From a virus: a DNA stretch of 55,791 bases. The notes beneath the pieces are model-generated. The model ran no database searches. It saw only the letters and a list, made by a program, of their open reading frames with translations, and had not been told where the DNA came from. The translations under genes and the position numbers were made by a program. This document shows, in pieces, positions 1-55,791 of this stretch (positions within the stretch are counted from its first letter, which is position 1; each line of letters starts with the position of its first letter). The stretch covers positions 1-55,791 of the IMG/VR virus record IMGVR_UViG_3300027861_000003. One strand, 5' to 3'.

Positions 1-127
1 AGAAGAGTGATAGATAACCCTAACTTATCTATCAAAGGGAGTTAACACAATGAGTTGGAATCATGAAAAAAGATTATTAAATTGTCCATTTTGCGGGACT
101 AAATCTGAAATCAATCACGAATATAGG
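1..127. repeat. Window-end duplication: 1-127 is identical to 55665-55791 (circular-assembly overlap or terminal redundancy); unique length 55,664 bp
   Basis: Base-by-base comparison of the two window ends. Confidence 0.95.
9..33 (+). promoter_or_regulatory. Conserved cassette palindrome ATAGATAA-N7-TTATCTAT (copy H1)
   Basis: gatagataa-ccctaac-ttatctatc; 9-bp arms, 7-nt spacer; GGGAG SD follows, ATG at 50. Confidence 0.8.
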
Positions 128-283
128 TATTATGGGTCATATATAAGATGTGCTAATGAGGAATGTCCTATACATGAAAAACCAATATTATTTGACACTT
201 GGCAAAACATGAAGAATAAACACGAAACGTCAGATTTGTTATTAAGTGATTTACTTAATGATTTTGATAAGAATGAACCATAA
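50..283 (+). CDS. Lar-like zinc-ribbon protein (restriction-alleviation family candidate)
   Basis: 77 aa; NCPFCG...RCANEECP Cys pairs and downstream DTWQN resemble the Lar-family layout; hairpin plus SD upstream. Confidence 0.45.
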   Translation: MSWNHEKRLLNCPFCGTKSEINHEYRYYGSYIRCANEECPIHEKPILFDTWQNMKNKHETSDLLLSDLLNDFDKNEP

Positions 284-292
284 TTTTAAATT

Positions 293-315
293 ATAGATAA
301 TGTAATGTTATCTAT
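293..315 (+). promoter_or_regulatory. Conserved cassette palindrome (copy H2)
   Basis: atagataa-tgtaatg-ttatctat; GGGAG SD follows, ATG at 332. Confidence 0.8.
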
Positions 316-331
316 CAAAGGGAGTTAAGTA

Positions 332-559
332 ATGGAAGTTAAAGTATACCACCATTTATGGGAAAATGGAGAAAGTATGATACTACATTCAAAAGAATTT
401 GGTTGGATGGAGTTTTTTGATAATTACGACCTGTATTCTCCATTGGTTTTTAAATCGAAAACGGATTTAATTTGTAATAAATATAACGCATCTACCGACA
501 AGAAAAAGATTGAGATGTTTAAAAAGGGAAGTGCTTTTAATTATTTAGGAAAATTATAG
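332..559 (+). CDS. hypothetical cassette protein
   Basis: 75-aa ORF; hairpin plus SD upstream; its TAG stop (557-559) lies inside the 5' arm of the next hairpin. Confidence 0.6.
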   Translation: MEVKVYHHLWENGESMILHSKEFGWMEFFDNYDLYSPLVFKSKTDLICNKYNASTDKKKIEMFKKGSAFNYLGKL

Positions 560-578
560 ATAATTAGGTATTATCTAT
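556..578 (+). promoter_or_regulatory. Conserved cassette palindrome (copy H3)
   Basis: atagataa-ttaggta-ttatctat; GGGAG follows, ATG at 591. Confidence 0.8.
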
Positions 579-590
579 CAGGGAGATAAA

Positions 591-851
591 ATGAACGTAT
601 ATGTATATAAAGTTGATGGTAAACTATATCTATGTAAAGATAGATCAGAGCGTTTAGATATTAATGAAAACCAATTATACGCACATATGAATGGTTATGG
701 TGAAATCGACGCACACACAATAGGGACATTTACTGTATTTCATTATGATAACGAAGTTGCGTATCATACATTCACTGGTAATTCTAAAGTTGATAACTTT
801 TATTTTACAGAAGGAACATTTGTGCCTGTAGAAGTTAATATTAAAAAATAG
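591..851 (+). CDS. hypothetical cassette protein
   Basis: 86-aa ORF; hairpin plus SD upstream; TAG stop 849-851 inside the next hairpin arm. Confidence 0.6.
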   Translation: MNVYVYKVDGKLYLCKDRSERLDINENQLYAHMNGYGEIDAHTIGTFTVFHYDNEVAYHTFTGNSKVDNFYFTEGTFVPVEVNIKK

Positions 852-870
852 ATAACCTAACATTATCAAT
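848..870 (+). promoter_or_regulatory. Conserved cassette palindrome (copy H4, one arm mismatch)
   Basis: atagataa-cctaaca-ttatcAat; AAGGAG follows, ATG at 883 region. Confidence 0.7.
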
Positions 871-876
871 CAAGGA

Positions 877-1059
877 GTGTATATGAGAATAATGAAATGG
901 GAGATACTTAACGCAAAGTCATTACCAGAGGGTACTTGCGGTAGTGATGTAATGATTAATAATATAATTTATAAAATTTGTGGATATACAGATTCAGGAC
1001 AAACTCCTTTGGTTAAAAAACACAATAATACACAAATATTTGAAGTACATAAATTATAG
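877..1059 (+). CDS. hypothetical cassette protein
   Basis: 60-aa ORF after hairpin plus AAGGAG; TAG stop 1057-1059 inside the next hairpin arm. Confidence 0.55.
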   Translation: MYMRIMKWEILNAKSLPEGTCGSDVMINNIIYKICGYTDSGQTPLVKKHNNTQIFEVHKL

Positions 1060-1078
1060 ATAACTAGGTGTTATCGAT
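1056..1078 (+). promoter_or_regulatory. Conserved cassette palindrome (copy H5, one arm mismatch)
   Basis: atagataa-ctaggtg-ttatcGat; AAGGAGG follows. Confidence 0.7.
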
Positions 1079-1149
1079 CAAGGAGGTAAGTTATAAATTT
1101 AGGTAGAAAATTACTACAATCTTTACAACCAAAAAAGGGATTATCTAGA

Positions 1150-1659
1150 GTGATCGAACGATTACAGGATTTCTTTTGGTATGATCGTGTCAGTTGTTAT
1201 CACAATTACAAAGAACAGATTCAAAGGATGTGGTTTTGGGCAAGGAAAATGCGTAGAAATTATGACTTTGATGCTCTATTTATATATGACATGTTGTATG
1301 ATAAACTAGATAGGGTCTATGATACAATGGAAAACCATGGGCATTGTGTGTGGAATAGTAATGTGAATAATCCCGATATGAGAAGACTTAGCGAAGCTAG
1401 AATACTTGCAAAGCGGTTATCACAAGATAGATATAATACAAATACTGATAGATTCTATTGTATGTATAGGAGAAAATCTGGAGGCGCAGTTGGGGACTTT
1501 TTTTACGACCTTTATCCCAATGCTAAAACTTTAGAAAACGAAAAACTATATAACTACATGTTCAAAAAAAGTTACGAGAATGACAATAAATTAAAGAAGA
1601 TAGAAAAAGATAGATTATTCCACTTGTTAAATACTTATATTGAACATTGGTGGGATTGA
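1150..1659 (+). CDS. hypothetical protein
   Basis: 169-aa ORF with GTG start; TGA stop 1657-1659 abuts the next (degenerate) hairpin. Confidence 0.6.
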   Translation: MIERLQDFFWYDRVSCYHNYKEQIQRMWFWARKMRRNYDFDALFIYDMLYDKLDRVYDTMENHGHCVWNSNVNNPDMRRLSEARILAKRLSQDRYNTNTDRFYCMYRRKSGGAVGDFFYDLYPNAKTLENEKLYNYMFKKSYENDNKLKKIEKDRLFHLLNTYIEHWWD

Positions 1660-1682
1660 TAGATAAGAATGAATTAACTACC
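1658..1682 (+). promoter_or_regulatory. Degenerate cassette palindrome (copy H6)
   Basis: gatagataa-gaatgaa-ttaActaCc; 7/9 arm matches; AAGGGA follows, ATG 1696. Confidence 0.5.
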
Positions 1683-1695
1683 AAGGGATAAGTTT

Positions 1696-1881
1696 ATGAA
1701 AAGAAGTGAAATGATAGAATTCATAAGATGGTTCATAGAAGATCAACAGACAGAAGACACTATAGAGGACGCCTCTGATCTATTAGGTCATATAGAAGAA
1801 CTAGGTATGTTACCACCTGATATATTCTCAGAAGGATGTGAATTTGAATGTAATGCTGTATATGAATGGGAAGAAGAATAA
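1696..1881 (+). CDS. hypothetical acidic protein (last plus-strand gene before the convergence point)
   Basis: 61-aa ORF, SD-like AAGGGA upstream, followed by a hairpin terminator. Confidence 0.6.
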   Translation: MKRSEMIEFIRWFIEDQQTEDTIEDASDLLGHIEELGMLPPDIFSEGCEFECNAVYEWEEE

Positions 1882-1893
1882 TGTGTAAAAAGA

Positions 1894-1917
1894 AAGGTCA
1901 GAGAGATCCCTGACCTT
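1894..1917. terminator. Bidirectional hairpin terminator between convergent transcription units
   Basis: aaggtcag-N8-ctgacctt 8-bp stem, flanked by A-run (5') and T-run (3'); sits between the stops at 1881 (+) and 1946 (-). Confidence 0.7.
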
Positions 1918-1945
1918 CTTAAGCAAGCTACGCAAGTGGAGACTT

Positions 1946-2464
1946 TTACGCACCTTGTTTATTGTATAGTTCTACTGTAAACTCAGATCCCTCTATTAAT
2001 GTACCACCAGTTACCCAAAATTCCATGTCACCTTGGACTGATTGGGCTTTTAGATTAAGATCTAATACACCAGCTCCCACGGAGGTTACATTGATACGAT
2101 CATTAGGATACATTATCAAACTGGTACACCCACTCGCTGTCAATTGCTGTAAAGTTCCCGTATATAGATTACTTGTTGCTATATTATTTGGTGACCACAC
2201 ATCTATTGTTGCTGTTGAAGTTTGACACATACTACCAACTAAAATATAAGGAGTGTTATTGGTAAACACAATACCTGTTGCTGTTGTCACAATTTGGTCT
2301 GTATATCTATCTTTATCTCTCATTATAACCGAAGCTATTTTGAAATCTGTCGTTAAATCCGTAACCTTTACTTTGGCGAAGCCACCGGCTGGAATTGTGT
2401 AACTTGTTGTATGGTTTGTTGTACTAACTGGATCGTTATTAAATTGATCTAAAAAATCTGGCAT
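1946..2464 (-). CDS. hypothetical distal tail / fibre-associated protein
   Basis: 172 aa; last gene of the minus-strand virion operon; Thr/Ser/Val/Gly-rich beta-type composition. Confidence 0.5.
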   Translation of the reverse strand: MPDFLDQFNNDPVSTTNHTTSYTIPAGGFAKVKVTDLTTDFKIASVIMRDKDRYTDQIVTTATGIVFTNNTPYILVGSMCQTSTATIDVWSPNNIATSNLYTGTLQQLTASGCTSLIMYPNDRINVTSVGAGVLDLNLKAQSVQGDMEFWVTGGTLIEGSEFTVELYNKQGA

Positions 2465-2473
2465 TTATGTCTC

Positions 2474-3022
2474 CTATACGAATAATTCAAAAATGAATCT
2501 TACTAATTGACTATTTGCTGGCATACCTGTGAGAACCAATCTTAGTCTCTGACCCGCAGCTATATCTATCTCACCAACATCAAACGCTCCTGTATCATTG
2601 TCGTTAGCTGACGGTGATGCTGCTGTTATAAAATCGATAAATGGTTTAGTTGTATAAATACTAGATGTGAAATCTGCATCTAGAATACTACCATTAGATT
2701 TCTGAACATCAATCTCTAACCCGTTAGCAACAGCGTCAGATATATATGCTATATCTTTTTCCATTAAAACAAGATTACTTGAAGTTAAAGTTACTGCGTT
2801 TTTAAAAGCAGGGGTTGTCTTTATTATAATATTTGGTGTAGTCCCTGTTGGGTTACCCAAAGAAACAGTTTCACTAAATATAGGTTGACTACTTGATACG
2901 TTTTCAAGACTAGTTAGTCTAGATTCTATATCATCATTGATCACCCTAACTTTATCAAAAAGCTCACTCTTAACTGGTTTTGATGGTTGAATTTCTGTAG
3001 GCGTTAAATTTGGATTTGCCAT
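2474..3022 (-). CDS. hypothetical tail fibre / baseplate-associated protein
   Basis: 182 aa; tightly packed in the tail-tip gene block. Confidence 0.5.
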   Translation of the reverse strand: MANPNLTPTEIQPSKPVKSELFDKVRVINDDIESRLTSLENVSSSQPIFSETVSLGNPTGTTPNIIIKTTPAFKNAVTLTSSNLVLMEKDIAYISDAVANGLEIDVQKSNGSILDADFTSSIYTTKPFIDFITAASPSANDNDTGAFDVGEIDIAAGQRLRLVLTGMPANSQLVRFIFELFV

Positions 3023-3030
3023 TATGTCTC

Positions 3031-5439
3031 CTAGTTTATCTTGTTAATTTGAAAAGTTTCATCATCATCATTGGTTCCGTTACATAGAAAAAAATCATCA
3101 GATGTTATATATCCATCTAAAGCCTTTGATTTGATTGTAGAAGCATCATAATCTAATGCAGTATCTTCTGTAATTGATGCACAAACAGAGAACCAATCGG
3201 AGATATCATTCAATGTCAACGTGACATCCTCGCCGTTTCTTGTTGTCGCAGTAACCATTGCCACTTTATAGTTACTATCAGCTTGTCCAATTTTTAGTGG
3301 GTTTCTATCGAACTGAATTAATACCCTATCATGGACATTGAAATCAACAAGATTCAGTCTACCATCTATAGTGATTATCTGTTGAGATCTACTATGGAAC
3401 CAATTGAACCTATTAGCCCAAGTTTGAGCGTATGTATCACCGTACATATATGTATCGACAACCTTGGTGGTATTGATACCTATTAGTTTTTGTGTTAACG
3501 ACACCTCGCTATTGACTACCTCAAAACCACTTTCAATACTATTTGGACTAACGTCAAAGTGGTTATAATTTAATTGTATATCTTTATATAAATCGGTTTC
3601 GGTTTTAATACTAACATCCCCGAATGCATCAAAATCTGTAACAGGAACTTGATTAACATTAGGTCGTTCTGCCGTTAGCATGTCAAGTGTTACTAGTCCG
3701 TTTTTCTCAAATAGAGATAGTAGGAAACTCTTATTTATATAGCCAATGGCGGTCCTAATATCAACTTCCGAACCTTGATGTACCAATGGTAATTTTAAAC
3801 TCGTTATATAATAGGCTTGGTTATCGACATCATCAAAACTTGATGTGTCAATATTTGTTATCTCGGCCCTATTAAGTAGATCTTTCACAACCATGGCAGG
3901 GTGTTTAATCCAATCACCATTAGCATCTTGTTTACCATAGCAATTCACAGCTACATTACTTTCATCATCTAGATAGTCTACGACTTTACATTCCAAACTA
4001 ACACCAACTAACCAACTTCCAGAGAATCCAGATTCCCGAATAGTTAGATTGTTGTCATCAATAACTTTTAGAACTTCGTAATAACCTAAATCTCCACTAT
4101 TATCTAATAACCTGATCCAATCTCTAGTACGTAGTTGTTTAGTGAACGAACCACCAGTGACTGTTAGTGATCTACCAGAGGCAGTTGTAATTGTTCCATC
4201 TAGGCTTTGTGGTAAAGTTGTTTTAAGTTCTGCATCTTGTTCGAAATTTATAATACAGTTATCGTCATCATTAATGAAATTAAAATCCCTATCAACACCG
4301 ACTCTCTGATATAAGAAGTTTGTAGTACCATTGAAAACGTCTATAAGTGGAACTTTATCTATGGTATCCCCAACACTAGGTATCTGTGGTAGAAACTGAG
4401 TTAAAGTAACCTGATTACCAGATACCCTTCTAATTGTTCTATGTGTTTCGTCTACAGTACCTTTCTTATATATTAAGACATCTCCTTCATTAAAATCCTT
4501 AGCATCGGGAACACTAAATACCCCACCGTTAAAGACCTGACTTATGGTTGTATTAACTTCAAATAACTTACCCATACCTACGTGCCAGTTTCTATTAGTG
4601 TGGTAGTTGGGCCTGTCGGGCTCAATGAGTGGCTTCACTCCCGAGAAACTAACTGTTAAATTTTCGGATATAATAAAATTAGTATCATCAACAATACTAT
4701 CAACTCTTACTTCGAAAGGTTCATCAGCAACGACAAAAGTCAGATTAGAACCTTCGTCCATTTGTTTAAGGACATCACCACTGGCTGATATTAGCTTAGA
4801 ACCACTTGTTCCGCTTATTGTTCCAGAGAACTCATAGCCGCTACCTAGTGCGTCGATAGTTGTACATTTGCTACCATTTACTCTACCATAAAGGAGTCTT
4901 TTAGGTTTATATAACGATGAGTCTGTTACCTTACCGTCAGCTTGTGTGAACTTATCTAGACCTAATAGTGTTCTTAGTTTGTATGCAAAATTGGTTGCTT
5001 TGAACGTAACTTTCTGATCTGAAAAATCACTGTCTGTTATTGTACCATCGAAGATTTTTCTGCTATCAGAAAAGTTATCCAGCTCGGGTGACCAAGAGTA
5101 TATCTTTAATGGTTGGTTAAGGAATATATACTTATTGTAAATATTATCGAAATATCTGTCTATGTTTGATAATGTAATTTGTGTATCAGATTCAAAAGCA
5201 ACACCCAAGTTATCGCGAAATGGATCTATACTGTTTTTAAATTTACCAAGTTGTTCGATTAATGGTTGGTGTTGTAATGATCTAGCTGAATCTAAATCGT
5301 AAGGTAGTTCGAACGGTCCGTTACTAAATAGATAGCGCTCTCTACCAGCGATCTCTTCGTCATTTGGATCTGTCCATACTTCTACTATGTTGGTAGATTC
5401 TGTATATCTGAAATATTCTATAGCGTAATGTGTTGCCAT
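3031..5439 (-). CDS. large tail-tip / baseplate protein (host-recognition candidate)
   Basis: 802-aa uninterrupted ORF downstream of tape measure and distal-tail genes; size and position only. Confidence 0.5.
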   Translation of the reverse strand: MATHYAIEYFRYTESTNIVEVWTDPNDEEIAGRERYLFSNGPFELPYDLDSARSLQHQPLIEQLGKFKNSIDPFRDNLGVAFESDTQITLSNIDRYFDNIYNKYIFLNQPLKIYSWSPELDNFSDSRKIFDGTITDSDFSDQKVTFKATNFAYKLRTLLGLDKFTQADGKVTDSSLYKPKRLLYGRVNGSKCTTIDALGSGYEFSGTISGTSGSKLISASGDVLKQMDEGSNLTFVVADEPFEVRVDSIVDDTNFIISENLTVSFSGVKPLIEPDRPNYHTNRNWHVGMGKLFEVNTTISQVFNGGVFSVPDAKDFNEGDVLIYKKGTVDETHRTIRRVSGNQVTLTQFLPQIPSVGDTIDKVPLIDVFNGTTNFLYQRVGVDRDFNFINDDDNCIINFEQDAELKTTLPQSLDGTITTASGRSLTVTGGSFTKQLRTRDWIRLLDNSGDLGYYEVLKVIDDNNLTIRESGFSGSWLVGVSLECKVVDYLDDESNVAVNCYGKQDANGDWIKHPAMVVKDLLNRAEITNIDTSSFDDVDNQAYYITSLKLPLVHQGSEVDIRTAIGYINKSFLLSLFEKNGLVTLDMLTAERPNVNQVPVTDFDAFGDVSIKTETDLYKDIQLNYNHFDVSPNSIESGFEVVNSEVSLTQKLIGINTTKVVDTYMYGDTYAQTWANRFNWFHSRSQQIITIDGRLNLVDFNVHDRVLIQFDRNPLKIGQADSNYKVAMVTATTRNGEDVTLTLNDISDWFSVCASITEDTALDYDASTIKSKALDGYITSDDFFLCNGTNDDDETFQINKIN

Positions 5440-5446
5440 TTATGCC

Positions 5447-5800
5447 TTATGGGTTATTTGTTTTTACCTGTTCTCTTAATATCTGTAACGCGTTGGCCTT
5501 TTCTGGTCTATTTTCTATGAGTTTTTCCCATAGCGCTACCACCATTGCCTCCATTGTACATCCAGTTGAGTTATATTCGTCATACCTATCTCTAGATCTT
5601 ATTTGCTTCACATATTCAAAAGAACTGACTATTTCTAAATTCCTAGCCTCTAGTTCCTCGACCTTGGTTTCAGCTAGTACCATATCGCTATTCATCATAT
5701 CTTCTAGCCACTTTAAATGATTAGGTACATTAATCATTTCATCGAAAGCCATTCGTTTCATTGAAGTGAATCTATCTCTTAATTCTTGCTTGGTAGTCAT
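5447..5800 (-). CDS. hypothetical protein (helical, tail module)
   Basis: 117-aa ORF in operon context; the plus-strand ORF 5430-5720 is low-complexity antisense. Confidence 0.55.
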   Translation of the reverse strand: MTTKQELRDRFTSMKRMAFDEMINVPNHLKWLEDMMNSDMVLAETKVEELEARNLEIVSSFEYVKQIRSRDRYDEYNSTGCTMEAMVVALWEKLIENRPEKANALQILREQVKTNNP

Positions 5801-5807
5801 ATATATC

Positions 5808-7076
5808 CTATAGTTTAGTTATTCTAACTATTGTGTAAACTTCCGCAGAAGAAAATCCAGAGGTTTTGCCAAAACCATCTACTGTATTTGTTACTGTACA
5901 TCTGTGTTGAATTTCAAATGTCTTGGTTGCAGCAATACTGATATGTACAGAGCCGAAAGAACGAGTACTGGTTCCTCCAGATGATCCTCCACTATACTCT
6001 GTAGATCCATGCCCTTCTGTTGTAGCATCGTCTATATTCTGCAATCTGGTTTTATGGCCAGCAAGAATATCATAAACTGGAGCCGACCAATCGATTATAT
6101 AATCACCTATCTCTAAGTCGAACTGATTTGAAGATATTGTCACAATGTTATCTGGATCTGATTCTGTATTTATATCTCTAGTTCTCCAAGCTCCGCTATT
6201 GAAATCTCCCGAATCGACACCAGATGCTTTTTCGTCCCAAATAACAGCTATCGAATTTCCTCCCGCAGCAGAACTCTGTGCTTCCCATCTAGAATTTGCA
6301 TTTGAATATACTAACACTTGACCGTCTGTTGGTGCTACTGTATGTACATCGACACCTTGTATCTTAGTTGCATTTCCTATTTCTTGGAAACCAATGACTT
6401 GCCACCTAGACTCTAACTCATCATAAACAACATGAAGCGCTTGGTTATCTGGTAATTCTATAGAAGAACCTAATCCAGTTTTTATTCTTTGATTTGTTGT
6501 TGCTCCGGTTTCGTCGTTAATTAAAATCGAAGATCCTGTATTATTTAGTAAGAACAGTTGTTGACCGATACCCTGTGGTATCATATCGATTGATACTAAA
6601 CCTGCGTTTGTTAATCTAATTACTTCGGAAGTGATACTAGTTACGGTTTGGTTAGAACCAGTGATTGTGTCAGATACTGTACTGAATCTATCCTTACCAA
6701 CGGATTGCCAATTAACATCTGTAAATGTAACGTCACTATTCGCAGTTAGACATCTATATACAACATTGTTGGTTGATAACCAAATAACGTCACCGATTGC
6801 ATAACTGGTTGTACTAACCCATTCATCTAGTCCATCCATCTGAATATATAACTCAGCTAATGCACCTTCTACAGTTGTTGATGAAAAATATGCAGCGCTA
6901 TCTTCAATTGAAACTTTACTTGCACCGTTACCATTAGCTGTTGATGCTAATTCGGTTACTATAGGTAAATTATCTAACTGAACTTTTACCGTAGCGTCAT
7001 CTGAATCTTGAGCTACCGCTAATAGATCAGAACCAGATGGTGTTAAGTTCTCTGGTAAGTTTTTAAATTCTGCCAC
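5808..7076 (-). CDS. tail fibre-like protein
   Basis: 422 aa; N-terminus LPENLTPSGSDLLAVAQDSDDATVKVQLDNL matches the common phage fibre attachment pattern; Ser/Thr/Gly-rich body. Confidence 0.55.
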   Translation of the reverse strand: MAEFKNLPENLTPSGSDLLAVAQDSDDATVKVQLDNLPIVTELASTANGNGASKVSIEDSAAYFSSTTVEGALAELYIQMDGLDEWVSTTSYAIGDVIWLSTNNVVYRCLTANSDVTFTDVNWQSVGKDRFSTVSDTITGSNQTVTSITSEVIRLTNAGLVSIDMIPQGIGQQLFLLNNTGSSILINDETGATTNQRIKTGLGSSIELPDNQALHVVYDELESRWQVIGFQEIGNATKIQGVDVHTVAPTDGQVLVYSNANSRWEAQSSAAGGNSIAVIWDEKASGVDSGDFNSGAWRTRDINTESDPDNIVTISSNQFDLEIGDYIIDWSAPVYDILAGHKTRLQNIDDATTEGHGSTEYSGGSSGGTSTRSFGSVHISIAATKTFEIQHRCTVTNTVDGFGKTSGFSSAEVYTIVRITKL

Positions 7077-7354
7077 TATTCCCCCACTAAGAAGAATTGC
7101 AAATCACCAGTTAATAGTGGATTTCCATTACCATCTTCTAAAAAATTAAAATCTCTATAATCAATCATATCAACTTGATCTCTAACCATTCCGATCAATA
7201 TTGCATTGGTTTTTGTATAATCGGTAGTTAAAAGTTTAGTAAACCTTTCTCCACCTTCGTCAGTCCATCGAATCAATTGTCTCACTGGTTCTACATGAAG
7301 TACTGTTACTTTTTCTGACTTATCTTTTTTCTTAAACTGATCGTAATCTGACAC
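7076..7354 (-). CDS. hypothetical tail protein
   Basis: 92-aa ORF; start and stop overlap both neighbours (translational coupling). Confidence 0.55.
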   Translation of the reverse strand: MSDYDQFKKKDKSEKVTVLHVEPVRQLIRWTDEGGERFTKLLTTDYTKTNAILIGMVRDQVDMIDYRDFNFLEDGNGNPLLTGDLQFFLVGE

Positions 7355-8151
7355 TATATTACCTCTTCGAATTTAATGGATGCATAGCTGTATAGTCGAT
7401 AAGTTGGATGTGTTGTACTTGGGTAGCGTCTTATCGTAAATACGCCGCCCCATATTTCTTTGTTAGCTTCTGAGCTATCTGCCATTATGTATACGTTTTC
7501 TGTTGTACCAACAAAGTCAAACATTGTGTCGAATAATAGGCGCTCGGTTTGATTTGTGTTGTTGAATTTTACGTCCATGTTCTTTGGTTTTACTGAGATC
7601 TTATCGGTAAATTTGTGTCCATAACGGCCCGATCTGAATTTTGATTTGTCATCTTTGCCTGACCTAAAACCAGTTGGGAAACCTCGATTGGTTCCAATGT
7701 CTTGTCCTAGAAACATGTTACATAGGGCCAAGTTACCGCCGACTGCTGTGATTTCAATTTCAACATGACTTGTTGTTTGTGTTGAGGCGAATTGACCGAA
7801 GCCAACGCGCTCTCCTGTGTTGAAACCAGTGAATACATCGGTTGACTGTAATGTTACAAATGCGTCGCTGTATGTTCTAATTGTAACTGTTGTCGGTATT
7901 AAACCATTGATAGGATGTCCGATAATAAAGAATGTATCTATATCTTCGTCGGCACTTAGTGTTAATCGTAACACACAAGTCGTGTCTGTTTCTACTGTTG
8001 GTTTAAAACAGTGGTGAGGCTCTTGTAGTTGTATATTACTAACAGGAAAAAATGCATTCTCTGTTGTGTCGGCTGATGGTGAGCATGATTGGATAGCTAG
8101 AGTACCTTTATCTATTGCGTTATCATAGGCTATAATAGAACATGTGGCCAT
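7354..8151 (-). CDS. distal tail protein candidate
   Basis: 265 aa, immediately downstream of the tape measure gene with overlapping stop/start; position-based call. Confidence 0.4.
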   Translation of the reverse strand: MATCSIIAYDNAIDKGTLAIQSCSPSADTTENAFFPVSNIQLQEPHHCFKPTVETDTTCVLRLTLSADEDIDTFFIIGHPINGLIPTTVTIRTYSDAFVTLQSTDVFTGFNTGERVGFGQFASTQTTSHVEIEITAVGGNLALCNMFLGQDIGTNRGFPTGFRSGKDDKSKFRSGRYGHKFTDKISVKPKNMDVKFNNTNQTERLLFDTMFDFVGTTENVYIMADSSEANKEIWGGVFTIRRYPSTTHPTYRLYSYASIKFEEVI

Positions 8152-11100
8152 TATCTTACTCCTCTAAATCTTTGCTCTTGAATCACGTCGGCAACTTCTT
8201 TACCATCGATAGTAACGATTGTTTGCATGTTTTGTATATCAGCTCTTAAACCTTTCAGTTCTTCTATCATAGCTTGATCTGATTCTTTAGATATATTATC
8301 TCTATGTCTTGGATTGTTTTTGGTTAACACTTCTTCACCAACAGATAATAACGCTGGTACATTATCGATACCTCGGCTACCAGATGGTGCAGCTTGAACA
8401 ACACCACCCGTTGCGAATTTCTGTGCCTGAATTTGAGCAACTTGACCTAGACCAGTGGCAACAACTCCGGCAGCAGCTAATATACCAATTGGGCCGGGAT
8501 ATTTACTTAGTGCTAGTGTCGCACCAGTGTATGTATTCACAATGGCTTCACCAGTTTTTAAAGCCTTTAGTGCTTTACCTGCTGTTTTACCTTGAATGAT
8601 ACCGGCTTTCATTAGATTGTCGCCAATACCAATTAATTGTTGAGATGTAGTTTGGGCTATTAGTGTTTCTACTTGAGCCTTTGCCTTGGATCTTCTAATA
8701 GATGCATCAGATCTAACTTTTGCGAATTGATCTTGTTTAATCGCATCGATTTCTCTCTGTTTCCTTAACGCTTGTAAATGATTACCTTCGGCTTCTGCTT
8801 CTTTTTGTTGAGCTTGTAACTTAAGAATCTGAATATTATCTAAACGAGTTTGAATTAATTCTAACTCTTGTTCATCAGTCTCTAACTGACTTTCTACTTC
8901 TAATATTACCTGTTCTGCTTCTAAATCACTCACTTGTTGTTTAAGTTCGGCTAATTTTTCATTATGAGCAATTGTATCATCTAATGCTCTTTGGTTTCTC
9001 TTATCCCTAGCTTCTTTTTCTATTCTTTCTTTTTCTACTTCATCTAATTTTAATTCGACATTCCTAGCTGAACTAAAATCTCCGTTATCTATAGCTTCTT
9101 GACGAAGTGATTTTAGTTTCTCTTCTCTTTGTTTGATTAGAACATCTCTAATACCATCTGTACTCTTGTTATTAGCAACCCTATTCAACCTTTCAATTTT
9201 TGATAAAAAAGACTGTTCGGCTTCTAGTAATTTTTCTGCCCTTTTTTCTTTCTCGGATAACTCTTTTTCGTTTTTACTAGATTGTTGTTCTTCCTTTATC
9301 TTTGTTATTTTTTGGTCAATTAATTCCAACTCTTTAATTATATTTGCTCTATTACCGCTTGATGCATTATCAATGGTTGCTTCTAACTCTCTATAAGTCT
9401 TTTGTAATTCATTTATTTTCTGTATCCTAATATCTTCTACTGTAGTTGCTTCTGTGCCTAGCCCCCTAAGTACCAATATCCTTTCCCTAATACTAGCTAA
9501 GTCTTTCAGTGCGGCAGCATCGTTTACAACATTACCCTTCTTTACAGCTTCTGTTAAATCACTTTCAGCTTGTTCGAGTTCTCTTAACTTTTCCCTCTTG
9601 GTATTATCTATATCTATTGCTTTCTGTTTTTCCTCTCGCTCTTTTCTTCTTTCTGTTATATTTTTTGATATCTCTTCTCTTTCATTTTTAATTGTTTCTG
9701 TCAAACTTTCTAGTGATTTCCTAGCGCTATCAGTTAAAAATGGTAATTTACTAAATGATTTAACTGCTATTTCAATAAATGCTAATAATAAAAATTTAGC
9801 GCCTTCTATAACTTCTGTTATTTCTTCCCAATATATTATAACGGCAGCTATTTGGGAACCTAAAATACCAAATCCGGCAACAGCTAATCCTATAGGCCCT
9901 GTTATACCTAACCAAGCCGCTGTCGCTGCTATTGCTAGTGATCCGAATGCAACGGTTAATCCTGATATTGCACCTAAAACAACTTTGATTCCTCTATTGT
10001 TATCCTCTACAAACCTAGTTGTAGCTAGAGCTGTTGTTCTTATAAATTCTAATACTGATCTATAAGCTGGCTCTAATTCCCGACCTAATGTTTTAGATAA
10101 CTCTATTGTTGCATTTTTTGTTAATATCTCAGCAGATTCTAATGATTTGAATTGTTTTCTGGCTTCTTCAATTGCAGCAGATTGATTGGTCATCTCCTCT
10201 TCTGTTAATTTAAAGGCTCTAGCTACGTTTTCTGTGTTTTTAATTAAAGGACCAAGTACCCTATTTACTCTATCAGTTTTTAATCCAAAATCAGAAAGGA
10301 TGGTTGGAATTAGTTCCCCTGCTTTCTTAGCTTTACCTAAACCTTCTGTGAACTTCCTTAAAAGTTCGGTGGGATTAGTTTTAAATAAATTACTTAATTC
10401 TTCTCGTTGAAGACCCGTTAGTTTAATTAACTGTTCTAATGGTGCCCCACCAGATATAATTGCGCCCTCTAGAGCTCTAAATGTTTTACCAATTGCAGTA
10501 CCTGATGCTTCTGCTTTTTCGCCAACACCTGCGATGATTGCACCTAATTTAACTGCGTCCTCTGCCAATAGGTTATATTGGGTAGTTGATTGTGCAATCC
10601 TAGTTGAAACTTCTAAGATCTGACTTTCTGTTGCAGAAAAATTATTTCCAAGTGAAACTATAACCGCAGATAGTCTTCCTATGTTCTCTGGTGCCGTTCC
10701 ACTAACTGCTATTAATTGGGCCAAACTACGAGCTGAGTCTACAGTAAGATCCGTTGTTCTAGTTAGTAGAGCCAATGATTCTGTGAATGCTAATATATTT
10801 TTTGAACCCTCAATTCCTAATTGTCCAGCCGTTTGTGATATATTTAATAGTTCAGATGTTCCAACAGGGATTCTATTGGCGAGTCTATCTATTTCCTTAC
10901 CAAATGATGCTAAGTTCTTACCGGATATATTAGTAACTTTTTCTACGTTAATTAAACCATTCTCAAATGCTTTAAATGCACCTAAAGATTTTACAGCAGC
11001 CGCTGTTAAAATTGCTAATCCTCCGGCAGCGAAAGCACCAGCATTTTTAATTTGATCAATACCGCTTTGTGCCCGTTTGATAGATTGTTCAATCTTCTTA

Positions 11101-11207
11101 CCGGCATCCGCACCCTGTTTACCTAGAGTCTCTAGCTTATTACCAGCTTCTGTAATAGATTTCTTGGTAACAACATTAATGCAAATATTTATATTTTCGT
11201 CGCTCAT
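8151..11207 (-). CDS. tail tape measure protein
   Basis: 1018 aa; long Ala/Gly/Leu/Ile helical N-domain, hydrophobic segment, very long Glu/Lys/Gln coiled coil; preceded by a frameshifted chaperone pair. Confidence 0.85.
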   Translation of the reverse strand: MSDENINICINVVTKKSITEAGNKLETLGKQGADAGKKIEQSIKRAQSGIDQIKNAGAFAAGGLAILTAAAVKSLGAFKAFENGLINVEKVTNISGKNLASFGKEIDRLANRIPVGTSELLNISQTAGQLGIEGSKNILAFTESLALLTRTTDLTVDSARSLAQLIAVSGTAPENIGRLSAVIVSLGNNFSATESQILEVSTRIAQSTTQYNLLAEDAVKLGAIIAGVGEKAEASGTAIGKTFRALEGAIISGGAPLEQLIKLTGLQREELSNLFKTNPTELLRKFTEGLGKAKKAGELIPTILSDFGLKTDRVNRVLGPLIKNTENVARAFKLTEEEMTNQSAAIEEARKQFKSLESAEILTKNATIELSKTLGRELEPAYRSVLEFIRTTALATTRFVEDNNRGIKVVLGAISGLTVAFGSLAIAATAAWLGITGPIGLAVAGFGILGSQIAAVIIYWEEITEVIEGAKFLLLAFIEIAVKSFSKLPFLTDSARKSLESLTETIKNEREEISKNITERRKEREEKQKAIDIDNTKREKLRELEQAESDLTEAVKKGNVVNDAAALKDLASIRERILVLRGLGTEATTVEDIRIQKINELQKTYRELEATIDNASSGNRANIIKELELIDQKITKIKEEQQSSKNEKELSEKEKRAEKLLEAEQSFLSKIERLNRVANNKSTDGIRDVLIKQREEKLKSLRQEAIDNGDFSSARNVELKLDEVEKERIEKEARDKRNQRALDDTIAHNEKLAELKQQVSDLEAEQVILEVESQLETDEQELELIQTRLDNIQILKLQAQQKEAEAEGNHLQALRKQREIDAIKQDQFAKVRSDASIRRSKAKAQVETLIAQTTSQQLIGIGDNLMKAGIIQGKTAGKALKALKTGEAIVNTYTGATLALSKYPGPIGILAAAGVVATGLGQVAQIQAQKFATGGVVQAAPSGSRGIDNVPALLSVGEEVLTKNNPRHRDNISKESDQAMIEELKGLRADIQNMQTIVTIDGKEVADVIQEQRFRGVR

Positions 11208-11653
11208 TTTTTCTCGTATGACTGATAAATGTTTTTGTAGGAGTTAACCATGCTAACTATAGTGTAAAGTGTTCCTAGTTGATCAAGAACCCCTCCGCTA
11301 TGCGGCAAGTTTCCTTTCTCCAATTGATCAGCTAAATCCAATAATATTGGCATATTCTCAATTTCATATTCACAAGGACATTGTGTATATTCGTAACCTT
11401 CAATCTCAAATGGTTCGCAATCGCAACCTTCTGTGTCGGCTAATTTTGTATAAATATCTAACTCTGATTTCAGTTCATCAATAGATTCTGGAGAACTTGA
11501 CTTGTGTGAGTCGATATCATTCTGTAAATTTCTAATTCGGTGTGTTAAGCAAGAAAAGCTAGACGGATTAAACATGTGCTTTAACTTAGCCTTGAGTGGT
11601 AGTACTTCATCACTCAAAACCAAATTAAATCGTATAGCTTCATTGATAACCAA
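11204..11653 (-). CDS. tail assembly chaperone, frameshift-extension (T-like) segment
   Basis: Its frame is open from 11710 and is the -1 frame of ORF 11701-12087; no ATG (TTG only), consistent with expression as a fusion. Confidence 0.65.
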   Translation of the reverse strand: MVINEAIRFNLVLSDEVLPLKAKLKHMFNPSSFSCLTHRIRNLQNDIDSHKSSSPESIDELKSELDIYTKLADTEGCDCEPFEIEGYEYTQCPCEYEIENMPILLDLADQLEKGNLPHSGGVLDQLGTLYTIVSMVNSYKNIYQSYEKK

Positions 11654-11700
11654 GGAAAGTAAAAAATTAGGGAAGGGAGCTTGTGGCCCACCTTCCTTAT

Positions 11701-12087
11701 TTAGTTTTTTAGCTTAATTTCCTTGATCGGTTTTTCTTCTGCGTCTAGAATTTCATCCGGTGTGGTGGTCGCCGTTTGAAAGGCGGTTGAAATCAATTCT
11801 TGACTAACAGGTAGAGATAGTAAGTCTTCTATAGCTTCATTTGTTAGGAAGCCGTTTCCATCCTTACTGAGTACATATTCATTACCCTCTTCGTCAACTA
11901 GACCTTTGAAATCTTTAATGCAATGTTTAAGTGCAAACACACCGGCGTCAAAAATCTGAGATAATTGACCACCCTGTGCTGCGAAAACATATTCTTGAAG
12001 TTGTTTCTGCTCTTCCAGTTTCAGTTTACGTAATGTAACTTCCATATCATAGAATTTATAAACTCTTTCTCTTTTTGTAATCTTCAT
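11701..12087 (-). CDS. tail assembly chaperone (G-like)
   Basis: 128 aa, between the tail tube candidate and the tape measure; ends in slippery heptamer A_AAA_AAC followed by TAA. Confidence 0.7.
   Translation of the reverse strand: MKITKRERVYKFYDMEVTLRKLKLEEQKQLQEYVFAAQGGQLSQIFDAGVFALKHCIKDFKGLVDEEGNEYVLSKDGNGFLTNEAIEDLLSLPVSQELISTAFQTATTTPDEILDAEEKPIKEIKLKN
11704..11710 (-). promoter_or_regulatory. Programmed -1 ribosomal frameshift slippery site A_AAA_AAC
   Basis: Minus strand reads cuA AAA AAC UAA; a -1 slip continues KKLNKEGGPQAPFPNFLLSLVINEAIRF..., which is ORF 11204-11653. Confidence 0.7.
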
Positions 12088-12108
12088 ACCGTCTCCACAG
12101 TTATTTTA

Positions 12109-13332
12109 TTATTTTGTTACAAAGGTAACTGACCAAACACTTGTGTCTTTAGCTGTACCTGAGTTTCCTCTAAAGCTCATAGATTCTTCTACAACCAATT
12201 CTCCATCAGGAATTGACTCGTCCGTAATTTGGATATTTGGTAAAGAAAAGATCTTATACTCATCATAAACATTGGCAGTAGCTGTCTTACTTCTAAGTCC
12301 AACAACCATTCTGTTATTTGATCCACTATCGAAGTCATCATAGAAAGTTAGTGCATCGTACTCTGGTAATGTAAAACTACCTTCGCAAGAAATACCACCT
12401 TGTCTAATACCAGCAAGTTGGTCTGGTTGACAGATATCAGTAATAGAACCCGACTCATGACCTAGTGTTAACTCGAAAGTCTTAGGACATAAAGAAACTG
12501 AGTTATAATAACCAAAAGAATCTCTAACTGCTTGACCAGTAGCTGATTCAAAACTAGGATCTCCACCAGCTAGTGAAGTCGAATCACCAGTGTCTCGGTT
12601 ATCAGCTAATCCAGTAAGTGTAAATGCTAATTCTGGAACAGCATTTCTCTCTACATTACTAAGGCTAATTTCAGAAACTTTTGCCGATGTAACATGGTGA
12701 GTAAGAAAAGCACCATCATCTTTAAGTAACCTTTGTCCGATGTCTCCAAATTTAGAAACAGAAGCGCTAGGTCTAATGATTGTACAAGCGAAAACTACGT
12801 CACCATCAACCATAGTAAATGGAGCCGCGTCTTCTAATTCGATTTGAACCGAACCTAATGTAGTTACTGTTGACTTAACTGTTGTTGCGTGATCGACACC
12901 ATTAACATCAAGAACGATTGAATCTCCCTTGACTAATTTAGCTACTTCTGCAACATCGCCGTCTCCAACTCCCATAATGGTTGTTGAATGGGCCACGTTA
13001 GTATCGTCGGCTACAATGTCTGCAACGTCTTCAATTACGTTACCATGCATTTCCCATAATAGGGCTGTTCTTGGTCTTGCTCCAGAGCTATCTCCGGCTT
13101 TAAGAAGAAAGCTTGCTGATGCTTCAACCGATTCAATACCACCATTAACATTTGGTGAAACTGAAACTGCGTCGCCACATACTTCTTCGGTGTCGGTTAC
13201 TGCTCTATTTCCTTTAGATTCGAAAGTTTTAAAGCAAGAAAAGTCACTTGCTGCGACGGTTGAAACAACACTTGTTCCTTCCGTTACGCCTTCTTTCAAA
13301 AATAAAGCTTTATTTTTAATTTTAATCGTCAT
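12109..13332 (-). CDS. major tail (tube) protein candidate
   Basis: 407 aa, directly upstream of the chaperone pair; beta-rich composition; position-based. Confidence 0.5.
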   Translation of the reverse strand: MTIKIKNKALFLKEGVTEGTSVVSTVAASDFSCFKTFESKGNRAVTDTEEVCGDAVSVSPNVNGGIESVEASASFLLKAGDSSGARPRTALLWEMHGNVIEDVADIVADDTNVAHSTTIMGVGDGDVAEVAKLVKGDSIVLDVNGVDHATTVKSTVTTLGSVQIELEDAAPFTMVDGDVVFACTIIRPSASVSKFGDIGQRLLKDDGAFLTHHVTSAKVSEISLSNVERNAVPELAFTLTGLADNRDTGDSTSLAGGDPSFESATGQAVRDSFGYYNSVSLCPKTFELTLGHESGSITDICQPDQLAGIRQGGISCEGSFTLPEYDALTFYDDFDSGSNNRMVVGLRSKTATANVYDEYKIFSLPNIQITDESIPDGELVVEESMSFRGNSGTAKDTSVWSVTFVTK

Positions 13333-13345
13333 GTAATTTACCTCT

Positions 13346-13861
13346 TTAAAGCTTTGTTACGACTGTGAAAGTTGATTCTGATAAAATAAATTGTTTATCG
13401 TTTAATTCTGTGTGTGTTAAAGATGTGTGGTCTTTTAATTTGTGTGTGGTAATGTTATTATAAATATCTAGTAGTATATCTTTGCCGATTGCGGGTCTAC
13501 TGAATCTCACAGAACCATCATTAGCTATACCAGAGTTTGGTTGAGTTATTCTTACCAGAAAAGTAACATCGAAATATCCTGTACCATTTACAGTATTGCT
13601 AGTATTTAAACCGCCGCATATTTCATCTTGTTCTGGGAATTCTGCAAAATAACTATCTTCTTCGATTTCTACCATATTACTTATGATCAAATCGAACTGA
13701 TAAGGATTAGCAGCTAGTCTTTCGTTTTTTTCTATTTCGTCAATATCAGTATCTTCTAATCTTTGGAAATTCTTAGTAGAATATGTAGCATCTCCATTCA
13801 GAAATGTTTCTATCTGAGTAAAGATATCATCATTTAATGCTCTATAAAGCGAAGTTGCCAT
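13346..13861 (-). CDS. tail terminator / head-tail connector candidate
   Basis: 171 aa, upstream of the tube gene; position only. Confidence 0.35.
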   Translation of the reverse strand: MATSLYRALNDDIFTQIETFLNGDATYSTKNFQRLEDTDIDEIEKNERLAANPYQFDLIISNMVEIEEDSYFAEFPEQDEICGGLNTSNTVNGTGYFDVTFLVRITQPNSGIANDGSVRFSRPAIGKDILLDIYNNITTHKLKDHTSLTHTELNDKQFILSESTFTVVTKL

Positions 13862-14340
13862 TATCTACTTAACCTATGTACCGATAGTTGCGTGTTGTGT
13901 CTCTCTTCGTCATCAAGAACACCGTCGCCATCGCTGTCAAAACCAAATGGTATAAGACCTAATTTGTCATTTGCTGAGATTTCTCTTTCTCTCATTTGGA
14001 TATACATAGCACTGTCAGTATCGCCACCGCTTGTTAGCCAGTTTTGCTTTAAAATATATGCAACAGCAAAATCTACTGCTATTTTCTTCAACGGCTCAGC
14101 ATCAACTAAATCAGCTTCGCTTGCTGTAAAATATTTATAAACGCCCGGATCAGCCGGATCTTCTTTGAAAACTCTTTTATTGTTCTTTTGTAACTCAGTT
14201 ACAATTTGGTCTGTGCCATGCTGACATGCTTCTGCGAAGTCTGATTGGCCATTAAAATAAAACCAACTTCCTGCATTATTTCCATCAACATCAACGGTTG
14301 TATATATCTTTGGTAAATCTGCATCTACTATTATAGCCAT
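13861..14340 (-). CDS. head-tail connector candidate
   Basis: Track ORF 13861-14400 trimmed to the ATG at 14340 (MAIIVDAD...), which has an AGGAAAA SD-like upstream. Confidence 0.4.
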   Translation of the reverse strand: MAIIVDADLPKIYTTVDVDGNNAGSWFYFNGQSDFAEACQHGTDQIVTELQKNNKRVFKEDPADPGVYKYFTASEADLVDAEPLKKIAVDFAVAYILKQNWLTSGGDTDSAMYIQMREREISANDKLGLIPFGFDSDGDGVLDDEERHNTQLSVHRLSR

Positions 14341-14582
14341 GTTTTTCCTATTTTTATAATAAGCTGTGTTGCTCCGCCAATTACTAGAAAGCCACCACAT
14401 ACTTTACTGAAAGATATTAGATGTTCTTTTATTGTTTTTTTACCAATGTTTTCTACGGCTGAAATACGATTTGTATTATCGTGAATTTCTTCTTTAATGG
14501 ACTTGTGTTCTTCCATTAGATGCTTTATATTGGTATTGTTTTCAATCGTTAGTTGGTAGATCTTTTCGTTTAATTCACTCAT
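14331..14582 (-). CDS. small coiled-coil protein with C-terminal membrane anchor (AT-rich insert)
   Basis: 83 aa; C-terminal VCGGFLVIGGATQLIIKIG hydrophobic stretch. Confidence 0.5.
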   Translation of the reverse strand: MSELNEKIYQLTIENNTNIKHLMEEHKSIKEEIHDNTNRISAVENIGKKTIKEHLISFSKVCGGFLVIGGATQLIIKIGKTWL

Positions 14583-14596
14583 AACAATCCTATATA

Positions 14597-15088
14597 TTAA
14601 TAATTTTCACTAACATAATTATCTATTTTTGTTTTTAATATATCATGTAATTCTTGTGTGTAACCTTGTTCTACCACAATAGAAAGTAGTTCGTATTGTG
14701 CAGTTGCCCAATCTCCTGATTTTAAAAAACTTTTGATATTTAATAGTTTCTTTTCTATAAAATATGCATCTTCTATTGATATATCTCCATTTCTATATCT
14801 ATTACTTATATCTAAGTTAAATTTATTATAAAAATTATTACCATCGTAAGCTTGTTTTTCATAAATTTTTTCAATTTTTGTTATAGATTCATCGTTACTT
14901 GTTAGTGAAGAGTAGTAGGTTGCTATTAAATTTTTATCTTCTTGTGTTGGTTCTTGTGTAAAATATAAATATAAAGTATTTAACTTACCAGTGGTAAATC
15001 CCGTGAATAGTGGGTAATTTTCTAACATAAATTCATTAAAAAGTTTATGATCAGCATTTATATTGAATGTAATATCTAATCTATACAT
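14597..15088 (-). CDS. hypothetical protein (AT-rich insert)
   Basis: 163-aa ORF, Asn/Lys/Tyr/Ile-rich, composition unlike the flanking virion genes. Confidence 0.5.
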   Translation of the reverse strand: MYRLDITFNINADHKLFNEFMLENYPLFTGFTTGKLNTLYLYFTQEPTQEDKNLIATYYSSLTSNDESITKIEKIYEKQAYDGNNFYNKFNLDISNRYRNGDISIEDAYFIEKKLLNIKSFLKSGDWATAQYELLSIVVEQGYTQELHDILKTKIDNYVSENY

Positions 15089-15435
15089 TTAAACTCACAT
15101 TTTTTAGACTGATTACTAAATTCTTTGCAAACCAATGGTCTATCTTCGTATATAGTACATAATCTTGTTTTTTTATCTAAAAACACACAGTATCCATCAT
15201 CTTGTTTTTTTAAAGTGGCATAATTATCCTTATATAAATTAAAAATAAATTCTATTTTTTCATTAGAGTTATATAAAGGATTATTTTTTAAAAAATTATT
15301 TAATTTATTTATTATTTTATCATCATGTCCCATTTCTATAAAATATAAATATTCTTTATATGTTATATCTACCTCTAATTTACAACAAGTAGAAATACAT
15401 TCTAAACAATTATTTAAACCCAAGTTGCTATCCAT
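15076..15435 (-). CDS. YkgJ/UPF0153-type cysteine-cluster (CxxCxxCC) protein
   Basis: 119 aa; CLECISTCC near the N-terminus plus GYCVFLD...RLCTIYEDRPLVCKEF, the pattern of zinc/iron-chelating YkgJ-family proteins. Confidence 0.6.
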   Translation of the reverse strand: MDSNLGLNNCLECISTCCKLEVDITYKEYLYFIEMGHDDKIINKLNNFLKNNPLYNSNEKIEFIFNLYKDNYATLKKQDDGYCVFLDKKTRLCTIYEDRPLVCKEFSNQSKKCEFKCID

Positions 15436-16826
15436 ATCTCACCTTCCGTCCATGTTGTTGAGTCTGAAAGGGTACTTAAAAATAAATGAACCACATCTCC
15501 TTGATTTAAAGACACCTGACCCCAGACTCCATGAATTCCGTTTTGTTTATTTTTCTTGGCTTGTTGTGTTTGTGTCCAAGGTTTGGCAGATACAATAGCT
15601 CCTGATCCTGTATCAATACCATAGGCAAGTTCTATAGCCCCGTCATCTTTATTTAGATTAGTTCCTATATTAATTTTACCACTTATTAAGTAAATACCTG
15701 TTTTTGGTACCACTACTTCTAAAGTTCCTGATGATGGTACGCATTCTAGAGGTGTACCGAAAGTTGCATTTATTGTACCACCATTTAAATTAGAATCTTT
15801 TACTTGATAAATTTTTTCTGATGTTACGGTTGTTTTATTTGAACCTTCATCAACTACAGAAGTAATGCCGCTCCCAAAATTAAGTGTGTCTGTTAATGTT
15901 CCGATTGTTACATTATCTTTTTGGACTACTATATTAGAACCTGTACCAGTGTCGCCTTTGTCTCCCTTAGTTGCTTGTAGTTTTATTACAGAAAAACTAG
16001 ACTCACTACCTTGGAATGTTCCTGTATTAACTGAACCCGCGCTCTGAGACTCCAATTGTATTTGAACTTCTATATAATCATTTGCATTTAATTTAACAGG
16101 AGATGGATTTACAACACATGTCCAAAAATCAGAAGATGCTCCAGAGTTTCTTATATATGCAGAACCATATGGCTGTGTTTGAACTACACCATTTATTATA
16201 ACTTTAGATACAAATTGACTTCTTTGGCTATTAGAACTTACTCTCAAATTAGCCTCAATTTTATATGTCCCTTCTTCTGATACAGTTATTCTACTATTGT
16301 TTGTGGTATTATCGTGTAAAAATCCTGTGTCTTTTTCCACCTCATTATCCCAACTTAGTATTTCAGCACTTAATATATCTATAGATGTACTATTGTCTGA
16401 GGAATCTAGTACAATAATTGGTAAAGCAAGATCTGCACTTAAGTCTGATATTTGCGATTTTGTTATAGTTATTTTAGACTCATCAAATGCTATTTTTAAA
16501 TCTTCGTCAGCACCATCATTTACTTCTTTTACTTCTAAAGCGTTTGTTGTATTAGTTTCATCAGAAGTAATTATTTTATTTATTAAAAAACTTGAAGTTG
16601 TATCATTAGAAGAGATTTTTACATTCTCATCTATACTCTCTGGTTTTCTAACTGTACCTATTGTTGTATATGATACACCATCTATATCATAATCTTGGGT
16701 ATTTACTAAATCACCTGATTCATCAAAAATAAATGCTCTATAGAAGTTTACTTTAGAACTACCCTGATCGTCTACAAGACATTGCAATTTGATATTAGTA
16801 TTGGGATTGTCATCATTAATCGGCAT
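15414..16826 (-). CDS. fibre-like protein with short collagen-like tract
   Basis: 470 aa; GDKGDTGTG triplets mid-protein, Ser/Thr/Asn/Gly-rich beta segments. Confidence 0.5.
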   Translation of the reverse strand: MPINDDNPNTNIKLQCLVDDQGSSKVNFYRAFIFDESGDLVNTQDYDIDGVSYTTIGTVRKPESIDENVKISSNDTTSSFLINKIITSDETNTTNALEVKEVNDGADEDLKIAFDESKITITKSQISDLSADLALPIIVLDSSDNSTSIDILSAEILSWDNEVEKDTGFLHDNTTNNSRITVSEEGTYKIEANLRVSSNSQRSQFVSKVIINGVVQTQPYGSAYIRNSGASSDFWTCVVNPSPVKLNANDYIEVQIQLESQSAGSVNTGTFQGSESSFSVIKLQATKGDKGDTGTGSNIVVQKDNVTIGTLTDTLNFGSGITSVVDEGSNKTTVTSEKIYQVKDSNLNGGTINATFGTPLECVPSSGTLEVVVPKTGIYLISGKINIGTNLNKDDGAIELAYGIDTGSGAIVSAKPWTQTQQAKKNKQNGIHGVWGQVSLNQGDVVHLFLSTLSDSTTWTEGEIWIATWV

Positions 16827-16959
16827 TTTTAATCTCTTGGTATTTATCTAGTAACCATTTATATGAGCATATTAATGCATGTGCTTTAGTTAAATCCATA
16901 TTAAAATTCTCAGTTTTTAATAATTCTAAAATAAATTCTATTTTTTGTTTTTCTGTCAT
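16816..16959 (-). CDS. small hypothetical protein (47 aa, below the ORF-track cutoff)
   Basis: Hand translation MTEKQKIEFILELLKTENFN...; ATG overlaps the upstream stop (TAATG) and its end overlaps the downstream start. Confidence 0.4.
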   Translation of the reverse strand: MTEKQKIEFILELLKTENFNMDLTKAHALICSYKWLLDKYQEIKNAD

Positions 16960-17624
16960 TATGCTAGTTCTATAATCCTTACATCGGAAGTACCGGTGTT
17001 GGTTATAGCATGTACGTCTATACCAGCGCCTAGTCTAAATTCGGCAGTTGCTCCCTTTGGTACTTTAGTTCCGTTATTCTTTGTGACAGAAGAATCACAA
17101 CCAATGTAGATAGGTTTATTTCCTAAATTTTGAATACTTATAGTTTTTCTATTTACTAATTCGGTTGCTACCAAATCAGTGGCTGTGTTACCAACGGAAA
17201 TTGCTGCATAAGCACAGCTAGAAAATCCCGCCTCACTAGAATTAACATTAATAGATCCATCACTTTCGATTACTAGAAAATCAGTCCCGTCACCAATTTT
17301 CATTGAATCACTAACGTGTGTTAAATTTCTAATATCAAAATCTACACCATCGACAGTAATAGATCCGCCTCCGTCTCCAATAACCCAAGGACTTGTGCCC
17401 TGTTGAACTGTTACGGTTTCTAAAGCTGCCAATGTGGCCGCATCAAGTGATACTTCTCCATCGATGGTTATGTTACCAGTGTTTGCTATATTAACATCTA
17501 ACGCCTCTACAGCACCAAAAGTTGTATGTGTTAAAAGTGTTCCGTCACTAGATTTTAAGAATGCACCTACCTGATCGCAATCTGTTTCTGATGGATCAAA
17601 ATCTAATTGGTGTTTATTGATCAT
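16959..17624 (-). CDS. hypothetical virion protein (Gly/Thr/Ser/Val-rich)
   Basis: 221-aa ORF in the head-proximal block. Confidence 0.5.
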   Translation of the reverse strand: MINKHQLDFDPSETDCDQVGAFLKSSDGTLLTHTTFGAVEALDVNIANTGNITIDGEVSLDAATLAALETVTVQQGTSPWVIGDGGGSITVDGVDFDIRNLTHVSDSMKIGDGTDFLVIESDGSINVNSSEAGFSSCAYAAISVGNTATDLVATELVNRKTISIQNLGNKPIYIGCDSSVTKNNGTKVPKGATAEFRLGAGIDVHAITNTGTSDVRIIELA

Positions 17625-17634
17625 TTATATTACC

Positions 17635-17961
17635 TTATGTCCAAGTTAGTATTTCTATTATACCGGCTTTATTGGTTCTATAGAATAAAGTTTCGTTCTG
17701 GATATTTAAGTCACTTTCGCAATAGTTTGCTCCCTTGGGAACTTCTATATAATTGATTAATCCCGTTATGAAAGAAAAATCTATTTTACCATTGTCTCGG
17801 TGTTTAATTAAAATTTTCTTAGTACCGTTTGGTAGTGAATATGAAAGTTCATTACCAACGTCTCCAACTTCTATTATAATATTTTGTATATTTGGTGATG
17901 TAGTTCCCTGTGCCGAATCACTTAGTACAGGAAAATTACCACAATAGCTATAAGAAGCCAC
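17635..17961 (-). CDS. hypothetical virion-module protein
   Basis: 108-aa ORF; coupled to its neighbours. Confidence 0.5.
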   Translation of the reverse strand: MASYSYCGNFPVLSDSAQGTTSPNIQNIIIEVGDVGNELSYSLPNGTKKILIKHRDNGKIDFSFITGLINYIEVPKGANYCESDLNIQNETLFYRTNKAGIIEILTWT

Positions 17962-18344
17962 TATTCAACTATTCCAGATACCTTAACATTGGACTGACCT
18001 GAATCAACCACAAAACGAATATCGATATCGTTAAATTTTCTACTAATATGTATCATGTGACTTCCAAAAGTTCCTGACATATCAATGTTATCAACTAGCA
18101 GACCGTCGCAATCTATAAACTTCATCTGGTTATAATTCATGTTCGCCTTGGATCTACCAAATAGAACAATACTAATAACACCAGTGTTGTTTTGCCAATC
18201 GATTTGTAAAGTAGTCTCTCGGGATTGACTTATTCCCATATTGAAAGACGGACCACTGATAACCCCACTTTGATCATAAACCGTACTCGTATCCACAAGT
18301 AGCTCTGGTCTATCAAAGTGTTTGGTTATCGCGGTACTACTCAT
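17961..18344 (-). CDS. hypothetical virion-module protein
   Basis: 127-aa ORF; start/stop overlap with neighbours. Confidence 0.5.
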   Translation of the reverse strand: MSSTAITKHFDRPELLVDTSTVYDQSGVISGPSFNMGISQSRETTLQIDWQNNTGVISIVLFGRSKANMNYNQMKFIDCDGLLVDNIDMSGTFGSHMIHISRKFNDIDIRFVVDSGQSNVKVSGIVE

Positions 18345-18880
18345 TATTTATCTTCTTTTTCTTCTTTAGCTTTTTTAGCCTTAGCTTTCTTTAACGCTTC
18401 TTGACGTTTAGCCTCTGCCTTTTCTGTCTTGGCCTGCTTTTCCATTTCTTCTTTCTCAGAATCACTAGGTTCGCTATCTACACTTTCCATTTCTTTCTTA
18501 AGTTCATCCATCTTCTTTTTCATTTCAGCTTTCTTAGCATCTTTCTCAGCTTTCTCAGCAGCTTTCTTAGCTTCTGATGCTGCCTTATCCATTGCGGCTT
18601 GCATTTCAGCTTCTTTCTTTTCATCAACTCTATAGAAAGCACTTGCTCTATGTCCAAGGATAATTACTTTACCTTCGATTTTTCTACCGTAGTCATTTAA
18701 TTGTTTTGTAACCGATAAAACACTTCCTGAGATAAACTTAATCTCTCTATCATCATCACAAGGTTCAGCGATACATTGAATCATCCCATTAGTATGTTCA
18801 ATACTATGAATCTTACTCTTAGTTGAATTAAGTCTTTCACAAATTTGGTTTGGGTTACTAGCTTGAAAATGCTTATACAT
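18344..18880 (-). CDS. hypothetical protein with Lys/Glu/Ala-rich C-terminal tail
   Basis: 178 aa; C-terminal 90 aa is almost entirely K/E/A/M low complexity. Confidence 0.5.
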   Translation of the reverse strand: MYKHFQASNPNQICERLNSTKSKIHSIEHTNGMIQCIAEPCDDDREIKFISGSVLSVTKQLNDYGRKIEGKVIILGHRASAFYRVDEKKEAEMQAAMDKAASEAKKAAEKAEKDAKKAEMKKKMDELKKEMESVDSEPSDSEKEEMEKQAKTEKAEAKRQEALKKAKAKKAKEEKEDK

Positions 18881-19271
18881 CTTTTTCTTCTCCTGAATCT
18901 ACAAATGAATCTAATCCAATAGTATAGCTAGTAATAGCCGATTTCCATTTGTCTTTAGTTTGGGTATAATCTAATGTTAAATCTTTTAATAATTCATCAT
19001 TCAATAATATATATCTCTGATACGTATGTATCTCTATCTTTCTATTTTTAATTTCTTCTAACTTACTCTGTAAATGCTCGGTAGCCAATTCGACTTCCTT
19101 CTCAAAACTAGCAGCAAGTTCATTATGTTCTTGTATAAGTTCACCTATTAACTCGTCGTTACCAAGTGCGTAATTCTTATATTGATCTATTTCTTGTCTA
19201 ATTGATTCTTGTTCATCTTCGAACTTCATAACATCTTGTCTTAAATTCCACAATTCCTTTGCTTCTTTCAT
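18873..19271 (-). CDS. hypothetical coiled-coil protein
   Basis: Track ORF 18873-19319 (TTG) trimmed to the ATG at 19271 (MKEAKELW...), preceded by GGAGA. Confidence 0.45.
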   Translation of the reverse strand: MKEAKELWNLRQDVMKFEDEQESIRQEIDQYKNYALGNDELIGELIQEHNELAASFEKEVELATEHLQSKLEEIKNRKIEIHTYQRYILLNDELLKDLTLDYTQTKDKWKSAITSYTIGLDSFVDSGEEKDV

Positions 19272-19324
19272 ACCATCTCCACGATTTGAAAATGGCCCGA
19301 TGGTTCCCCACCGAGCCAATTATA

Positions 19325-20236
19325 TTATGCTGTAAAAGCTGCAGTATTTTGAAGTACTAGACCTCTAGCTCCGCTTCTAACATTAACACCATATGAGAAT
19401 CTTACTCCCCAATATGTTCTAGCCTTAGAAGGTTGATCTTCAACATCAAAAACAAATGCTGTTCTGATGGCCCATGAAACCGAAGTCTTATGGAAAATGA
19501 AAGCCTGAGCTGTAATAGCACCAGAAACCATTGCTGGTGTTCTTTCGATGAATAGAGGTAGGTCTAAAGCTACTCCCATTGATCCTGTTAGTTTGGCAAG
19601 ATCACCAAGTCTACTAACTGCATTACTGTTATAAAGATCAAACATAACTGGTAGATCTTCCTCTTGTCCTTCGTCAACTAAACCGTATGCCTGAGACATA
19701 TCTAATTTAGCGGCTCTAAGGATATCTTTCCCTGCATTGATATCAGTAGCATCTAACGTACTGTTAGCGTTACCTTGAATATCAGTTCCTGAAAGTTGTC
19801 TATAGTTTGTCGCTCCAATTGAACGTAAACCTGCGATAACTGCATCAGTAACATTTTCTAAAGCTTTCTTTGGTGCTGAATCTAAAAAAGCACTTTGATA
19901 AGAAAGTCTTGATGCTTCCCCATGCTTATAATAAAAATAGCCCGGAACAGTTTTATACTGATCGAAAGTTAATGTTTGTGCAGAGGCACCACCAGCTAGA
20001 TCTGATTGTTCAGAACCATCTTCTTTAGTGTCTTCTACGCCCGGCGCTTCCATTTCATGGATGTCGATTGACGTTACCCCTTGAGGGAATTGTGCTGTTC
20101 TATCTTCTGTTAATGAAAGAATAGCAGATTGTTTAATCTTTGCTTGTTCAACATCATTAACGATTAATTCTGTGTGTGTAGCGTTCTGTGACACTAACGA
20201 CGGCGCACCGCCGTCAATACTAGTAGGCTTAGCCAT
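19325..20236 (-). CDS. major capsid protein candidate
   Basis: 303 aa, immediately downstream of a scaffold-like coiled-coil gene and of the portal; position and size only. Confidence 0.55.
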   Translation of the reverse strand: MAKPTSIDGGAPSLVSQNATHTELIVNDVEQAKIKQSAILSLTEDRTAQFPQGVTSIDIHEMEAPGVEDTKEDGSEQSDLAGGASAQTLTFDQYKTVPGYFYYKHGEASRLSYQSAFLDSAPKKALENVTDAVIAGLRSIGATNYRQLSGTDIQGNANSTLDATDINAGKDILRAAKLDMSQAYGLVDEGQEEDLPVMFDLYNSNAVSRLGDLAKLTGSMGVALDLPLFIERTPAMVSGAITAQAFIFHKTSVSWAIRTAFVFDVEDQPSKARTYWGVRFSYGVNVRSGARGLVLQNTAAFTA

Positions 20237-20249
20237 AATTTAAAATCCT

Positions 20250-20849
20250 TTAACTGTTTTTTAGCGCAAGTTGTTGCGATAGTGTTAGTTTACTCATGTC
20301 GGTATCGTCGCTCCCATCAGGTGCTTTATCGTTTATTGATTCCGGTGTTGGGGCTTGGAAAAAATAAGGTTTACTTGCTTTGAATTTATTTACAACGGTT
20401 TGTACAGATTTGATGTTAACCACACTATTCTCATCTACCTGTATTAAATCTTTGTCTATAAAATTAAGTAAGTCGCGGTCATCAACCATTCCTTCTTTTC
20501 TCGCTAGATCCCAAGCTGCGGATAGCTTTGTTCGATCTAAATCTCGTTTATCTCGTTCTTGTAATGTTGTAGTAAACTTGTTTTCTAGTTCAGCAAATTT
20601 CTGCTGAGCCTCTGCAAGTTGTGACTCTAAAACCTCTTGATACTTAGTTGGATCGATATTCTTTTCTGTTTCTCTTTGTGCTTTCTGTAATTCAGCAAGC
20701 TGAGTTCTAAGAGCATCGTTCTCTTCTTTACGTTTAGCAACGGTCTTCATCGCTTTATCGTAAGTTTCAAATTTTACAGTCTGTTCTTTTTCTTCTTGTA
20801 CTTCTTCGATCTCTGGTTGTTCTTGTTCTTGTTCTGATAATTCAGCCAT
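20250..20849 (-). CDS. scaffolding protein candidate
   Basis: 199 aa, acidic Glu/Gln/Lys-rich helical protein between the portal block and the capsid gene. Confidence 0.55.
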   Translation of the reverse strand: MAELSEQEQEQPEIEEVQEEKEQTVKFETYDKAMKTVAKRKEENDALRTQLAELQKAQRETEKNIDPTKYQEVLESQLAEAQQKFAELENKFTTTLQERDKRDLDRTKLSAAWDLARKEGMVDDRDLLNFIDKDLIQVDENSVVNIKSVQTVVNKFKASKPYFFQAPTPESINDKAPDGSDDTDMSKLTLSQQLALKNS

Positions 20850-20860
20850 CAGCTAATCTC

Positions 20861-21331
20861 CTAACTAAAGGTTCGCTTTATTGCATCCCTTATAATGTTT
20901 TTTATAATCTTTGTACGGCGCTTAGTCCATCCAATGATTGGTCTTTTCTTTTTCGCCAAGCCATATGGCCCAACTTCATCATTTAATATTTTAATTTTCT
21001 TTCTAGCGTCCGATGTACTAGGTCCGATTTTGACGGTATTACCATCTTTACTTGGTTTGATTTCTTGTATTAGCTTATTGCTGTATTTAAATCTAGGTTT
21101 AGTACTTTTACCGTCTCTTTTATATTTCTTCTGTGTCTTCTTGGTAAGAGCTGGTGCTTTCTTTAAACCACCTTTACCATCGGTAATCTTACCCTGAGTC
21201 ATTTGTAGCTTAAGATCTCTACTTATGTTATTCCCTATCTTCTCGGAAACTTCACTACTTTGTAATGTACTAACCAACTTTATTTTAAACTTAAGTATTG
21301 CTTTATCTAAATCTTTTAATTTAATTGTCAA
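20861..21331 (-). CDS. hypothetical basic head-module protein
   Basis: 156 aa, Lys/Arg-rich; overlaps the upstream gene by 4 nt. Confidence 0.5.
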   Translation of the reverse strand: MTIKLKDLDKAILKFKIKLVSTLQSSEVSEKIGNNISRDLKLQMTQGKITDGKGGLKKAPALTKKTQKKYKRDGKSTKPRFKYSNKLIQEIKPSKDGNTVKIGPSTSDARKKIKILNDEVGPYGLAKKKRPIIGWTKRRTKIIKNIIRDAIKRTFS

Positions 21332-21828
21332 AATATACTCGCTAAAAAAGCCGCCCCTAATGCTAGAAAAATTCCAGTGCTATTACCGCTAGGTACTAAA
21401 GAAAGTATCTGATCCCTCTCATTAGGCGTAACGCCCATTGGATCTCTCTTTGGTTGAGTAAAGTCTCCTTTACGACCATGACCTTCTATTACATACTGCG
21501 CACGTTGATTCTCTTCCGAACCATTCCTAAATCCAACTGTTATATCAGATCCCTTGGATAACTCTGGTAAGTATGTCATCGCATTCATCATACGATCATT
21601 AAATACCAAATCAACTTTATCTGTCTTTCCTGCACTTTTGAAATGCTTACTTTTTTTGTAACTTGTGTTATATGGAGCGAATGAATCTCCGTTTTTATCT
21701 TTACCGGCGGCTGTTCTAGTCTGAATTGTATTAACCAATTCCTTACCTATAGCGCTTCTCTGAGTTTCATTCAATCCCTCAAATCTGGTATTGCTAAGTG
21801 TAAATGTTATGTGCCTAGGCGTCGCCAT
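21328..21828 (-). CDS. hypothetical head-morphogenesis protein
   Basis: 166 aa directly after the portal (14-nt overlap). Confidence 0.5.
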   Translation of the reverse strand: MATPRHITFTLSNTRFEGLNETQRSAIGKELVNTIQTRTAAGKDKNGDSFAPYNTSYKKSKHFKSAGKTDKVDLVFNDRMMNAMTYLPELSKGSDITVGFRNGSEENQRAQYVIEGHGRKGDFTQPKRDPMGVTPNERDQILSLVPSGNSTGIFLALGAAFLASIF

Positions 21829-23224
21829 CTGTATTCTCTACAGTTTCGTCAATAACTTCTTCATCACTGACTGATCCCTCTTCTTTTTTGGATGCCTTAG
21901 ATAAAACTTCAACTTGTTCATCTGTATATTCAGGATTAACATCACGAATCATCTTCTCTTTGGTAGTTATACCCAGATCAAATTCTTTCTTCGCGTTATC
22001 TAACCTAGTACTCTTAGCTGTAAAGTCTCTACTGTCAGCATATTCAATTCTAAGATTACCATCTTCAACTAGCTCACTTTTATCTTTAAATGTAGCCTTA
22101 AATAGATTATTATATCTGATAAACTTTCTTAATAACTTATTCTCAAACCCACCAAATAAAGTCTTCTGTTTTTCCCAAATGGCCGTAAGATCAAACATAT
22201 CCATATCCATCGCACCAGTACTCATTGGTCTTTCACTCGGCTGTTGTATCTTAAGTTGCGCGCCTCTAGCTAAAAAGAATGCAATTACGTTCTTCTGGTT
22301 AAAATCGAAACCACTCTCATAATCAACTTCTGTAAAGATAGTCTCTATCGTCGGTTCTTTACCATTATCACTGCGTCTAGTCTTAGCTTCAATAATTGTA
22401 TCAACATTAAAGTCTAACTCTTGACCCTCGGGCAACTGCATATTCTTAGCAATTCGCGCAGGATGATTCATATACTTAAATGTAAAATTAAGATCAGCAA
22501 TGTTAGTGTTGTAAACTTTAGTAAGTAACAACAACTCTACATCAGGATCACCCTTCAAACCAAACAAACTCGTCTGAGCATATTGTCCGGGCAATTCACC
22601 CATAGGATTCTTACGAATCTGAACACTATCTACATCCAAATTCCCAGCACGAACTTTATAGCTCGCAATGCTATCTTTATCGACTGATTCACGTAAAGCA
22701 TAAGTTCCCTTCGCATCGCTAGATACTCCAAGATACTTAATAATAACATCAGGAACATTAGGCTCCTTAGAACCAACTTTACTATAAGCCTCAAACTCAT
22801 TGCCACGAAAAATTCTTATCGACGGACCTTGAATCTCATCAGAAGTATAAGGCTCGGCATAAATACAACAATGTGCATTTAAAACATTCTGACCATTGAT
22901 CATCTTGTTATGCCACTCGCAAGCTTTTAACTTCTCATTTAAACTTTTCGTATTAGCTTTATTTTGTAAATAATAACTCGGCTCTACCGCATGAGTATTA
23001 CTAACCTTATTTACATATGTACTGACATAGTTAGTAGGTGTCTTACGCTCACTAACTCGTTCTTTACTCTTTGGATATTCCGCTGCAATTCTTTCGTCAA
23101 GCCAATTACTAAGGCCCTTTTCGAACACAACTTCCGACATTACATTGTGGTTCTTAAGATAAGCTCTAGTAGTTCTATCTTCCGAATGCTCTACATGTAA
23201 TTTAATATCGTTAATATTTAACAT
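21815..23224 (-). CDS. portal protein candidate
   Basis: 469 aa directly downstream of the large terminase; acidic C-terminus. Confidence 0.65.
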   Translation of the reverse strand: MLNINDIKLHVEHSEDRTTRAYLKNHNVMSEVVFEKGLSNWLDERIAAEYPKSKERVSERKTPTNYVSTYVNKVSNTHAVEPSYYLQNKANTKSLNEKLKACEWHNKMINGQNVLNAHCCIYAEPYTSDEIQGPSIRIFRGNEFEAYSKVGSKEPNVPDVIIKYLGVSSDAKGTYALRESVDKDSIASYKVRAGNLDVDSVQIRKNPMGELPGQYAQTSLFGLKGDPDVELLLLTKVYNTNIADLNFTFKYMNHPARIAKNMQLPEGQELDFNVDTIIEAKTRRSDNGKEPTIETIFTEVDYESGFDFNQKNVIAFFLARGAQLKIQQPSERPMSTGAMDMDMFDLTAIWEKQKTLFGGFENKLLRKFIRYNNLFKATFKDKSELVEDGNLRIEYADSRDFTAKSTRLDNAKKEFDLGITTKEKMIRDVNPEYTDEQVEVLSKASKKEEGSVSDEEVIDETVENTDGDA

Positions 23225-23231
23225 ATTATCC

Positions 23232-24677
23232 TTAGTGTATTCTTACGTTTGGTTCATTCGCGGTATCTGTTGGCTCTATAAACCATGTCAAATAACCAAG
23301 AACAACAGAAGCATGGTAAAGCTTACCTTCCTTCTTATCTTCCATTTCATCCATACTGGCGACTTCAAGCTCAGTAACTAGAGTAGGACATTCCTCTGGA
23401 TCGATTTCAATTCTGTCCTGTTTGAACCACCTGTTAACATTGTTAACGCGATTCTTATAAAACGGGTTACTGGTATCTTCTAAATTCAATCCAGCAGCTT
23501 CTATATAATCCCAATCTGTAAAGGGCTTAGTTGATTGATTACCACCAGTGCTATCAGACACAACACTATGCCAAGACCAGTGTTCAAAACCGCGCTCTTT
23601 TAAATAATTAAATACCATCTCAGAAGCCATTTCACTATCATGATTTGGTAACTGATGCTCCTTATATATATGAAGCTTTCCATTGTAGTATTGGCCTAGT
23701 AATATCGTATATGGTGTTCTGTTAAAATCCATACCAACAAATATCTGACCAAACTTCTTCTGAGGAAAATCAGGCTTAGCTTTCAAATGTACTTTATTCT
23801 TAAACGACCTATAAGCCGAGCTTGTTCCTATATCCACCCATTGTGAGAAAACTTCCGCCCTTGCCTCTGGTGTTATACTTTCTGGAACAAATACTTCTTC
23901 TATATCTTTTAAAATCTTTAATGCTTTTTTGTCGTCGAATGCTGAATATTCCCAATATATCTCTATTAGCTTTTGAAGCTGCTCAATGCTACTCGTAGTC
24001 TTAAGTCGCATCATATACGTATTTAAGCACTGATCGATCATTAGATTTAGAGCATTATCCCTATAACAATTATCGAACAGTGTAGGTGCAATTATTTGTA
24101 AACTTTTACGTTTAACATTTGGCCCATACATCTTATACAAATGATTTTTCTTCGTATAAGGAAATGAACTAATAACCCTCAATAGCGGCTTCTCACCAAG
24201 GTTAGTTCTCTGTCTCATCTTCAACCAACAATCAGGATGACAAATCAGCGCCTCTTCCATTATGCTCGCATGTACCCTGAAACCTCGGATCTCTCCTCTC
24301 TTCTCACTGGTACGAAGATATATATTATGTTTAATCTCAGTTCCGTCTTCACGAGTCTGAGTTACAACAAACTTCTTACTATTAAAAGTTCTGTGATACG
24401 ACATATTGTATCTATCAAAACTTGCCTCGATATCAGAACAAATAGTATCGTTCATGGTAGTTACTGTACTACATAGAACCAGCATATGAACGCCATGCCC
24501 AACTCGGGTAGGATGATTGATATGCTTATTATTCTGTAAATAATGAGCAACCCATTCACCTAAAACAAAAGATTTACCAGCACCCATCGAAGCCAGCATT
24601 GCCACTTCTTTAACTTCGCTCTGTAAAAAATCTAATTGTTTTTTATAATAATTTATCAAGTTATGCCTCGTCGGCAA
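23232..24677 (-). CDS. terL: terminase large subunit
   Basis: 481 aa; Walker A MGAGKSF near the N-terminus, downstream acidic nuclease-type region; position before the portal. Confidence 0.85.
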   Translation of the reverse strand: MPTRHNLINYYKKQLDFLQSEVKEVAMLASMGAGKSFVLGEWVAHYLQNNKHINHPTRVGHGVHMLVLCSTVTTMNDTICSDIEASFDRYNMSYHRTFNSKKFVVTQTREDGTEIKHNIYLRTSEKRGEIRGFRVHASIMEEALICHPDCWLKMRQRTNLGEKPLLRVISSFPYTKKNHLYKMYGPNVKRKSLQIIAPTLFDNCYRDNALNLMIDQCLNTYMMRLKTTSSIEQLQKLIEIYWEYSAFDDKKALKILKDIEEVFVPESITPEARAEVFSQWVDIGTSSAYRSFKNKVHLKAKPDFPQKKFGQIFVGMDFNRTPYTILLGQYYNGKLHIYKEHQLPNHDSEMASEMVFNYLKERGFEHWSWHSVVSDSTGGNQSTKPFTDWDYIEAAGLNLEDTSNPFYKNRVNNVNRWFKQDRIEIDPEECPTLVTELEVASMDEMEDKKEGKLYHASVVLGYLTWFIEPTDTANEPNVRIH

Positions 24678-25056
24678 TACTCAATGGTTTCCTTTTTGCT
24701 TCTTTGAGTTCAGCTTTGAGTTTTTGTGCTTCCATACGTAATTTATTAACTTCCATAACCATAGCAGTAGCGATAGTGTTGTCGGTTTTTACAATCTCAC
24801 TCTTAACTGAGTTATGCTTACTGGCGTAATATGGAGCGATGGTCTTCATAAGAGCAATCGCCTGATCAATCGATAAATTATCATTATCAATCTTTCTCTT
24901 CAAATTAACAATTACTTTCTCAAGAAACATAGAAACCCCGTCGCCAGAATTAATATCTCTCTCATATACTTGATCAAAAGCTTCTGTAAAGATAGATGAC
25001 TTATTACGACTACCTTTCTTTCTACCACCAGCTTTATTGCCTTTTTCAAATGCCAT
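24661..25056 (-). CDS. terminase small subunit candidate
   Basis: 131 aa; basic N-terminus GNKAGGRKKGSRNK, coiled-coil C-terminus; overlaps the terL start. Confidence 0.45.
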   Translation of the reverse strand: MAFEKGNKAGGRKKGSRNKSSIFTEAFDQVYERDINSGDGVSMFLEKVIVNLKRKIDNDNLSIDQAIALMKTIAPYYASKHNSVKSEIVKTDNTIATAMVMEVNKLRMEAQKLKAELKEAKRKPLSIADEA

Positions 25057-25451
25057 TATTTCTTCCTCATACTTACAACTTTTTCAACCATTCTGAAACC
25101 ACCATAGCCCGGAACAAATACGTTGGTCAAGCTCTGCATTGCCTGTGGTATTTCAATTCCTATAATACTCATAGTCACTGTACTAACCACTAAAAGTATT
25201 GCACTCATAGGTCTCCAATTAGCAGCGAGCCAATGATGACTAGATAGCTCAGCTAACCTAACAGTATTCTCAAGCTCAGTCACCTTCATTTGATAATCAA
25301 TTATCTTGGTGTTTACTTCGGCTTGGATCTCAGCAAATTTATTTCTTAATACTAATTTTTCTTCATCGCTTGTATGTAAATTATCTACAAGATCTGCGGC
25401 TGGTTTAAATATACCAGAGATGAAATTTGCAATGCCGCTAAATATACTCAT
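25056..25451 (-). CDS. holin-like membrane protein (GTA-type 3-TM holin family candidate)
   Basis: 131 aa; N-terminal amphipathic segment, DNLHTSDEEKL, coiled coil, then WLAANWRP plus hydrophobic helices, as in the GTA_holin_3TM family. Confidence 0.5.
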   Translation of the reverse strand: MSIFSGIANFISGIFKPAADLVDNLHTSDEEKLVLRNKFAEIQAEVNTKIIDYQMKVTELENTVRLAELSSHHWLAANWRPMSAILLVVSTVTMSIIGIEIPQAMQSLTNVFVPGYGGFRMVEKVVSMRKK

Positions 25452-25648
25452 TCTATAACCTTGTATTTTCCTAACAATTCGTCTGCATATAAATCAATCG
25501 AAGTCATAAACTCACTGTCAACCACAAAATAATCACAGTCAACTAAATAAGCGTATGGACCAGTTTTTGCGTCAAAATACTGAATCTCTTCATATACATC
25601 AACACTAGAGAACTTCTGCCTAGTCAGCATAGCCTCTATAAAATTCAT
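25448..25648 (-). CDS. hypothetical protein
   Basis: 66-aa ORF, ATGA overlap with both neighbours. Confidence 0.5.
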   Translation of the reverse strand: MNFIEAMLTRQKFSSVDVYEEIQYFDAKTGPYAYLVDCDYFVVDSEFMTSIDLYADELLGKYKVIE

Positions 25649-25794
25649 TTAATTATCTTCGCTTTGTTTTTGATTCTACTAAGATAAGCTTTCGCTTCTT
25701 CGAAGCTTTTAAAGCGAGGCCCGTTAATAAACACGCCGTTATCATCTGTAATAAAATATTCATCATTAAACCTTTTTAGTTTACGTATTTTCAT
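25645..25794 (-). CDS. small hypothetical protein (49 aa, below the ORF-track cutoff)
   Basis: Hand translation MKIRKLKRFNDEYFITDDNGVFINGPRFKSFEEAKAYLSRIKNKAKIIK; fills the gap between 25648 and 25791 with coupled start and stop. Confidence 0.4.
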   Translation of the reverse strand: MKIRKLKRFNDEYFITDDNGVFINGPRFKSFEEAKAYLSRIKNKAKIIK

Positions 25795-26198
25795 TTAAGC
25801 TCCACATGCGGATAGTCTTTAAAACTTTTCCAATCCGCACCACATGCAATTTCCAAGCCATATACAGAAGCTACTACTTTCACCAAAGTTACCATCTCTT
25901 CAAAGGCTTCTATGTCATTCCAATCAATACCTTTTAGCTCGGCATTATAAGGAGCGATATCAACAGCATGAGAAAGAGGTAGAACATTATGTTTACTAGA
26001 AGGAAATTTAAGTCTACTAAAACCTTGTTCAACCAATCTATTTTGTTCTTCCATTCCACGATGACCACTCAATACGCTTATGTTCATCCACTTAGAGACT
26101 TGTTCAACCACATGAGCGAGATCGTTATCCACTGTCGCCAGTTTCCGCCTAGATGAAGCCCCTAGTGAACTCTTAGAACCATCTAAACGATATGTCAT
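25791..26198 (-). CDS. peptidase M15 (VanY / L-Ala-D-Glu peptidase-type) endolysin
   Basis: 135 aa; SGHRG...SKH...HAVDIAP...DYPHVE matches the Zn-binding H-x6-D...H layout of M15 cell-wall peptidases. Confidence 0.7.
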   Translation of the reverse strand: MTYRLDGSKSSLGASSRRKLATVDNDLAHVVEQVSKWMNISVLSGHRGMEEQNRLVEQGFSRLKFPSSKHNVLPLSHAVDIAPYNAELKGIDWNDIEAFEEMVTLVKVVASVYGLEIACGADWKSFKDYPHVELK

Positions 26199-26602
26199 GT
26201 ACGTTTCTTCCCTTTGAACCTAGCGCTGTTCTCAGCGCCTGTTTTGACCTTGTGAGCCTCTTTGCTTACAATTTGGTAATTATCTGTATTTAAGCAACGC
26301 GATACAATGCCGTTCCAATCGTTCTCATTTTCGTCTAGAGATATAATTGGTTCGACATGATCGCATTGTGTATCTTTTCTTTTTACTTCTTCGCCTGATA
26401 ATGCACATTTATATGTACCATAGCTAACACGCGCTTTGTGGTATGTTCCTTCTTTGAAATATGCAAACACACTTCTCAGGACACTGACCACGAATTTACG
26501 AAAGGCCTTGGGGTCGTCAATCATAGGATTGTCCATACCCTTGAATTCTTTAGGAGGGTGTATGATTATCTTGCCCTTCTCATATCGAATTCTGGTTGTC
26601 AT
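26195..26602 (-). CDS. HNH endonuclease (packaging-associated)
   Basis: 135 aa; C..SGE...CDHVEPI...N...VSKEAHKVKT is a beta-beta-alpha-Me HNH motif; first gene of the late operon. Confidence 0.7.
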   Translation of the reverse strand: MTTRIRYEKGKIIIHPPKEFKGMDNPMIDDPKAFRKFVVSVLRSVFAYFKEGTYHKARVSYGTYKCALSGEEVKRKDTQCDHVEPIISLDENENDWNGIVSRCLNTDNYQIVSKEAHKVKTGAENSARFKGKKRT

Positions 26603-26689
26603 AAAAACTTTAATCTCTTTCGGTAGTTTAGTCTTTTTTCTATTTGGTGACTCTTCGAACCAATAAAAGGTTTCCCTTACTATACTAAT

Positions 26690-27220
26690 GGGAAGTTACG
26701 GTGGCGCTTTTCGTGATTTCAGGTACTTAGGTCATTGAAAATTTTTTTGGTGTGTGTGTCCCCGAGAGGATTTACCAGTAGCTTCGTATATCCCCCCCGA
26801 GCTAAGTGCCTGTTATCATTGACTTTTCATGTTGGCCGAGCTCTTGCATATCAAGCTTCATGCCGCTTGTAAGGTACTGTTATTACATAGCATGGCATGG
26901 ATCTTGCATAATATAAAGAACTTACGCATCATAGTAATATCAAGTACTTACAGGCGATATGGGGGTAGCTAAGTGCTTGATATTACATAAAGGGCCTGTT
27001 ATTTGATAGATAAGTAGTAGTTATCTATCAGGCTACAGGGGCTATATAAGGGCCTCTATTGGGCTTCTGAGACGTTCTATGCTGTGTGTGTAGCCTAACA
27101 GGTCACTTATAATGGGGGTAGCTTAGCGGCTCTCTGAGGGGCTTATATAGGACGTTAGTATATAGGTCAATGATTACAGGTACTTATAACCTATGTATGG
27201 TGGCCTATGATCGGTGTTAT
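26690..27220. other. Non-coding, relatively GC-rich field of dispersed degenerate repeats upstream of the late operon (cos/pac or regulatory region candidate)
   Basis: Recurring ATGGGGGTAGCT(A/T)AG (26965, 27112), GGGCCT(C/G)T(T/A)ATT, GTGCCTGTTATC, GGTACTGTTATTAC, GGGGCT(T)ATATA(A)GG; no credible ORF. Confidence 0.5.
27005..27029 (+). promoter_or_regulatory. Conserved cassette palindrome, isolated copy (H7) inside the non-coding field
   Basis: gatagataa-gtagtag-ttatctatc; perfect 9-bp arms; the only copy not followed by an SD and ORF. Confidence 0.75.
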
Positions 27221-27416
27221 TATGGGGCGTCTATTATGGGGCGTCTATTATGGGGCGTCTATTATGGGGCGTCTATTATGGGGCGTCTATTATGGGGCGT
27301 CTATTATGGGGCGTCTAGTATGGGGCGTCTATTATGGGGCGTCTATTATGGGGCGTCTATTATGGGGCGTCTATTATGGGGCGTCTATTATGGGGCGTCT
27401 ATTATGGGGCGTCTAT
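27221..27416. repeat. Tandem array: 14 head-to-tail copies of the 14-bp unit TATGGGGCGTCTAT
   Basis: Units start at 27221+14k (k=0..13); only one substitution (T>G at 27318). Confidence 0.95.
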
Positions 27417-27420
27417 TACC

Positions 27421-27447
27421 ATAAAAAAGACCTCAAAAAGAGGCCCT
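27421..27447 (-). terminator. Rho-independent terminator for the minus-strand AT-rich island
   Basis: Minus strand: GGCCTC-TTTTT-GAGGTC followed by TTTTTTAT, 27 nt after the stop at 27474. Confidence 0.65.
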
Positions 27448-27473
27448 AATTATTCCTTAAATTTTAATTTAGT

Positions 27474-27698
27474 TTAATATAGATTATTGACTCTTTTTCT
27501 AACTTCTATGCTAACACCGCTTTTTACTTTTTTGTTTTTAAAATCGACCTTAATTATATTTTTACTTTTTGTTATCGTATGCCTTTTTTGTTCATAAAAA
27601 TCTGCCATGAATTTTATATTATTTTTATCTTGATCTGTATAATTTCCATTTCCCATTGATGTCATTTTTTCCATAGAATTTAGATTTTTTGCGTTCAT
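27474..27698 (-). CDS. hypothetical protein (AT-rich island)
   Basis: 74-aa ORF, Asn/Lys-rich; last gene before the terminator. Confidence 0.5.
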   Translation of the reverse strand: MNAKNLNSMEKMTSMGNGNYTDQDKNNIKFMADFYEQKRHTITKSKNIIKVDFKNKKVKSGVSIEVRKRVNNLY

Positions 27699-27723
27699 TT
27701 ATTATCCTTTGTTTATATGTTAT

Positions 27724-27875
27724 TATTCAGCATAAACATTTTTCATTGTCGTTAAATATGCAGTGGCTAAAATCTTTTCACTTTTCGTTAGATCTTTAAT
27801 CTTTTTATTTTTTAAAATTTTTGCTACTTCGACTTGAGCTAGAATTAAAATTATTTTTCTTTTTTCACTACTCAT
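27724..27875 (-). CDS. small hypothetical protein (50 aa, below the ORF-track cutoff)
   Basis: Hand translation MSSEKRKIILILAQVEVAKILKNKKIKDLTKSEKILATAYLTTMKNVYAE; GAGGA SD 6 nt upstream. Confidence 0.4.
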
Positions 27876-27992
27876 GTTTTCCTCGCTTGTTTAACTAAAA
27901 TTATCTTAACTTATTTTTCGTTTTAATTCAAGTTTTTGTGGTAAATGATTTCATATACTTAAAAATAAAATTAAATTATGACCTAATATCAA

Positions 27993-28115
27993 TTACTTAT
28001 CTAGATACATATTATAAGAATGATTTATGGTTTTTAGTTTCACTGGTTTTTCTCTTTTTGGAAAGCTACAAAACCCTAGAGAAACCATAAAAATAAGAAC
28101 TAATAATTTTCGCAT
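27993..28115 (-). CDS. small secreted or membrane peptide (40 aa, below the ORF-track cutoff)
   Basis: Hand translation MRKLLVLIFMVSLGFCSFPKREKPVKLKTINHSYNMYLDK; signal-peptide-like N-terminus with Cys16; AAGGAG SD 7 nt upstream. Confidence 0.4.
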   Translation of the reverse strand: MRKLLVLIFMVSLGFCSFPKREKPVKLKTINHSYNMYLDK

Positions 28116-28141
28116 AAAAAAGCTCCTTTTGAAGTTGTCTA

Positions 28142-28170
28142 ATATTATCGTGTTTTTGTTATTTTTACAA
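28142..28170 (-). promoter_or_regulatory. sigma70-like promoter (minus strand)
   Basis: Minus strand TTGTAA-17 nt-TAATAT upstream of the 27993-28115 ORF. Confidence 0.4.
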
Positions 28171-28240
28171 ATTCGATAACTTAGTTAAACTTACAAAGGG
28201 AGCTGATGCCTACTTTTTATGGCATTTTACCTATTTTCTC

Positions 28241-28408
28241 CTATTTAGATTAATGGTTTCCAATAGCTTATTTTTAACATAACTATTTTCTTCACTTAGT
28301 TTAATTATTGATTCTATTAAATTTCTATAAGTTGGTCTATTAAAATATCTCATAATCTTATTTTCATTTAATGGTGATAACCTAGCACCTATTTTTTTAG
28401 TCTTCATT
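28241..28408 (-). CDS. small hypothetical protein (55 aa), possible ribbon-helix-helix DNA binder
   Basis: Hand translation MKTKKIGARLSPLNENKIMRYFNRPTYRNLIESIIKLSEENSYVKNKLLETINLNRRK; short basic beta-like segment then two helices. Confidence 0.35.
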
Positions 28409-28420
28409 TTATGTCCTTTT

Positions 28421-28987
28421 TTAATGGGCTATTAATCCAATTTTCTTATTATTTCCAATTGCGTTTAAATCATTATCGCTTGCATTGCTAAAATCAATTG
28501 GTATTTTTTCATTAAAAATCGCAGCAAACCTATGTTTTTTTCTATCGATTTTGTTATCAAAAATGCCACCATAACTATAAATAACCGTAAAATTTTTAGG
28601 AAGTTTTTCACCTTCAAGTAGAGGTACCATTTTAGTGTAAGCATAAAAAATAACATGAGGCAATGCATCCATAACCTTAAACCATTTATGTAAATATTCA
28701 CGACTATAAAAGTCACCGCTATCATGTATCCTTATATGAGAAGCTTGGCTATTTATAATATCCTCTACCATTAAAAGAGAAAAATCATCTTCCTTAGTGG
28801 CTGCCCATCGTCTATGTTGTGCGTTTTTGGCTGTTGACCATAAGTAAAAACCTTTAGCTGCGTAACAAAATTTTTTACACTCACCGGCACCTAAACAAGT
28901 TTCTTTTGCTGGTATCCCAAAATTGAATACTCGGGCCTCTGTGCTTTTTTTCATTTTGCTGTTTTGTGTTATAAATTTAAGTTTCAT
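28421..28987 (-). CDS. Cys-rich hypothetical protein (resembles the phage/plasmid GP88-like family)
   Basis: 188 aa; TCLGAGECKKFCYA...IRIHDSGDF...YTK pattern; assignment from memory, not verified. Confidence 0.35.
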   Translation of the reverse strand: MKLKFITQNSKMKKSTEARVFNFGIPAKETCLGAGECKKFCYAAKGFYLWSTAKNAQHRRWAATKEDDFSLLMVEDIINSQASHIRIHDSGDFYSREYLHKWFKVMDALPHVIFYAYTKMVPLLEGEKLPKNFTVIYSYGGIFDNKIDRKKHRFAAIFNEKIPIDFSNASDNDLNAIGNNKKIGLIAH

Positions 28988-29042
28988 TTTATTTTCTCCT
29001 TTAAAATATAAGGCCGGTTTTTTACGCCGGCCATTGTTTATA

Positions 29043-29870
29043 CTACGCTGCGAGTTTAAGCGCTTCGTTCCATAAAGCTTTGTTTAATTCAATGTTCCTT
29101 TTGAAGTCTTTTACTTCTCTCGTAGTATTACTTTTTAATTTAAAGACAGTTTCACCGTTAGGGCCTAAAATAGGGCTTTTATCCTCATTGAATTGGGCTA
29201 CTTCTTTAGTGTATTGTATACCGCCGCGAATTATTGATTCCTGAACTCGATTGTAAAACGTATAAAGGTCATTAGATGCATCATGGCCGCGCCTAACTTG
29301 ATCAACCGTGGCTAAATTGACTTCACGTAGCCCTTCAATGCCTTGAAGTCTCAAGTCTACCATTTTTCTCATAAAGCTTTTAGCATCTGAAAAACTCACT
29401 TCTTTATTTTGCATAGCTACAATTTGCTCTTTTACTAGTGGTAAATTATGAACAATTTTCTTTAGAGCTTCCTCAAGTTTTAATCTAAAATTTCCAATAT
29501 GAGTTATTCTTTCCTCAAAAATATCCTCACCACTAATTAGGCCGTTTGCACAAACTGCACGATATACGCCGACATTTAATCTTAAACTTTGAGAGGCATC
29601 ATGAGAATTTAGGGCTAAAATTTGTAGCTTATTACCACCGTCAATTAAAAGATCGGGCATAGAAAATACCATGATATGTTTTTGAAAGCCCTGTTTTTCG
29701 GGGTTACGCGTTTTAGCATAACTAATACCGTCAAGCTCAAAACCTTGGTTTTGAAAGTATGAAACGATATTTTCGCTTGAAATGAAACCATATTTAGAGC
29801 TAGTCGAATCGGCCGCTTTAGTTTGAAATACTGGATTTTTTCCATTGTTTGAATTTTGATAAATTTTCAT
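29043..29870 (-). CDS. DUF932-family protein (phage/plasmid/ICE-associated)
   Basis: 275 aa; ...LNSHDASQSLRLNVGVYRAVCANGLISGE... matches the NSHDGS...FR.VC.NGL core typical of DUF932 (YfdQ-like) proteins. Confidence 0.65.
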   Translation of the reverse strand: MKIYQNSNNGKNPVFQTKAADSTSSKYGFISSENIVSYFQNQGFELDGISYAKTRNPEKQGFQKHIMVFSMPDLLIDGGNKLQILALNSHDASQSLRLNVGVYRAVCANGLISGEDIFEERITHIGNFRLKLEEALKKIVHNLPLVKEQIVAMQNKEVSFSDAKSFMRKMVDLRLQGIEGLREVNLATVDQVRRGHDASNDLYTFYNRVQESIIRGGIQYTKEVAQFNEDKSPILGPNGETVFKLKSNTTREVKDFKRNIELNKALWNEALKLAA

Positions 29871-29910
29871 GTTTAATTTCTCCTATTAAGTTTTTACGGT
29901 ATTGTAAAAA

Positions 29911-30378
29911 TTACTTATTTAGTTCAGTTATATCTTTATAAATTGGATTAAAAAGTCTTATGTTGTCGGTGGACTCATAGGCCAAATTAAGGCCTTGAAT
30001 CCAGTCAATATTTTGACCGTCGCTTGATACTTCAATAAAGTTTGCTAGGTGATATTTTAAAACAACTAAACAAGCCGTTACAACAATGTCATATGGTTTA
30101 CGTGCCGTTTTACAAAAATTAAAACCTAAATTTTGCTTAAAATGCTCCCTTAGATTAAAAGCTTCATGTCCTAACTCACCTTTCCCGTTTAAATTAATAC
30201 CGCCGTAATTATTACTATGCGCGGAGTAACCCGATAAACTTAATTCAGTGCCTTTATTTTTATTATAATAGGCAGCTATGATTTTATTACAATCTTTAAT
30301 TGCATTTTGATATGCCCTTTCTACGGTGGCCGTATTTCCGTGACAGTCTAAAAATGTAAAATAGTGAGTGTAGCCCAT
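29911..30378 (-). CDS. hypothetical protein
   Basis: 155 aa; MGYTHYF...FCKTARKPYD motifs; function unknown. Confidence 0.55.
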   Translation of the reverse strand: MGYTHYFTFLDCHGNTATVERAYQNAIKDCNKIIAAYYNKNKGTELSLSGYSAHSNNYGGINLNGKGELGHEAFNLREHFKQNLGFNFCKTARKPYDIVVTACLVVLKYHLANFIEVSSDGQNIDWIQGLNLAYESTDNIRLFNPIYKDITELNK

Positions 30379-30404
30379 AGTTTTTTCTCCCTTGGTGGTT
30401 AGTG

Positions 30405-30605
30405 TTATTTGATTTTTTTGATCTTTTCAATTTGGATAGAATAAAGATTTTTATAAAGATAACATAAAACCTTGTCACCTCTTTTAATATCAATTTTAGG
30501 TACAATATTGATATGAATTTTACCTAGCGCATCAATGATTTTTACCTCAAGTGTTTTATTATTGTAACCTTTTCTTTTTGCCTTTATTGTACCTAGTAAT
30601 TTCAT
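30405..30605 (-). CDS. hypothetical small basic protein (first gene of the island)
   Basis: 66-aa ORF; AAGGGA SD-like upstream. Confidence 0.5.
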   Translation of the reverse strand: MKLLGTIKAKRKGYNNKTLEVKIIDALGKIHINIVPKIDIKRGDKVLCYLYKNLYSIQIEKIKKIK

Positions 30606-30636
30606 AAAATTTCCCTTGGTTTTCTTTCAATGCCTA

Positions 30637-30673
30637 ATTATTGCATTTCCTAGGATAAAATTCAAGTGGATAA
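30637..30673 (-). promoter_or_regulatory. sigma70-like promoter (minus strand) overlapped by a DnaA-box-like 9-mer
   Basis: Minus strand TTGAAT-17 nt-AATAAT; TTATCCACT (8/9 to TTATCCACA) abuts the -35. Confidence 0.3.
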
Positions 30674-30939
30674 CGCTACCCATTAACAATTTTAACAAAA
30701 AAGGTGTATTTTACCTAAAATTACAGCAACTTAAAAGTCTATTTTTAATTAGTCCTATCATGTAAAATGTAATTAGATCAAAATATCTTTATAGGGATAT
30801 TTTTTTGAGCTGTGAAAATTGAAAAGCGTAAGTCTAAATAGGGATCTCCGAAGTTATTGGGATATACGCAGCTATTCAATAAAATATATTTATAACAGGA
30901 TCTCCGAACCTACTAAAATCGGTAAATAATTCTGATTTG

Positions 30940-31440
30940 GTTTTCAGAAACGACTCAATTCCAAAAATGACTCATTTTCAAAAATTTCTCACCAAAAACG
31001 ACTCGTTATTTTTCACAAAAAACGACTCAAAAACGACTTAACATATTGATATCATTGACTCTATGTGCGTTTTTTATGACCTAACCTCTTGAAATCATTC
31101 ACTTTACAAAACCCAACATGCGCTTTTTGGTCTGTAAGTGCCCGAAAGGTGTAATTCTTGTGCGTTTTTAAACCCAAAACGCACACCATTAACCATTGGA
31201 AATCATTCGGTTTGTGTGCTTTTACATGAGTTTTATTATATATATTCTATTCTGAATAAAATAAATAATATAATATAAAATATCTGAGCGACACAGAAAA
31301 AGGGCCAAAAAACGCACAAACTCACATTCCTCAATGATATCATATAGTTAAGGTAGTGCGTTTATTTTGAAAAAGTGCATGTTGAAAAATAACTCAATGA
31401 TTTCAAGAACTTAACCCGGAAAAAAACGCACATAAACAAC
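30940..31440. repeat. Iteron field with dyad organisation around an AT-rich core (replication-origin or master-operator candidate)
   Basis: 5-6 x AAA(A)CGACT(C/T) at 30948-31039; about 9 x TGTGCGTTTTT/AAAAACGCACA and about 5 x TTGA(A/T)ATCATT(C/G) in opposite orientations on either side of an almost pure A/T stretch at 31228-31292. Confidence 0.6.
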
Positions 31441-31510
31441 AATATCAACAACTTAGACCTTAAAGTTGGTAAATCTCCAACTATATTGGTCCTAAGTTGG
31501 TATTAAATCA

Positions 31511-31525
31511 GTGTCAAAGTGACAC
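31511..31525. promoter_or_regulatory. Perfect palindrome GTGTCA-AAG-TGACAC (operator candidate)
   Basis: 6-bp arms, 3-bp spacer, about 55 bp upstream of the TTGACA at 31579; flanked by 2 x AAGTTGGTA (31463, 31494). Confidence 0.4.
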
Positions 31526-31578
31526 CACTTGTACTAAAAAACTATAAGTGTCCGAAATATGGTCGACTAACAAAACTC

Positions 31579-31608
31579 TTGACATAAACACAGTATATAT
31601 GATAAGAT
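31579..31608 (+). promoter_or_regulatory. sigma70-like promoter for the rightward early operon
   Basis: TTGACA (31579-31584), 18-nt spacer, TAAGAT; 25 nt upstream of the first plus-strand gene. Confidence 0.45.
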
Positions 31609-31633
31609 AAAGAATAAAAAAAAGGAATATTAT

Positions 31634-32110
31634 ATGACCAATAAATATTACGTTTATGCACATTTTACCAAAGATTCCAACGAGTGTTTTTATATAGGAT
31701 ACGGAACTAGATATCGATATCGAGATACAATAGGTAGAAATTCAACATGGAAACAAATAGTAAAAAAACATGGTTATGATGCATATATTATAATGGAAGG
31801 ATTTAAAAATAAATACGATGCCATTGAATTCGAGAAACATCTACAACTATTAAATAAACCAAGGGCATGTCAGGTTTATGGAGATGGTATTGATAATAGA
31901 AAGGAAACCACCGAAAAAGTAGAATACAAACCAGTTATCAATTGTCGTGGTGAGATATTTAAATCACTAGACGAGGCTATGTATACTTATAAAATAAATT
32001 ATCGTATAAAACTCAGAAGATGTTGTAGGGGAGAAACTAAACATTGTGGTAAATACACTGATGGTAAGAGGATTAAATGGCAATACTATTTACTTGACAA
32101 CAAAATATAA
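31634..32110 (+). CDS. GIY-YIG homing endonuclease
   Basis: 158 aa; YYVYAH...CFYIGYG...R...N, then a C-terminal ...G.IFKSLDEA...CCRGETKHCGKY...W.Y DNA-binding-type module. Confidence 0.7.
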   Translation: MTNKYYVYAHFTKDSNECFYIGYGTRYRYRDTIGRNSTWKQIVKKHGYDAYIIMEGFKNKYDAIEFEKHLQLLNKPRACQVYGDGIDNRKETTEKVEYKPVINCRGEIFKSLDEAMYTYKINYRIKLRRCCRGETKHCGKYTDGKRIKWQYYLLDNKI

Positions 32111-32145
32111 AATATGTTACAATCAAAATCAACAAGGAGCTAAAC

Positions 32146-32907
32146 ATGAAATATGAGCTAACATCAGAAAGTATAAAATTATTTGGTCGAACATTATATC
32201 GAATCAGATCTCTAAAGAAATTTATGAATGTTGAGATAGGTGACTTAGGTGGATTTATTGAAAAGGTTGAAAATCTAAGTCAGAGTGGTTTATCATGGGT
32301 TTATGGGAACGCACGGGTTTCTGGGAACGCACGGGTTTCTGGGAACGCACAGGTTTATGAGGACGCATATGTTTCTGGGAACGCACAGGTTTCTGGGAAC
32401 GCACAGGTTTATGAGGACGCATATGTTTCTGGGAACGCACAGGTTTCTGGGAACGCACGGGTTTCTGGGAACGCACAGGTTTATGAGGACGCATATGTTT
32501 CTGGGAACGCACAGGTTTATGAGGACGCATATGTTTCTGGGAACGCACAGGTTTATGGGAACGCATGGGTTTATGGGAACGCACGGGTTTCTGGGAACGC
32601 ACGGGTTTCTGGGAACGCACAGGTTTATGAGGACGCATATGTTTCTGGGAACGCATGGGTTTATGGGAACGCACGGGTTTCTGGGGATGCACGGATAGAA
32701 AAACAATCACAATTCATTACTATAACCAATCTCCAGTACAACATAACATTCACGAAAAACCACATCCAGATTGGTTGTCAAATGCTTACAAAGCAACAAT
32801 GGCTACAAGTAGATAAAGTTACAGCAATAGAAATGGGTCTATATCCAGAAAACTATGACACATTCATGTCACTAATAAAAACACTATCGGGAGTAACAAG
32901 TGAATAA
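32146..32907 (+). CDS. hexapeptide-repeat (beta-helix type) protein, paralog 1
   Basis: 253 aa; N-term MKYELT...LYRIR...GDLGGFIEKVENLSQSGLSWV, then about 22 hexads of GNA(Q/R/W)V(S/Y) or EDAYVS. Confidence 0.75.
   Translation: MKYELTSESIKLFGRTLYRIRSLKKFMNVEIGDLGGFIEKVENLSQSGLSWVYGNARVSGNARVSGNAQVYEDAYVSGNAQVSGNAQVYEDAYVSGNAQVSGNARVSGNAQVYEDAYVSGNAQVYEDAYVSGNAQVYGNAWVYGNARVSGNARVSGNAQVYEDAYVSGNAWVYGNARVSGDARIEKQSQFITITNLQYNITFTKNHIQIGCQMLTKQQWLQVDKVTAIEMGLYPENYDTFMSLIKTLSGVTSE
32290..32690. repeat. 18-bp tandem coding repeat (gggaacgcacrggtttmt and variants)
   Basis: Near-perfect DNA-level periodicity; all six frames stay open across it. Confidence 0.9.
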
Positions 32908-33253
32908 TGCAGACATTACACAAAGGGCCTACCAAATGAATTACGAAATGGAAGACCAACCAAGCCACACAGATCCCGAATCGTTGTTGATCGAGGCTGA
33001 GACTGCTAGGTTGGCTGGGGAGGATTTTGAGGGATATCCGCTCAGAAGCTCTGACAGCGGTTTTAAGACACCTTGTAGTGCTAGGGAGGTAGTGACAGCC
33101 ATGTGCCGCCGAAATGCCATTAGAGAGGAAGATAGGCAGCTTAGCGGAGATGTTGGTAAGAAGGAAGAGCTGCGATGGAAGCGCAAGGTAAGGCGTAGAG
33201 CCGAGGTTGTTGGAGAGGAAGTTCCGCGTAAGTTGTGGAGATTTAATAATTAA
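32900..33253 (+). CDS. hypothetical acidic/basic protein in a GC-rich segment between the paralogs
   Basis: 117 aa; GTG start overlapping the upstream stop, stop overlapping the next start (TAATG); visibly higher GC than its surroundings. Confidence 0.45.
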   Translation: MNNADITQRAYQMNYEMEDQPSHTDPESLLIEAETARLAGEDFEGYPLRSSDSGFKTPCSAREVVTAMCRRNAIREEDRQLSGDVGKKEELRWKRKVRRRAEVVGEEVPRKLWRFNN

Positions 33254-33264
33254 TGGAGGGGTTT

Positions 33265-33978
33265 ATGAAATATGAATTGACTAATGAAAAGAAAGTTTTT
33301 TGTGGAAAAGAATTGTATAGAATCAGGTGTGTCCGTAGTTTTGGGAATATCAAGTTAGGTGACTTAGGTGGATTTATTGAAAAGGTTGAAAATTTAAGTC
33401 ATAGTGGTTTATCATGGGTTTCTGGGAACGCACAGGTTTCTGGGAACGCACAGGTTTCTGGGAACGCACGGGTTTATGGGACCGCACGGGTTTATGGGAA
33501 CGCACAGGTTTATGGGAACGCACGGGTTTATGGGACCGCACGGGTTTCTGGGAACGCACAGGTTTATGGGAACGCACGGGTTTATGAGGACGCACGGGTT
33601 TCTGGGAACGCACGGGTTTATGGGAACGCACAGGTTTATGGGAACGCACGGGTTTATGAGCACGCATATGTTTCTGGGACCGCACAGGTTTATGGGAACG
33701 CACGGGTTTATGGGAACGCACTGGTTTATGGGACCACAACATTAAAAACATCAGATATAGAAAAAACAACAGATTATATCTCAATAACAACAAATCCTTA
33801 CGACATAACAATCACAACATGTGAAATTAATGTTGGGTGTCAAAATTTCACACCAGATGTGCTATTGAGGGATATAGAATTCTTTACAGATAGTTTTGAT
33901 ATAGAAGTTGTTGATGTTGAATGTATTAAGGGGTTATGTGAGGTATCTTTGGCCGTGTTATTGACTAGGGTAAGTTAA
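33265..33978 (+). CDS. hexapeptide-repeat (beta-helix type) protein, paralog 2
   Basis: Track ORF 33253 trimmed to the ATG at 33265 (MKYELT..., as in paralog 1; GGAGGGG SD); about 18 hexads of G(N/T)A(Q/R)V(S/Y). Confidence 0.75.
   Translation: MKYELTNEKKVFCGKELYRIRCVRSFGNIKLGDLGGFIEKVENLSHSGLSWVSGNAQVSGNAQVSGNARVYGTARVYGNAQVYGNARVYGTARVSGNAQVYGNARVYEDARVSGNARVYGNAQVYGNARVYEHAYVSGTAQVYGNARVYGNALVYGTTTLKTSDIEKTTDYISITTNPYDITITTCEINVGCQNFTPDVLLRDIEFFTDSFDIEVVDVECIKGLCEVSLAVLLTRVS
33412..33735. repeat. 18-bp tandem coding repeat, second array
   Basis: Same unit as 32290-32690. Confidence 0.9.
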
Positions 33979-34019
33979 TGTTTTTGTTGTAATATTTAAT
34001 TTATCTTGAGAATACCGAA

Positions 34020-34032
34020 TTAAGTCGTTTTT
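34020..34032. promoter_or_regulatory. Inverted copy of the AAAAACGACTTAA iteron
   Basis: TTAAGTCGTTTTT is the exact reverse complement of 31029-31041; lies in the intergenic gap before 34095. Confidence 0.45.
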
Positions 34033-34094
34033 TACAAGTGGTTAGTATTGTTACCTTTTATTTTGCAGAATTGCATATAGGTATAGGAGCAAGG

Positions 34095-34310
34095 ATGATA
34101 AGCCACAAAATTAGAAGGATTGCACGAGAGACACACCGAAGTTATAGGATGGCGAGGGATCGTGTTAGAGTTTTAGCGCCGATTATGAAAGGGAATACCA
34201 GAGAAGAAAAGTTTGACGCGGCATGTGAGGCCATCTTGGAGAAGATAGAGAGACAGCGCACTGTGTTTAGAAATGTTAATTTTGATAATCTTTACAGGGA
34301 CATTATATGA
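34095..34310 (+). CDS. hypothetical basic protein
   Basis: Track ORF 34038 trimmed to the ATG at 34095 (MISHKIRRIARE...) with AGGAGCAAGG upstream. Confidence 0.5.
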   Translation: MISHKIRRIARETHRSYRMARDRVRVLAPIMKGNTREEKFDAACEAILEKIERQRTVFRNVNFDNLYRDII

Positions 34311-34882
34311 GAGTTTTTATTTTATTTTTGGTTTTATTGGTCAGTAGTTGTAATCAGAAATATCGTGAACCAATTGTGCTAAATAGCTTTGTTAGTTCAC
34401 AATCTATGAATCAACTTTATAAAGAAGTTAGTCATAGACATTTAACTTTAAAAATTGATAAAGATATTACTATATATCTAAATAGTAACGGCGGCGATAC
34501 TCAGTCTATGTTGATATTTATTGATAAGTTAAATGAACTTAGAAAAGAAGGTAGAAGATTTACTGGAGTTATTTATGGATTTTGTTATTCAGCTTGCGGT
34601 ACATTATTCGCTGCAATGGATCATAGGTATATGACTAAGGATGCTTTATATATGCAGCATAATAGTAGTTATGGTGTATTTCCTAAACCAGAGGAACTTA
34701 AATTGAAGAAAATTTTAGATATTAGAAGACTTAGATATACAGCCAAATTCTTAAAAAAACCATTAGGTTATGTTTATAATTTCTTTACAGGTGGCGGATA
34801 TTATGTTTCTGACGGTAGAACTATGTATAAAGAAAAATTGATTGACGGTATAGTGCCGCAGCCAATATTTGATAAAATTTAA
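34307..34882 (+). CDS. ClpP/S49-fold serine peptidase-like lipoprotein
   Basis: 191 aa; signal peptide plus lipobox LLVSSC; IYLNSNGGD...GFCYSACG...MQH mirrors the ClpP INSPGG / G.A.S / H motifs. Confidence 0.55.
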   Translation: MRVFILFLVLLVSSCNQKYREPIVLNSFVSSQSMNQLYKEVSHRHLTLKIDKDITIYLNSNGGDTQSMLIFIDKLNELRKEGRRFTGVIYGFCYSACGTLFAAMDHRYMTKDALYMQHNSSYGVFPKPEELKLKKILDIRRLRYTAKFLKKPLGYVYNFFTGGGYYVSDGRTMYKEKLIDGIVPQPIFDKI

Positions 34883-34921
34883 GCCAAAGCAATAACGCAA
34901 AGGCAGAGCAAGGAGATTCAT

Positions 34922-35320
34922 TTGAGTGTAAATGAAAAACTGAGTCAATTAGAGACTAACAAGAACGGTATTACTTATGTGCCCGGCAAGAAGCTGGAAG
35001 AAGGTGATGTTTTTGAGGGCTATCTTGTTGGTAAACACATGGATCAGGATAATCCTGATAAGATTAGCACACTGGTATTTCAGGACGAAAACCAATCGTT
35101 GTTTGGATTAAATGCAAATTTTGTATTCATCCAAGGAATCAACGCCGAAGGTGCGGCTAAGTTTGACCAACTTAAAGTTACCTATGGTGGTAAGAAAAAA
35201 ACCGCAGGGTTAAAGAATGCGGCCCATCAGTGGACCGTAGAAAAGGGTACTAAGCGTATCACTGAGGGCGAATCTGCCTATGGTGTTGGCGGTGGACCTC
35301 AGACTGTCGTAGGTCTGTAA
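34922..35320 (+). CDS. hypothetical protein
   Basis: 132 aa; TTG start 7 nt after AAGGAG; followed by a strong terminator. Confidence 0.5.
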   Translation: MSVNEKLSQLETNKNGITYVPGKKLEEGDVFEGYLVGKHMDQDNPDKISTLVFQDENQSLFGLNANFVFIQGINAEGAAKFDQLKVTYGGKKKTAGLKNAAHQWTVEKGTKRITEGESAYGVGGGPQTVVGL

Positions 35321-35356
35321 GATTTGGGGAGCGCAATGCTCCCTAATCTTTTTATT
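35319..35356 (+). terminator. Rho-independent terminator
   Basis: aagattt-GGGGAGCG-caa-TGCTCCC-taatctt long hairpin followed by TTTTTATT. Confidence 0.75.
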
Positions 35357-35358
35357 AT

Positions 35359-43937: not shown

Positions 43938-44132
43938 ATGAAAGCAAAAGAATTCCTAGAGTGGTATAGGTATAGCCGAGTCGGCGGTAAAAGAATGCAT
44001 AGTAACTATGGACTTCTTAGGAAGCATAACCCATCGGTATTTAAAAAATTGGCAGATACGGGTAAGTTTAAGTATGAGAAAGATGAAATGGGAAAGGTGT
44101 TAGAGTTTCCCAAAAAGTTGGAGGAAAAATGA
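43938..44132 (+). CDS. hypothetical protein
   Basis: 64-aa ORF; AGGAGAG SD upstream. Confidence 0.5.
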   Translation: MKAKEFLEWYRYSRVGGKRMHSNYGLLRKHNPSVFKKLADTGKFKYEKDEMGKVLEFPKKLEEK

Positions 44133-44261
44133 AATCAGTATTAACGGCGGTATTATTTACTGCGATGTTTTGTTTTGTTTTACATGCATTTTTTGTAAAT
44201 GTTGGATTAATTTAATAAATAACACCCCCTATATTGAACATTATAATGGGTAAAATAAACA

Positions 44262-44290
44262 TTGACAACAACCAAAAACCATGATTTAAT
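44262..44290 (+). promoter_or_regulatory. sigma70-like promoter placed for a (near-)leaderless integrase mRNA
   Basis: TTGACA (44262-67), 17-nt spacer, TTTAAT (44285-90); ATG at 44297, i.e. 7 nt after the -10; no SD. Confidence 0.5.
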
Positions 44291-44296
44291 AGACTT

Positions 44297-45181
44297 ATGA
44301 AACTACAACACTGGCTCCTAGAGCGCAACGACAACACAAAGTACAACAACGATATCCTAACTAGATTAAACCGTTATGTACTAACTTTCTTTGGTAACAA
44401 AGATATAACCACATGGTCGCGGAATGAAAACCAACGAGCATGGCTTGACTACTTAGTAGATCTAGGCCTATCGGTATCAACCATAGAGATCTGCCGAAAC
44501 GCCGCTAATATGTATCTGAGACATAAGGCCGAGATATCCGATGGTCAATTGACCTACACATCGCTCCGACTTACGCTTCCAACACTTACCAAAAAGCGTA
44601 AGTACAAGATCGAAGTAGCTAGAAAGGCGCGAATGACCAAGAAAGATGTGGTTCGCATGGAAGGTCAATACATTAAAGATTTGGACATAGAGTTCATGTT
44701 GGCTAACTCAGAAGGTTATCTCAAGGCTCTAATTTGGATCAGTTATCATTATGGACTACGTTTGGCCGAATGTCTGGCCATACGCTCTGAGGACTATCGT
44801 AAGGACTTTTTATTGGTTAGTGTACAAGCTGCTAGTCAATACGAAGATAAGTGTTTAAAGGGTGTTTTAGCTCGTAAGGTGCCACATTTTGATGTGAGTG
44901 CTGATAACCAAAAAGAAACTTTTGAGCTTATGAAAACCATTAAAGATAATAGAGTTAATCCAACAACTGTTAGCCGCGATTTTAAGAAGCTTATGAATCA
45001 GTTAAATATGAATTATCGATTTCACGATTTGAGAGGTACTTGGATTACTAACCTTTCATTAAATGGAACAAATAGTGAGTTAATTAGACAGGCTGCTGGC
45101 CATCAGGACATGGCAACTACTCAGAGATATTTGAGAGATCCACATGTAAATGAACGCGGTAATGAACAATTTGGGAGCTAA
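44297..45181 (+). CDS. int: tyrosine recombinase / integrase
   Basis: 294 aa; ...GLRLAE... (Arg), HDLRGT (H-x-x-R), AGHQDMATTQRYL (His...Tyr) catalytic signature. Confidence 0.8.
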   Translation: MKLQHWLLERNDNTKYNNDILTRLNRYVLTFFGNKDITTWSRNENQRAWLDYLVDLGLSVSTIEICRNAANMYLRHKAEISDGQLTYTSLRLTLPTLTKKRKYKIEVARKARMTKKDVVRMEGQYIKDLDIEFMLANSEGYLKALIWISYHYGLRLAECLAIRSEDYRKDFLLVSVQAASQYEDKCLKGVLARKVPHFDVSADNQKETFELMKTIKDNRVNPTTVSRDFKKLMNQLNMNYRFHDLRGTWITNLSLNGTNSELIRQAAGHQDMATTQRYLRDPHVNERGNEQFGS

Positions 45182-45182
45182 T

Positions 45183-45812
45183 ATGAAAATAACATTTTTT
45201 TCAGATACACACACACATCATGATGACATAGTATTTCCAGAAGCTGATGTCTTAGTGTGTACTGGCGACTTCACAAATATAGGATCATTAGCTGATGTTG
45301 AAGATTTTTGTTCTTTTATGTTAAAACAACCACATGAATACAAAATAGTTATAGCTGGTAATCATGATTTTTGTTTTGAAAATAAATTTAAATCAGATGC
45401 TGAACACTTATTAAAACTAGCTGGAGTTATTTACCTAAACGACAGTGGTTGTATTATAAATGGATTTAAGTTCTGGGGAAGCCCAGTTCAACCATATTTT
45501 GGTAATTGGGCATTTAATCGTCAAAGAGGTACAGATATTAAAAAACATTGGGATTTAATACCACAAGATACTAATATACTATTAACACATGGCCCTGCAT
45601 ATGGTATATTAGATATGTGTGATCACGGAGAAAGAGTAGGTTGTCGTGAATTATTAAAGAGAATAGATGAAGTTAGACCAAAGATACATGCATTTGGTCA
45701 TATACACGAGGGATACGGTAAATTAGAACTTAAAGATATTATATTTATAAATAGTTCAATATTAGACGAAACGTATACAATAAGAAATGAACCAATAACA
45801 GTGGAGATATAA
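45183..45812 (+). CDS. calcineurin-like metallophosphoesterase
   Basis: Track ORF trimmed to the ATG at 45183; FSDTH, GDF, GNHD, THGP, GHIH motifs in canonical order. Confidence 0.8.
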   Translation: MKITFFSDTHTHHDDIVFPEADVLVCTGDFTNIGSLADVEDFCSFMLKQPHEYKIVIAGNHDFCFENKFKSDAEHLLKLAGVIYLNDSGCIINGFKFWGSPVQPYFGNWAFNRQRGTDIKKHWDLIPQDTNILLTHGPAYGILDMCDHGERVGCRELLKRIDEVRPKIHAFGHIHEGYGKLELKDIIFINSSILDETYTIRNEPITVEI

Positions 45813-45813
45813 A

Positions 45814-46329
45814 ATGGATTTAATGATAGACATCGAAACACTGGACGTAAAGCCAACTGGTGTAATAGTCTCAGTGGGAATTTGCGCATTTGACATGGAC
45901 GGTATTCATGCAAAACAATACTTTATCCTTGACGGCGAAGAACAAGTATCAAAGGGTAGAACAATCAGCTTCGATACACTCGAATGGTGGTTCCGTCAAA
46001 ATGAGGCAGTAAATAAGGCAGCATTTAACTTAACTACCCGCGGATCTGTAAAGGAATTCCTAGAAGGATTTGCTTACTTCTGTACATTACACAATGTAAA
46101 TAAAGTTTGGGCACAAGGTACCGATTTTGACTTGGCGATGATTGCAGATCTTCATCGTGACTATGATTATGAATTACCATATCAGTTTTTCCTTGCCAGA
46201 GATAGTAGGACTATGATTGATTATATGAGTAGTGAGAAGCCCGTTAGAGAAGGTGATCATCATAACGCGATGGATGATGCGGTTTATCAGGCAGAGTGTG
46301 TCATTTTGGCGCTTAAGGAGAAGGGGTAG
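45814..46329 (+). CDS. DEDDh 3'-5' exonuclease (DnaQ-like fold)
   Basis: 171 aa; IDIETLD (Exo I), GTDFD (Exo II-like), HNAMDDA (H-x4-D Exo III). Confidence 0.7.
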   Translation: MDLMIDIETLDVKPTGVIVSVGICAFDMDGIHAKQYFILDGEEQVSKGRTISFDTLEWWFRQNEAVNKAAFNLTTRGSVKEFLEGFAYFCTLHNVNKVWAQGTDFDLAMIADLHRDYDYELPYQFFLARDSRTMIDYMSSEKPVREGDHHNAMDDAVYQAECVILALKEKG

Positions 46330-46330
46330 T

Positions 46331-46495
46331 ATGGATAGTTTAACTTTACATTCAGTGATTAGTGTGGTAATTGCAGGACTAGGTGCTGTATTTTTTTACT
46401 CTAAAACAGAAAGTTTAGTCAATACTTTACTTGTTTACTATATATTAATAATGGGTTGTGCGTTACATGCCGATTATCTTGGATATTTTAATTAA
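46331..46495 (+). CDS. small membrane protein (54 aa)
   Basis: Internal ATG of track ORF 46232-46495, right after the exonuclease stop with an AAGGAGAAGGGG SD; two hydrophobic helices. Confidence 0.45.
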   Translation: MDSLTLHSVISVVIAGLGAVFFYSKTESLVNTLLVYYILIMGCALHADYLGYFN

Positions 46496-46500
46496 ACATG

Positions 46501-46529
46501 TTGACAGCTTGCTATAATTGTGAGACAAT
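46501..46529 (+). promoter_or_regulatory. Strong promoter signals at the head of the cassette array
   Basis: Extended -10 TGcTATAAT (46510-18); also TTGACA (46501-06), 17 nt, GACAAT (46524-29). Confidence 0.55.
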
Positions 46530-46552
46530 AGGTCAGGTTAATAAGCTAAAAA

Positions 46553-46575
46553 ATAGATAATACTAGGTTATCTAT
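46553..46575 (+). promoter_or_regulatory. Conserved cassette palindrome (copy H8)
   Basis: atagataa-tactagg-ttatctat; AAAGGGG follows, ATG 46592. Confidence 0.8.
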
Positions 46576-46591
46576 CAAAGGGGTATAAGTT

Positions 46592-47101
46592 ATGGAAAGT
46601 AAAGAATCTACATCATTTAGAGGTACATATAGAGATGTTAATTATTTAATAAAAAGATTTGAGTCATTTGCCCATACCAACTCTACATATGGATGGACTC
46701 ACTATATTATTATTAATCTAGATAAACATATAAAGGATAAAACCATAGCGGATAGTTTTTGGCTTAATCCCTATTATGATGATAAAAATAGAGTTTCATA
46801 TAAATATTACAACAGTATTATATCAGAAATAGAGTTTCATGGTGGATGCACTTGGTATTCAAAAGAATCTTCGCCCGATGAAAAAACGAGAGTGATTAAA
46901 ATCGGTTGTGATTATCAGCATTCATGGGATGATGGTAATGAATATACATTAAGTTATGTTGAAAATGAAGTACAAAGAACCATAGATTCTTTTTTAGAGA
47001 TAACACCAGTTTTAAAACATTGTACAGGATGTGGTGTTTTTTATGAGGATGTTACCAAAAACGGCTGTGGAAAATGTAAATATTCAACGGATAAATATTA
47101 G
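46592..47101 (+). CDS. hypothetical protein with C-terminal Cys cluster
   Basis: 169 aa; ...HCTGCGVFYEDVTKNGCGKC... Confidence 0.6.
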   Translation: MESKESTSFRGTYRDVNYLIKRFESFAHTNSTYGWTHYIIINLDKHIKDKTIADSFWLNPYYDDKNRVSYKYYNSIISEIEFHGGCTWYSKESSPDEKTRVIKIGCDYQHSWDDGNEYTLSYVENEVQRTIDSFLEITPVLKHCTGCGVFYEDVTKNGCGKCKYSTDKY

Positions 47102-47104
47102 ATG

Positions 47105-47127
47105 GTAGATAAGTATATCTTATCTAT
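47105..47127 (+). promoter_or_regulatory. Conserved cassette palindrome (copy H9, G-T closing pair)
   Basis: gtagataa-gtatatc-ttatctat. Confidence 0.7.
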
Positions 47128-47153
47128 TAGGGTTAATGATAACAGGAGTTTAT

Positions 47154-47381
47154 ATGAGTAAGGTATATGTAGTAGATAATGGCGATATGTGTATTTTTGG
47201 TGTATTTACCACTAAAGAAAAAGCCCAATATGTTTGTGATAAAATGAATTTGGACTATCCAGATAACAACGGATTTAGATTTTATATAGAAGAAAGAGAA
47301 TTAGATGTAGTAAAATCATGGATGGTAAATAAAGAATTGGATAAATTAGGGGTCAAAGTTGTGCCCGATGATAGTTATTAA
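47154..47381 (+). CDS. hypothetical protein
   Basis: Track ORF 47136 trimmed to the ATG at 47154 (MSKVYVVDNG...) with an AGGAG SD. Confidence 0.55.
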   Translation: MSKVYVVDNGDMCIFGVFTTKEKAQYVCDKMNLDYPDNNGFRFYIEERELDVVKSWMVNKELDKLGVKVVPDDSY

Positions 47382-47385
47382 AATT

Positions 47386-47408
47386 ATAGATAAATATACA
47401 TTATCTAT
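47386..47408 (+). promoter_or_regulatory. Conserved cassette palindrome (copy H10)
   Basis: atagataa-atataca-ttatctat; followed by non-coding insert A rather than by an SD and ORF. Confidence 0.8.
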
Positions 47409-47610
47409 CACACATAGTAAGTGTTAGGTATAAGAGGGCCCCGAAGTGGTTTTGGGACATTCAAATGAATTAACGGCGTAACCTGCCTCTAGTAAAAAAC
47501 GATGACCTAGGTCGTAAAGTTGAAAGCACTAAGGGTAGTCATCTCCCTTGCAAAGTAAATGATGAAGGCATAAAAGTGGTTAGGTTAACGAGCTATCGTT
47601 TTTATAAAAT
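47409..47610 (+). ncRNA. Candidate structured non-coding RNA, copy A (paralog of 50221-50360)
   Basis: No ORF; shares GTAACCTRCCTYTASTA and AGTGGTTAGGKTARCGAGCTATCG blocks with copy B; terminal hairpin ACGA-GCTA-TCGT vs GCGA-GCTA-TCGC (compensatory change). Confidence 0.35.
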
Positions 47611-47633
47611 ATAGATAAACATAAGTTATCTAT
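47611..47633 (+). promoter_or_regulatory. Conserved cassette palindrome (copy H11)
   Basis: atagataa-acataag-ttatctat. Confidence 0.8.
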
Positions 47634-47650
47634 CAAGGTAGGGTAAGTAC

Positions 47651-47824
47651 ATGGTTATACAAGTAAGTTTTGATAAAGAAAACAGTGGAATTTATTGCAT
47701 AAAACAAAAGAAAAGCTTTCAGTTATGTCTATGGTTTGTGGCTGTAAGAATTTTTTTCATGCCAGAAAGGACACTACAGCAAGTTATTTATTTAGTAGTT
47801 AAAGAAGATATAGAAAATAGATAA
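47651..47824 (+). pseudogene. 57-aa ORF resembling the decayed N-terminus of a GIY-YIG endonuclease
   Basis: MVIQVSFDKENSGIYCIKQKK...; GIY present, YIG lost in frame but a YVYG string exists in another frame; TAA stop inside the H12 arm. Confidence 0.3.
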
Positions 47825-47839
47825 TTATATATTATCTAT
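47817..47839 (+). promoter_or_regulatory. Conserved cassette palindrome (copy H12)
   Basis: atagataa-ttatata-ttatctat. Confidence 0.8.
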
Positions 47840-47867
47840 CGGGGTCAATTAAATTGGGGGGTTATAA

Positions 47868-48179
47868 ATGAACAATCATTGTGAATGTGGGGGATTTTTG
47901 GGAACGGGAAGTGTTGATGGATATGGTGGTAGATGGTGTAAATGTGTCAATCCCAAACCTACTAATAATGCGACAATCACAACCACAGGTACATATTCAA
48001 CTCGATATATCAAAACGATTGATAAGATGATCCGATCCCCTTCTCCAGATATATCTGGAGGGTGTTTTATTGAAAATGAGGTTATATATTTCAAAAATAA
48101 ACATGGACATACTAGTATGATTATTCGCATAAATGATTATAAAGATTTAATGAAAAATGATAAAAAAAAGGAGTTATAA
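47868..48179 (+). CDS. hypothetical Cys-containing protein
   Basis: 103-aa ORF; GGGGGG SD-like upstream. Confidence 0.55.
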   Translation: MNNHCECGGFLGTGSVDGYGGRWCKCVNPKPTNNATITTTGTYSTRYIKTIDKMIRSPSPDISGGCFIENEVIYFKNKHGHTSMIIRINDYKDLMKNDKKKEL

Positions 48180-48493
48180 TGGATAAAAAACAAAACAATA
48201 ATGATTTGGAAAAACCTATTGATATAATACAAATGTATAAGAATGAATTATTTGCAGCTAATAGAAAAATACTAGAACTTGAGAATAGTCATCAAAAAAT
48301 AATGACAACTGATGTAGAAGAAAAATGTTTAGAAATTTCGGGACACACGCTACTTTATAAGATACAAATGGATATCAATTTGGGGTCACTGATAGAGGTA
48401 CTAACTGTCATCAATAAAAATAATAGTCATATTGAGTTTAGAAAATTTAATGAGGAACCAGAGTATATTTATTTATATTTTGGAAATAGATAA
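48179..48493 (+). CDS. hypothetical protein
   Basis: 104-aa ORF; TAATG coupling upstream; TAA stop inside the H13 arm. Confidence 0.55.
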   Translation: MDKKQNNNDLEKPIDIIQMYKNELFAANRKILELENSHQKIMTTDVEEKCLEISGHTLLYKIQMDINLGSLIEVLTVINKNNSHIEFRKFNEEPEYIYLYFGNR

Positions 48494-48508
48494 CTATATG
48501 TTATCTAT
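48486..48508 (+). promoter_or_regulatory. Conserved cassette palindrome (copy H13)
   Basis: atagataa-ctatatg-ttatctat. Confidence 0.8.
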
Positions 48509-48525
48509 CAAACAGGAATAAGTAT

Positions 48526-48792
48526 ATGAAACTAATAGAAACCGATTATCATTATCTAGAAGATTGGCAATACCAAAGAATCTATATAGATTTTGAAACA
48601 TTAAACATACACAGAAGACAAAACAATAAAGATCAAGACGGTATGATATTCCATACGGAAGATATATTAACACAAAATGATGAAGGTTGGGTATATCTAT
48701 TCAGGGTATATGGAAGTAAAACATTGCTTAGATATCTCAAAAAAAAAGAAAATGACAATGAAAAAAATACTCACACTAACAATTTTGTATAA
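48526..48792 (+). CDS. hypothetical protein
   Basis: 88-aa ORF after hairpin plus CAGGAA. Confidence 0.55.
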   Translation: MKLIETDYHYLEDWQYQRIYIDFETLNIHRRQNNKDQDGMIFHTEDILTQNDEGWVYLFRVYGSKTLLRYLKKKENDNEKNTHTNNFV

Positions 48793-48858
48793 CATACTAT
48801 GGATTCATGGTATAAACACACCATGGTTCATATACTTACTAATCAACTAGGAGAACAA

Positions 48859-48984
48859 ATGAAATACTTCCTATTAGCACTATTCGCAGTAACAATCGCA
48901 CTAAGCTTCGCGGAAAGCTATTTACCAAAGTCTAAGGAATTAGTTCCCGCGTCTAAGATATTACTTAAAACAATGGATTATTAA
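48859..48984 (+). CDS. small signal-peptide or membrane protein (41 aa)
   Basis: Track ORF 48799 trimmed to the ATG at 48859 (MKYFLLALFAVTIALSFA...) with an AGGAG SD. Confidence 0.45.
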   Translation: MKYFLLALFAVTIALSFAESYLPKSKELVPASKILLKTMDY

Positions 48985-48985
48985 T

Positions 48986-49195
48986 ATGAAATCACTAGAC
49001 GAACAAACTGGCGGTAATCACTACAAAGATCTCGCAATACAACCGATAGAATATATTACAAAAAATAACTTGACATTCTCACAAGGAAATGTTATAAAGT
49101 ATGTAACACGCTATAAAAAGAAAAACGGCGCAGAGGATCTAAAGAAGGCCATTCATATGTTACAAATGATGCTAGATTTAGAATATGGAGAATAG
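48986..49195 (+). CDS. DUF3310-family protein
   Basis: 69 aa; GGNHY...IQPIEYI...F..GNVIKYVTRY..K.G.EDL.KA.H pattern typical of DUF3310 phage proteins. Confidence 0.6.
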   Translation: MKSLDEQTGGNHYKDLAIQPIEYITKNNLTFSQGNVIKYVTRYKKKNGAEDLKKAIHMLQMMLDLEYGE

Positions 49196-49279
49196 TATGA
49201 AAACAGCTTTATGCATCTTGGTTAAATGGTGCTTACTAGTTTACCTAATAAGCCAAGTAAAATGGACATGGGGGTTATA

Positions 49280-49480
49280 ATGAGTAGATATGACAGATTA
49301 TTAGTTTGCTTTTATATTGTATGTACACTATGTTTTTTATCGATAGGTGGCGGTATTTATTTCATTAAAAAAACCAGTGATAAGTTCACGTTTTTCCAAA
49401 CAGCACTAGATACAGCTACTTACGAATTCGATACATGTAAAAAACTTTACAAAAAAGGCTTGACTTTACCACGTAGATAG
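49280..49480 (+). CDS. small membrane protein
   Basis: Track ORF 49226 trimmed to the ATG at 49280 (MSRYDRLLVCFYIVCTLCFLSIGGGIYF...). Confidence 0.45.
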   Translation: MSRYDRLLVCFYIVCTLCFLSIGGGIYFIKKTSDKFTFFQTALDTATYEFDTCKKLYKKGLTLPRR

Positions 49481-49488
49481 GGCATAAT
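49460..49488 (+). promoter_or_regulatory. sigma70-like promoter
   Basis: TTGACT, 17-nt spacer, CATAAT; 18 nt upstream of ATG 49506. Confidence 0.5.
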
Positions 49489-49505
49489 TAGTTATAGGAG
49501 AAATC

Positions 49506-49718
49506 ATGAAACATCACCAACATTGCTTAACAACTTATAACGGCCCATGTAACTGCGAGGATCTTGAATCTGTGGTTGTATGTAGCGATTGTCACTTTGA
49601 AGTACAAGAGCTCTCATTTGAAACCGAGGGACTATCTGTATGTACAGGCTGCGGTAATATCGAACAGTCCACTGAGATCTGGACACTAGAGAAATTTGAG
49701 AAGGAGGGTTGCGCATGA
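49506..49718 (+). CDS. hypothetical Cys-rich (zinc-ribbon-like) protein
   Basis: 70 aa; CSDCHF...CTGCGN. Confidence 0.55.
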   Translation: MKHHQHCLTTYNGPCNCEDLESVVVCSDCHFEVQELSFETEGLSVCTGCGNIEQSTEIWTLEKFEKEGCA

Positions 49719-49936
49719 AAATAATAGAGAGAGCTAAAGAAATAGATAAATTAAATCAAGTGGAAGTTCCTTATTTCTGTTGGGTATTATTTGGAGATGC
49801 AGCTAAGAACATTACCATATCAGATTCAAGTCAGATATGTTTAGGTGAAGATTATAAATCTATCGACGAAATTAGGGCAGCATTAGATTGGTATGCCGAT
49901 CAGTTTGGTGGTAAAATTAAATGGAGTAAAAAATGA
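49709..49936 (+). CDS. hypothetical protein
   Basis: 75-aa ORF overlapping its neighbours by 10 and 4 nt. Confidence 0.55.
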   Translation: MRMKIIERAKEIDKLNQVEVPYFCWVLFGDAAKNITISDSSQICLGEDYKSIDEIRAALDWYADQFGGKIKWSKK

Positions 49937-50220
49937 AATTAAGACTAGGTGTAGGAGAAGCGATAATTGGTATAAATAAACCTGATCATAAACCAAATCC
50001 AGAATTGACGTTCCGACAAGGAATAGTAGAAGGTGTGGTAGGGAGAACAATTGAAGGTAGAACACTTACCCCACCTGATTTCACACTAGAAATAGTTGGA
50101 CTAGATGGATTAGTTGTTTTAGAAGAAATAATTAGGAAAGCAAGAGAGGTTCTAGAGCAGGAAGAACAATTTCTAATCACAATGGTTAACATTGAAAATT
50201 TACTAAGTAAATATGAATAA
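49933..50220 (+). CDS. hypothetical protein
   Basis: 95-aa ORF, ATGA overlap upstream. Confidence 0.55.
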   Translation: MKLRLGVGEAIIGINKPDHKPNPELTFRQGIVEGVVGRTIEGRTLTPPDFTLEIVGLDGLVVLEEIIRKAREVLEQEEQFLITMVNIENLLSKYE

Positions 50221-50360
50221 TGTAACACCGGAACTGATAATTCGGAGTTAGTTGCAAAAGGTGTAACCTACCTTTACTATAGGTGTGATAGAACTCAATC
50301 CATCCCCTACTATAGAAAAAGTAAGAGTTCCAGTGGTTAGGGTAGCGAGCTATCGCCATT
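50221..50360 (+). ncRNA. Candidate structured non-coding RNA, copy B (paralog of 47409-47610)
   Basis: No credible ORF (the minus-strand 50186-50410 ORF is low-complexity); conserved blocks at 50263-50279 and 50332-50355 shared with copy A. Confidence 0.35.
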
Positions 50361-50383
50361 ATAGATAATAGTATGTTATCTAT
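50361..50383 (+). promoter_or_regulatory. Conserved cassette palindrome (copy H14)
   Basis: atagataa-tagtatg-ttatctat; GGGAG follows, ATG 50401. Confidence 0.8.
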
Positions 50384-50400
50384 CACAGGGAGATAAGTAT

Positions 50401-50559
50401 ATGAAAACATATAAATTTATAATTAGTACCGGATTCTTAAATTGTGACTATGAAGAAGAAATGGAATTTGAAGATGACGTTACAGATGAAGAATTGACAA
50501 ACACTTTACGAGATTTTTTGTATGAAAATATAGATGTTAGATATGAACAAGTAAAATAG
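50401..50559 (+). CDS. small acidic protein (52 aa, below the ORF-track cutoff)
   Basis: Hand translation MKTYKFIISTGFLNCDYEEEMEFEDDVTDEELTNTLRDFLYENIDVRYEQVK; TAG stop inside the H15 arm. Confidence 0.5.
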   Translation: MKTYKFIISTGFLNCDYEEEMEFEDDVTDEELTNTLRDFLYENIDVRYEQVK

Positions 50560-50578
50560 ATAATCATAAATTATCTAT
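50556..50578 (+). promoter_or_regulatory. Conserved cassette palindrome (copy H15)
   Basis: atagataa-tcataaa-ttatctat. Confidence 0.8.
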
Positions 50579-50607
50579 CGAGATTAATAAAAATAAGGAG
50601 TTATGAG

Positions 50608-50799
50608 ATGGTTATGATTGTTAAAAGAGAACCAGATTCATCAGTAAATAAAGAAGAAATATGTAGTAAATGTGGGGTTACATTGTCCTATGTACCAAAT
50701 GATGTCATAGAAGATTACACAACAGATTATACAGGCGGTAGGGATGATTACAACTATATTAAATGCCCTAATTGTGGAAGTAAACTTAAAGTTTATTAA
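50608..50799 (+). CDS. zinc-ribbon protein
   Basis: 63 aa; CSKCG...CPNCG; AAGGAG SD. Confidence 0.6.
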   Translation: MVMIVKREPDSSVNKEEICSKCGVTLSYVPNDVIEDYTTDYTGGRDDYNYIKCPNCGSKLKVY

Positions 50800-50817
50800 T
50801 TAACGGGGAGAAATAAA

Positions 50818-50955
50818 ATGAAGTACTTAAGCATACTATTAACACTTGCCGCTGGTGTATCTTACTTTGGTTTTGATATAGAAGTTTTTTCATACGGGAG
50901 TTTAATTATATTTCTATTTTTAGCTGAATTACTTAGTCTAAAATCAGAATATTAA
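50818..50955 (+). CDS. small membrane protein (45 aa, below the ORF-track cutoff)
   Basis: Hand translation MKYLSILLTLAAGVSYFGFDIEVFSYGSLIIFLFLAELLSLKSEY; GGGGAG SD. Confidence 0.45.
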   Translation: MKYLSILLTLAAGVSYFGFDIEVFSYGSLIIFLFLAELLSLKSEY

Positions 50956-50957
50956 TT

Positions 50958-50980
50958 ATAGATAACTCAGTCTTATCTAT
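50958..50980 (+). promoter_or_regulatory. Conserved cassette palindrome (copy H16)
   Basis: atagataa-ctcagtc-ttatctat; AAAGGAG follows. Confidence 0.8.
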
Positions 50981-51040
50981 CAAAAGGAGATAATATGTCG
51001 AAATTATTAAAACCAATAAATATGGTATTAAGGGGAAATT

Positions 51041-51331
51041 ATGCAAAATTACTTCGAATGGGTTAAAGAAAATCCAAGAACATCGAAAGATACGGTAGGT
51101 ACATATTCATTAAAGGTTTGGGAATATCAACAACAGAAAGTGGAAAGACTAAAAAATACTAGCAAATATATAGGAAAGACGGTCCAAGTAAAAGATCGAA
51201 ACGATGGAATAATCGTCGGAACATCACAGCGATATAACGGCACTTGGGTTATACTTATTGATGGAATAAATGAAGAAATTCATGATTGTAATGTAACAAA
51301 AGATGGTTTATTTTTAGAACACACACCATAA
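51041..51331 (+). CDS. hypothetical protein
   Basis: 96-aa ORF; AAGGGGA SD. Confidence 0.55.
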   Translation: MQNYFEWVKENPRTSKDTVGTYSLKVWEYQQQKVERLKNTSKYIGKTVQVKDRNDGIIVGTSQRYNGTWVILIDGINEEIHDCNVTKDGLFLEHTP

Positions 51332-51343
51332 CCAAAGGAAACC

Positions 51344-51517
51344 ATGAAACAAGACCAACTACAAAATCTACTATGTCGCATGGCAGGCAATATCTTCAAC
51401 GAGAAAACAATGACACATGCAACCGCAGCAGAACATGCAATAAGAATCTTTTTAAGTGTAGAAAGTATATTAGAACAAACCAATAACGGAGAAGATCTAA
51501 ACGATATTGAGGAATAA
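51344..51517 (+). CDS. small hypothetical protein (57 aa, below the ORF-track cutoff)
   Basis: Hand translation MKQDQLQNLLCRMAGNIFNEKTMTHATAAEHAIRIFLSVESILEQTNNGEDLNDIEE; AAGGAAA SD. Confidence 0.45.
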   Translation: MKQDQLQNLLCRMAGNIFNEKTMTHATAAEHAIRIFLSVESILEQTNNGEDLNDIEE

Positions 51518-51666
51518 TGTTTAGTATAATGGAAAAAAGAATACTTAAAGAAACGGCATTTTACGTTACGTTTTGTTTAATAGTAGCGGGAGCTTTAATA
51601 TTATTTAGATCAAATTATGACATTACAATTTATAACGAAGCAGTTAATCCACATAGAAACCTGTAG
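51517..51666 (+). CDS. small membrane protein (49 aa, below the ORF-track cutoff)
   Basis: Hand translation MFSIMEKRILKETAFYVTFCLIVAGALILFRSNYDITIYNEAVNPHRNL; TAATG coupling. Confidence 0.4.
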   Translation: MFSIMEKRILKETAFYVTFCLIVAGALILFRSNYDITIYNEAVNPHRNL

Positions 51667-51677
51667 GAGGGTAGTAA

Positions 51678-53303
51678 ATGACAAAAAAATTCGATGTATT
51701 CTCTAATAAGTTTGCTCATGATATATTTTTACAAAAGTATAGTATGAATGGCCAAGAAACTTGGGAGGATACATGTAAAAGGGTGGTTGAAAATGTTTGT
51801 GGTCAACTATTAACCACAGAGGAAAAACAAGATATTCTCACTATGATGGTTAACAGGGAATTCATTCCGGGCGGAAGATATCTGTACAGTTCTGGTAGAG
51901 CCTTCCATCAGGTTAATAATTGTTTTCTATTTAGAGCATTCGACTCTAGAGAAAAATGGGCAGAATTAATGCACGACGCAACTGCGGCATTAATGACAGG
52001 TGGCGGCATAGGTGTGGACTACAGTAACCTAAGACCAAAGGGCGCGTTAATTAAAAAGACGGGCGGATTTAGCACAGGTCCACTAGCACTTATGCATATG
52101 GTAAACGAGGCAGGTAGGCATATCATGCAAGGTGGTCAAAGAAGATCTGCTATATACGCAAGTCTAAGATGGAACCACGATGACGTTAAAGAGTTTGTTA
52201 ATATTAAGAACTATAGTGATCAATTAAAAGCGATTAAAGAAAAGGATTTTAACTTTCCCGCACCAATGGAACTTACTAATATTTCTGTTGATTATGATAC
52301 AGAATTTTTTATAGCAATGGAAGATAAAAAACATGAGTTACATAAACATGCTAAAGAGATTTGGGCACTGAATTGTAAACAGGCATTCTCTACCGCCGAA
52401 CCGGGCATGGCATTTAATTTTTTAAAGGATAACGAATCCCTTAGAAATGCATGTACGGAGGTCACAAGTGAAGATGACGGCGATAAATGTAATCTAGGTA
52501 CAGTATGGATGAACAACATTACAGATAAAGAAAGATTCAAAGATGTAGTTAAACTATCTACTTTATTTTTACTTTGCGGTGGTATTTATTCTGATATACC
52601 ACTGGATAAAATTAGAGAAGTTGGATTAAAGAATAATAGAATTGGATTAGGTCTAGGTGGAATGCACGAATGGTTAATGATTAGGGGTTACAAATACCAA
52701 GTTACACCAGAATTACATAAATGGCTAAGTGTTTACCAACAGGAAAGTGATAGTGCCGCTTATATCGGAGCTAAGAGATTAGGTGTGTCGATACCAAAGG
52801 GTAAGAGGGCCATAGCACCTACGGGAACCATTGGTATCTTAGCTGAAAGTACAACGGGCATTGAACCGCTTTTCTGTAAGGCATACAAAAGAAGATATTT
52901 AAAAGACGAAGTTTGGAAGCATCAATTTGTTGTCGATGGTACAGTTAAGAGGTTATCCGATAAAGGAATTGATGTTAGTGAAATTCAAGATTCTTATGAC
53001 ATATCATTTAAAGATAGGGTTAAGTTTCAGGCTGATGTTCAAAATTATGTAGACATGGCAATTAGTTCCACATGTAATCTAAGACAATGGGGTACAGAAG
53101 AAAACAACGAAGATACATTGAAAAAGAATGCCAAAATGTTATTGAAGTATGCAAAGCGACTTAGAGGATTTACTTGCTACCCTGACGGCTCTAGAGGTGG
53201 TCAACCATTAACCAGAGTTGATCTTAAGGAAGCCTTAGAACAGGAAGGTAAAGTCTTTGAAGAAAGAGAGCATGAATGTATTGGAGGTGTGTGTGGTGTC
53301 TAA
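51678..53303 (+). CDS. nrdJ: adenosylcobalamin-dependent (class II) ribonucleotide reductase
   Basis: 541 aa; NNCFLF, GGGIG, CNLGT active-site-type strings and the C-terminal CIGGVCG Cys pair typical of compact phage NrdJ. Confidence 0.75.
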   Translation: MTKKFDVFSNKFAHDIFLQKYSMNGQETWEDTCKRVVENVCGQLLTTEEKQDILTMMVNREFIPGGRYLYSSGRAFHQVNNCFLFRAFDSREKWAELMHDATAALMTGGGIGVDYSNLRPKGALIKKTGGFSTGPLALMHMVNEAGRHIMQGGQRRSAIYASLRWNHDDVKEFVNIKNYSDQLKAIKEKDFNFPAPMELTNISVDYDTEFFIAMEDKKHELHKHAKEIWALNCKQAFSTAEPGMAFNFLKDNESLRNACTEVTSEDDGDKCNLGTVWMNNITDKERFKDVVKLSTLFLLCGGIYSDIPLDKIREVGLKNNRIGLGLGGMHEWLMIRGYKYQVTPELHKWLSVYQQESDSAAYIGAKRLGVSIPKGKRAIAPTGTIGILAESTTGIEPLFCKAYKRRYLKDEVWKHQFVVDGTVKRLSDKGIDVSEIQDSYDISFKDRVKFQADVQNYVDMAISSTCNLRQWGTEENNEDTLKKNAKMLLKYAKRLRGFTCYPDGSRGGQPLTRVDLKEALEQEGKVFEEREHECIGGVCGV

Positions 53304-53916
53304 AGTAAAATTAGTAGCAATAACACCAGAGTCTGAAAAACTAGTCATGTACTGCGCCCGAGTAAGCAGTGCAAACCAAGATTCTACTAACACAAAACTG
53401 ATAAACTATTGTATCAAACATGGTCATTATTCTATTTTAGAAATGGCCAACATGGTAATAGAAATCAATACGAGTAGAGCTATCTCGGCACAAATTCTGC
53501 GCCACAGGAGCTTTAGTTTTCAAGAATTTTCACAGCGATATGCAAAGACAACAGGCTTCGAGAAATACGAGGCCCGTAGTCAAGACTTGAAGAATAGACA
53601 AAATAGTAATGATGATATGAGCGAAGAGGATAAAGATTGGTTTGAAAGGGCACAGAATCAGGTACATAGTAAATGTGACTACCTGTATAAAGAAGCGCTG
53701 TCTAAAGGTATAGCCAAGGAACAGGCGCGGTTTTTATTGCCCATGTCAACCAAAACTAGACTTTACATGAACGGTTCACTTAGATCTTGGGTACATTTCT
53801 TGACATTGAGAACTGGTAACGGTACTCAGAAGGAGCATATGGAGATTGCTGAGCAGATCAAGAAGATCTTTACAAAGGAATTACCAATAATTGCGGAGGC
53901 GGTATGGGGAAAGTAG
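53296..53916 (+). CDS. thyX: flavin-dependent thymidylate synthase ThyX
   Basis: RHRSFSFQEFSQRY is the ThyX signature RHRxxSxxxxSxR; start set at GTG 53296 after GGAGG (track start 53257; start uncertain). Confidence 0.8.
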   Translation: MSKVKLVAITPESEKLVMYCARVSSANQDSTNTKLINYCIKHGHYSILEMANMVIEINTSRAISAQILRHRSFSFQEFSQRYAKTTGFEKYEARSQDLKNRQNSNDDMSEEDKDWFERAQNQVHSKCDYLYKEALSKGIAKEQARFLLPMSTKTRLYMNGSLRSWVHFLTLRTGNGTQKEHMEIAEQIKKIFTKELPIIAEAVWGK

Positions 53917-54083
53917 TTGACAAAGATAGGCTAATATGTAATAATAGGAAGTGTAAGAAGGAAGTCGAAGAGGCTTACAATTACACAAGTTATCACCAGT
54001 TGGCGGTTAGAGACAACTTGGTTAAAAAAGATCTATGTAAGGAATGTTTTGATGAAAAAGAAACAAAATACAGGATATTGTAA
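53904..54083 (+). CDS. 59-aa zinc-ribbon protein (just below the ORF-track cutoff)
   Basis: Hand translation MGKVVDKDRLICNNRKCKKEVEEAYNYTSYHQLAVRDNLVKKDLCKECFDEKETKYRIL; GCGGAGG SD; overlaps the thyX end and the next gene's start. Confidence 0.45.
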   Translation: MGKVVDKDRLICNNRKCKKEVEEAYNYTSYHQLAVRDNLVKKDLCKECFDEKETKYRIL

Positions 54084-54432
54084 TTGTAAATCTGATAAAC
54101 TTCATTATGGTAAGAAATCAACCACCCTTGAAGTTGTGCGCGATACATACCATAAAGTAAGAATGGATTACGATGACCTTTGTTTTCTTTGTGGTAACAC
54201 TGCGCTATGTTCTATACCAGAGAAACCAATGAATAAGACTAGAGCGAAACATATTAGGCAATTTTTTCCAGATATCACAGTAAGTATCGATAACCCACAA
54301 GGGATTTTTATTGACAGGGAAGACGAATCGATGTATAATAACCCAAGTTGTGATAGAATCAAATATCGCAGCAACGGTAGGGCTGAACTAAATAAGAACT
54401 TCAATCGGGAAAAAATTCATGAAGGAAGGTGA
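54052..54432 (+). CDS. hypothetical Cys-containing protein
   Basis: Track ORF 54049 (TTG) trimmed to the ATG at 54052. Confidence 0.5.
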   Translation: MKKKQNTGYCNCKSDKLHYGKKSTTLEVVRDTYHKVRMDYDDLCFLCGNTALCSIPEKPMNKTRAKHIRQFFPDITVSIDNPQGIFIDREDESMYNNPSCDRIKYRSNGRAELNKNFNREKIHEGR

Positions 54433-54721
54433 TAAGGTTACTTTGAATAAGAATAGTCAATATTACAACCCATTGTATAGTGTTGAAGATCATCCAATCA
54501 AAACTGTTGGTACATTGTATCATAAAAGCGGAGATGATCTAAATTTCGTTAAGTGGCCAAATGGTCGTAAGAGTGTTTATTCAACGCATGATTTGGATTT
54601 GGTTAATGAGGAACCTCCATCAATACCAACAAATGGTTGTACCTGTGATAGATGGCAAATGTTTAACAGAGGCTGTACTTGCGAAGGTGGACAAGCTGAA
54701 TTAGAAAGGGAGCGCAAATGA
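54419..54721 (+). CDS. hypothetical protein
   Basis: 100-aa ORF; C-terminal CTCD...CTCEGG. Confidence 0.55.
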   Translation: MKEGDKVTLNKNSQYYNPLYSVEDHPIKTVGTLYHKSGDDLNFVKWPNGRKSVYSTHDLDLVNEEPPSIPTNGCTCDRWQMFNRGCTCEGGQAELERERK

Positions 54722-54897
54722 AAACCATAACTATTGGTGAATTGATTGAAGAGAATACTAAGTTAAGAGATGATAATGATAGTTTGAAAGCTTTATTTAA
54801 GGCACTATATAACGGTTTGAGTCAGGCTGTGAAGGATGAGCATAAGGCGCAGATGAGGCAGATTGTGACTTTGGTGGGAGACGAGAATGAGCGATAA
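54718..54897 (+). CDS. 59-aa coiled-coil protein (just below the ORF-track cutoff)
   Basis: Hand translation MKTITIGELIEENTKLRDDNDSLKALFKALYNGLSQAVKDEHKAQMRQIVTLVGDENER; ATGA coupling to both neighbours. Confidence 0.45.
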   Translation: MKTITIGELIEENTKLRDDNDSLKALFKALYNGLSQAVKDEHKAQMRQIVTLVGDENER

Positions 54898-55438
54898 GAA
54901 AGCGGAGGGGTTTGATGAGTTTTTAACTAACAATATCCAAGCATTTACAGATGGTGAGTTGTTTGAAGCGAATGCTGTTAGGCAAATAATATTGTTTGTT
55001 TATACCCAATTAACCGAAAAGCACGATACGGAAATAGGGAAGTTAAGAGATGATATTGTTTCAATCAAAGCTGTTAATAGAAATGATATGGAAGAGCTAG
55101 ATTTTTGGAACAAACAGGAATTAGAAGGGCTGCACAAGCAATGGAGAGAGGATCTAAAGGACAAGTTAAGATTTAATAAATTGCTAGACGAAAAACTCCA
55201 AGCAACCCAAGCCAAGCTAAAATCTTGTGAGATTGAAAGGGATGAGGCTGTTAAGTTAAGTGGATTAAGAAAAGATATATGTTCTCGATTATCTAAAGAG
55301 AAACTTAAAGAAACTGTGAAGCGCCACGCCCTTGAGGAAATTGCTAAGCAGGGGTTACGGCAAATGAGAACAGGGGGCAATTTCCCCTTTGCTATATGCG
55401 AGGAATATTTAAAGAAAATAGACGAACTAATGAAATAG
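54887..55438 (+). CDS. hypothetical coiled-coil protein
   Basis: 183 aa; TAG stop 55436-55438 inside the H17 arm. Confidence 0.55.
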   Translation: MSDKKAEGFDEFLTNNIQAFTDGELFEANAVRQIILFVYTQLTEKHDTEIGKLRDDIVSIKAVNRNDMEELDFWNKQELEGLHKQWREDLKDKLRFNKLLDEKLQATQAKLKSCEIERDEAVKLSGLRKDICSRLSKEKLKETVKRHALEEIAKQGLRQMRTGGNFPFAICEEYLKKIDELMK

Positions 55439-55457
55439 ATAATAACAAGTTATCTAT
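55435..55457 (+). promoter_or_regulatory. Conserved cassette palindrome (copy H17)
   Basis: atagataa-taacaag-ttatctat; TGAGG follows, ATG 55474. Confidence 0.8.
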
Positions 55458-55473
55458 CAAAATGAGGTAAGTT

Positions 55474-55674
55474 ATGGAAAATTATTATATGGACTTGAAA
55501 TATCATTTATGTGATGGAACTTACTATCACTTAGAAGGTTCTGTAGAAGGGACTGTAGATTTTTACATAAAAGATAATGAAGATGTAATACTAAGCCATC
55601 AAGCTATATTGAAAGATGATATTGAAAATTTATTAGGAATGTTTAAAAAAATGAATGAATATTTAGAAGAGTGA
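55474..55674 (+). CDS. hypothetical acidic protein
   Basis: 66-aa ORF; TGA stop abuts the H1/H18 hairpin. Confidence 0.55.
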   Translation: MENYYMDLKYHLCDGTYYHLEGSVEGTVDFYIKDNEDVILSHQAILKDDIENLLGMFKKMNEYLEE

Positions 55675-55791
55675 TAGATAACCCTAACTTATCTATCAAA
55701 GGGAGTTAACACAATGAGTTGGAATCATGAAAAAAGATTATTAAATTGTCCATTTTGCGGGACTAAATCTGAAATCAATCACGAATATAGG
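55665..55791. repeat. Second copy of the window-end duplication (includes a duplicate of hairpin H1 at 55673-55697 and the first 78 nt of gene 50-283)
   Basis: Identical to 1-127. Confidence 0.95.

Follow-up and report, generated by a model that had tools for sequence, protein, structure and literature searches.

The palindrome array and its genomic setting

The window analysed here is a stretch of 55,791 nucleotides whose positions 1–127 recur as 55665–55791 through assembly overlap, so that the genome, from an uncultured and siphovirus-like phage, is a circle of 55,664 bp. A 23-bp palindrome, ATAGATAA-N7-TTATCTAT, occurs in it 17 times, as a first-pass annotation had counted, although three of the starts given there were off by one (10 not 9, 1659 not 1658, and 27006 not 27005). 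Scanning the genome with up to 3 mismatches returned 22 matches, compared with 1.96 ± 1.33 in 100 dinucleotide-preserving shuffles scanned in the same way, none of which attained 22. The matches left out of the 17 are a duplicate, by assembly overlap, of the copy starting at 10 (55674), a shadow overlapping the copy at 47817 (47810), and three at chance level (8093, 14736, and 24869). Thirteen genuine copies are perfect, three have one mismatch (848, 1056, and 47105), and one has two (1659). The sites are confined to the non-structural arm of the genome; 16 copies lie in a single polarity in the accessory-gene arm, and one lies in a non-coding region. Spacing between array copies averages 718 bp (range 195–4477), which is sparser than the density of about one per 500 bp first reported. 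The features are as follows (L numbers denote other loci used in the comparison).

38992–39846, + strand: RecE/exonuclease VIII-like PD-(D/E)XK nuclease, the phage's own homologous-recombination function
44297–45181, + strand: divergent Xer-like tyrosine recombinase, 294 aa (PF00589, E = 1.5e-13)
46501–46529, + strand: candidate sigma-70-type promoter, TTGACA-17-GACAAT with TG, a consensus match only, which would drive the array
46553–46575, + strand: site 1, spacer tactagg, then CAAAGGGG...ATG of ORF 46592–47101; the predicted start of the candidate promoter is about 17 nt upstream
47105–47127, + strand: site 2, spacer gtatatc, left-arm variant GTAGATAA
47386–47408, + strand: site 3, spacer atataca, then a 202-nt non-coding stretch instead of a gene
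47611–47633, + strand: site 4, spacer acataag, 5' of ORF 47651–47824
47817–47839, + strand: site 5, spacer ttatata, left arm holding the TAA stop of ORF 47651–47824
48486–48508, + strand: site 6, spacer ctatatg, left arm holding the TAA stop of ORF 48179–48493
50361–50383, + strand: site 7, spacer tagtatg, with 138 nt of non-coding DNA on its 5' side
50556–50578, + strand: site 8, spacer tcataaa, left arm holding the TAG stop of ORF 50401–50559
50958–50980, + strand: site 9, spacer ctcagtc, head of a 4.5-kb multi-gene block that includes RNR (51678–53303) and ThyX (53257–53916)
55435–55457, + strand: site 10, spacer taacaag, left arm holding the TAG stop of ORF 54887–55438; mosaic joint
10–32, + strand: site 11, spacer ccctaac, mosaic joint; duplicated at 55674–55696 by assembly overlap
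293–315, + strand: site 12, spacer tgtaatg, mosaic joint with L178, L276, and L278
556–578, + strand: site 13, spacer ttaggta, left arm holding the TAG stop of ORF 332–559; mosaic joint with L275
848–870, + strand: site 14, spacer cctaaca, right-arm variant TTATCAAT
1056–1078, + strand: site 15, spacer ctaggtg, right-arm variant TTATCGAT; the translation-start region after it has ATA and no start codon
1659–1681, + strand: site 16, closing the array, right arm with two mismatches, outer triplets TTG...CAA; 5' of the last gene (1696–1881)
1893–1918, - strand: terminator-like hairpin where the array and the tail genes converge, marking the distal end of the array
27006–27028, no strand assigned: isolated site, TTGATAGATAA-gtagtag-TTATCTATCAG, a near-perfect 11-7-11 palindrome with no gene start after it; it lies in 0.9 kb of non-coding DNA of higher G+C, and a 14-nt × 15 tandem repeat is 190 nt away

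Anatomy of the site

The arms hardly vary (deviations at 5 of 272 positions across the 17 copies), and the spacer is always 7 nt long and free in sequence, with a mean pairwise identity of 0.36 vs. 0.27 for random sequence; both points agree with the earlier description. Among 43 distinct copies in the phage family, the base 3' of the right arm is C in 41 and the dinucleotide is CA in 37, while the mirror-image TG 5' of the left arm is present in only 6. The right arm is thus extended to a half-site of 10–11 bp, TTATCTATCA(A), and the left arm is ATAGATAA with a relaxed outer triplet. Xer sites consist of 11-bp half-sites flanking a 6–8-bp central region (PMC5357621), and the 11/8-7-11 layout of the phage site is of this type. 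The first-pass annotation had mentioned neither the C or CA after the right arm, nor the two copies that no gene follows, nor a recombination-site reading.

The arms are conserved by sequence and not by pairing. All 11 arm variants among the 43 family copies are uncompensated, namely four in the left arm, every one A1 to G, and seven right-arm substitutions that disrupt pairing; the left arm is conserved more than the right, and copy 848 no longer folds into the predicted hairpin. These data favor sequence-specific recognition over generic RNA structure, as was first proposed. The same proposal had allowed for an RNA-binding or processing factor, in which case the hairpin AUAGAUAA-N7-UUAUCUAU 5' of the Shine-Dalgarno (SD) motif would signal processing, stabilization, or insulation, or be bound by an RNA-binding translational regulator, and would cut a polycistronic early mRNA into units or standardize translation starts. 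Every array copy does lie in the transcribed sense orientation, 2–7 nt 5' of an SD, and the four A1 to G changes preserve pairing, as G-U, in the sense RNA only and lose it in the antisense. Nonetheless, an element acting at the RNA level is unlikely: the hairpins have little stability (-6.2 to -8 kcal/mol; z of -0.8 to -2.2, not significant), the pairing-breaking substitutions go uncompensated, no family in Rfam matched, and site 27006 is not part of any sense operon. The loop is unconstrained and the stem sequence invariant, whereas known hairpin-binding proteins usually require the reverse, and in bacterial invertible segments the identical sequence acts as duplex DNA (see below). The absence of a T-tract 3' of the arms indicates, as noted before, that these are not ordinary terminators.

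Gene starts, stops, and regulatory readings

In agreement with the earlier observation that most copies stand just 5' of an SD and a short gene, 11 of the 17 have an SD-like motif at +2 to +7 and an ATG at +13 to +18, and the sequence downstream of the palindrome, CAAAGGGAG..TAAGTATATG, is also conserved. The stop codon of the upstream ORF overlaps the left arm in 9 of the 16 array copies; the seven cases already recognized were right, but the total also includes ORFs 1150–1659 and 55474–55674, whose TGA ends on the first base of the arm. This constant short distance to the SD and ATG is the pattern expected of an element linked to translation or transcription, and it counts against a recombinase site. 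The main rival to the latter, which we regard as possible though doubtful, is a start-associated (ESAS-like) regulatory element that homologous recombination shuffles passively. A dimeric DNA-binding regulator, from the phage or the host, would sit on the palindrome at the head of each cassette, as a transcriptional roadblock or shut-off operator, and the 23–45-bp module of palindrome, standard SD, and spacer would provide a homology patch for RecE-like gene swapping. The restriction of sites to the non-structural arm, the position of site 1 directly downstream of the candidate promoter, and the RecE-like nuclease fit such an element, as does the better preservation of the left arm with changes that do not support an RNA hairpin, both of which are features of ESAS (PMC3203893). 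Against it, no candidate regulator emerged (Pfam was negative for the small ORFs tested), and sites 27006 and 47386 precede no gene.

The palindromes could also be read as antisense promoters. On the minus strand, ATA and TAT come from the arms and TTG from the conserved CAA, and 5+7+5 adds up to the optimal spacer of 17 bp, giving TTGATA-N17-TATAAT, from which an antisense transcript would run from the cassette head into the upstream gene. At least seven copies (293, 556, 1056, 47386, 47611, 50361, and 50958) match 10–11 of 12 positions of the sigma-70 consensus on that strand, and ATT stands 5' of the left arm in about one third of family copies. This reading is very unlikely, as it leaves unexplained the invariant inner GATAA...TTATC, which would fall within the promoter spacer, and the -10 is poorly conserved: only about two thirds of copies have the residue that gives its key final T, and at ccctaac sites the hexamer varies by context (TATCAC, TATCAT, TACAAC, TATAAT, TATTTT, and TATAGT). 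Moreover, the CAA is already explained as the outer triplet of a bacterial 11-bp recombinase half-site, no minus-strand genes or terminators lie downstream, and promoter scanning is non-specific in this genome (60 matches vs. 57 in shuffles).

Mosaic joints among related genomes

The genome mosaics break at the palindromes. In near-identical genomes recovered from other metagenomes, 100% identity extends as far as a palindrome and the sequences past it are unrelated, so the question raised in the first-pass annotation, whether gene content in relatives changes exactly at motif boundaries, has a positive answer. L275 is 100% identical to the window at 55147–55460, 1–584, and 1056–1086, with unrelated genes between these blocks, and identity ends within 3–9 nt of the sites at 55435 (3 nt past the right arm), 10, 556, and 1056. 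In L178, L276, and L278, a block of 99% identity comprises only the site at 10, a 77-aa gene, and the site at 293. The cctaaca, ctaggtg, and taacaag sites form islands, with both flanks unrelated between genomes: in L275, cctaaca has unrelated DNA to its left and right and both flanks of site 15 differ, and taacaag has four right-hand and three left-hand contexts across the family. If regulatory elements were merely shuffled by homology, such islands of 23–26 bp would need repeated crossovers in very short homology, and exchange among 16 direct repeats should delete genes too.

Spacers ccctaac, tgtaatg, taacaag, tactagg, and ttatata recur in relatives beside different genes, including L279 (tactagg at 13897), whose core proteins are only 65–79% identical, and the phage contig L186 (ttatata at 5456), which has no detectable homology. 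The order taacaag, ccctaac, tgtaatg, ttaggta, cctaaca, ctaggtg is common to the window and L275, with different genes in three of the five intervals. The spacers thus behave as addresses, in keeping with recombinase sites. In L145 the ccctaac site is present twice, around one gene, which is the product expected from a circle integrating at that site, and arm variants move together with the adjacent flank in two of three informative cases, as expected of a crossover in the spacer. Two observations run the other way. One cargo sequence stands behind taacaag in L275 but behind tgtaatg in L178 and L276; this is not a product of strict spacer-identity exchange and speaks for the regulatory element. 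At 1056, the variant right arm is shared with L275 while the downstream DNA differs.

The many near-identical intergenic copies, some in otherwise unrelated phage contigs (L186 and L097), might instead suggest a MITE- or REP-like miniature repeat, selfish or hitch-hiking, that invades the gaps between genes and has no role for the phage. This is highly improbable: the proteins scanned included no transposase or HUH enzyme, no target-site duplications are visible at the copies, the polarity is strict, and the copies are fused precisely to stop codons and SDs. Invariant arms around free spacers likewise indicate selection on the arms rather than recent copying.

A bacterial recombinase family that uses the same sequence

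The sequence of the palindrome is the recombination site of a bacterial family of DNA-flipping tyrosine recombinases. Ten of 273 loci, fetched solely for containing the motif, encode members of one XerC/D-like family (mutually 45–100% identical), and in 8 of these 10 a motif site lies 31–79 nt from the recombinase gene. Many of the sites have the form (T)TG-ATAGATAA-N7-TTATCTAT-CA(A). In L138, L153, and L162, inverted pairs of sites with reverse-complement spacers flank segments of 4.3–5.5 kb, and each inverted repeat terminates, on its outer side, in the palindrome; L196 shows the L138 segment flipped, so that this segment is seen in both orientations. A protein-first check, blind to the motif, found sites of the type AT(A/G)GATAA-N7-TTATC(T/C)AT in all three of the closest viral-contig homologues, one of them 51 nt from the recombinase gene. 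The regulatory element offers no account of why sequence, spacer length, and outer CA/TG should match a bacterial recombinase site. On the other hand, the classifiable bacterial loci are gut Firmicutes or Bacteroidota, unlike the environmental metagenomes, including a Tara Oceans scaffold, in which the phage family is found.

No member of the bacterial family was found encoded in the window. The sole recombinase found in the phage genome is that at 44297–45181, 1.4 kb upstream of the array. Its best match among solved structures is archaeal XerA (4a8e, E = 1.4e-8), with weak matches to NCBIfam models for XerA, XerC, and integron integrase, and its predicted catalytic set is complete; R155, K188/K194, H243, R246, H269, and Y278 are invariant across seven family members. 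Kinship to the bacterial family was considered and rejected except for the catalytic motif at the C-terminus (hhalign probability 10%, 67 columns; BLASTP E = 0.8), and DNA specificity therefore cannot be carried over by homology. We infer that this protein, rather than a host enzyme, is the candidate to act at the sites. A 74%-identical orthologue in L279 lies upstream of four sites; however, L281, with a recombinase 55% identical, has none in 14 kb, and no site adjoins the phage recombinase gene itself.

A cassette-exchange model and its relation to known systems

The strongest evidence, namely the anatomy of the site, its match to the bacterial recombinase/invertase sequence, and the nearby Xer-like gene, points to a recombination site. 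We give about even odds (roughly 50%) that the palindromes are directly repeated core sites of a tyrosine recombinase, with heterologous central regions, that mediate exchange, insertion, and loss of cassettes. According to this model, each palindrome would be a core site for an Xer-type enzyme, with two inverted recombinase-binding arms around a 7-bp central region in which strands are cut and exchanged. The 16 sites of the same polarity would mark the 5' edges of expression-ready cassettes in the hyperplastic early/accessory arm of the phage, each cassette having its own SD, ATG, and at least one gene, and ending in the stop codons (TAG and TAA, in two frames) that the next left arm supplies. 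Since the central regions within one genome all differ, recombination among them should not occur and genes should be retained, whereas it would become possible with a site of matching central region carried by a co-infecting relative or by an excised circle. The predicted products are a clean swap of everything on one side of a site, a two-site replacement of a cassette, and the insertion or excision of a single cassette. Exchange would be site-specific rather than homologous, as we infer, but the joints could equally mark the limits of homology used by the RecE-like system of the phage.

Because the palindromes mark the points at which genes are swapped and have the sequence of a bacterial recombinase site, the array is probably a cassette-exchange system. 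The regulatory alternative would have its relatives in the L5 stoperators, the conserved inverted repeats of phiC31, and the ESAS elements of Cluster K, the last of which share with the phage sites a tight and constant distance to the SD and ATG; its homology-patch swapping resembles the proposal made for the PeSLs of T4-type phages, which set a precedent for motif-bounded gene shuffling and mini-circles (PMC2839356). The analogy to PeSLs drawn in the first-pass annotation holds for the evolutionary outcome, but the element itself is not a PeSL, as no sense-strand promoter or terminator component was found in it. In function, as virus-borne cassette exchange, the array is most likely a viral, integron-like system.

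Layout of the phage genome

The genome is a circular assembly of 55,664 bp (positions 1-127 recur at 55665-55791), with a G+C content of ~30-42% in 2-kb windows and a siphovirus-type gene content laid out as follows:

2.0-26.6 kb, minus strand: tape measure, tail fibre and large terminase genes
from 31.6 kb, plus strand: replication and nucleotide-metabolism genes, namely C5 methylase, primase-helicase, RecE/exonuclease VIII-like nuclease, ClpP, family B DNA polymerase, tyrosine recombinase, metallophosphatase and 3'-5' exonuclease
46.5 kb, across the circular junction, to 1.9 kb, plus strand: ~45 mostly tiny ORFs together with RNR and ThyX

When the last of these regions, which carries the palindrome array, was compared with 50,697 phage records by megablast, nothing matched, and protein-level searches among deposited phages returned distant relatives only; thus, no cultured relative or host is known for this phage, whose genome looks virulent. 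Canonical sigma-70-type promoters (at 46501, 53917, 54311, 31579, and 32094) and strong Shine-Dalgarno (SD) sequences point to a host whose expression signals are of the standard bacterial type. Nothing relevant emerged from a tRNA scan of the window or from Rfam (gathering threshold on the whole window, E ≤ 1 on 47300-50500).

The plus-strand early region begins with a GIY-YIG endonuclease-like ORF (31634-32110; 22.1 bits, against a Pfam cutoff of 22.6) and a paralogous pair of genes (32146-32907 and 33253-33978) with 18-nt (6-aa) repeats, whose proteins match the YdcK beta-solenoid and bactofilin Pfam models. An HNH/I-HmuI-like endonuclease gene (42061-42630) divides the family B DNA polymerase gene (40746-43297) into ORFs of 455 and 225 aa, while in the related contigs L279 and L280 the polymerase is a single 660-aa ORF. 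The split looks like a homing-endonuclease insertion, or possibly an intron.

The palindrome array

With up to 3 mismatches allowed, ATAGATAA-N7-TTATCTAT has 22 matches in the window against 1.96 expected, a number reached in 0 of 100 shuffles. Of these matches, 17 are genuine, distinct copies, comprising an array of 16 (46553 to 1681) and an isolated copy at 27006. The first-pass annotation had described these palindromes correctly, save for three coordinates that were 1 nt off; its density of about one per 500 bp gives way to a measured mean spacing of 718 bp within the array. The arms of the 17 copies deviate at 5 of 272 positions. The spacer is 7 nt long without exception, its mean pairwise identity is 0.36 (0.27 for random sequence), and all 17 spacers are mutually different. 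Such repetition could be that of a selfish repeat, which we regard as a very improbable reading; the left arm overlaps the upstream stop codon in 9 of the 16 array copies, and an SD and then an ATG follow within 13-18 nt in 11/17 copies. Two sites, 47386 and 27006, have no gene after them. Among 43 distinct copies of the family (window plus nine related contigs), the base next to the right arm is C in 41, and the next two are CA in 37, which gives an extended form ATAGATAA-N7-TTATCTATCA, and the mirror-image TG precedes the left arm in just six. A motif scan of 185,579 genomes returned 49 single matches across many phyla, with no array and no prophage copy, so this is not a general host-genome motif.

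Several features of the surrounding DNA deserve mention. The start region after site 1056 (1079-1150) reads GGAGGTAAGTTATA, with ATA in place of the ATG of other copies, and the next ORF begins only at 1150 (GTG); this is apparently a cassette head that has decayed or been emptied. Two non-coding stretches within the array (47409-47610 and 50223-50360), seen only in copies of the window's own phage, each stop just before a palindrome and share a 23-nt 3' end, GTGGTTAGG(T/G)TA(A/G)CGAGCTATCG; Rfam matched neither, and the one that was folded is not significantly structured. In a non-coding, G+C-richer region, a tandem repeat (27218-27427) of about 15 copies of the 14-nt unit TATTATGGGGCGTC adjoins the isolated site 27006 and a terminator. 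The relatives L367 and L368, contigs of the GP88 neighbours, have other short tandem units at the same place and end inside the repeat. One possibility for this region is an origin, the repeats being iterons; another is packaging.

Recognition as DNA or as RNA

The predicted RNA hairpins, with a stem of 8 A+T-rich pairs, are weak (-6.2 to -8 kcal/mol, z -0.8 to -2.2), and the variant at 848 does not fold. Across the 43 copies, A1 of the left arm is changed to G four times and the right arm is altered seven times, in no case with compensation. These observations favour the earlier proposal that the element is recognized by sequence rather than as RNA structure. An invariant stem around a free loop would be better fitted by a dimeric protein on duplex DNA, and an RNA-level function, to which the potential hairpins would belong, appears improbable. 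Nor do the elements look like ordinary terminators, as had been noted from the sequence, because no T-tract follows the arms. A terminator or attenuator stem-loop like that of the promoter-early stem-loops (PeSLs) of T4-type phages was likewise rejected on sequence grounds (8 A+T-rich pairs, -6 to -8 kcal/mol, no T-tract), as was a PeSL-type sense promoter: the sense strand reads xxxATA-17-TATCAA, and a consensus-like sequence is found on the minus strand only.

The same sequence as a recombinase site in bacteria

The 273 loci selected solely by the motif include bacterial contigs. XerC/D-like DNA invertases with ATAGATAA-N7-TTATCTAT sites are those of the loci L138, L153, L162, L123, L155, L175, L223, L228, L245, and L372. 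In L138, which is identical to L144 and to L230 (a Lachnospiraceae MAG), the site at 5500 (ATGGATAA-tctactg-TTATCTAT) has an inverted partner at 10758 with the reverse-complement spacer. The two form the outer ends of perfect 86-bp inverted repeats around a 5.3-kb segment that carries a glycosyltransferase and an NB-ARC/AAA ATPase, and a gene for a 306-aa XerC/D-like recombinase lies 79 nt outside it. Contig L196, from another assembly, holds the same segment in the flipped state, and L153 and L162 repeat the layout with other spacers and cargo, the recombinases of L153 and L138 being 66% identical. The invertible segments, 4.3-5.5 kb long, are:

L138, 5453-10781 (= L144, L230)
L196, the L138 segment flipped
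L153, 1950-6320
L162, 443-5928

Their cargo is a STAND/NB-ARC-type AAA ATPase accompanied by a gene for a glycosyltransferase, SHMT or kinase, and they look like an undescribed family of phase-variable loci, possibly defence-related.

The bacterial recombinase family is encoded in 10 of the 273 motif-selected loci, with 45-100% identity and a Bacteroidota genome at the 45% end; in 8 of the 10, a perfect site lies 31-79 nt from the recombinase gene. A check made from the protein, blind to the motif, found AT(A/G)GATAA-N7-TTATC(T/C)AT-type sites (≤2 mismatches) in 3/3 of the closest viral-contig homologues, one of them 51 nt from the recombinase gene. Nothing relevant to the arm sequences turned up in the literature, and this family of XerC/D-like invertases is apparently undescribed. 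Inverted pairs, reverse-complement spacers, the presence of both orientations (L138 against L196) and adjoining recombinase genes all indicate that the identical sequence serves as a tyrosine-recombinase crossover site in bacteria, a statement that concerns the bacterial copies and not the phage ones.

Many sites of the bacterial family read (T)TG-ATAGATAA-N7-TTATCTAT-CA(A), which gives them arms of 10-11 bp and a centre of 7 bp. Xer sites have 11-bp half-sites and a 6-8-bp central region, and Xer/Cre-type core sites in general consist of inverted arms of ~8-13 bp around a 6-8-bp centre whose sequence is not specified by the enzyme (PMC5357621). The phage element has this anatomy, with 8-bp invariant arms, CA(A) to the right, and a free spacer of fixed 7-bp length. 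The conserved CA(A) after the phage right arm can be understood as the outer part of a recombinase half-site. Sigma-70 matches of 10-11/12 (TTGATA-N17-TATAAT) occur on the minus strand at 290-318, 553-581, 1053-1081, 47383-47411, 47608-47636, 50358-50386, and 50955-50983. They could be read as antisense promoters; however, the bacterial recombinase-site sequence with its CA(A) largely explains them, and we give antisense promoters very little credence. The DnaA, Fur, and CtrA boxes, the IHF and FNR sites, and the sigma-28 and sigma-54 promoters were set aside by sequence comparison.

A divergent recombinase encoded upstream of the array

The ORF at 44297-45181 (plus strand) encodes a 294-aa tyrosine recombinase (PF00589, E = 1.5e-13), whose best relative of solved structure is the archaeal XerA. 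Models of XerA, XerC, and the integron integrase match it weakly, with scores well short of their cutoffs. Only nine homologues emerged from 5.8 billion proteins; those whose contigs were read all come from the window's phage lineage. The phage enzyme has a complete catalytic set, and its Arg, Lys, His-x-x-Arg, His, and Tyr do not vary in seven members of the family. In the window and in the related contig L279 alike, the first site follows 1.4 kb downstream of the gene. Outside the catalytic motif the protein shows no relationship to the bacterial invertases, and L281, a contig encoding a longer homologue (55% identical), has no such sites within 14 kb; that this enzyme acts on the array sites is therefore our inference.

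Mosaic joints in related phages

Relatives were recovered by exact-pattern scans of IMG/VR and a metagenome collection and by look-ups of window proteins. Besides the window's own phage from other samples (L274, L363-L366), contigs in which the element is followed by CA(A), SD, and ATG are L056, L097, L124, L145, L178/L276/L277/L278, L186, L203, L275, and L279. L279 is colinear with the window across the replication genes up to the exonuclease (65-79% amino-acid identity); beyond it, a single array gene is held in common, yet L279 has four perfect sites. L056 shares tail genes (~75-80% identical) and almost no array genes. These two comparisons mark the array as a hyperplastic region. Viral-contig scans with the primase-helicase, tail protein, and exonuclease found nothing close except L056. 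No repeated palindrome was seen in L281 or in L369, L370, and L371, contigs whose RNR is 76-87% identical to that of the window.

The first-pass annotation had described the palindromes as delimiting small-gene cassettes, and the gene content of relatives does differ exactly at their boundaries. L275 is 100% identical to the window at 55147-55460, 1-584, and 1056-1086, with unrelated genes in between; identity ends 3 nt past site 55435, begins 9 nt before site 10, ends 6 nt past site 556, and restarts at site 1056. L178, L276, and L278 have only the stretch from site 10 through a 77-aa gene to site 293 in common with the window (99%). In all, identity ends 3-9 nt from palindromes at no fewer than 8 joints between near-identical genomes, a resolution at which crossover in the spacer and in an arm are not separable. 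The sites with spacers cctaaca (848), ctaggtg (1056), and taacaag (55435) are conserved islands with unrelated sequence on both flanks.

Spacers recur as well. Five of them (ccctaac, tgtaatg, taacaag, tactagg, and ttatata) stand beside different genes in several contigs: ccctaac in at least 5 right-hand and at least 7 left-hand contexts, and tgtaatg in at least 6 right-hand contexts, among them some in L279 and L056, despite a divergence of 20-35% in the core genes of these two. The spacer ttatata is also found in L186, a phage contig without detectable protein homology to the window. The window and L275 keep six spacers in an identical order, while 3 of the 5 intervals hold different genes. 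In L145, ccctaac occurs twice with one gene between the copies, as would be expected if inserting a cassette duplicates the site. One cargo (…aataaatacagctagttaacac…) lies behind taacaag in L275 and behind tgtaatg in L178/L276, and strict spacer-addressed exchange was therefore rejected as the sole process.

Two further loci are recorded here. The plus-strand island at 4512-5682 of L186, four genes with two palindromes between minus-strand structural genes, suggests that site-bearing cassettes move between unrelated phages. L099, an unrelated viral contig that also encodes RNase H and a P8-like minor capsid gene, has four tandem intergenic 47-nt repeats (4229-4392), each with ATTGATAA-acgaagt-TTATCTAT.

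Proposed cassette exchange and its main alternative

With a probability of about one half, we interpret the palindromes as directly repeated tyrosine-recombinase core sites with heterologous central regions, heading cassettes that bring their own ribosome-binding site. The end of a cassette would run into a two-frame stop within the left arm of the next site. Differing central regions would prevent gene loss within one genome, like-spacer sites of co-infecting relatives would permit clean exchange, and insertion of a circle would duplicate a site. No gene loss, clean like-spacer exchange, and site duplication, as predicted, are all observed. The data show the site anatomy, the recombinase-site identity in bacteria and the position of the joints; from these we further infer that the phage joints arose by site-specific rather than homologous recombination.

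The main alternative is an operator associated with gene starts, with the phage's RecE-like system making passive use of the repeated module in the manner suggested for PeSLs. It accounts for the tight linkage to the SD and for cargo that hops between spacers, and the extended start-associated sequences (ESAS) of Cluster K mycobacteriophages share several odd properties with the element. However, it leaves both the identity with a recombinase site and the 23-bp islands unaccounted for, and we consider it rather unlikely. No phage repressor was identified, Pfam giving nothing for the small ORFs searched, and the 49 genome-contig matches include no prophage.

The wider form of the core-site interpretation can be put forward tentatively, as a possible but doubtful extension: a virus-borne, integron-like exchange in which a divergent Xer-like phage enzyme acts on ordered direct sites whose 7-bp centres serve as addresses, so that co-infecting relatives could swap, insert, or drop cassettes at gene boundaries while a genome's own genes are never deleted. 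Such a system would be a natural counterpart of cassette exchange by a recombinase at heterospecific sites.

Significance

Phage genomes are mosaics, and it has long been asked how new genes come to be fitted neatly among those already present. Two explanations are commonly given: illegitimate recombination, rare and filtered by selection, and homologous recombination at shared regulatory motifs, of which PeSLs are an example. In the uncultured phage lineage described here, the mosaic joints coincide with an independently identifiable tyrosine-recombinase site, with a recombinase gene beside the array. If the interpretation is true, site-specific recombination would be a programmed driver of accessory-gene turnover in viruses, a viral counterpart of integrons; the inverted repeats at gene starts in other phages (ESAS), so far unexplained, would gain a function open to testing, and genome engineering would gain a small, naturally occurring collection of heterospecific sites and recombinases. 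The analysis also brought to light the apparently undescribed bacterial Xer-like invertases, whose sites flank flip-flop segments with STAND ATPase genes.

Comparison with known systems

The array is rated as a variation on two known kinds of system, site-specific cassette arrays and motif-bounded modular shuffling in phages. The bacterial invertases have the same arm sequence, 7-bp free spacer, and outer TG/CA extension, and in them, too, sites with differing spacers can stand side by side (L138, 5453 and 5500). In contrast to the phage, their matching-spacer sites form inverted pairs that invert 4-5-kb segments with STAND/AAA ATPase and glycosyltransferase genes as cargo, whereas the 16 phage sites are direct and their spacers do not match. 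The bacterial enzyme is closely related to XerC/D (237-241 bits), its gene standing 31-79 nt from a site, while the phage enzyme is very divergent.

Like an integron, the phage has a tyrosine recombinase gene beside a one-directional array of small cassettes of mostly unknown function, each bounded by a probable recombination site, and the array content is hypervariable between close relatives. However, integron attC sites are 57-141-bp imperfect palindromes (R''-L''/L'-R' boxes) at cassette 3' ends that recombine in folded single-stranded form, whereas the phage sites are 23-29-bp perfect duplex palindromes of Xer/lox type at the 5' edge, beside the SD. Nothing resembles the attI/Pc next to intI, the recombinase gene being co-oriented and 1.4 kb upstream of the array. 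Identity with IntI was rejected (TIGR02249, 27.5 bits against a cutoff of 265; PDB IntI4, E = 0.007, C-terminus only). Lacking IntI, attC, and attI/Pc, the system is not an integron but would work like one, or like engineered cassette exchange. The latter, a laboratory design with heterospecific lox/FRT sites, uses the same arms with different spacers to block intramolecular recombination and permit like-spacer exchange between molecules. Kept spacer order with differing cargo is its expected outcome; one cargo behind two spacers is not, so the phage system is leakier or further processes act.

PeSLs combine a strong sense sigma-70 promoter with a G+C-rich terminator stem-loop and are exchanged by homologous recombination (PMC2839356, PMC4122927). 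The first-pass annotation named them as the closest analogy, which holds for the evolutionary effect and fails for the defining promoter and terminator features. Both are composite motifs from an upstream stop codon to a downstream SD and ATG, lie in hyperplastic regions before ORFans, and bound insertions, deletions, or replacements between close relatives; the phage element, unlike the PeSL, is a short A+T-rich perfect palindrome with recombinase-site identity, and has neither sense promoter nor terminator.

The ESAS are likewise inverted repeats directly upstream of a conserved SD-containing start region. They occur in the non-structural arm only and in one orientation, sometimes include the upstream stop codon, and have a left repeat better conserved than the right, with departures that do not support an RNA hairpin. 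We know of no recombinase-site identity for them. They track gene families, whereas the phage element marks mosaic joints, and they belong to another host phylum and have another sequence. Cluster K start-associated sequences (SAS) are a 13-bp GGGATAGGAGCCC at the start, accompanied in ESAS by imperfect 17-bp arms around a variable 4-13-bp spacer (PMC3203893); their function is still unknown in PMC12699233. Identity with ESAS/SAS was rejected for the different sequence, 8-11-bp arms, and fixed 7-bp spacer, the positional logic being shared. Stoperator and phiC31 CIR arrays are bound by the immunity repressor of a temperate phage.

Follow-up and report, generated by a model that had tools for sequence, protein, structure and literature searches.

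A pseudoknotted RNA element, very probably of a new family, in two copies in an uncultivated phage genome

Compact phage genomes seldom retain 50 to 200 nt of noncoding DNA without reason. The window analyzed here, a stretch of 55,791 nt (positions 1 to 55,791 of IMG/VR virus record IMGVR_UViG_3300027861_000003), contains two such stretches 2.8 kb apart, at 47409-47610 (copy A) and 50221-50360 (copy B), which raises the question of whether both encode the same RNA and what that RNA might do. An initial annotation had placed copy A in a cassette slot between two palindromes and had noted two sequence blocks shared with copy B around a variable middle. Exact palindromes do flank copy A (47386-47408 and 47611-47633), no ORF of at least 20 aa was detected within it on either strand, and "cassette slot" describes its placement accurately. 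The second block, AGTGGTTAGGKTARCGAGCTATCG, was found only at 47575-47598 and 50332-50355, even when three mismatches were allowed (0.00 occurrences expected), and the first, GTAACCTRCCTYTASTA, was matched exactly only at 47478 and 50263; the stretch between the blocks measured 90 nt in copy A and 62 nt in copy B. Copy B lies between the stop codon of the ORF at 49933-50220 and a palindrome at 50361-50383. The ORFs downstream of the two copies encode 57 aa and 52 aa (DUF7167). A minus-strand ORF of 74 aa that runs across copy B is not among the genes called in L024, an identical contig (L numbers are our handles for the recovered loci). The features of both copies are as follows.

Copy A
47386-47408, plus strand: exact palindrome ATAGATAA-N7-TTATCTAT upstream of copy A; context, outside the RNA family
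47409-47474, plus strand: nonconserved 5′ leader with a local hairpin at 47440-47456 (CCCGAA/UUUGGG); no counterpart found in other members, no ORF
47475-47600, plus strand: family module
47475-47487, plus strand: P1 hairpin, GGC (47475-47477) with GCC (47485-47487), loop GUAACCU (47478-47484)
47488-47574, plus strand: variable insert (P2 region) of 87 nt, the fold of which is a prediction only
47575-47586, plus strand: block AGU-GGUUA-GGUU, single-stranded and pseudoknot strand; GGUUA (47578-47582) pairs with UAACC (47479-47483)
47587-47600, plus strand: P3 hairpin, AACGA (47587-47591) with UCGUU (47596-47600), tetraloop GCUA (47592-47595)
47601-47610, plus strand: U-rich tail (UUUAUAAAAU) before palindrome H11; U is enriched after P3 family-wide
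47611-47633, plus strand: exact palindrome downstream of copy A, followed by a Shine-Dalgarno (SD) sequence and the ORF 47651-47824

Copy B
50222-50258, plus strand: accessory 5′ domain GUAACACCGGAACUGAUAAUUCGGAGUUAGUUGCAAA containing the hairpin 50228-50245; nearly letter-for-letter in L020, L026 and L183
50257-50356, plus strand: family module
50257-50275, plus strand: P1 hairpin, AAAGGU (50257-50262) with ACCUUU (50270-50275), loop GUAACCU (50263-50269)
50276-50331, plus strand: variable insert (P2 region) of 56 nt
50332-50343, plus strand: block AGU-GGUUA-GGGU; GGUUA (50335-50339) pairs with UAACC (50264-50268)
50345-50356, plus strand: P3 hairpin, GCGA (50345-50348) with UCGC (50353-50356), tetraloop GCUA (50349-50352)
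50361-50383, plus strand: palindrome downstream of copy B, followed by an SD sequence and the ORF 50401-50559 (DUF7167)

The short hairpins that had been pointed out near the 5′ end of each copy (47440-47456 and 50228-50245) both exist, but no homology was found between them and neither belongs to the family core. The copy B hairpin domain was common only to L020, L026 and L183, and no counterpart was found for the copy A hairpin. In L026, the hairpin carries a compensatory C-G to U-A change, and the domain begins just past a TTGACA-17-TATTAT promoter. Other family members lack the palindromes of this locus. A scan of IMG/VR for ATAGATAA-N7-TTATCTATC returned mostly single chance matches and no comparable cluster, and the palindrome was dropped as a handle for finding relatives.

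Fold and covariation of the core

The core consists of a hairpin (P1), an H-type pseudoknot and a second hairpin (P3), with an optional and highly variable insert in the third pseudoknot loop. P1 is a covarying stem of 3 to 6 bp that closes an essentially invariant 7-nt loop, GUAACCU. Its pairs are kept in 35, 37 and 32 of 38 members, and the loop-closing pair, C-G in copy A versus U-A in copy B, is C-G in 25 members, U-A in 9 and A-U in 1. The first block thus proved to be conserved in its loop, while the letters flanking the loop form the covarying stem and do not continue a single conserved stretch, as had been assumed. The UAACC of this loop pairs with the GGUUA inside the downstream AGUGGUUAGGNU block, and all five pairs are intact in 38 of 38 members. 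Compensated variants occur as UCACC:GGUGA (twice, in L122 and L183; A-U to C-G) and as UAACA:UGUUA (L158; C-G to A-U). The change on the loop side is a genuine test of the pairing because the scans that yielded these variants constrained only the 3′ block. The pairing of the first-block hairpin loop with the start of the second block, the organizing feature of the fold, had escaped the initial annotation.

The terminal hairpin, given there as ACGA-GCTA-TCGT in copy A versus GCGA-GCTA-TCGC in copy B, is a real helix judging by family-wide covariation. P3 is a covarying 5-bp stem with a GCUA tetraloop; four of its pairs are present in 37 of 37 members and the fifth in 34 of 37, all with compensatory changes, and the GCUA loop is kept in 36 of 37. 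L183 has a long stem without GCUA in place of P3. The insert between P1 and the pseudoknot strand ranges from about 1 to 110 nt (4 to 113 nt from the P1 loop to the AGUGG block), minimal forms measure about 45 nt, and about 14 conserved nucleotides of the pseudoknot core are unpaired.

When 28 sequences were tested, 97.4% of the cells were paired and all 8 variable pairs had changed on both sides. None of 500 shuffles attained the observed values, and pairing fell to 19 to 59% when the pairing partner was slid along the sequence. Unguided joint folding of 11 minimal forms with RNAalifold predicted both the UAACC:GGUUA helix and P3. Single-sequence folding energies on the plus strand were no better than those of shuffled sequences (z = 0.20 and -0.69); the support for the structure is therefore comparative and not thermodynamic. 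A z value of -2.6 for the minus strand of copy B was set aside because sense-strand G-U pairs and gene orientation favor the plus strand. That the blocks might be remnants of a degraded protein-coding gene was also rejected: copy A lacks an ORF, no reading frame is conserved, and the substitutions fall on paired positions, where they are compensatory, and not on third codon positions.

Stem covariation would also be expected for single-stranded DNA hairpins, and the motif is frequent in replication modules and present once or twice per genome. A DNA-level signal, such as a binding site for a protein or a lagging-strand template hairpin for single-strand initiation or origin function, would be consistent with these observations. 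However, G-U (G-T) pairs are frequent only on the sense strand (the fifth P3 pair is G-U in 12 members versus A-C in 2), the motif is co-oriented with the flanking genes in 36 of 38 members, some copies have a promoter directly upstream, and others lie in a tail module or beside a tRNA. H-type pseudoknot geometry with a one-nucleotide loop is typical of A-form RNA. We consider a DNA-level role highly improbable.

Members and their genomic context

Homologs in which the substitutions keep the proposed pairs, as had been predicted for a structured RNA family, were recovered at 38 to 40 places on at least 35 distinct uncultivated phage-like contigs. We are confident that the two noncoding stretches are paralogous copies of a real, new and previously undescribed structured RNA family. 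The contigs span 31 to 61% G+C and their proteins are only 25 to 45% identical to those of this window. About 25 nt of the motif are essentially constant despite this divergence; most members were found via patterns fixing AGTGG..AGG and AGCTAT, so that the constancy of those letters is partly by design. A window-wide covariance-model scan with filters off detected exactly two copies (71.7 and 63.8 bits; next best, 10.9 bits). One candidate, L052, was dropped as a false positive (coding region, broken P3), and most matches of a 16-base gapped pattern were likewise due to chance and were removed.

Among 185,579 species genomes, only 3 of 16 matches were true, and all 3 lay on short phage-like contigs; a host element or prophage was rejected on these grounds. 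Neither megablast of the region nor blastn of a 49-nt consensus gave a match in 50,697 phage records, and exact-string and keyword searches of the literature returned nothing relevant to the motif. Nothing cultured is more than 29% identical to the L031 DNA polymerase or to the terminase of this window. Among the genomes searched, the motif is apparently restricted to phages. With no Rfam family, no cultured-phage match and no literature trace, it is a candidate new functional RNA class, with minimal natural versions of only about 45 to 50 nt, and whatever its mechanism, it marks a point of regulation or processing that a broad range of uncultivated and mainly aquatic phages share in their early and replication operons.

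The motif follows stop codons or sigma-70-like promoters and is itself followed by a ribosome-binding site, a terminator or, in one contig, tRNA-Met. Near-consensus sigma-70 promoters lie 0 to 60 nt upstream in L026, L027, L034, L041 and L186; in L034 and L186 the motif stands at the extreme 5′ end of predicted primary transcripts, and the predicted start in L034 falls at P1. Downstream genes comprise small ORFs of unknown function, DNA polymerase A, primase-helicase, the small subunit of ribonucleotide reductase (RNR), a ParB-methylase, a Tad2-like gene, a tail-module gene and tRNA-Met. All-against-all clustering of ORFs up to about 10 kb around the copies revealed no protein family shared by most loci. 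Tandem copies occur in L196 (back to back), L080 (about 230 nt apart) and L059, a Tad2-like anti-Thoeris gene follows one of the tandem pairs, and the window itself has two copies. After P3, U accounts for a mean of 3.76 of 8 nt versus 2.28 expected, with tracts of U7 to U9 in L222 and L158 and of U4 to U6 in many others; GC-rich members have no such tract. The P3 hairpins of the window were not picked up by a consensus scan for intrinsic terminators. In L030, a strong intrinsic terminator begins 2 nt after P3 in a 3′ untranslated region (UTR).

Several modes of action can be weighed against this context. Copies often separate a gene whose product is required in bulk from genes whose products are required in small quantities: a DUF669 SSB-like gene, the motif and DNA polymerase A follow one another in L020, L031, L035 and L088, and in L029/L205 the motif separates a large ORF by the tail module from a small ORF and the tape measure gene. 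Such positions, together with the L030 copy in a 3′ UTR before a terminator and the L034 and L186 copies at 5′ transcript ends, would suit a putative stability or processing element, the compact pseudoknot of which would block exoribonucleases or RNase E scanning, protect the upstream 3′ end and/or the downstream 5′ end and lead to unequal expression within the operon. The tandem copies recall flaviviruses, which carry tandem exonuclease-resistant RNAs. Ordinary stable bacterial hairpins do this job without sequence conservation, however, and the near-invariant loops imply a specific interaction. We rate this explanation as unlikely.

A somewhat lower probability is assigned to a put-like processive antiterminator or a translational enhancer that would act in cis on RNA polymerase or the ribosome. 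A universal and highly conserved partner of this kind would explain the conservation across diverse hosts, and copies follow early-type promoters and precede terminator-like hairpins (in L030, and the palindromes here). The present genome has two copies, as HK022 has putL and putR, and the motif precedes a tRNA as well as mRNAs, which fits an action at the level of transcription. The likeness to put is one of analogy only, however: when the complete HK022 genome was searched with the covariance model and filters off, the best match scored 12.6 bits (E 0.72) and lay at 13881-13957, outside the early regions and not at the put sites, and homology was rejected. Many copies are located mid-operon, back-to-back tandems would be unexpected, and a translational enhancer misfits copies that precede a tRNA or a terminator.

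Copy A fills the whole slot between its palindromes without an ORF, and in L059 the motif twice ends 3 nt before the 5′ end of tRNA-Met, which adjoins the motif and is not contained in it, so that RNase P cleavage would release the motif. These arrangements, the L034 promoter with its predicted start at P1 and the tandem pair before the Tad2-like anti-Thoeris gene might indicate a stable small RNA that is released by termination at P3 or by RNase P and acts in trans, for instance as a sponge or decoy that captures a host protein, a defense effector or a signaling nucleotide. In most members, however, the motif is part of an mRNA, because the next start codon is 13 to 40 nt away and leaves no space for a promoter, and the conserved letters are engaged in internal pairing and do not form a free seed. 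A trans-acting RNA is considered improbable.

Comparison with known RNA classes and favored mechanism

The motif was compared with the 4,227 models of Rfam 15 at the gathering threshold and, over 47300-50500, at E values up to 10. The models include pistol, hatchet, twister, hammerhead, HDV-like, preQ1, SAM-II/V, fluoride and guanidine-III as well as c-di-GMP, glnA, manA, wcaG, PhotoRC, IMES and RAGATH motifs. There was no match in the whole window at gathering, and only two weak, unrelated matches at E values up to 10 over 47300-50500. On 15 motif-bearing loci, the only Rfam matches were two tRNAs that lay outside the motif, and ARAGORN called neither a tRNA nor a tmRNA gene anywhere in the window. 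The earlier remark that the element was not recognized as any named riboswitch or small RNA thus agrees with both programs. The AGUGGUUAGG block resembles a D-loop by eye only. Mappings onto tRNA-like, HDV-like and pistol-like folds by hand were rejected on topology; pistol was further dismissed for its lack of an Rfam match and, by inspection, of a conserved pairing between the nucleotides 5′ of GGUUA and the tail after P3. Type III toxin-antitoxin RNAs (ToxI, CptI, TenpI), which form tandem direct repeats immediately before a ToxN/AbiQ-type endoribonuclease gene, were rejected since each copy in the window stands singly, at a distance of 2.8 kb from the other, and no toxin-like family was found among the downstream genes at other loci.

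Such conservation in a small pseudoknot is usually a marker of a ribozyme or a riboswitch aptamer. That the motif represents an RNA of a new class, catalytic or ligand-sensing, in many unrelated phages, either a small self-cleaving ribozyme or a riboswitch that responds to a signal found in every infected cell, is a serious possibility that we place somewhat below an even chance. A candidate signal would be a nucleotide-pool metabolite or a defense-related signaling nucleotide that times replication and counter-defense genes; a Tad2-like gene lies behind one tandem pair.

The mechanism that we tentatively favor, at odds clearly short of even, is a riboswitch-like attenuator, that is, a self-contained cis-acting leader or punctuation RNA. 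The module would act in cis, as RNA, on its own transcript and would decide the fate of that transcript just upstream of the next cistron. The pseudoknot and the conserved unpaired nucleotides may form a binding pocket for some ligand or host factor that is available universally, and a universal partner is argued for by a core that is kept over the observed range of G+C content and protein divergence. Occupancy of the pocket would set the stability of P3, and P3 with the following U tract, or with a separate terminator as in L030, would control read-through into the downstream genes. The U tracts, the L030 terminator, the start codon located 13 to 26 nt past P3 in 17 of 38 members and the tandem copies, as in tandem riboswitches, all fit an attenuator. 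A conserved, covarying aptamer-like fold is present, and P3 plus a U tract, a possible expression platform, occurs in about half of the members. Against this mechanism, no conserved alternative pairing, neither an antiterminator nor an SD-sequestering helix, was found. A switch helix formed by the 5′ strand of P1 with the 3′ strand of P3 was not maintained in members with covaried stems, and the likeness between the 5′ strands of P1 and P3 likewise vanished in such members. A short P3 of 4 to 5 bp with a conserved loop would be unusual for a plain terminator, GC-rich members are without the U tract, and the single-sequence fold energies are unexceptional. Moreover, the downstream genes are heterogeneous and do not form a coherent regulated set with a metabolite theme that would point to a ligand; such context independence is more typical of ribozymes. 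Ascertainment also counts here, as the retrieval patterns fixed part of the conserved letters.

A new class of small self-cleaving ribozyme is possible and nearly as likely as the attenuator. The pseudoknot core with its conserved nucleotides would then be the active site, and cleavage would part the upstream from the downstream cistron, so that the two differ in stability, or free a tRNA precursor. The core of about 45 nt, the invariant junction and loop nucleotides, the covarying stems and the tolerated insert resemble twister, pistol and hatchet. Copies occur next to promoters, stop codons, ribosome-binding sites, a terminator and a tRNA, and they are not consistently associated with any gene; the G+C span of 31 to 61% fits activity without a host-specific factor, and restriction to phages is shared with many representatives of small ribozymes. 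Since no Rfam ribozyme matched even at E values up to 10 and the fold departs from pistol and HDV-like topology, this explanation requires a new class. The cleavage site cannot be inferred from the sequence, and the back-to-back copies of L196 and the U tracts after P3 are left unexplained.

The closest riboswitch analogs are the preQ1-I, SAM-II/SAM-V, guanidine-III and fluoride aptamers, which are like the motif in a core of about 45 nt, pairing of a loop with a downstream strand, one-nucleotide pseudoknot loops, conserved unpaired nucleotides, location in sense 5′ leaders and occasional tandem occurrence. As in the motif, the HMP-PP (thiS) riboswitch has a terminator-like hairpin within its conserved fold. 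Unlike the motif, the known aptamers lack the extra GCUA hairpin; the motif matches none of them in sequence or model, is restricted to phages and differs from riboswitches in having no coherent regulated genes and no alternative pairing that was found to be conserved. The pistol, twister, hatchet, hammerhead and HDV-like/theta ribozymes are alike in size, invariant junction nucleotides, variable stems and indifferent gene context. Pistol likewise has a pseudoknot between a hairpin loop and a downstream strand, but its closing P2 helix and linker are absent from the motif, and the nested double pseudoknot of HDV-like ribozymes cannot be drawn on the motif sequence. Theta ribozymes also flank phage tRNAs, and the motif adjoins a tRNA in one case.

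Among phage regulatory elements, the promoter-early stem-loops (PeSLs) of T4-type phages, as repeated intergenic stem-loops between small early genes, resemble the ATAGATAA-N7-TTATCTAT palindromes around copy A and not the RNA family. HK022 putL/putR and lambda nut are cis-acting modules, as is proposed for the motif, and likewise consist of two stem-loops, one or two per genome; they stand after early promoters and before terminators and act regardless of the gene, whereas many motif copies lie mid-operon. To our knowledge, no loop-to-strand pseudoknot has been described for put RNAs. The T4/T2 gene 32 leader likewise places an H-type pseudoknot in a phage replication-module leader. This leader and other autoregulatory phage operators serve one gene and one protein in close relatives only, whereas the motif precedes many unrelated genes in very diverse phages.

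Motif copies and their setting in the window

The initial annotation proposed, from the sequence alone, a structured RNA family with two members in the window. The shared 24-nt block AGTGGTTAGGKTARCGAGCTATCG was found only at 47575 and 50332, even with three mismatches allowed, and the other shared block, GTAACCTRCCTYTASTA, had exact matches only at 47478 and 50263. As originally described, copy A is flanked by palindromes, here placed at 47386-47408 and 47611-47633; it contains no ORF of at least 20 aa. Copy B is flanked by the stop codon of ORF 49933-50220 on its 5′ side and by palindrome 50361-50383 on its 3′ side. A 74-aa ORF on the strand opposite copy B is missing from the gene calls of the identical ENA contig and was treated as an artifact. 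ARAGORN returned nothing on the window, and single-sequence folding of the plus strand was no better than shuffled controls for either copy. The motif had not been recognized as a named family, and neither the window nor 15 other loci matched any Rfam 15 family. The observation is real, and its interpretation as a structured RNA family is supported by homologs with paired changes in the stems (counted over 38 members) and by joint folding.

Motif copies and palindromes in the window
47475-47600, plus strand: motif copy A
50257-50356, plus strand: motif copy B
50222-50258: second RNA module, immediately 5′ of copy B
10-32, 293-315, 556-578, 27006-27028, 46553-46575, 47386-47408, 47611-47633: exact palindromes ATAGATAA-N7-TTATCTAT, first seven
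47817-47839, 48486-48508, 50361-50383, 50556-50578, 50958-50980, 55435-55457, 55674-55696: exact palindromes, last seven
Near 843, 1051, 1654 and 47102: degenerate palindrome copies

Bases 1-127 are repeated exactly at 55665-55791 (127 nt), so the window represents a complete genome of 55,664 bp, assembled as a circle. Its G+C content is 35%, and it encodes a tape measure protein, large terminase, primase-helicase, family B DNA polymerase, integrase-like protein, ClpP, ribonucleotide reductase (RNR) and ThyX. Among 50,697 cultured phage records there was no nucleotide match to the window, and the terminase reached at most 29% identity. The palindrome occurs in 14 exact copies versus 0 expected. 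Nearly all copies sit directly 5′ of the Shine-Dalgarno (SD) sequence and start codon of small plus-strand ORFs, which are numerous in the right-hand part of the window; several, together with conserved flanks (ATT...CAA), resemble near-consensus sigma-70 promoters when read on the minus strand (TTGATA-17-TATAAT). Operators, processing sites and antisense promoters are all possible roles for the palindromes.

Three further features were noted. About 15 tandem copies of the 14-nt unit TATTATGGGGCGTC at 27176-27455, between leftward structural and rightward replication genes, resemble iterons; an origin or a binding array is possible. ORFs 32146-32907 (253 aa) and 33253-33978 (241 aa) are paralogs made of 18-nt collagen-like repeats (81% identity over the first 300 nt), with a homolog in L093 (L plus a number denotes a motif-bearing phage-like contig). 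The family B DNA polymerase (40746-43297) is seemingly split: an ORF with an I-HmuI/NUMOD-like homing endonuclease domain lies between a 455-aa exonuclease/N-terminal part and a 225-aa C-terminal part.

Homologs and the pseudoknot fold

A gapped pattern joining both blocks retrieved four IMG/VR contigs, all obvious homologs, and the 3′ block alone, AGTGGTTAGGNTNNNNAGCTAT, retrieved 14 IMG/VR loci, all with GTAACCT upstream. Scanning with AGTGGTTAGGNTNNNNAGCTAT yielded 48 metagenome contigs, of which about half were true, and 16 contigs in 185,579 species genomes; the 3 true ones among the latter were all short or phage-sized and had been binned into MAGs. With a covariance model derived from 28 distinct sequences, divergent additional copies were recovered in L059, L080 and L092. 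Relaxed scans, together with a search for the accessory 5′ domain, contributed L122, L158, L183, L186, L196, L205 and L222. This resulted in 38 instances for pair counting, plus at least one further upstream copy in L196. The instances come from 35 distinct contigs with a G+C content of 31 to 61%, the proteins of which mostly show best identities of 25 to 45% to those of the window. Despite this divergence the motif core is almost letter-perfect, the invariance of AGTGG..AGG and AGCTAT being partly due to the search patterns. The motif is under strong purifying selection.

Motif elements, 5′ to 3′, with pair counts over 38 members
P1: stem of 3-6 bp, variable in sequence, closing the 7-nt loop GUAACCU; three loop-proximal pairs intact in 35/38, 37/38 and 32/38; closing pair C-G 25, U-A 9, A-U 1
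Linker: about 1 to 110 nt
Conserved block: AGU-GGUUA-GG-N-U
P3: 5-bp stem with GCUA cap; four loop-proximal pairs intact in 37/37 each (A-U/U-A/G-C, G-C/C-G/U-A/A-U, C-G/U-A/A-U, A-U/G-C); fifth pair intact in 34/37 (12 G-U versus 2 A-C)

The minimal forms (L029, L051, L059, L030, L033, L122, L186, L205 and L222) measure only about 45 to 50 nt. In the 28-sequence alignment, 97.4% of cells were paired and all eight variable pairs were altered on both sides; none of 500 shuffles reached the observed values, and sliding the 3′ partner by one to three columns lowered pairing to 19 to 59%. A final scan with P3 unconstrained identified the GCUA tetraloop as its truly conserved feature, with a covarying closing pair (A-U; U-A in L186 and L205; G-C in L222). 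L196 carries triloops instead, and L183 has a long stem in place of P3.

The loop sequence UAACC is complementary to GGUUA, and this pairing was invariant in the first 28 sequences. Therefore, two further scans relaxed the 3′ block only and left the loop unconstrained. In the true new members, loop changes matched block changes: L122 combines block AGUGGUGAGG with loop GUCACCU, and L158 combines AGUUGUUAGG with GUAACAC. In L183, retrieved through the 5′ domain, GUCACCU and GGUGA pair again, with different P1 and P3 stems around them; the upstream copy of L196 has GGUUG, a one-sided change from U-A to U-G. Unguided RNAalifold prediction on 11 minimal forms gave exactly the UAACC:GGUUA helix along with P3. 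This helix, together with the covariation-supported P1, defines an unusually well-supported H-type pseudoknot. Two of its loops are single nucleotides (G and U of GUAACCU), and the third holds the variable insert.

L026 and L027, otherwise dissimilar, share a subdomain within the insert between P1 and AGUGG (...CGAGAGUGUAAA.CG.GAUAUCCGU.AGAGCGUUAGGAGA...); thus, in some subfamilies the insert can have a conserved structure of its own. Immediately 5′ of the motif, four contigs (window 50222-50258; L020 6375-6412; L026 8044-8080; L183 9314-9351) contain a second conserved RNA module, GUAACACYGRAACUGAUAAUUCRGAGUUAGUUGCAAA. Its hairpin shows a compensatory C-G/U-A change, its ends GUAAC...GUUGC are able to pair, and in L026 the module begins where transcription from a TTGACA-17-TATTAT promoter is predicted to start.

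Gene context and possible function

The G-U pairs of the motif exist on the sense strand only, and 36 of the 38 instances are co-oriented with neighboring genes; we consider a signal at the DNA level extremely unlikely. Near-consensus sigma-70 promoters lie 0 to 60 nt upstream of the motif in L026, L027, L034, L041 and L186, while elsewhere P1 starts a few nucleotides past the preceding stop codon (e.g., L029, L030 and L051). Very diverse phages carry the motif in their sense transcripts as a self-contained, strand-specific RNA module with a pseudoknot. Since the core stays the same in hosts that differ widely in base composition, we infer a cis-acting module that relies on something universal; that it is a released trans-acting RNA is very unlikely. 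A module binding RNA polymerase or the ribosome, by analogy to the put RNAs, to which the motif is not homologous, seems distinctly unlikely.

An SD sequence and start codon follow P3 within 13 to 26 nt in 17 of 38 instances. U residues are enriched after P3 (3.76 of 8 nt versus 2.28 expected), with the longest tracts in L158 (U9) and L222 (U7), and in L030 a strong intrinsic terminator begins two bases past P3. Tandem copies are found in L196 (back to back), L080 (spaced by about 230 nt) and the window (spaced by 2.8 kb). The U tracts, the L030 terminator, the leader position and the tandem copies count in favor of a riboswitch-like attenuator, a possible function that we put forward tentatively. 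Here, the pseudoknot pocket would control P3 stability, which in turn would control read-through. Against the attenuator stand the lack of a conserved alternative helix among those sought and of a coherent regulon. A stability or punctuation element is unlikely.

The surrounding genes mostly function in replication and nucleotide metabolism. Several phages carry a DUF669 SSB-like gene upstream of the motif and DNA polymerase A 130 to 370 nt downstream; L026 has the RNR small subunit directly 3′, and other neighbors are primase-helicase, ParB-methylase and dATP/dGTP diphosphohydrolase. In L029 and L205 the motif lies in the tail module, and in L059 a tRNA-Met gene follows three bases after each of two copies. 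No protein family common to most motif loci was found. A new self-cleaving ribozyme would account no less well than the attenuator for this indifference to context and for the pattern of conservation; we regard it as a doubtful, yet serious, candidate.

Individual loci showed additional features. The L026 RNR small subunit (8226-10160, 644 aa) matches its family model in two separate stretches and seems to be interrupted by a large insertion, which may be an intein or homing endonuclease. The gene 5′ of the motif in L076 encodes a dATP/dGTP diphosphohydrolase-type protein (Pfam dGTP_diPhyd_N, E = 1e-28); such enzymes are linked to phages with a replaced DNA base. The L080 copies (199-294 and 432-533) share one leader of about 400 nt before an ORF starting at 579, a Tad2-like (Thoeris anti-defense 2) gene (Pfam E = 2.7e-19). 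On the minus strand of L059 (1-1259), a cassette of about 150 nt, comprising the motif 3′ half, tRNA-Met, a GGCCCC...GGGGCC hairpin and an SD sequence, is duplicated about 720 nt apart before two different ORFs, and the P1 parts differ between the two motif copies.

Relation to known RNA families

The motif is not a tRNA, a type III antitoxin array or a gene remnant, and literature searches for its conserved strings and relevant keywords returned nothing. By design it is nearest to small H-type pseudoknot aptamers and small ribozymes, but it matches no sequence or structure definition of either, and it constitutes a phage RNA family that is fairly widespread and has not been described before.
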